A stretch of DNA of 26,014 bases from a bacterium (GTDB lineage: Bacteria > Zhuqueibacterota > Zhuqueibacteria > Zhuqueibacterales > Zhuqueibacteraceae): NCBI GenBank assembly GCA_044869275.1, contig JBIOXB010000049.1:1-26014 (forward strand), in the 5' to 3' direction. The position numbers were made by a program, and so were the translations under genes. The stretch's first letter is position 1. Every line of letters starts with the position of its first letter. The notes beneath the pieces were generated by a model, which saw only the letters and a list, made by a program, of their open reading frames with translations, ran no database searches and was not told the DNA's origin. Positions 1-26,014 of this stretch are shown piece by piece.

Positions 1-2
1 CA

Positions 3-179
3 CCGCATTTGCAGCACGCCGTCTTCAATGTTGCGATTCGAACGGTGGTGTTGGATCGCGCCAACGGCAGTGGTGAAATGGGGGTGGGCAGCGGCGTGGT
101 GTGGGATTCGGTGGCGGCAGCAGAGTATCGCGAATGTTTGCTCAAAGCGCGATTTTTGGACTTAGATGCGCCATCATAA
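3..179 (+). CDS. pabB: Aminodeoxychorismate synthase component I / anthranilate synthase-like chorismate-binding enzyme, 3' end (partial)
   Basis: Manual translation of frame 3: ...AVFNVAIRTVVLD...GVGSGVVWDSVAAAEYRECLLKARFL..., TAA at 177-179; typical C-terminal motifs of chorismate-binding enzymes. Confidence 0.8.
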   Translation, partial: PHLQHAVFNVAIRTVVLDRANGSGEMGVGSGVVWDSVAAAEYRECLLKARFLDLDAPS

Positions 180-196
180 GGCAGGATTTCTTTCAC

Positions 197-407
197 TGCC
201 ATTCCGCAAGAATCCGCCTTGGCACCGCTATTGCCTTCTATTTTGAGACTGTGCCCGGTAATTGGGAAGATTCAGACTGTGTGAAAGCGCTTGGTTTCAA
301 CGCCAGCTGAGCTTGTCGAAGCCGGATTCTTGAACTTAGCACCCTTCGACAAGCTCAGGGTGCGGCATTCCCAAATTTTCACACCGTCTGAATCTTGCAG
401 AATGACA
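197..407. repeat. GTCA...TGAC-type palindromic repeat pair, interrupted by the MITE-like element
   Basis: TGCCATTCCGCAAGA (197-211) matches the reverse complement of TCTTGCAGAATGACA (393-407) at 13/15 positions. Confidence 0.55.
273..390. mobile_element. MITE-like element, copy 1 (118 bp)
   Basis: Terminal inverted repeats CAGACTGTGTGAAA / TTTCACACCGTCTG; internal perfect 15-bp IR CTGAGCTTGTCGAAG (307-321) / CTTCGACAAGCTCAG (344-358); second copy at 1805-1924. Confidence 0.7.
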
Positions 408-455
408 TTTGAAACGAGGGCTTTTCGAGCAAGCAAAAAACGCTGCCCTCCGCCT

Positions 456-1172
456 TTACTCTTGCAACGCCACCACCAGCCGCTTGTTGATCCTGCCTTT
501 GCTTTTATAATCCACGATACGCAATGGCCCGACTTCGGAAGTGTTGCCCACGTGCGTACCGCCGTCGGCCTGCAAATCAAGCCCTTCGATTTCGACCGTG
601 CGAACTTCAGCAATGCCCGGCGGCAGAAGATTGATTTTCGTGCGAATGAGGTCTGGAATTTGAAACGCTTCTTCGCGCGGCAGAATCCGCACGCGCACTG
701 GCCGGGCGGCGGTTACTTCCCGATTTATCTTTTCTTCAATCTCCTTCACCAATTCCTGCCGCATGGATTCGAATTCAAAATCCAAGCGCCCTTGCAACGG
801 CTCCATATTGCCACCGGTCACGGGCGAGCGATAATCACGAAAAATGACGGCGCAAAGAATGTGCAGAGCCGTATGCGTGCGCATGAGCCGGTAACGCCGT
901 TCCCAATCGATGCATCCGCGAATCTGCGCGCCGAGCGGCGGCGGATCGCCTTCTACTTCATGCCAAATCTCGCCATCGTTTTTATCTTTGCCAATCTTCT
1001 TCACTTCCCAGACACGGTCACCGGCAAGAATTTTTCCCAAGTCATATGGCTGCCCGCCGCCGCCGGGGTAAAATGCGGTGCGATCGAGCGCTATCTCCTG
1101 GCCGCGCATTCCGGTAACGGTCGCGTTGAATTCTTTCAAATAGGAATCGGTGTGAAAAAGCACGTCTGCCAT
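456..1172 (-). CDS. alaX: Alanyl-tRNA editing protein, AlaX-M type
   Basis: DRTAFYPGGGGQPYDLG, RLMRTHTALH (HxxxH) and LQADGGTHV motifs; start at MADVLF (1172) preferred over upstream alternatives. Confidence 0.92.
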   Translation of the reverse strand: MADVLFHTDSYLKEFNATVTGMRGQEIALDRTAFYPGGGGQPYDLGKILAGDRVWEVKKIGKDKNDGEIWHEVEGDPPPLGAQIRGCIDWERRYRLMRTHTALHILCAVIFRDYRSPVTGGNMEPLQGRLDFEFESMRQELVKEIEEKINREVTAARPVRVRILPREEAFQIPDLIRTKINLLPPGIAEVRTVEIEGLDLQADGGTHVGNTSEVGPLRIVDYKSKGRINKRLVVALQE

Positions 1173-1336
1173 GATGGTCACCATTAAGAAAATAAAACCC
1201 ACAAATCAAAGCGATGCCGCAAGATGTAAATCTAATCCAACTTGAAGATCATGAAACTGGAATTCCCCGGTATCTCTACAATTTATAAATCGTTATTTTT
1301 CCCTTCTAATTTTCTAGAAAAAAAATCATTTTTTAC

Positions 1337-1365
1337 TTGCAATGCACACTTTTGTTCACTATAAT
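1337..1365 (+). promoter_or_regulatory. Sigma70-type promoter with a near-palindromic site in the spacer
   Basis: TTGCAA (1337-1342), 17 bp, TATAAT (1360-1365); spacer contains TGCACA-CTTT-TGTTCA. Confidence 0.7.
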
Positions 1366-1416
1366 CGTCACAGAAATTAGTGTCTTTATTTACACCAAAG
1401 ATCGGAGGAACGCTTG

Positions 1417-1668
1417 ATGGCCAAACAGATCGATGAAACAGTAGAGGTGCAGGCCCGCACCAATCGCGGGCGGTTGGTTCCGATTCTGGTGACCTGGAAA
1501 GGAAAGAGCTACACCATCGCGCGCGTGGAAAAAACGAGAAGGCACACAAGCAAAGGCAAAAAGCTGGATACCATGCACGTGCAAGTTATGGCCCCGCAAG
1601 TCATGCAATTGGAATTGGATCATCATCGCCAGGCGTGGCGACTAGTGACGATCGGGGAAGCGGGATAA
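1417..1668 (+). CDS. Small hypothetical protein, DUF6504-like
   Basis: GGAGGA RBS at 1404-1409, strong promoter upstream; pattern IDE.VEV...P...W.G..Y.I..V...W.L resembles DUF6504-type proteins. Confidence 0.7.
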   Translation: MAKQIDETVEVQARTNRGRLVPILVTWKGKSYTIARVEKTRRHTSKGKKLDTMHVQVMAPQVMQLELDHHRQAWRLVTIGEAG

Positions 1669-1758
1669 AACGCCGTAAGAGTCATTCAGCAAAGAGGCTC
1701 TTTGCCTTTTTAGTTCATAATCAAAAAAAACAGAAGCTCCTCCTCCCTCCTCTCAGAA

Positions 1759-1794
1759 CAAACGGCGCTGTGCTCATTGAGCCAGCGCCGTTTG
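1759..1794. terminator. Strong hairpin between convergent genes, probable terminator
   Basis: CAAACGGCGCTG (1759-1770) / CAGCGCCGTTTG (1783-1794), with an inner GCTC-ATT-GAGC stem. Confidence 0.55.
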
Positions 1795-1804
1795 CGTTAG
1801 GGTG

Positions 1805-1924
1805 CAGACTGTGTGAAAACGTCTGTTTCGAAGTCAGGCTGAGCGAAGTCGAAGCCTGATTATTGAGCTTAGCACCCTTCGACTACGCTCAGGGTGACAC
1901 GTTTTCGGGTTTTCACACAGTCTG
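1805..1924. mobile_element. MITE-like element, copy 2 (120 bp)
   Basis: Perfect TIR CAGACTGTGTGAAAA / TTTTCACACAGTCTG; internal GTCAGGCTGAGCGAAGTCGAAG...CTTCGACTACGCTCAGGGTGAC palindrome; homologous to 273-390. Confidence 0.72.
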
Positions 1925-1945
1925 GTTTATTCTGTGTGCGCTCGC

Positions 1946-3211
1946 TTATTGTACCAACACCAGTTTCTTCGTTTGCACTTCGCCTTCGCTCTCAAGCCGG
2001 TAAAAATAAGTCCCGCTGGGCACCATAAAGCCGTCGTTGTCGCGACCGTCCCAGATTACCTCATGTTCGCCGACCGGCATTTTGCCGGCACCTAACGTCC
2101 GGATCAACTGGCCAAGAGAATTGCTGATCCACAATTTGATCTCAGCCGTTTTTGCAAGGCGAAAACGTATCGTGGTCGCGGGATTGAAGGGATTCGGATA
2201 GTTTTGTTCCAAAGCAATTTGTGCCGGAAGGGTATGGGGGCTATCGGGCGTCGTTGTGAGTAGCTCCCCGACCTCGCTTCTCACAGCGAAGCTGTCCGCG
2301 ACGTTACCGGCGACGTCTTTGAAATAGAACGTGGCCAAATTCGGCTGGCCGTCCACATTGAAGACGCCGAACAAAGCGCCGTAATTGGCGTTCTGTGTGG
2401 AAGTGTAAATGCTCCCCCACCAATCGCCCGACTGTTCCTGGTTGCGAATGCCGTTGCCGCCCAGCCCGGAAACGAAAACGAATGTTTCGCCTTTGCTGAG
2501 GACTAAAGTGTCGGAGCGGCTGGCCACGGTTTGATTAATCATGTCGCTGAGCAGATGCGTGCGGCTGTAAGAATGCTCATGCGCCGTGGCGATAATCGCG
2601 CCGCCTTTGCGCGACTCTTCGTAAACTTCCCACCCGGCTTCGTCGCTCTTGCCGCCCACTTGCATAAGATGTTGATTTTTATGCCAGCTGCAAATGCTCC
2701 AGATCGAGTTGTCCGCTGCCAGTTGATCGCGAATGAAAGCATCGTGGCCTGTGCCCAAGACGTCTGGGGCGACTTGCACGATGAAAATGCCTTGATAATG
2801 CAACGCAGATTGTACTCCCAAATCCCCCTCCCAGGTTACACCGGCGCGCGTGAGCCGGTTTTTTATGTGCTCCTGATAACCGTTCACTCTGCTCCAGTGG
2901 CTTCTGTCATGATTTCCGATCGTGGCAAAATAGGGGAAGTCGGCGCCCAAGACGGTGGTAATGAGAGTGTCCCATGCCACAGGTTTGTTGCCATAGTCGA
3001 GATCGCCCTGGTGCATAACGGCGTGCGCGTTCTCCGCTTTGATCAGCTCCAGCACCGCCCGCGCGTTTTTCCCCGAGCCTTGGTCGCCAATAAAGGCGAT
3101 TTTAAGATTCGGCGGCGTTTGCGCGAGCAGCGTGCAGGCCGCCAGCCCAAACCAAGCAATTGTGGCTCTCACAATGGCCAGGATCAATCGGCTGAAAAGA
3201 CTCGTCTTCAT
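1946..3211 (-). CDS. Secreted calcineurin-like metallophosphoesterase with C-terminal FlgD-Ig/T9SS type A-like sorting domain
   Basis: Signal peptide from MKTSLFS (ATG 3211, GGGGAG RBS); GDQG, GDLDY, GNHD, AHEHSYSR motifs; C-terminal QNYPNPFNP...WDGRD...SGTYFY...KKLVLVQ. Confidence 0.88.
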   Translation of the reverse strand: MKTSLFSRLILAIVRATIAWFGLAACTLLAQTPPNLKIAFIGDQGSGKNARAVLELIKAENAHAVMHQGDLDYGNKPVAWDTLITTVLGADFPYFATIGNHDRSHWSRVNGYQEHIKNRLTRAGVTWEGDLGVQSALHYQGIFIVQVAPDVLGTGHDAFIRDQLAADNSIWSICSWHKNQHLMQVGGKSDEAGWEVYEESRKGGAIIATAHEHSYSRTHLLSDMINQTVASRSDTLVLSKGETFVFVSGLGGNGIRNQEQSGDWWGSIYTSTQNANYGALFGVFNVDGQPNLATFYFKDVAGNVADSFAVRSEVGELLTTTPDSPHTLPAQIALEQNYPNPFNPATTIRFRLAKTAEIKLWISNSLGQLIRTLGAGKMPVGEHEVIWDGRDNDGFMVPSGTYFYRLESEGEVQTKKLVLVQ

Positions 3212-3260
3212 GGTGCGCTCCCCTGAATGATTGAAAGCAGAAAAGCAATAACCAGCATCT

Positions 3261-3339
3261 GTCATTGCGAAGCAAAGCCTTGCCGGCTTTCAAATTCAGC
3301 CTAAACAGATTGTTACGTCGCTTCGCTCCCTGCCATGAC
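3261..3339. repeat. Degenerate GTCATTGCGA...TGAC palindromic (REP-like) repeat
   Basis: GTCATTGCGAAGCAAAGC...GATTGTTACGTCGCTTCGCTCCCTGCCATGAC resembles the widespread GTCATTGCGAG...GATTGCTTCGTCGCTTCGCTCCTCGCAATGAC repeat. Confidence 0.6.
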
Positions 3340-3835
3340 TTTCCCATTATTCTTGCATCGCGCAACAAGAAATACCCGCCATTCAGCAGATCTCTTGTAA
3401 AAAGACCAACTCCTCGAGGTCAGGAGGGCTGATCCAGAAATAGCATAGAACTGTTAGCCATTAATAACTTTTTTTTATAAATATGCAAGAACTTTTTCGC
3501 TCTGCATGTTATTTTTGTGTTAAAGAATCAACTTGCTTCGGGAAATCAAAGCGGGCTTGGGGGAGGGAGCTAAATCACAATGAGGAGATGCTCGACCCGG
3601 CGAACGAGGAGGGAAAGGAGGCAAAGTTTTTCCGAAGGATGCAAACCTGAGCAGCGCTGTCGTTTTGGCAATCAACCAGTATGAGATCTGCCATCGATTG
3701 CTCTCCAACAACTTTTCTCGGAATCTAGATGCTCAGCAGCCTCGGGATTGCGGCGCAACCAGTCTTTTTTTTATTCCACCAAAAATCTTTCAGAATGACA
3801 CGGAGGCAAAGGCGCAATCAAAAACTGCCCAGAGA

Positions 3836-5230
3836 TTACTTCACCATCGGCAAGCCGTACTTCTTCGCTTTGCGATAAATCGTGGCGCGGCCGATGCCGA
3901 GTTTCTTGGCGGTTTGTGAAATGTTACCGCCGTTTTCCAAGAGCGCGTTGCGCAACGCTTCTTCTTCCAGCTTTTCGATCCAGCTCGAGAGCGTATTGTC
4001 GGACTCGTAGATTTTTTTCTCGCCGATGGCGCGCACGGTGTTGGGCAAATCTTTTGGGGTGATTTCCGGCCCGGTGGACAAAACCACGGCGCGCTCGATG
4101 GCATTCTCCAATTCGCGCACGTTGCCGGGCCAGTTGTAAGCCATCAGCAGTTCCAGCGCATCGGAAGAAATGTTTTCGACCTGCTTGTTTTCCTGGCGCG
4201 AGCATTTTTCGACGAAATGCGCGGCCAGCAGCGGGATGTCTTCGCGGCGCTCGCGCAGCGGCGGCAGCTTGATGGGAAAGACGGAAATGCGATAGAACAA
4301 ATCTTCGCGGAACTCGCCGTTACGCACGGCCTCTTCGAGATCTTTGTTGGTCGCGGAGATCACGCGCACGTCGATTTTGATCAGCTCGTTGCTGCCCACG
4401 CGTTCGAATTCGCGCTCTTGCAGAATGCGCAGCATTTTTGCCTGCGTGGCCGGGGTCATCAACCCGATTTCATCCAGAAAGATGCTGCCCCCCTCCGCCA
4501 CTTCGAATTTGCCCACACGCCGTCCGGTGGCACCGGTGAACGAGCCTTTCTCGTGGCCGAACAATTCGCTTTCCAGCAATGATTCCGGCAGCGCCGAACA
4601 GTTGACCGCGACAAAGGGCTTGCCGCTGCGCAGCGTATTGTGGTAATGAATCGCACGCGCGATGAGCTCTTTGCCCGTGCCGCTCTCGCCTTGTATCAAA
4701 ACCGTGACGTTGCTGTTCACCACTTTCTCGAGCGAGCGAAAGACTTCCTGCATGACGCCCGACTGCCCGATGATATTCTTGAACTGATAGCGCGTTTTCA
4801 GCTCCGAACGCAGCGAATCAATTTCCTGTTTGAGCGAGCTGGTGGTCAAAGCATTGCGCACGGTGACCAGCAAGCGGTCGCTGGGAAATGGCTTTTCGAT
4901 GAAGTCGAAAGCCCCGAGCTTCATCGCTTTGACCGCCTTTTCGATGGTGCCGTGCGCCGACATCATCACCACCGGAATATGTGCGAGCTCCTCGCGAATG
5001 CGCTTGATGGTTTCCAGGCCGTCGATTCCCGGCATTTGAATGTCGAGCAAAATCAAATCGGGCACAGCCTCGCGCAGTATTTTCAAACAGGCTTCCCCGC
5101 TATTGGCGGTCTCGACCGTGTATTCCTTCTTGAGGTTGATCTCGATCATCTTGCAAATGTTGCGATCGTCATCTACCACCAGAATGGAATATTTTTTCGC
5201 CCGCCGTTCCATGCTACTTTCTTCAGTCAT
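3836..5230 (-). CDS. Sigma54-dependent response regulator (NtrC/AtoC/ZraR family: REC-AAA+-HTH_8)
   Basis: REC (VVDDD, LDIQMP, KP), Walker A GESGTGKE, ESELFGHEKGSFTGA, WPGNVRELEN, Fis-type HTH; start may be 5212. Confidence 0.95.
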   Translation of the reverse strand: MTEESSMERRAKKYSILVVDDDRNICKMIEINLKKEYTVETANSGEACLKILREAVPDLILLDIQMPGIDGLETIKRIREELAHIPVVMMSAHGTIEKAVKAMKLGAFDFIEKPFPSDRLLVTVRNALTTSSLKQEIDSLRSELKTRYQFKNIIGQSGVMQEVFRSLEKVVNSNVTVLIQGESGTGKELIARAIHYHNTLRSGKPFVAVNCSALPESLLESELFGHEKGSFTGATGRRVGKFEVAEGGSIFLDEIGLMTPATQAKMLRILQEREFERVGSNELIKIDVRVISATNKDLEEAVRNGEFREDLFYRISVFPIKLPPLRERREDIPLLAAHFVEKCSRQENKQVENISSDALELLMAYNWPGNVRELENAIERAVVLSTGPEITPKDLPNTVRAIGEKKIYESDNTLSSWIEKLEEEALRNALLENGGNISQTAKKLGIGRATIYRKAKKYGLPMVK

Positions 5231-5377
5231 AGCTTGTCTTGGTCTTCAAACTCCTAAATGAGCCGCTGTTTGTGCGTAGAGTTTCGCGCCGCAGCTTCGC
5301 GGCCGTGCAGTCATGCGCGCGGATGGTGGCTCGAGCGGAAATGCAAACTCCGAATTTGTTTCTCACGAATCAAAACA

Positions 5378-5406
5378 AAAATACGAAACCAGCTTTTTAA
5401 GCGCAA
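5378..5406 (-). promoter_or_regulatory. Putative sigma70 promoter of the response regulator
   Basis: Minus strand TTGCGC, 17 bp, TATTTT. Confidence 0.4.
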
Positions 5407-5533
5407 GGCTTTTCTCCGGCTGTAAGCTCTGAATTGACCGAAAATTGCGCACGGTCATGAAGATTGAACATACTGACACAAACGCGCATTGGGTTTCGGA
5501 ACCACCGGGTACGCCCGCGTCGAAACCAGGTCG

Positions 5534-6604
5534 TCAATTGTGGCGCCCCTGGTGAAGCTTTTCGATAAACGACAATAACGCAGCAAAATCTGCCGGCGCT
5601 ATCTCTACACGAATTTCCAAAATATAGATAGGAAGCCCTTGCAGCATTTCGAATTGCCGCAACTTGATCCCGTCTTTAGCCGTGGTGATCAACAATTCTG
5701 CGCCGGAAGCCTGAAATTGTCTGGTGATAGTCTCGGCGTCTTTGCGCGTAAAGGCATGATGATCTCGATACGCCAATGCACCGGCGCGGATGGCGCCCAG
5801 ATGCAATGCCATGCGTTGAAGACGCTGAGGATTCGCGATGCCGCTGACCAAAAATACTGCGGCATGCTGCAATTGCTCCTTTGCCAAACTGCGTTCGCCC
5901 CACAATTGTTCCAGACGGTCTGCCACGGAATCCATGGAAATGACTTGCGCTTTGGTGCGGCCTCGAATCGTGCGGAACATGCTTTCTTGCTCGTCGCGGG
6001 AAAGCTTCCCAACCTCGCTCACAGTGACCCAGTGCGCGCGCTGCAAACTTGACCAGGGTTCGCGCAATGGGCCGGCGGGTAGAAGCCAGGCGGGCGGCGA
6101 GAGATGGGGCGCCGGCAGCAAAACCAAATCGCAATCACGCTGCAAACGGCGATGTTGCAAGCCGTCATCAACCAAAATGATTTCAGGGTGGAATTCCTCC
6201 ATGGCCAATTGCGCGGCTGCGGTTTTGCTGCGCGCGACGACGATTGGAGCCTGCGGACATTTGTGCGCCAGCAGCAAGGGCTCGTCACCCGCGTCTTTCA
6301 AATCCGCCAGCGAGCCGCGGCCGTCGCTCACCACGCACGCGCCTTTACCCTGGCGCAGATAGCCGCGCGCCACGATCGCAACGCGAAAGTTTCTCGCGCT
6401 CAAGGCGTTCGCCAGCAGTGCAACGGTGGGCGTTTTACCCGTGCCCCCTACCGCGAGGTTGCCGACGCTTACGACCGTCGCCGGCAGGCGCACGGATTTG
6501 AAAAGATTGCGCTCGTAAGCCCAGGTGCGCAAACGGACGATGCCGCCATAAATCCAGGAAAAAGGCAGCAGCGCGGGGTAGCGCCAGGTTTGAGAACTCA
6601 CCAT
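5534..6604 (-). CDS. lpxK: Tetraacyldisaccharide 4'-kinase
   Basis: SVGNLAVGGTGKTP, RGY, GDEP, DDGLQHRRLQRD, LLPAGPLREP, DHH and TTAKD motifs. Confidence 0.96.
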   Translation of the reverse strand: MVSSQTWRYPALLPFSWIYGGIVRLRTWAYERNLFKSVRLPATVVSVGNLAVGGTGKTPTVALLANALSARNFRVAIVARGYLRQGKGACVVSDGRGSLADLKDAGDEPLLLAHKCPQAPIVVARSKTAAAQLAMEEFHPEIILVDDGLQHRRLQRDCDLVLLPAPHLSPPAWLLPAGPLREPWSSLQRAHWVTVSEVGKLSRDEQESMFRTIRGRTKAQVISMDSVADRLEQLWGERSLAKEQLQHAAVFLVSGIANPQRLQRMALHLGAIRAGALAYRDHHAFTRKDAETITRQFQASGAELLITTAKDGIKLRQFEMLQGLPIYILEIRVEIAPADFAALLSFIEKLHQGRHN

Positions 6605-6676
6605 TGTTCTGTCAGCGAACTCTGCGACGTTGCCTCGACCGAGTTTGCGGCCATCGCCATGAGCAAAAGCAGCGCC

Positions 6677-7441
6677 TCATGAATTATTTGCCGTCGATGG
6701 TCTTGCCTTCCTGATTTCAGCGGCGCGAGAAAAATAAGTTTCAGCTCCGGTTTCCAACTCCAACATCTTTTGTTCGACTGTTTGCCGCAGCGACTCGAAC
6801 TCCGTTTCCGTCAAATTCTCCGGAACGGCGATCGGTTCGCCGTAATACGCTACGGTTTCACTAAACGGTTGGGGGATGGTAAAGCGGTCCCAGCTTTTCA
6901 GCATCCACACGCGCGTGCTGGAAAACGTGAACGGCAGAATATACGCGCGCGCGCGCTGGGCAATGGCAAGAAGGCCGGGCTTGAAAACGTGGCGCGGACC
7001 ATTGGGACCGTCGGGCATGATGGCGCCGGTGCCGCCATCTTTGAGCAGGCGAATCATGGCGATCATGGCGCGGGTGCCGCCGCGCGTGCTGGAGCCGCGC
7101 ACCGTGATCAGACCCAAACGATGCAGAGTTTGCGCGATCATTTCGCCGTCGAAGTGCTCGCTCACCATGCAGCAAACGTTTTCGTTGCGGTGCACGAAAA
7201 TGGGAATCAGAATTTTGCCGTGCCAAATGGCATAAATGAAGGGTTGCCCGCGTTCGCGCAGTTTTTCAAAGTGCTCGCGGCCGTGAAAACGCAGGCGCGT
7301 GAGGTGGCCGAGCAGCAAAATCACCACCCAGCCCAGCCGCGTCGCCAGCCAGAACGAAAGGCGTTTGCTCCATTTCATTTTTGGAGGCGAAGAGGCAAGA
7401 CCGGAAGTATTCCTCATATTTGCCACCATTCGTATTTCCAT
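6677..7441 (-). CDS. DUF374 lysophospholipid acyltransferase family protein (LpxJ-like); start uncertain (7441, 7429 or 7378)
   Basis: WHG, SEHFDGE, VRGSSTRGG, PDGPNGP and SWDRFTIPQPF motifs; adjacent to lpxK. Confidence 0.88.
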   Translation of the reverse strand: MEIRMVANMRNTSGLASSPPKMKWSKRLSFWLATRLGWVVILLLGHLTRLRFHGREHFEKLRERGQPFIYAIWHGKILIPIFVHRNENVCCMVSEHFDGEMIAQTLHRLGLITVRGSSTRGGTRAMIAMIRLLKDGGTGAIMPDGPNGPRHVFKPGLLAIAQRARAYILPFTFSSTRVWMLKSWDRFTIPQPFSETVAYYGEPIAVPENLTETEFESLRQTVEQKMLELETGAETYFSRAAEIRKARPSTANNS

Positions 7442-7509
7442 CTCTTCACATTTCCATCCCTCGACACCTCGATTTGCAGAAAAGACGCTGGACCAGCTGC
7501 ACCGCTTTT

Positions 7510-7538
7510 AACATAAACGCTTCGGTGGAGAAATGCAA
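7510..7538 (-). promoter_or_regulatory. Putative sigma70 promoter for DUF374-lpxK
   Basis: Minus strand TTGCAT, 17 bp, TATGTT. Confidence 0.45.
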
Positions 7539-7677
7539 GCGCGCCGCAAAGTTGCTGTCGGTGTGCAAAAGTCACGCGCCGGGAGAATGATCTGCTTGCT
7601 TCTCCATACAATTCTTCAAAACCTGGTGGAAAATGGGGCATGCAATTTGTAAAATCATCCGCGCAAAGGCGCAACCT

Positions 7678-8058
7678 ATGAAACCAATTCTGCTTTTGCT
7701 TGCAACAATTCCCTGGGTTTGGCTGGGGTGTGCCGCTTCGGGCGGCTCCAGCGCACCGGCCTGGGAGCAAAAAATCGATCCGCGCTTGCGCGCCGAAATG
7801 CAGGGCCTGCGTGCGCAAGGAGCGCTACTCCAAGGCCTTCCAGTTCTCATCAAATTCAAAAGCCCGTTGTCCCCCGAACAGGAAAGTGAATTGAGAAAAA
7901 CCGGCGTGCGTGTGCTCGGCCAAGCCGGCGACGTCGCCACCGCCGTGGTTGCGCCGGAAGCAATTTCAGAATTGGCGAAAAGAGATTACGTAATTTACCT
8001 CGAAGCTTCGAAGGAACGAACTTTCAAGGCGCAACAGCATACAGGAGAACATCAATGA
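7678..8058 (+). CDS. Putative lipoprotein consisting of a subtilase-propeptide-like domain
   Basis: MKPILLLLATIPWVWLG-C lipobox-like signal; mature part aligns by eye with the prodomain of the downstream S8 peptidase; ATGA overlap with that gene. Confidence 0.8.
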   Translation: MKPILLLLATIPWVWLGCAASGGSSAPAWEQKIDPRLRAEMQGLRAQGALLQGLPVLIKFKSPLSPEQESELRKTGVRVLGQAGDVATAVVAPEAISELAKRDYVIYLEASKERTFKAQQHTGEHQ

Positions 8059-10322
8059 AGAAATGGTTCGTGAAAATGATCGCCGGTGCAGCCGGTTTGA
8101 TGCTGGCCACCACCGGATTCACCGGCGAATTGAGCCAGCACGCAGCCAGCAAACTCGACGCAAAACTAAGACTGCTGCTCACGCAGGGCCAGCTCGGAAC
8201 GGCGCTGGCCAAAAACAACAGTGCTGCTGTTGCGGAAAACGGCGCCTCCGTGCAGGTGTTGATCAAGACCACCGGCACCATGGCGGAGCTGCGGGCGCGC
8301 GGTGCGCAGATTATGGCAAGCACCGGCGACATCGCCACCGCAGTGTTGCCGGTTGCGGCTTTGGCAGAAATCGCCAGTCTGAACGAAGTCATTTTTATTG
8401 AATCCTCGAAGACATACAAATTTCGCAACGACGCCGGCCGCGTGCTCACGCGCGCAACCGACGTGCACGCGCAATTCAATTTCACCGGCAAGGGGGTGAT
8501 CGTCGGGGTGCTGGATACCGGCGTGGATTGGCGCCACGAGGATTTTCGCAAAACCAACGGCCAGACGCGCATCAAATACCTGTTGGATTTCAGCGTTCCC
8601 GGCGACACCAACGGCGACGGCCGCTTGGAGGGCTCGGGCCCGTACGGCGGCACGTTGTATTCGGAGGCGCAAATCAACGCTGCTTTGAATGGCCCGAGCA
8701 CGGTTACAGCAGCAGATCGCAATGGCCACGGCACGCACGTGACCGGCAGCGCGGCAGGTAATGGACGCGGAACGAGCAATGGCATTGCCGCGGGCACTTA
8801 TGCCGGCACCGCGCCGGAAGCGGACATCATCTTTGTAAAAAGCAGAAACGGGGATATCGGCAACATTCCGGATATTGACGCCCTCAATGCCGCCGTTTTC
8901 ATCGACAGCGTGGCAAAAGCGCTCGGCCAGCCTTATGTCATCAACCTCAGCTTTGGCGGCCACGAAGGTGCGCACGATGGCACCAGCCTGCAGGAACAGG
9001 CATTCGACAATTTGGTCGGCGCAGGCAAAAAAGGCAAAGCCATCGTGGTGGCCGCGGGAAACGAAGGCCAGGACAACATTCATGCCGGCGGCAGCATCAG
9101 CAGTTCTATCACGATCGATTTCAACGTTCCCACGTATACGGCAAGTGCGGGCGCGCAGAATGATTTTGTGCTGTTCGAGGGCTGGTACCCCGGCAATATC
9201 AATCTTAGTTATCGATTGACCGCACCCAACGGCACCAATTATGGGCCGGTGGCGAGCGGCGGTAACATTGGACAAGATACGCCCAACGGCGCCATTGTTA
9301 TCGACAACGCCGGCACTGCCAATCCGTTGAACAACAGCAAACAAGTCGTCATACAAATTTTCGACAATACGGCGAACAACAAGCCCGCGGCTGGCAATTG
9401 GAAGCTGACGATCACCGGCAACACCAATCGTTATGATTTGTGGCTGCACTCCAGCACGATGAGCGCCGTACTGACCACCAACGCCAGCGCCTCTCGTTTG
9501 GTCGCCATCCCTGGCACGGCTAAAAATGTCATCACCGTCGGTGCGTGGGTCAGCAAAAAAAGCTGGACCGATTTGGACAACAACCCGCTTTCGGTTCCTT
9601 CTGCCGTGGTGAACACCGCGGCCGGTTTTTCAAGTCCGGGGCCTTCACGCGATGGCCGCGTGAAGCCCGAGATTAGCGCGCCGGGGCAGATGATCGGATC
9701 AACGCTTTCGAACGAGGCGCGCCCCGGCGGCCCATACAGCATTTGGAATAGTCCGATTTCAAATTCTCCCAATGCCTTTATTTTGCGCGATAATCGCCAC
9801 GCCATCGGCAACGGCACCAGCTTCGCCGCGCCGCTCGTGGCCGGCGGCATCGCTCTGATGCTGCAAAGCAACCCCAATTTGGATGCCGTGCAGATCCGCA
9901 AGGCGTTGACCACGACCGCAAAAACCGACGGCTTTACCGGCGCGGTTCCAAACGACCAATGGGGCTACGGCAAAGCGGATTTCCTGGCGGCCTTGAACTA
10001 TGTCACTTCTGTTGAAGAGGATCCCGGATCCTCGACGCCGCCGCAGGCTTTTTCACTCTTGGCGAACTATCCCAATCCCTTCAATCCTGAAACGCAAATT
10101 GCATATGAAATTCCTCTTGCCGCGCGTGTGGAGATCGCGGTGTTCGACATGCTGGGCCGGCAAGTGCGCACGCTCCTGGCAGATCAGGCGACAGCCGGGC
10201 GCCACCAAATCATCTGGGATGGGCGGAACGATCAAGGGCAACTGTTGACCTCCGGCGTTTATGTATACCAGATGCGAGCGGGAGATTTTGCCGCCTCGAA
10301 AAAAATGGTGCTGTTGCGATAA
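8055..10322 (+). CDS. Secreted S8 family (subtilisin-like) serine peptidase with prodomain, inserted beta domain and FlgD-Ig/T9SS-like C-terminal domain
   Basis: GVLDTG (Asp), GHGTHV (His), AAGNEG (oxyanion Asn), GTSFAAP (Ser); AGGAG RBS; C-terminal NYPNPFNP...WDGRN...SGVYVY...KKMVLLR. Confidence 0.95.
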   Translation: MKKWFVKMIAGAAGLMLATTGFTGELSQHAASKLDAKLRLLLTQGQLGTALAKNNSAAVAENGASVQVLIKTTGTMAELRARGAQIMASTGDIATAVLPVAALAEIASLNEVIFIESSKTYKFRNDAGRVLTRATDVHAQFNFTGKGVIVGVLDTGVDWRHEDFRKTNGQTRIKYLLDFSVPGDTNGDGRLEGSGPYGGTLYSEAQINAALNGPSTVTAADRNGHGTHVTGSAAGNGRGTSNGIAAGTYAGTAPEADIIFVKSRNGDIGNIPDIDALNAAVFIDSVAKALGQPYVINLSFGGHEGAHDGTSLQEQAFDNLVGAGKKGKAIVVAAGNEGQDNIHAGGSISSSITIDFNVPTYTASAGAQNDFVLFEGWYPGNINLSYRLTAPNGTNYGPVASGGNIGQDTPNGAIVIDNAGTANPLNNSKQVVIQIFDNTANNKPAAGNWKLTITGNTNRYDLWLHSSTMSAVLTTNASASRLVAIPGTAKNVITVGAWVSKKSWTDLDNNPLSVPSAVVNTAAGFSSPGPSRDGRVKPEISAPGQMIGSTLSNEARPGGPYSIWNSPISNSPNAFILRDNRHAIGNGTSFAAPLVAGGIALMLQSNPNLDAVQIRKALTTTAKTDGFTGAVPNDQWGYGKADFLAALNYVTSVEEDPGSSTPPQAFSLLANYPNPFNPETQIAYEIPLAARVEIAVFDMLGRQVRTLLADQATAGRHQIIWDGRNDQGQLLTSGVYVYQMRAGDFAASKKMVLLR

Positions 10323-10339
10323 GGTCATTTGGCCTGAAC

Positions 10340-10364
10340 CACGAAAGACACGAAATACACGAAA
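10340..10364 (+). repeat. Short tandem repeat with 9-bp period
   Basis: CACGAAA-GA-CACGAAA-TA-CACGAAA. Confidence 0.7.
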
Positions 10365-10377
10365 CCAGGGAGAGCTC

Positions 10378-10467
10378 GTGAGTACTCCGCTCGTTCTTTT
10401 GACCGAAAAATATCGCGACCAAATCCGCGATGTGCTCAATCGCTTTGACCGTTTGCTCAAGCGCTAG
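10378..10467 (+). pseudogene. Truncated N-terminal remnant of a transposase-like protein
   Basis: GGGAGA RBS and GTG start; MSTPLVLLTEKYRDQIRDVLNRFDRLLKR* resembles the recalled LLTERY..QI.GVL..FDR N-terminus of an uncharacterised mobile-element protein family. Confidence 0.45.
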
Positions 10468-10690
10468 CATGATTACCTGAAATTTCTTTGCTTTTTCGCA
10501 CGAATCATTGTTTAGGCACTGACGGCCGCCGGCTGCTATTTGATTTACGGGGCGTTATCGGGCAGCCAAACGCTTGTTGATCAAGCACTTTAGTAACCGT
10601 CCAGCTCTCGCTTGTAATCCCAAAAGACATGGTGATCGACAATCGTCAATCAGCCGAACAGTCACGAACTTTAGTGAAAAAGTACCGTGG

Positions 10691-10732
10691 GTAGCGCAAG
10701 CATCTTGCTTTACAGCAGGATGACTGCGCTCC
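10691..10732. repeat. GTAG-type REP doublet
   Basis: GTAGCGCAAGCATCTTGCT-ttac-AGCAGGATGACTGCGCTCC imperfect inverted repeat with a GTAG foot. Confidence 0.6.
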
Positions 10733-10897
10733 TTTTCTCTTGTGCGGCAGTTCATCTTCTCCAGCCGTGAGTGACCCCACCCGCTCGCAGAAATCCGCTT
10801 GAACATTTTCAGGTTAGTGATGTCTATGTCTTCAAGTCTATGTTATCGCTAATGCCCGAACCTGAAGTCCACCTCAATACAAAATTGGAGGAGCAGC

Positions 10898-13315
10898 ATG
10901 AAAATCTCCCACGCCTGGCGAACTGGTTTGAGTTTAGTCCTGGTGCTTGGCTTGATGGCGCAGGCTGGCCTGGCTTTGCCCAAATCCGACACCGGTCCAA
11001 AGAACGACTGGCCCAATTGGCGGGGCAGAAATTACGACGGTGTCGCGCCAACCAAAAACGTCTTCAATTTTGGCAAAGGGTATGGCTTGAAGGCCGCGTG
11101 GAAGAAAAAGCTGGGCTCGGGCTATGCCAGCATCTCCATAACCGAGGGCCGCGCTTTCACCATGTTTTCGGATAGTACCTTCGACCATCTCATCGCCTTC
11201 GATGCCAAAAGCGGCGCTGAACTTTGGCGGCATAAAATCGATTCCACCTATATCGGCCATGACGGCTCGCATAACGGTCCAATCTCCACCCCGCTTGTGG
11301 ATGGTGACAAGGTTTATGGCCTCGGCCCCAAAGGCAAATTATTCGCGCTCGAGGTGAAAAGCGGCAAAAAACTTTGGGAGACTTCCCTGGTCAAAGACCA
11401 TCACGCGCTCGCGCCCTTTTGGGGATTCACCACTTCTCCCCTGGTTTACGGCGAGGTCTTGATGCTCGAAACCGGCGGAACAAAATCAAACGCGATTTCC
11501 GGTTTCGACAAGAACAGCGGCAAATTACTGTGGACGGCCGGCACGGATACCGTCAGTTATCAATCTCCCATTTTCGCGTCGATTACGGGACAGACGCATT
11601 TGCTTTTTGCCGGCAACAAGTATATTTATGGTCTTGACCACCGGTCAGGGAAGAAGTTTTGGGAATTCAATCACAAAAGCCAAAACCAAAGCTTCACGCC
11701 CGTGGTTACGGAATCGAACCGGATCATGCTCATGGGCAACAATGAGTCGATGCTGCTTGAAGTCAGCAAAGCAGGCGACAACTTTCAAGCTCGTGAGCTG
11801 TGGAAAAGCCGCGAAATAAAACAAACACTCGCGCCCACGGTTTATCATGAGGGGTATTTGTACGGTTATAGCGGCGTCTTTCTGACGTGCGTCAACGCGG
11901 CGACGGGCGAGAGAGCTTGGCGCTCGCGTCCACCCGGCGATGGCTTTGTCATTTTGGTGGATGATCATTTGGTGATCATGACCAAGACCGGCGAGCTCCA
12001 TATCGCCGCCGCGAGTCCCACCGGTTATGAAGAAAAGGCCAACTTCAAGCTCTTTGAGGGATTGACCTGGACCCCTCCGAGCTTTGCCGAGGGCCGCATC
12101 TACGCGCGCAGCTTACGGGAGATTGCCAGCGTCGAAATCGCACCGGTGCCGCAACTCCTGGCGGTGACCCGAACCGTGCCGCAGCCCGTCGCGCCCAACT
12201 CGGCGTTCGCCCAATCCGTCAGGCAAATTGAAAGCGCTCAAGATAAGAATAGCAAAATTGAAGAATTCATGAAGTCGCAGCCCTCTTTTCCGATCATCGA
12301 GGGCGACAAGTTGGCGCATTTCGTGTATCGTGGCCAGGTCGAGGATTTGGCGATCATGGGGGACATGTTTGATCTCAGGCAACAGTTCGAGATGTTTCGC
12401 GCGCCCGGCACGGATTTTTATTACTACACCATCGCCGTCGAACCGGATGCCCGCTTGAATTATCGCTTCGTCAGAAATTTCGAGGAGCCGATTACAGACC
12501 CGCTCAATCCGGTGAGCGCGGATGGATTCTTCGGCCGGTTTTCGGAGCTGGCGATGCCCAAGTTCAAGCGACCCACGCACCTCAATGAACCGAGTGGTGC
12601 GCGCGGAACGCTAGACAGCTTGCAATTCGAAAGCAAGGTATTCTCCGGCGCGCGCGCGCTGCAAGTTTATCTTCCGAATGGCTATGCCAATTCGGGCAAG
12701 CGCTATCCCGTCGTCTACGTCAATTACGGCCAGCAGGCTTTGCGCATGGGCAAAATGGCCAACACCCTCGACAATCTCATCGGCAACACCATTGAGCCGG
12801 TGATCGCCGTTTTTATTTACGCGCCAAATAGTTTCGCCGAATATGCGCGCGCGCAGCGGGATAAATATGCGGAAATGGTGACGCAGGAGCTCGTTCCCTT
12901 TGTCGACGCCAAATATCGCACGCTGGCCAAGCCGGAAGCCAGAGCCGTCATGGGCGCCGACGAGGGCGGCTATGCTGCTTTCTACGCCACCTTCAAGTAT
13001 CCCGGCACTTTCGCTCATGTCGGTGGCCAATCGACACACCTGTTTCCGTCGGAGGCCGAGCCGCTCAAAAACATGATAAAGGCCTCCAAGAAACTCGATC
13101 TGAATATATATATGGACTGGGGCACTTACGACCATCGCACCACCGGCAGCTTCGATTGGGCCGAATTCAATATCGCTTTCGCCAAAATGCTGGAAGAGCA
13201 GGGTTACAAGATCAACGGCGGGCAAGTACACGATGGCTTCGATTGGGCGAGCTGGAGAAGCCGTACCGATCGTGTGCTCGAAAGTTTTTTTTCACTGGCG
13301 AAGCAGGTCAACTAG
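10898..13315 (+). CDS. Exported PQQ-type (BamB-like) beta-propeller fused to an enterochelin-esterase-like alpha/beta-hydrolase domain
   Basis: GGAGGAG RBS, signal peptide; DWPNWRG and repeated G..LW blades; C-terminal VYLPNGY...RYPVVY, ELVPFVDAKYRT, AVMGADEGG, DWASWR. Confidence 0.88.
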   Translation: MKISHAWRTGLSLVLVLGLMAQAGLALPKSDTGPKNDWPNWRGRNYDGVAPTKNVFNFGKGYGLKAAWKKKLGSGYASISITEGRAFTMFSDSTFDHLIAFDAKSGAELWRHKIDSTYIGHDGSHNGPISTPLVDGDKVYGLGPKGKLFALEVKSGKKLWETSLVKDHHALAPFWGFTTSPLVYGEVLMLETGGTKSNAISGFDKNSGKLLWTAGTDTVSYQSPIFASITGQTHLLFAGNKYIYGLDHRSGKKFWEFNHKSQNQSFTPVVTESNRIMLMGNNESMLLEVSKAGDNFQARELWKSREIKQTLAPTVYHEGYLYGYSGVFLTCVNAATGERAWRSRPPGDGFVILVDDHLVIMTKTGELHIAAASPTGYEEKANFKLFEGLTWTPPSFAEGRIYARSLREIASVEIAPVPQLLAVTRTVPQPVAPNSAFAQSVRQIESAQDKNSKIEEFMKSQPSFPIIEGDKLAHFVYRGQVEDLAIMGDMFDLRQQFEMFRAPGTDFYYYTIAVEPDARLNYRFVRNFEEPITDPLNPVSADGFFGRFSELAMPKFKRPTHLNEPSGARGTLDSLQFESKVFSGARALQVYLPNGYANSGKRYPVVYVNYGQQALRMGKMANTLDNLIGNTIEPVIAVFIYAPNSFAEYARAQRDKYAEMVTQELVPFVDAKYRTLAKPEARAVMGADEGGYAAFYATFKYPGTFAHVGGQSTHLFPSEAEPLKNMIKASKKLDLNIYMDWGTYDHRTTGSFDWAEFNIAFAKMLEEQGYKINGGQVHDGFDWASWRSRTDRVLESFFSLAKQVN

Positions 13316-13340
13316 CTGATCGTTTCCCAATCGCCTCCCG

Positions 13341-13365
13341 GTCATTTCCGCGAAAGCGGGAGTCC
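13341..13365 (+). repeat. GTCATTCCCGCGAAAGCGGGAATCC-type palindromic repeat (single degenerate unit)
   Basis: GTCATTTCCGCGAAAGCGGGAGTCC. Confidence 0.65.
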
Positions 13366-13381
13366 TGAAAAATAGCGCATC

Positions 13382-13429
13382 GCGCAGGTTTCCAGCTTGA
13401 AAAAAAGATAAGCTGGAAACCTGCGCCAC
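13382..13429. repeat. GTRG-type REP doublet, possible terminator hairpin
   Basis: Perfect 17-bp IR GCGCAGGTTTCCAGCTT (13382-13398) / AAGCTGGAAACCTGCGC (13410-13426) ending in CCAC (GTGG on the minus strand). Confidence 0.7.
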
Positions 13430-13496
13430 AAATTTGCTGTGCGTCACGGCCTCCTCACTTGATGTCCCACTCTGCACCACTAATCCCTCCCTCTTC

Positions 13497-13525
13497 TTGC
13501 TTTTGAGAGCGTCTTTTTTTAATTT
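13497..13525 (+). promoter_or_regulatory. Putative sigma70 promoter of serS
   Basis: TTGCTT, 17 bp, TAATTT. Confidence 0.35.
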
Positions 13526-13608
13526 CCCCAATCTCATGACAACCAATGCGTGGCCTGCCGTGATTATTTTATACGCCAAGGACCATTAAAATCTTTAGGA
13601 CCCCCAAA

Positions 13609-14877
13609 ATGCTCGACCTCAAATTCATCCGTGAAAATTTCGATCTGGTTGCAGAAGGACTGCGCAAGAAGAACGTGCAACTCGATCTTTCGGCATTTCA
13701 GTCGTTGGAAGAAACGCGCCGAAATGTTTTGATCAAAGTGGAAGACTTAAGAGCTTTGCGCAATCGCGTGTCCGAAGAAATTGCGCAAATCAAAAAAGCC
13801 AAAGGCGAAGCCGCGGCAAAAATCGATGAGATGAAAAAAGTAGGGGATGAGATCAAGACGCTCGAAGCACAGTTGAAAGAAGTTGAAGACCAGCTTTATC
13901 AAATTCAGATTCGCATTCCCAATCTGCCCCACGCCAGCGTGCCCGAGGGCAAGAGCGCGGCGGACAACATGGTGGTGCGCACCTGGGGCGAGATTCCCAA
14001 ATTCGATTTCACTCCCAAACCGCATTGGGATTTGAATGAAACATTGCGCTTAATCGATTTTGAAGGCGGTGCAAAAATTTCCGGTTCGTTCTTCGTCAAT
14101 TTTCAAGGTAAAGGCGCCAAGCTGGTGCGCGCCTTGATCAATTTCATGCTCGATCTGCACGTGGAAAAGCATGGCTACACCGAAGTTTTTCCGCCGGTCG
14201 TCGTGAGCCGCGAGGCCATGTTCGGCACCGGCCAGCTTCCCAAAATGGAAGACGACATGTATCGCGTCGAGCGCGGGGATTTGTTTTTGATCCCCACTGC
14301 CGAAGTGCCGGTCACAAATCTGCTCGCGGGCAAAATGCTGGCGGGTACGGATTTGCCGCTGAATTACACCGCCTACACACCCTGCTTTCGCCGGGAGGCC
14401 GGCGCATATGGCAAAGACACCAAAGGCTTGATGCGCCTGCACCAATTCGACAAAGTCGAGATGGTCAAGTTCGTGCGGCCGGCTACCAGCTATGACGAGC
14501 ATGAAAAACTGCTGCACAACGCCGAAGAGGTTTTGCAGCTGCTCGGCCTGCCTTACCGCGTGCTCCTGCTCTGCAGCGGGGACATGAGTTTTGCCGCGGC
14601 GAAATGCTACGATCTCGAAGTGTGGGCCCCGGGCATGCAAAAGTGGCTGGAAGTTTCCTCGTGCTCGAACTTCGAAGACTTCCAAGCGCGCCGCGCTAAC
14701 ATTCGTTTCCGCCCGGAGCCGAGTGCCAAACCGCAATTCGTCCATACGCTCAATGCCTCCGGCCTCGCGCTGCCGCGCACCATCATCGCCATTATGGAAA
14801 ATTATCAAACCGATGAGGGCACGGTAGTCGTGCCGGAAGTCGTGAGAAAGTTCATGGGAGTGTCAATATTCAAATAG
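13609..14877 (+). CDS. serS: Serine--tRNA ligase
   Basis: MLDLKFIREN, IPNLPH.SVP.G, GTGQLPK, LIPTAEVP, FRREAG, RLHQFDKVE, EVSSCSN, HTLNASGLA motifs. Confidence 0.99.
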   Translation: MLDLKFIRENFDLVAEGLRKKNVQLDLSAFQSLEETRRNVLIKVEDLRALRNRVSEEIAQIKKAKGEAAAKIDEMKKVGDEIKTLEAQLKEVEDQLYQIQIRIPNLPHASVPEGKSAADNMVVRTWGEIPKFDFTPKPHWDLNETLRLIDFEGGAKISGSFFVNFQGKGAKLVRALINFMLDLHVEKHGYTEVFPPVVVSREAMFGTGQLPKMEDDMYRVERGDLFLIPTAEVPVTNLLAGKMLAGTDLPLNYTAYTPCFRREAGAYGKDTKGLMRLHQFDKVEMVKFVRPATSYDEHEKLLHNAEEVLQLLGLPYRVLLLCSGDMSFAAAKCYDLEVWAPGMQKWLEVSSCSNFEDFQARRANIRFRPEPSAKPQFVHTLNASGLALPRTIIAIMENYQTDEGTVVVPEVVRKFMGVSIFK

Positions 14878-14884
14878 TGGGGCA

Positions 14885-15211
14885 ATGCCGAACATGCGGA
14901 GCGTAGAATTTCATCGTATGTTGGAAGACAATAATTCAATTCGTGCAAGATTTGACTTGGATCGAGGTCGAGTTGTCAAGTTTGTAGTGCAACTCGAATG
15001 CCGATTCGATGAAGATTGGGTAGCCGTTGTCAGATATGACACCGCCCATGGTTTTGCTCACTGCGACAGACTTCATCCGTACGAGCCAGAGGCAAAAATC
15101 CAAATGGCCACGCAAGATTTTAACGAAGCATTGACTTTCGCAATTCAAGATTTGGTTGATAAGTGCGGAGATTATCGAAAGAGGTATGAACAATGGCTAA
15201 AAAAGAATTGA
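14885..15211 (+). CDS. Small hypothetical protein with RYDTAHG.AH motif (DUF7718/TumE-like), putative toxin
   Basis: FVVQLE...W..VVRYDTAHGFAHCD motif; overlaps the next gene by 19 nt. Confidence 0.7.
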   Translation: MPNMRSVEFHRMLEDNNSIRARFDLDRGRVVKFVVQLECRFDEDWVAVVRYDTAHGFAHCDRLHPYEPEAKIQMATQDFNEALTFAIQDLVDKCGDYRKRYEQWLKKN

Positions 15212-15492
15212 TCCAAACTGCCCCAACCGATGTCTTAGAGCGCAACCTCACTCTGACCGGAGAAGTGATGCGCTTTTTGCTCGAACAGCCGGAAGTATTT
15301 AATTCTCTGCCGGCCAATTTTGAACTGGTGATCTTGCCCGAAGATGACCCCGAGATGGGCCTGTATAACTTGAAGCTCCTGAATACTTACGGGAGTGAAG
15401 GCAAGCCGGTTGTTTTTGCAAGAATCAAATCCAGCCGCGAGGCTTTCACCAAGCAAGATCCGCCTCGTCTTTACGCACCGATTGCGGCCTAA
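15193..15492 (+). CDS. DUF5647-like protein, putative antitoxin
   Basis: RNL.L..E..RFLLEQPE....LP.N..LVILPEDDPE...YN motif; GAGGT RBS. Confidence 0.7.
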   Translation: MAKKELIQTAPTDVLERNLTLTGEVMRFLLEQPEVFNSLPANFELVILPEDDPEMGLYNLKLLNTYGSEGKPVVFARIKSSREAFTKQDPPRLYAPIAA

Positions 15493-15526
15493 AGACGAAG
15501 CGAGGTTTGGATTTTGAGACCTGAGC

Positions 15527-15910
15527 ATGGACCACATAATGCAAAAGCGAATTGCAGATCTTATAGCCTCTATAGAAGGGCTTCAGCCTCAGCTGAATAA
15601 ACTGTCTGAGATGTTTCGTGAAGAAATTTGTTCCAGCAAGCACGTGGCTTTTGATAAGTGATCTGCCTACGATTGGTGCAGGAATGCATTCGGCAACGCA
15701 TTAGTGCGTTTGCGTCAAATGACCGAACAGAACTTCCAAATCGTCGAGACAATAGGATTGCTTGCGGTCTCTCGTTATATATTTGAACTGAGTGTTTGGT
15801 TACATCTCTTCAAGGCAGATCCCAGATACGGCCTAGTGTACTACCGGCAATTGCTCGACACGCAGCATCTCTACTATAAAGCCACAAACAAGCACTTACA
15901 TAAGGATTAA
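15527..15910 (+). pseudogene. Disrupted hypothetical gene
   Basis: MDHIMQKRIADLIASIE...HVAFDK, in-frame TGA at 15659-15661, then SAYDWCRNAFGNALVRLRQMTEQNF...HKD* in the same frame. Confidence 0.55.
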
Positions 15911-15922
15911 CCTCTGCAGGAT

Positions 15923-16228
15923 ATGACTACGATTGCAACAATAAATATATGCTTGTTATTTTGCTTCAATTTTGACCCACTTTTATCAACTGATGAACTA
16001 CTGCAAGGAGTGTTTTATGTTGATTGTGAGTTCAATGTGTTTTCAGGACTGGGTGACTGTGAAGACACTACTATCGAGTTTTAGCTCTCCAATAATAGGA
16101 AACTAATCGCGTGGCTCCTTCCATTAGTAGATGAAAAATATTCTATATATGAGTATTCAACATCAAAAAGGGTTAAAATAGAGCCGATAAAAGTCGGAGA
16201 AATCGAGTTGGAATTAATAAAAGACTGA
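15923..16228 (+). pseudogene. Possible AT-rich gene remnant
   Basis: ATG 15923 to TGA 16228 with a single in-frame TAG at 16082-16084; no recognisable motif. Confidence 0.3.
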
Positions 16229-16731
16229 GTCGAGTCATATTTCCTGAAAATGCTCAAAACACCTCAGGTAATACCTTAATTCTGCACCGTAGTTGGCCGA
16301 CCCCGCATTTGACACGGATTTTATCGCTAAATTGATCCACCCATTTGGTGGTGCAAAAAATTTCTTGCACGACGATTTCGACCAATAAATTCAAGGGTAA
16401 AATGCGAATAGATGGTTTTCGTGTGCAAGATTAAGGTAATAAGAACTATTTGCCTGATTTTGCTTTTGACAGACGGCGAGGTAGAGATGTGAAATCTTAG
16501 ATCATGACGATTTAATTGTTTCACTTCGATCAATTTGTATTCCCCACGCAGCCGCTGAAATTTGCTACTCGAGCCGCTCTTTCCTTGAGCAGCGAATTTC
16601 AAAATTTAGCCCAACCACAATCACAAATTTTTTTTCCGCATTTCCTCCCATCTGCATGTATATCATTTTCCTTAAGAATACCTGCGTCTCGTTTCAAATC
16701 AGGATGATGATATCAACCACCGGAGGATGCG

Positions 16732-18078
16732 GTGTCCATTTCCTGTCTGCGGAAGATGCTTCTTGCCGGGAGCGTGCTCGTGGTGGCGGTTTCGGGCCAT
16801 ACGCAGCAGATTTTCGAGTCCCTGAAAAAGCCAACGAAAGAAGATCGCTCCACTTCCAAACGCCAGCCCATTGAGCCGCCCCAAATCGAGTTCGGGCAAA
16901 CAGCCTTGAGCAACTTGCAGGCCGTCGAAACGGCCGTTGATCCCAACACCTACCAGGTCGGACCCGGGGACGTTTTCACCATCAGTTTTTGGGGGCCGGT
17001 GTTTCCCGAGCCCTTGTTGGTTGTGCCGGTGACGCCGGAAGGCGAGCTCATCATTCCCACGGTGGGCGGTCTGCCTGTGGGCGGGCAAACGCTGGCGCAG
17101 GCGCAAGCCGCGGTGAGCCGCGCGTGTGCGGAGAAATACAACGCCAACATGGTCCGCGCCACCGCGCATTTGAGTCAAGTGCGCCTGGTGCGTGTTCATG
17201 TTTATGGAGAAGTCAAGGACCCCGGCGCATTCATCGCGAGCGCGGCGGAGCGCGTTTCCGCCTGCCTGCAAAGGGCCGGCGGCTTGACAGAATGGGCTGA
17301 CGACAGCCAAATCGAAATTCGTTATGCGGACAGCACCAGCCGCGTACTGGACCTGACGCGCTTGTACCAACAGGGCGATTTGGCGCAGGATCCCTATTTA
17401 CAGGGTGGGGAGGTGATTTACGTACTCCGTTTGCCGTTGACGCACGATGTCGTTTTCGTAGAGGGCGCGGTGCCGCGCCCCGGGCCGCATCGCTGGCTGG
17501 CGAATGAATCCCTGCCGGATTTTCTGCATCGCGTCAAAGCGCTCGACCGCCAAACCGATTTGACCGAAGTCGTCTTGCTGCGGCAGCATCAAGCGCCGCT
17601 GCACCTGAGCTTCTTTGAAAACGTTGCCGAGCCTTCCAACGGCTCGACTATGGGCAATGGCGATGCCGTGCATGGCAACCATGGCACAAGCTCCACAGCC
17701 TCTTCCGTGGCCGCGCAAACGTTGCAATTGCAGGCCGGCGATCGCATCGTGGTGGCGGAATTGAAAGAATTTGTCTATGTGCATGGCGCGGTTAGGGTTC
17801 CCGGCAGCTATCCGTTTGTCACCGGCTACAAAGTCGCCGATTACATTGGACTCGCGGGCGGCACCATGGAGACCGCCAACCTCAAAAGCGCGAAAGTCTT
17901 TCATCGCGAAAACGGCGCCAGCGAAAAAGGGGCGGACAAAGAAGTCCAGCGTGGCGATATCATTGCCATTCCCACCTCCACGCGAAAAACTTTCGGCGAT
18001 TATCTCACGTTTTTGACGCAAGCCGCGACCATTACGCTGGCGGTGATTGCCGCCGTCAACGCTGTAAATGCAAACTGA
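16732..18078 (+). CDS. SLBB-domain polysaccharide export protein (Wza/KpsD-like), paralogue 1
   Basis: VDPNTYQVGPGD...VTPEGELIIPTVG poly_export domain; repeated V.G.V..PG SLBB motifs; C-terminal hydrophobic helix; GGAGGA RBS with GTG start. Confidence 0.9.
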   Translation: MSISCLRKMLLAGSVLVVAVSGHTQQIFESLKKPTKEDRSTSKRQPIEPPQIEFGQTALSNLQAVETAVDPNTYQVGPGDVFTISFWGPVFPEPLLVVPVTPEGELIIPTVGGLPVGGQTLAQAQAAVSRACAEKYNANMVRATAHLSQVRLVRVHVYGEVKDPGAFIASAAERVSACLQRAGGLTEWADDSQIEIRYADSTSRVLDLTRLYQQGDLAQDPYLQGGEVIYVLRLPLTHDVVFVEGAVPRPGPHRWLANESLPDFLHRVKALDRQTDLTEVVLLRQHQAPLHLSFFENVAEPSNGSTMGNGDAVHGNHGTSSTASSVAAQTLQLQAGDRIVVAELKEFVYVHGAVRVPGSYPFVTGYKVADYIGLAGGTMETANLKSAKVFHRENGASEKGADKEVQRGDIIAIPTSTRKTFGDYLTFLTQAATITLAVIAAVNAVNAN

Positions 18079-18087
18079 AGAATGAAC

Positions 18088-18116
18088 TTGACTAACTCGG
18101 CACCTGGCGCTATATT
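18088..18116 (+). promoter_or_regulatory. Internal sigma70-type promoter
   Basis: TTGACT (18088-18093), 17 bp, TATATT (18111-18116). Confidence 0.55.
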
Positions 18117-18197
18117 GTCGCGTTTCGAGGCGATAAAACAAGGACGGCAACTATCAGGAGTTTCCAACATGATGGTTAAAAGGAGCGGAGGATTTCA

Positions 18198-19454
18198 TTG
18201 TCGCGTCGTGCGCCAGCCGCAGTTTTCGTATTTGGATTCGCAATCTTAATTTTTCACAACTCCTACAGCCAGGACTTCAAAGCCAAGCCGCCCTCAGCCC
18301 CGCAAATCGACGAAGAGTTGCTCGCCAAACAGTTGCAAAAGCGGAACGAGCAGGATTTCACGCAACAAGCCATTGAAGGCGTCATCGATCCGGCCACGTA
18401 CGTGGTGGGACCGGGAGACGTTCTGAAAATCAATTTTTGGGGGCCAACCGCCGATGATCTCGGGCTTTCCGTTGTGGTCACTCCCGAAGGGAAAATCATC
18501 ATCCCGACGGTCGGTGTGGTGGAGGCGGATCGCAAAACGTTGCAGCAGGTGCAGGAGGAAACGCGGCGACTCTGCGCCACCAAGTACGATTCTCGCAACG
18601 TCAAGGTGACCATCCATCTCACTAAGCTGCGCACCGTGCGGGCTTATATTTTCGGCGAAGTCAAGGGCTCAGGCGTGTACACCGCAACTTCTATCGGCCG
18701 CGTTTCCTATTACCTGAGCGAGGCTAAGGGATTTACCGAATGGGCGGACGAGCGTCACGTGCAATTGCGGCATTTGCACGGCGGCGTGGATACGCTGGAT
18801 ATGACGCGGCTGTATGAATATGGCGACATTACGCAGGACCCATACGTGCAAGGTGGCGACATGATCTACGTGCCGCGCATCGAGCTGACCGACCAAACCG
18901 TTTTCGTCGAGGGGGACATGCTCAAGCCCGGGCCGCACAAAATCATGGAAGGCGAAACCCTGTTGGAGTTTTTGCACCGCGTCAAGGCGCTGACACGCAC
19001 CTCAGATTTGAACGGCATTGTGCTCGTGCGCGGGAAGCAGCCGCCGCTGCATGTCAATTTTCTCGCGAACGGCGCGGCGAACGCCGATCTGCATCAAATG
19101 CCGTTGCAGCACGGCGACCGCATCTTCGTGCCGCCGATCAAGGAATTCGTTTACGTGCACGGCGCGGTGAAGAGCCCGGGAAGTTATCCGTTCGTGGTGG
19201 GTTATAAGGCCGGCGATTATGCCGGCCTGGCCGGCGGCACCGTGGAATCTGGAAACTTAAGAAGCGTAAGAGTGATTCACCAGGAAACGGGCAAGAGTGA
19301 AGCAGGCCCGGACAAGGAAGTGCAGCGCGGGGACACGGTCGTCGTGCCGGTATCCGCACGCACCACCTTCGGACAATTCTTGACGTTTGGCGCGCAGACG
19401 GGAACCATCGTGCTCGCTGTCATCGCCGCAGTGAACGCGCTCAATACCAATTGA
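18198..19454 (+). CDS. SLBB-domain polysaccharide export protein, paralogue 2
   Basis: IDPATYVVGPGD...VTPEGKIIIPTVG; SLBB repeats; colinear with paralogue 1; GGAGGA RBS with TTG start. Confidence 0.9.
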   Translation: MSRRAPAAVFVFGFAILIFHNSYSQDFKAKPPSAPQIDEELLAKQLQKRNEQDFTQQAIEGVIDPATYVVGPGDVLKINFWGPTADDLGLSVVVTPEGKIIIPTVGVVEADRKTLQQVQEETRRLCATKYDSRNVKVTIHLTKLRTVRAYIFGEVKGSGVYTATSIGRVSYYLSEAKGFTEWADERHVQLRHLHGGVDTLDMTRLYEYGDITQDPYVQGGDMIYVPRIELTDQTVFVEGDMLKPGPHKIMEGETLLEFLHRVKALTRTSDLNGIVLVRGKQPPLHVNFLANGAANADLHQMPLQHGDRIFVPPIKEFVYVHGAVKSPGSYPFVVGYKAGDYAGLAGGTVESGNLRSVRVIHQETGKSEAGPDKEVQRGDTVVVPVSARTTFGQFLTFGAQTGTIVLAVIAAVNALNTN

Positions 19455-20767
19455 ACCCTCGTGAGAATAAAAATATGTTGCGAGACGGGCACATCAATGG
19501 CAATTCCAATTCGAATGATCCGCTCAATGGCCAGCAGGTGCAAAGCCATTTTTTTGACTATTTGTATGTTTTGGTCAAGCGGCGCAAAATCATTCTCAGT
19601 GCCATTTTAGTGACCGCGGTGGCCACCGCTGTCGTCACCTTGTTCATGCCCAACTGGTACGCGGCCACGGCCTCGGTGCTGCCTCCCAAGCGGCCCGGCG
19701 GCTTGTTGAGCATGCTGGAAGGCGGCTTCTCTTCGCTGCTGCGCAGCCTGCCCGGCATGGGCGTGAAATTCGGCTCCTCGCAAGAAACCTACAGCTACCT
19801 CGCGATTTTGAATAGCCGGAACGCTATGGAACGCGTGGTGCAAAAATTCGATCTCATCAAGGTTTATGACACGCGCAAACACTCGTTGGATGACACCATT
19901 AAAGAATTGCGCGAAAACTGCGAGTTCGATTTCGCCACCGAAGGCAACATCACCATCACGGTATTTGACAAAGACCGCCAGCGTGCTGCGGACATGGCGA
20001 ATTATTTCGTTGAAATTCTCAATGAAATGAGCGTGCAGCTCGGCACCAAGGAGGCGCGCAACAACCGCGAATTCATCGAACGGCGTTATCACCAAAACAA
20101 AGAAGATTTGAAGGCCGCGGAAGACAGCATGAAAGCCTTCCAGCAGAAATACGGCATCTACACACTGGCGGAGCAGACCGAAAGCGCGATCAAAGGCGCG
20201 GCCGAGCTGAAAGCTGAACAGGCAGCCCGGGAAATCGAGCTGGGCATCGCGCTCAAGAGTCTGGGCGAGAACAATCCCAAGACCCAGGAATTGCAGTTGC
20301 AGCTCGCCGCCATCAACAACAAGCTGCGCGAGCTCAAATTCGGCACTGCGGATTGGTACGGCGAAAGATCGCTGAATCTGTTCGTGCCGTTCAAAGATGT
20401 GCCCGAGCTGGGATTGGAATATCTGCGGCGCTATCGCGAGCTGCAAATCCAAAACAAGATGTTGGAATTTCTGCTGCCGCTTTATGAGCAGGCCAAAATC
20501 GACGAGCAAAAAGACATGCCCGTGGTATTGTCGCTAGACAAAGCCACGCCCCCGGAACGCAAGAAGAAACCGTTCCGCACTCTCATTGTTTTGATTTTCA
20601 CCTCGCTCGCCGCCATGTTCAGCGCCGCGTGGGCGTTCGTGCAAGAGCTTTATGATCGCGAGAAGGAATACAATCCCAAGATAACCGCGCTCGCGGAAGA
20701 GCTCAAACGGGGAGCCTTGTATCGAAGAGTCATGCAACGCCGCAAGACCCCGATGGAAAAAACCTGA
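19451..20767 (+). CDS. Polysaccharide co-polymerase / chain-length determinant (Wzz/GumC-like, no kinase domain)
   Basis: Two TM segments flanking a long coiled coil; P.WYAATASVLP and LDKATPPERKKKP motifs. Confidence 0.9.
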   Translation: MNPRENKNMLRDGHINGNSNSNDPLNGQQVQSHFFDYLYVLVKRRKIILSAILVTAVATAVVTLFMPNWYAATASVLPPKRPGGLLSMLEGGFSSLLRSLPGMGVKFGSSQETYSYLAILNSRNAMERVVQKFDLIKVYDTRKHSLDDTIKELRENCEFDFATEGNITITVFDKDRQRAADMANYFVEILNEMSVQLGTKEARNNREFIERRYHQNKEDLKAAEDSMKAFQQKYGIYTLAEQTESAIKGAAELKAEQAAREIELGIALKSLGENNPKTQELQLQLAAINNKLRELKFGTADWYGERSLNLFVPFKDVPELGLEYLRRYRELQIQNKMLEFLLPLYEQAKIDEQKDMPVVLSLDKATPPERKKKPFRTLIVLIFTSLAAMFSAAWAFVQELYDREKEYNPKITALAEELKRGALYRRVMQRRKTPMEKT

Positions 20768-20923
20768 CGGCTGTTGCACGTGAGGCGGTTTGCAATTGCA
20801 TCAGCACCGTGTGCTCAGCGGCGTTGCATGGAGTTCGTGAGATTCTGCAGCAACAGGATGATTTCCTTCCTATGAATTATCTCCTTGTATGCAAAAGCCG
20901 TAACGCCTCTGGGAGCCTGCAAC

Positions 20924-22684
20924 ATGATCTCTCCGGCCCGGTTTCGCGCAGAGCCCGCCGTAATTCTTCTTTTGCTTTTGGCGCCAGTTTTCCTGTTCAG
21001 CCAAAACGACCGCTTTGAAATCGTTTATATGGCTGAAACCAAATATGTCAAAGATCGCGTGTGGTTGAACAACTTGAAAACCGATTGGCAGGCGACTGGC
21101 GTGAATCTGCGCCTTATGTGGGCGGAAGTTGAGAACGAGTCCCATGTTCTCAATTGGACCGAAATTGACGCCGCCCTGCGCGCTCTGGCAAAAAACAACC
21201 TGGATATTTACATACGAGTCAGCTTGATTTTTACCCGTGACCAATGGTTTGCAGACTCCGGGTATTATACTGCGGACGACTTTCATCGCCGTTGGAACGG
21301 GGATTATTATTTGAATCGTTATCCGCAACAGCTCGATGCTCCCGGCGAGCACGGCAAAATGTTGACTTTTATTTCACTCAATGCGCGATCCAGGGTGAAA
21401 CAATTCTATCATGAAGTGGTTGTGCATTTGGAGCAGCAACCCGTCGACATCAAAAAAAGAATTCGGCTCATTGTGCCGGCGCTCACTCCGGATGATGAAT
21501 CGGAATATCCTTCGCACGGCTGGATTGATGGAAAAGATGCAGCAGAGATGACGGGCTACGCCAAGCCCGAGCAGGAGGCCTTCGTCAAATTTTTACAGGC
21601 GAAATATGATAACGACCGCAAAATGCTCAACCTCGCCTGGGAATCGAATTTCACAGCGATCAACACGGCTCAGATTCAGATTGCGAAGTATAACTGGCAG
21701 AAACAACAGGGGTTCGAGGATCCCCCCTATCAATACGCCAAGGGCAGAAAAGACTGGATCGATTTTAAGACGGAGGCGCTCAAGAAGTTTTTTGAGGAGC
21801 TGGCGGTCATCACCCACGAGGCGAATTTCAAATTCGGGCTGCAATTTGGCTCACTATATGATAACGGCATCACGTATCGCGGATTCTATGACCCCACTTC
21901 TTTGCTGGAAGAGATCGATTATTTGATTACCGGTGAAATTCTCGAATATGAGCCAAACTTCGAGTTTTCCGCGGATTATTCCCGCAGTTTGTGCAAATAC
22001 TGGGATTGGAAGAATTCCAGAGCTGCGGGCCAGAAGATCAAATTTGCCACTGAAACCAATTGGCCCGAGTATAACCATCATACTCCCCAGCTCTTATGCG
22101 CATCGTGGACGCGACAGGTTTGCGCTTTCTACGAAAGAGGCGCCGCCGCGCTTTTTGTCTCGCACTGGGGAACGACAGATGCCGGCGAGGGCGCCAATGT
22201 TCCTGCGCGCGTCAAAAACGGCAAACTCAAAACTCCGTATGCCCAGTGGGCCAAGACGCTCAAGGCATATAAAGGCGCCCCCGTGCAAAACATTATCAAC
22301 GACTATGCCGCGCATTTAAGCTGTGAGCAAAGCCTTTACTTCCGATGTGACTCGGGTTGCGCCGGCAGCACCGACTTTTTCTACAACAATGGCTTTCAGG
22401 TGGCACAAAATCCCATCCAATACGAATTTCCATTCACCCGCTTTGTACGGTCAAAAGCATCTGGCCAGAACCTCGTTTCTGCGGAAGAAAGAAATGACAT
22501 CGTGACAAATTATATGTTGATTCAATCGCCGGCATATCTCACGAGCAACTATAAAAAGCTCCGGCTCACCACCACCAGCTCAATTCTCCCGAAGGCGGCG
22601 AATCAGAATATGCAGCGTAATGAAGTGAAAAACATGATCATGCCCAATAACGCCTCTTTGCGTGCGACGAAACTGGTGGAATAA
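20924..22684 (+). CDS. Exported glycoside hydrolase-like protein (GH42/beta-galactosidase-like TIM barrel)
   Basis: GGGAG RBS, signal peptide; WAEVE...NW..ID, AFVKFLQAKY....LNLAWESNF, DWIDF and FATE motifs typical of GH42-like enzymes. Confidence 0.65.
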   Translation: MISPARFRAEPAVILLLLLAPVFLFSQNDRFEIVYMAETKYVKDRVWLNNLKTDWQATGVNLRLMWAEVENESHVLNWTEIDAALRALAKNNLDIYIRVSLIFTRDQWFADSGYYTADDFHRRWNGDYYLNRYPQQLDAPGEHGKMLTFISLNARSRVKQFYHEVVVHLEQQPVDIKKRIRLIVPALTPDDESEYPSHGWIDGKDAAEMTGYAKPEQEAFVKFLQAKYDNDRKMLNLAWESNFTAINTAQIQIAKYNWQKQQGFEDPPYQYAKGRKDWIDFKTEALKKFFEELAVITHEANFKFGLQFGSLYDNGITYRGFYDPTSLLEEIDYLITGEILEYEPNFEFSADYSRSLCKYWDWKNSRAAGQKIKFATETNWPEYNHHTPQLLCASWTRQVCAFYERGAAALFVSHWGTTDAGEGANVPARVKNGKLKTPYAQWAKTLKAYKGAPVQNIINDYAAHLSCEQSLYFRCDSGCAGSTDFFYNNGFQVAQNPIQYEFPFTRFVRSKASGQNLVSAEERNDIVTNYMLIQSPAYLTSNYKKLRLTTTSSILPKAANQNMQRNEVKNMIMPNNASLRATKLVE

Positions 22685-22702
22685 TCCGGCAATTGACGTC
22701 TC

Positions 22703-24034
22703 ATGAATATTCATCCCTTGATTCCTGCGTGCTGCGGTCTTGCCGGCGTATTCGTCGGGCGCTTTCTCTTTGGCCGCTGGTTCAATCATTTGACGATCTA
22801 TTCGTTGATTTGGGGCGCCGGTCTGGCATTCTTCGAGTTGAAGCTGATCGATTATCAAGCTTTGGACACGGAAGTCTGGATGATGATCGGCTATGCCTGG
22901 CTCGCATTTGGAGCGGGAGCGGTGACTCTGGTGATCGCTCGAGCGGCAATCGACGCCTCGCGCGGCTCCACCGTGACGATCCTGCCCATCCGCAATGCCA
23001 CTTCGGAAAAGCGAGTTTTCACGTTTACGATTGTGGCATTATCAGCCATTGCTTTGATCTCCACTCTGCAGCGCTGGCTGGTTTTGTTGAACATGTTCGG
23101 CAGTATCACCGGCGTCTTGATCAACGGTTACACAATTTATCGCATGCGAATCGACGGCGATACTCCGGGCACAATTCCCTACCTGAATTCTTTCGCCTTG
23201 GCAGCCATCTTTCTCAGCGGATTGTACAGTGCGCGCTCGGGCAAAATCAAACTTATCGCCTTGCTGCCTCTGCTCATCATCATCATCGACGACGTCGCCA
23301 TGGCCGGCCGCGCGAAGATGCTCATGGGAGTGGTTCTCTTCATCAGCGCCTATTTTCTTTCCAAGCTAAAGCCAGTACAGGCCACAGCGGTCCGGACCAC
23401 GAGCAAATGGAAATGGGTGTTGACATTCGGCTTGATGGTGGCGCTTCTGCTGGTCGCTGCGGAATTTGTCCGAAGTTATCGCGGGGCCTACGAGCGCTTT
23501 TACGGTGCCTCCAAGGAATTGAGCAAGCTCGAACGCAACACTTTCATCACGCCTTCGATTTACTTGTATCTCAGTTCACATGTAGGCGTATTCAACGCCT
23601 ATTGGAAAGCTGGCGGCGAGCATTACTTTCCCGCTTCCAATACCTTTGCCCCGGTTTTCAGAATTCTTTCAAAGATTGGACTGGGGGACCCCGTGCCGCA
23701 TTTCACCAAGTTTTACAACACGCCGGTAAGCTCGAACACGGGCACCTACCTGCGTGAGCTGCACGCCGATTTTGGCATTGCCGGAATACTCATCGCGCCT
23801 TATGCTCTGGGCTGGGCATGTACAGTGCTCTGGTTTAAAGTCAGAGGCCGGTCCGGAATGGCATCGATCGCGGTGCTCGCACATTTCTACGTGATTGTCG
23901 TATTCTCATTTTTATATCAAATCACACGGGTGGGAGAATGGTTCGTGAGCTTCGCCATCTCTTTCTTGGCAAGCGCCTTCATCGGCCACTATTGTCGCAT
24001 GCGCGCCGTGGAGCTAACCCAACCTCCAGCCTGA
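22703..24034 (+). CDS. wzy: O-antigen/oligosaccharide repeat-unit polymerase
   Basis: About 10-11 TM segments; SNTGTYLRELHADFG motif; located next to the flippase. Confidence 0.8.
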   Translation: MNIHPLIPACCGLAGVFVGRFLFGRWFNHLTIYSLIWGAGLAFFELKLIDYQALDTEVWMMIGYAWLAFGAGAVTLVIARAAIDASRGSTVTILPIRNATSEKRVFTFTIVALSAIALISTLQRWLVLLNMFGSITGVLINGYTIYRMRIDGDTPGTIPYLNSFALAAIFLSGLYSARSGKIKLIALLPLLIIIIDDVAMAGRAKMLMGVVLFISAYFLSKLKPVQATAVRTTSKWKWVLTFGLMVALLLVAAEFVRSYRGAYERFYGASKELSKLERNTFITPSIYLYLSSHVGVFNAYWKAGGEHYFPASNTFAPVFRILSKIGLGDPVPHFTKFYNTPVSSNTGTYLRELHADFGIAGILIAPYALGWACTVLWFKVRGRSGMASIAVLAHFYVIVVFSFLYQITRVGEWFVSFAISFLASAFIGHYCRMRAVELTQPPA

Positions 24035-24093
24035 AGAATCCGCATCGGCATGAACTGCGCTAGTGGCACGCGCTCAACGAGATCGTTCCCTTC

Positions 24094-25527
24094 ATGGATC
24101 AAGCGGCGCGCATTCGATGGAATTCCCTGTTCTCACTCTTGTCGTCCGGCATACGTCTCATTACCAACGTCTGTCTGTTCCTGGGTGTTGCCCGTTTTTA
24201 TGGGCCGGAAGCTTTCGGCCAGTTTGCCACAGCGCACACGCTTTCCACGCTCTTTTTGTTAGTCGCCGATTTCGGGCTCGATTTGCTGTTCACGACGGAA
24301 GTGGCGCGCCAGCGCGACCAAGCCAGCCGCCTATTTCAAAAATTTGCAGCGCTGAAACTGCTGTTCGCAGTCGCCGCCGTCCTGGGGATGTGGCTCGTGC
24401 CTCTGGCACACAACTTTAGCGAAAGCACGCGCGGGCTCATTTATATTTTCAGCCTCAGCGTCGGCTTTAATGCGCTGATGAATTTTCTTTTCGCCTTGTT
24501 CAGGGGTTTGGAACGACTGGAACATGAAACCCGCGTTTCTTTCCTCGGAAATGTCGTTCTGCTCGCGGTACTGGTTCCGCTGGGCATTCTGCGCGCGCCC
24601 ATCTGGCTCCTGGCGCTCGCATTTACGGCGACACGCGCTTTGGGATTTGTTCTCGCCGCGATGACGGCCACCCGTTTTGTGCGCCTGGAAGTGCCCAAGC
24701 TCGAAGTCGCAGAATTGAAAGCCGTAATGCGGCAAGGCTGGGTTTTTGGGGTGTATCTTTTGTGCGGAACGCTTTTCTTCCAGCTGGACACGCTGCTGCT
24801 CGCATTCTGGAAAGGAGATTATGCCGTTGGGATTTACCAAGCGGTGATGAAGCTCGTCGCCCTGTCGCTGGCACTCCCGGAAATTGCCAATAGCGTTTTT
24901 CTGCCCGCGCTTTCGCGTTTTTATCACGAGAACAGACCGCAATGGGAGCGCATCGGGAGGCTGTTGAACAAGACGCTGTGGCTGCTCGGGCTTCCCATTG
25001 CGCTCATCTTCTTTGTGTATGCCGAACCGGTGATACGCGTGCTTTACGGTGCCGAGAAGTTCGCTCCAGCGATTCCACTCATGCGTATCGCGGCACTCAT
25101 TGTCCTTCTCCGTTTTGCGTGGGAGTCCTACGGTCTCATGTTGACGACTGCGGGGCGCCAACTCGCAAAAATGGTCATCGTCGTAGCGGCAACACTCATC
25201 ACGCTCGCGCTCAATGCGTATGCCATTCCGCGTCACGGCGTATATGGCGCGGCGATGGTGTCGCTTATTACGAATCTCTTCGTCGCCACAGGGTTCGCCC
25301 TCTGCACGCGCACCTTTTTTCTATCGTGGACTTTTGAGGCGCGCTATCTCATTCCCGGCGCGGTAACGCTCGCTCTGGGCGCTTTGCTCTGGCACACGAC
25401 CCCTTCGAGTTTTGCGTACGGGCTGCCATTGATTGTGGTGCTTTACGCGGTCATGCTTTATTTCATCGGATATACAAAGACCGAGCGCAACTTGATACTG
25501 GGGTGGAGAAGAGCTCAAAGGAATTGA
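24094..25527 (+). CDS. wzx: Polysaccharide flippase
   Basis: ARFYGPEAFGQF, ADFGL, DTLLL...VGIYQA, LPALSR, G.YGAA motifs; multiple TM segments. Confidence 0.92.
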   Translation: MDQAARIRWNSLFSLLSSGIRLITNVCLFLGVARFYGPEAFGQFATAHTLSTLFLLVADFGLDLLFTTEVARQRDQASRLFQKFAALKLLFAVAAVLGMWLVPLAHNFSESTRGLIYIFSLSVGFNALMNFLFALFRGLERLEHETRVSFLGNVVLLAVLVPLGILRAPIWLLALAFTATRALGFVLAAMTATRFVRLEVPKLEVAELKAVMRQGWVFGVYLLCGTLFFQLDTLLLAFWKGDYAVGIYQAVMKLVALSLALPEIANSVFLPALSRFYHENRPQWERIGRLLNKTLWLLGLPIALIFFVYAEPVIRVLYGAEKFAPAIPLMRIAALIVLLRFAWESYGLMLTTAGRQLAKMVIVVAATLITLALNAYAIPRHGVYGAAMVSLITNLFVATGFALCTRTFFLSWTFEARYLIPGAVTLALGALLWHTTPSSFAYGLPLIVVLYAVMLYFIGYTKTERNLILGWRRAQRN

Positions 25528-25573
25528 GATTAACTTCTCCATGCCCCTTTATTCATGCTTTTTACTTGAGGCC

Positions 25574-26014
25574 ATGATTACAGAAAGGCTCATTCCCGAA
25601 CGGGAAGAAAATCCGGAAATCATTCGCCTCCATATGGCGCGCTATGAATTTGCCCGGCAGTTTGTTCGCGGCAAAAGCGTGCTGGACGTCGCGTGCGGTG
25701 CTGGATACGGCTCCGCCATGTTGAAAGCAGCGGGGGCATCGAAAGTGGTAGGCCTCGATGTTTCCACAGAGGCCATTGCCCACGCGTGCGCACACTTTCA
25801 AACGAGCGGCCTGGACTTCGTCGTCGGTAACGCGGAGGATTTATCTTCGTATCGTGGCTTCGAAGTCGTCATTTCTTTCGAGACGATCGAGCACTTGCAA
25901 AATCCTGAAACCTTTCTCCAAGAAATTGCGCGCGCGCTGGCGCCGCAAGGCCTCTTGATTATTTCCACGCCCCAGCGCGAACAGGGGACTCTACAGGACA
26001 AACCGCGCAACCAG
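25574..26014 (+). CDS. Class I SAM-dependent methyltransferase (partial, runs off the window)
   Basis: Manual translation MITERLIPE...HMARYEFARQFVRGKSVLDVACGAGYG...VISFETIEHL...LIISTP; GAGG RBS. Confidence 0.92.
   Translation, partial: MITERLIPEREENPEIIRLHMARYEFARQFVRGKSVLDVACGAGYGSAMLKAAGASKVVGLDVSTEAIAHACAHFQTSGLDFVVGNAEDLSSYRGFEVVISFETIEHLQNPETFLQEIARALAPQGLLIISTPQREQGTLQDKPRNQ

Follow-up and report, generated by a model that had tools for sequence, protein, structure and literature searches.

A lipobox-bearing, stand-alone prodomain paralogue beside a CspB-like subtilase as a probable anchored cognate inhibitor

In a 26,014-nt stretch of contig JBIOXB010000049.1 (assembly GCA_044869275.1, Zhuqueibacterota; the whole stretch is hereafter called the window), a 126-aa predicted lipoprotein is encoded directly upstream of an S8 protease of 755 aa and is homologous to the N-terminal prodomain of that protease. 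We consider it probable that the small protein is a membrane-anchored, I9-type cognate inhibitor of its neighbour; the homology and the genetic linkage are observed, and binding and inhibition are inferred. The features of the locus are as follows.

7636..7650, + strand: sigma-54-like −24/−12 motif, predicted promoter of the two-gene unit (GG at 7637-7638; GT replaces GC at 7649-7650)
7665..7669, + strand: AAAGG, possible ribosome-binding site of the small ORF (judged from sequence)
7678..8058, + strand: small ORF, 126-aa stand-alone prodomain-like predicted lipoprotein (homology, fold, lipobox)
7678..7731, + strand: predicted lipoprotein signal peptide, residues 1-17, plus Cys18 (conserved Cys after a hydrophobic stretch)
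7759..8028, + strand: predicted I9/CspB-type prodomain fold, residues ~28-117, with its tail reaching the predicted P1 (K117 or A118; AlphaFold, Foldseek, VIA)
8043..8047, + strand: AGGAG, putative ribosome-binding site of the protease, within the small ORF (judged from sequence)
8055..10322, + strand: 755-aa CspB-like S8 protease ORF (signal peptide, own prodomain, jellyroll insert, T9SS C-terminal domain)
8142..8426, + strand: the protease's own prodomain, residues ~30-124 (CspB_prodomain match, CspB alignment)
8514..9821, + strand: span of the catalytic triad, D154 (8514), H225 (8727) and S589 (9819), invariant in 16/16 aligned peptidases
10068..10310, + strand: T9SS type A sorting domain, residues 672-752 (TIGR04183, 35.6 bits, cut-off 23)

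The TGA of the small ORF (8056-8058) overlaps the ATG of the protease (8055-8057), forming an ATGA at 8055-8058, and the position of the AGGAG together with this overlap suggests that the two genes are translationally coupled. Both the overlap and the lipobox-like W-L-G-C (residues 15-18) had been pointed out in a first-pass annotation of this DNA and are present as described. When scored against the −24/−12 consensus of sigma-54 promoters, the upstream motif was found in 6/6 loci of two genera (g1 and g4), 83-96 nt before the Cys codon, against a genome background of 0.013 per 224 nt at an equal mismatch level; among the other 43 loci, five hold a looser or differently placed match. The host genome carries rpoN, and we infer that the motif functions as a promoter; scans for sigma-70 promoters and terminators stayed at chance level. 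A longer in-frame start for the small ORF (ATG 7633) is disfavoured, as it overlaps the conserved promoter-like motif, which leaves 7678 as the likely start. Of 119 ungapped codons shared with a same-genus orthologue, 48 are unchanged, 27 carry synonymous and 44 non-synonymous differences, and on this comparison we take the small ORF to be a real gene. A split gene or frameshifted single ORF is ruled out, given that the protease has a signal peptide and prodomain of its own and that the two-ORF layout recurs: like the stand-alone I9 inhibitors, the small protein is a separate gene product, with its own start and stop, in a frame different from that of the S8 gene, in a layout repeated in dozens of genomes.

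Two soil metatranscriptome runs from one study contained 0.06 of the words. They included four near-identical 151-nt records (depth 2) within 7677-8175, one of which spans the gene junction, and two further records elsewhere in a 20-kb stretch; DNA carry-over is possible, and these records are not counted as evidence of expression.

The homology to the prodomain had first been proposed from by-eye matches (KIDPRLR/KLDAKLR, PVLIK/QVLIK, ELRKTGVRV/ELRARGAQI and GDVATAVV/GDIATAVL), all of which occur in the sequence, and it is borne out by pairwise alignment, by profile alignment and by a matching predicted fold. BLASTP of the small protein against the N-terminal part of the S8 protein gave an E-value of 4e-10 (40% identity over 48 aa), a Smith-Waterman alignment with the protease scored 103 (2000 shuffles: mean 33, maximum 66), and profile-profile comparison of 24 small proteins with 16 peptidases returned a probability of 99.2% (E 8e-20, 122 columns, peptidase residues 1-134). 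The small protein itself is without a Pfam or NCBIfam family, with no Pfam match at E 0.1 (Inhibitor_I9 and CspB_prodomain included), just three weak sub-cut-off NCBIfam matches for 11 of its homologues, and chance matches only (E 0.8-1) when its profile was compared with PDB sequences. An atlas lookup, taken as a lead only, ranked a CspB_prodomain cluster second (score 0.93).

Structurally, the AlphaFold model of the small protein (pLDDT 85-96 over residues 31-110) has a predicted fold equivalent to the propeptides of subtilisin and CspB. Foldseek ranked subtilase prosegments first (E 0.009-0.05, none at E 0.001), and the top 24 rows of a VIA comparison were all subtilase pro-regions (Z 6.7-10.9), among them Tk-SP (Z 10.9, rmsd 4.6, 86 aligned), CspB (Z 7.0, rmsd 3.5, 86 aligned) and BPN' (Z 6.7); the stand-alone inhibitor POIA1 scored Z 5.7, and unrelated ferredoxin-like folds, including NikR and S6 rows, fell below the pro-regions at Z 5.3-6.4. 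At strand positions L57, K59, V86, T88, Y107, E109 and S111, the residue types found most often in 49 small proteins are also the commonest in 45 prodomains. Cys18 follows a hydrophobic stretch and is invariant in 24/24 aligned homologues, in keeping with the lipoprotein signal suggested in the first-pass annotation, and the −1 residue is G, A or S in 37/49 lipobox-flagged copies (another residue in 12/49); the small protein is therefore predicted to be lipid-anchored.

The partner enzyme matches Pfam Peptidase_S8, and its prodomain matches CspB_prodomain over residues 32-119 at 22.3 bits, below the cut-off of 25. CspB is its closest solved relative, both by sequence (E 5e-30) and by predicted structure (E 2e-30), and in the protease model (mean pLDDT 70) a beta-rich block at residues 343-467 aligns with the CspB jellyroll insert. 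Like the clostridial Csp proteases, the enzyme thus has the insert and a prodomain of the longer type; unlike CspB, it starts with a signal peptide and has a C-terminal T9SS domain, and it fails the curated Csp models (NF040809, 107.9 bits against a cut-off of 1250; NF040808, 87.4 against 675). We know of no spore formation in the host phylum. Autocleavage is predicted at R124/N125, give or take one residue, since residue 13 of the mature CspB chain aligns with protease residue 137, and this register makes K117 the P1-equivalent of the small protein, with structural registers again allowing plus or minus one residue. In addition to the sorting domain above cut-off, the host genome has genes for SprA and PorU as well as 20 matches to the PorV family that exceed the cut-off, which makes T9SS export of the protease likely and agrees with the T9SS-secreted status assigned to it earlier. 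Ten S8-like ORFs occur in this genome; the small-protein profile matches the neighbour's prodomain only and none of the nine others.

In the alignment, the C-terminal tail of the small protein extends as far as P1, as in I9 inhibitors, with a register that may shift by one residue either way. Among 149 representatives, the C-terminal end lies exactly at the predicted P1 in 38 and 0-3 residues past it in 100. Small proteins that extend further have Pro at P1' or P2' in 14/51 cases, versus 0/54 prodomains, and 51/54 prodomains have Asp at P2'; to judge from the sequence, Pro at these positions would hinder cleavage. No Pro follows P1 in the window's copy.

The gene pair is conserved and widespread in genomes of candidate division KSB1, the label borne by relatives of the small protein and by the best named peptidase locus, and of the Ignavibacteria class. 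A single-protein search matched 23/61 related genomes, and a profile search matched 72/167 genomes of the host phylum, protease prodomain matches included. We took 60 loci, mainly around the best short-ORF matches (63 rows with the window, one of them dropped because its frame ended at a contig end), and among the resulting 62 free copies, 49 were flagged for a lipobox and 13 were not. The flagged copies lie directly upstream of an S8 gene in 43 cases (43/45 where enough flank is available), at a contig edge in four and without an adjacent S8 in two. Of the unflagged copies, seven have no signal and come after an S8 that likewise lacks both a signal and a sorting domain, three are signal-less orphans, two have a more distant Cys and one is apparently truncated. 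At least five copies (L086, L087, two at L104, and L125) have no directly adjoining S8. Full-length partner S8s retain all three triad motifs in 48/49 cases.

Beyond the host phylum, 16 of 151 genomes in a sample of the Ignavibacteria class (the class of Melioribacter) were matched. Fourteen of these hold 15 free copies, 15/15 beside an S8 (13 upstream, one of them next to an S8 seen only as a cut prodomain, and two downstream), two copies having tandem domains; the other two matches are an S8 alone and a false match. The recurrence of the pair across related genomes, named by the first-pass annotation as a check, is supported. A survey of 80 distant S8 loci across many phyla found a free copy within 3 kb at three (KSB1, Ignavibacteriaceae and a signal-less pair in one actinobacterial record, Acidimicrobiales), which argues that the module is not general to S8 proteases. 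Conversely, when 20 further S8 loci were chosen for having no short match listed nearby, 18 had no upstream copy and two had one. Three of the 18 are near-orthologues of one family (f3), and their genomes (89-97% complete) each gave one profile match, the prodomain itself, indicating that the protease can exist without its small partner.

Evolutionarily, the small ORF is, on the sequence comparisons, an ancient and separately inherited paralogue of the neighbouring prodomain and not a recent copy. In a tree built from 20 orthologous pairs over 84 columns, a single branch splits free copies from prodomains (SH-aLRT 92), and a topology that unites the two domains of the window was rejected (p-AU 0.0004). 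The cognate prodomain ranked first among 49 for only 4/49 small proteins (median rank 10), and DNA-level similarity between the small ORF and the prodomain amounts to one 34-base local match; on these three results, a recent tandem or window-specific duplication is ruled out. The earlier description of the small ORF as a duplicate of the protease's own prodomain therefore stands as to paralogy and fails as to a close copy made at this locus. A larger tree (117 rows) requires five label changes, and two copy groups join their cognate prodomains with supports of 86 and 93; further independent duplications are possible, with the long branches of that tree making them unsure.

Among systems with which the pair may be compared, the Aeromonas subtilase ASP is reportedly propeptide-deficient and served by an adjacent small gene, ORF2, as an external chaperone; the present protease, unlike ASP, has a prodomain of its own. 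Stand-alone proteins of the MEROPS I9 class inhibit subtilases, with Pleurotus POIA1, yeast proteinase B inhibitor and Arabidopsis SPI-1 as propeptide-like examples and TgMIC5 and Plasmodium SUB1-ProM as similar ones (PMC6993865). The small protein shares with them an independent small gene product and the propeptide fold, and with SUB1-ProM a gene adjoining subtilase genes; those examples, as far as that text describes them, are eukaryotic and without significant sequence similarity to propeptides, whereas the present protein is bacterial, homologous to its neighbour's prodomain, a candidate for translational coupling and predicted to be lipidated. The potempins PotA-E of Tannerella forsythia pair with KLIKK peptidases, PotC inhibiting the S8 enzyme mirolase, and they protect the envelope and do not aid maturation (PMC9890683). 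As the first-pass annotation had stated, they are co-encoded lipoprotein inhibitors of T9SS proteases with a different fold (PMC9890683): the gene arrangement is alike (a lipoprotein ORF of 98-132 aa overlapping, or at most 5 bp upstream of, the gene of a T9SS-secreted peptidase), whereas potempins are beta-barrels that inhibit via a loop and the present protein, a paralogue of its partner's prodomain, is modelled with an alpha/beta propeptide fold. Its partner's sequence ends in KMVLLR and not in KLIKK. Since both fold and partner differ, the present protein is not a potempin. Streptococcus pyogenes Spi is likewise a propeptide analogue encoded beside its protease, SpeB, and acts as an inhibitor, as the small protein here probably does; SpeB, however, is a C10 cysteine protease, and Spi presumably acts in the cytoplasm (PMC2873492, PMC3462683). 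The signal-less S8 pairs found here are a nearer analogue of Spi/SpeB. CspB (PDB 4I0W) retains its own prodomain bound after cleavage, and the accessible text of PMC3567191 mentions no free prodomain gene beside Csp proteases. By analogy, the present system would bring together two established patterns, the stand-alone I9 inhibitor and the potempin-style gene pair; in the literature searched, largely the main texts of open-access journals, no stand-alone subtilase prodomain was found described for a bacterium.

Functionally, we posit that the two genes would be co-expressed and the protease exported by Sec and then by the T9SS, folding on its own prodomain and cutting it off at about R124. After loss of the prodomain, the catalytic domain would be bound by the beta-sheet of the anchored copy, and the copy's C-terminal tail would pass into the active site in the manner of an I9 propeptide. 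Any protease that became active in the periplasm or on the surface would in this way be captured and silenced at the membrane, and released protease would remain active. The cell would then likely be blocking its own secreted protease at the cell envelope. This inhibitor reading fits best because the copy is dispensable, the partners have a full prodomain, the tail is preserved and the compartments match, with lipobox copies upstream of S8s and signal-less copies after signal-less S8s at seven loci. Several results count against it: the lipoboxes whose −1 residue is not G, A or S, the copies without an adjoining S8, the lack of a Foldseek match at E 0.001 and the lack of Pro after P1 in the window's own copy. 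Cognate specificity is moreover invisible in the sequence, as small proteins are no closer to their cognate prodomain than to those of relatives, and if this protease keeps its cleaved prodomain bound as CspB does (PMC3567191), a second inhibitor seems redundant.

The first-pass annotation had also offered a tether and a trans-chaperone as functions. An anchored copy could exchange with the retained prodomain and hold latent enzyme on cells or vesicles for later release, inhibition being a by-product of storage. We regard this as unlikely, even though CspB-type enzymes form stable prodomain complexes (PMC3567191), PotA retains mature karilysin on cells and vesicles (PMC9890683), and five of 49 copies carry after their Cys a K-(D/E)2 motif resembling a lipoprotein export signal (PMC5080379), 13 more being net acidic there. 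That motif is absent from the window's copy and from all 11 of its family, PorU provides a separate surface-attachment route for T9SS cargo, and signal-less copies beside signal-less S8s cannot hold anything to a membrane. That the copy serves as an external propeptide, helping the protease to fold in the periplasm ahead of its export by the T9SS, is improbable. Propeptides are foldases, the CspB prodomain complements in trans (PMC3567191), and the ATGA overlap suggests stoichiometric co-expression; yet all partner proteases keep a full prodomain, the copy is missing upstream of 18/20 further S8s, near-orthologues included, and maturation is unaffected by PotA (PMC9890683). An obligate chaperone in particular is disfavoured, given the near-orthologous proteases without a copy and the prodomain kept by every partner, and among the functions first proposed it is the inhibitor that we favour.

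Two further readings would loosen the tie between the small protein and its neighbour. The small protein might be a broad-range inhibitor directed at the genome's other S8s or at the proteases of competitors, with the linkage mostly a relic of duplication; the missing cognate-specific similarity, the orphan copies, the nine further S8-like ORFs of the genome and the occasional inhibition of heterologous subtilisins by propeptides (PMC6993865) are all consistent with this. We nevertheless give it little credence, for the linkage is kept across two phyla and on either side of the protease gene, and the pairwise identities of small proteins rise and fall with those of prodomains (r 0.71 over 27 related, non-independent pairs). 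That the fold has taken on a role that has nothing to do with proteases, or that the gene is a decaying duplication remnant, we consider very improbable: ferredoxin-like cores are common, as the NikR and S6 rows illustrate, and one copy (L101) is apparently without a signal peptide, but the open frame, the invariant Cys and the tail are preserved across dozens of genomes, and small proteins are as well conserved as prodomains (mean identity 38% versus 35%).

If the anchored-inhibitor reading is true, the stand-alone I9 class, for which the accessible text of PMC6993865 gives eukaryotic examples only, would gain bacterial members, and protection of the envelope from T9SS-secreted proteases would have a second, independent solution, with a reused prodomain in place of a beta-barrel. 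The inhibitor-enzyme pairs that nature provides could also be used to learn how a prodomain that serves as a foldase turns into a stable inhibitor. Potempins, Spi and SUB1-ProM already follow the same logic, and the surprise is limited accordingly. More tentatively, free subtilase prodomains may form a large prokaryotic family that supplies CspB-like proteases with a modular immunity gene, each copy addressed to the location of its enzyme (lipid-anchored beside T9SS-secreted, signal-less beside cytoplasmic, sometimes a tandem double domain), with envelope capture by prodomain exchange both silencing and storing the enzyme. On the anchored-inhibitor reading, unannotated small proteins in their hundreds would also receive a function. 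When 1.84 billion representatives were searched with the profile, 795 matched at E 0.001, and among the best 150 of these, 149 are at most 220 aa long and 103 have a lipobox-like Cys by our own rule.

Besides the arrangement in the window, the CspB-like S8 subtilase and the free prodomain also occur together in a version lacking secretion signals. In genus g2 (L049:4720-6826, L050 and L118-L122), a CspB-like S8 gene is followed by a free prodomain of 85-100 aa, and the same order was found in an Acidimicrobiales record (L135:1546-4521), with the S8 proteins of both groups carrying neither a signal peptide nor a sorting domain. Two prodomain copies stand in tandem within some lipoprotein or soluble forms (L213:1018-1761 and L215:1099-1761; proteins P0058, P0069, P0089 and P0134), with an S8 gene downstream in both loci examined, and in L089 and L090 the two genes alternate in arrays (S8, copy, S8; copy, S8, copy, S8). 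Free prodomain genes without a directly adjacent S8 gene were also observed (L104:2-445 and 4618-4956, L125:3736-4356, L086:4104-4481, L087:3963-4349). A separate clade of CspB-like T9SS S8 genes has no free prodomain (L229, L234-L236, L238, L239, L241, L245), and here a gene recognized by eye as a XerD-like recombinase lies directly upstream of the S8 gene.

Other features of the window are as follows.

1946-3265, minus strand: metallophosphoesterase with a T9SS-type C-terminal domain
3836-5230, minus strand: NtrC-type sigma-54 response regulator, possibly linked to the sigma-54-like motif (7636-7650) that lies 2.4 kb away
10339-10367: imperfect repeat of short length (CCACGAAAGACACGAAATACACGAAACC), a little 3' of the protease stop
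10898-13315, plus strand: 805-aa fusion of a PQQ-like beta-propeller and an enterochelin-esterase-like domain
14885-15492, plus strand: overlapping DUF7718 and DUF5647 genes, downstream of serS
16732-25527: polysaccharide export and polymerase cluster

Inside the polysaccharide cluster, a 599-aa ORF (20885-22684, plus strand) had no match in Pfam or NCBIfam. The DUF7718/DUF5647 pair resembles a small module of two genes, for which a toxin-antitoxin role would be a guess. Genome-wide, 20 PorV-family matches above the curated cut-off were found in G000, the source genome; such a large number of T9SS shuttle-like proteins is unusual.
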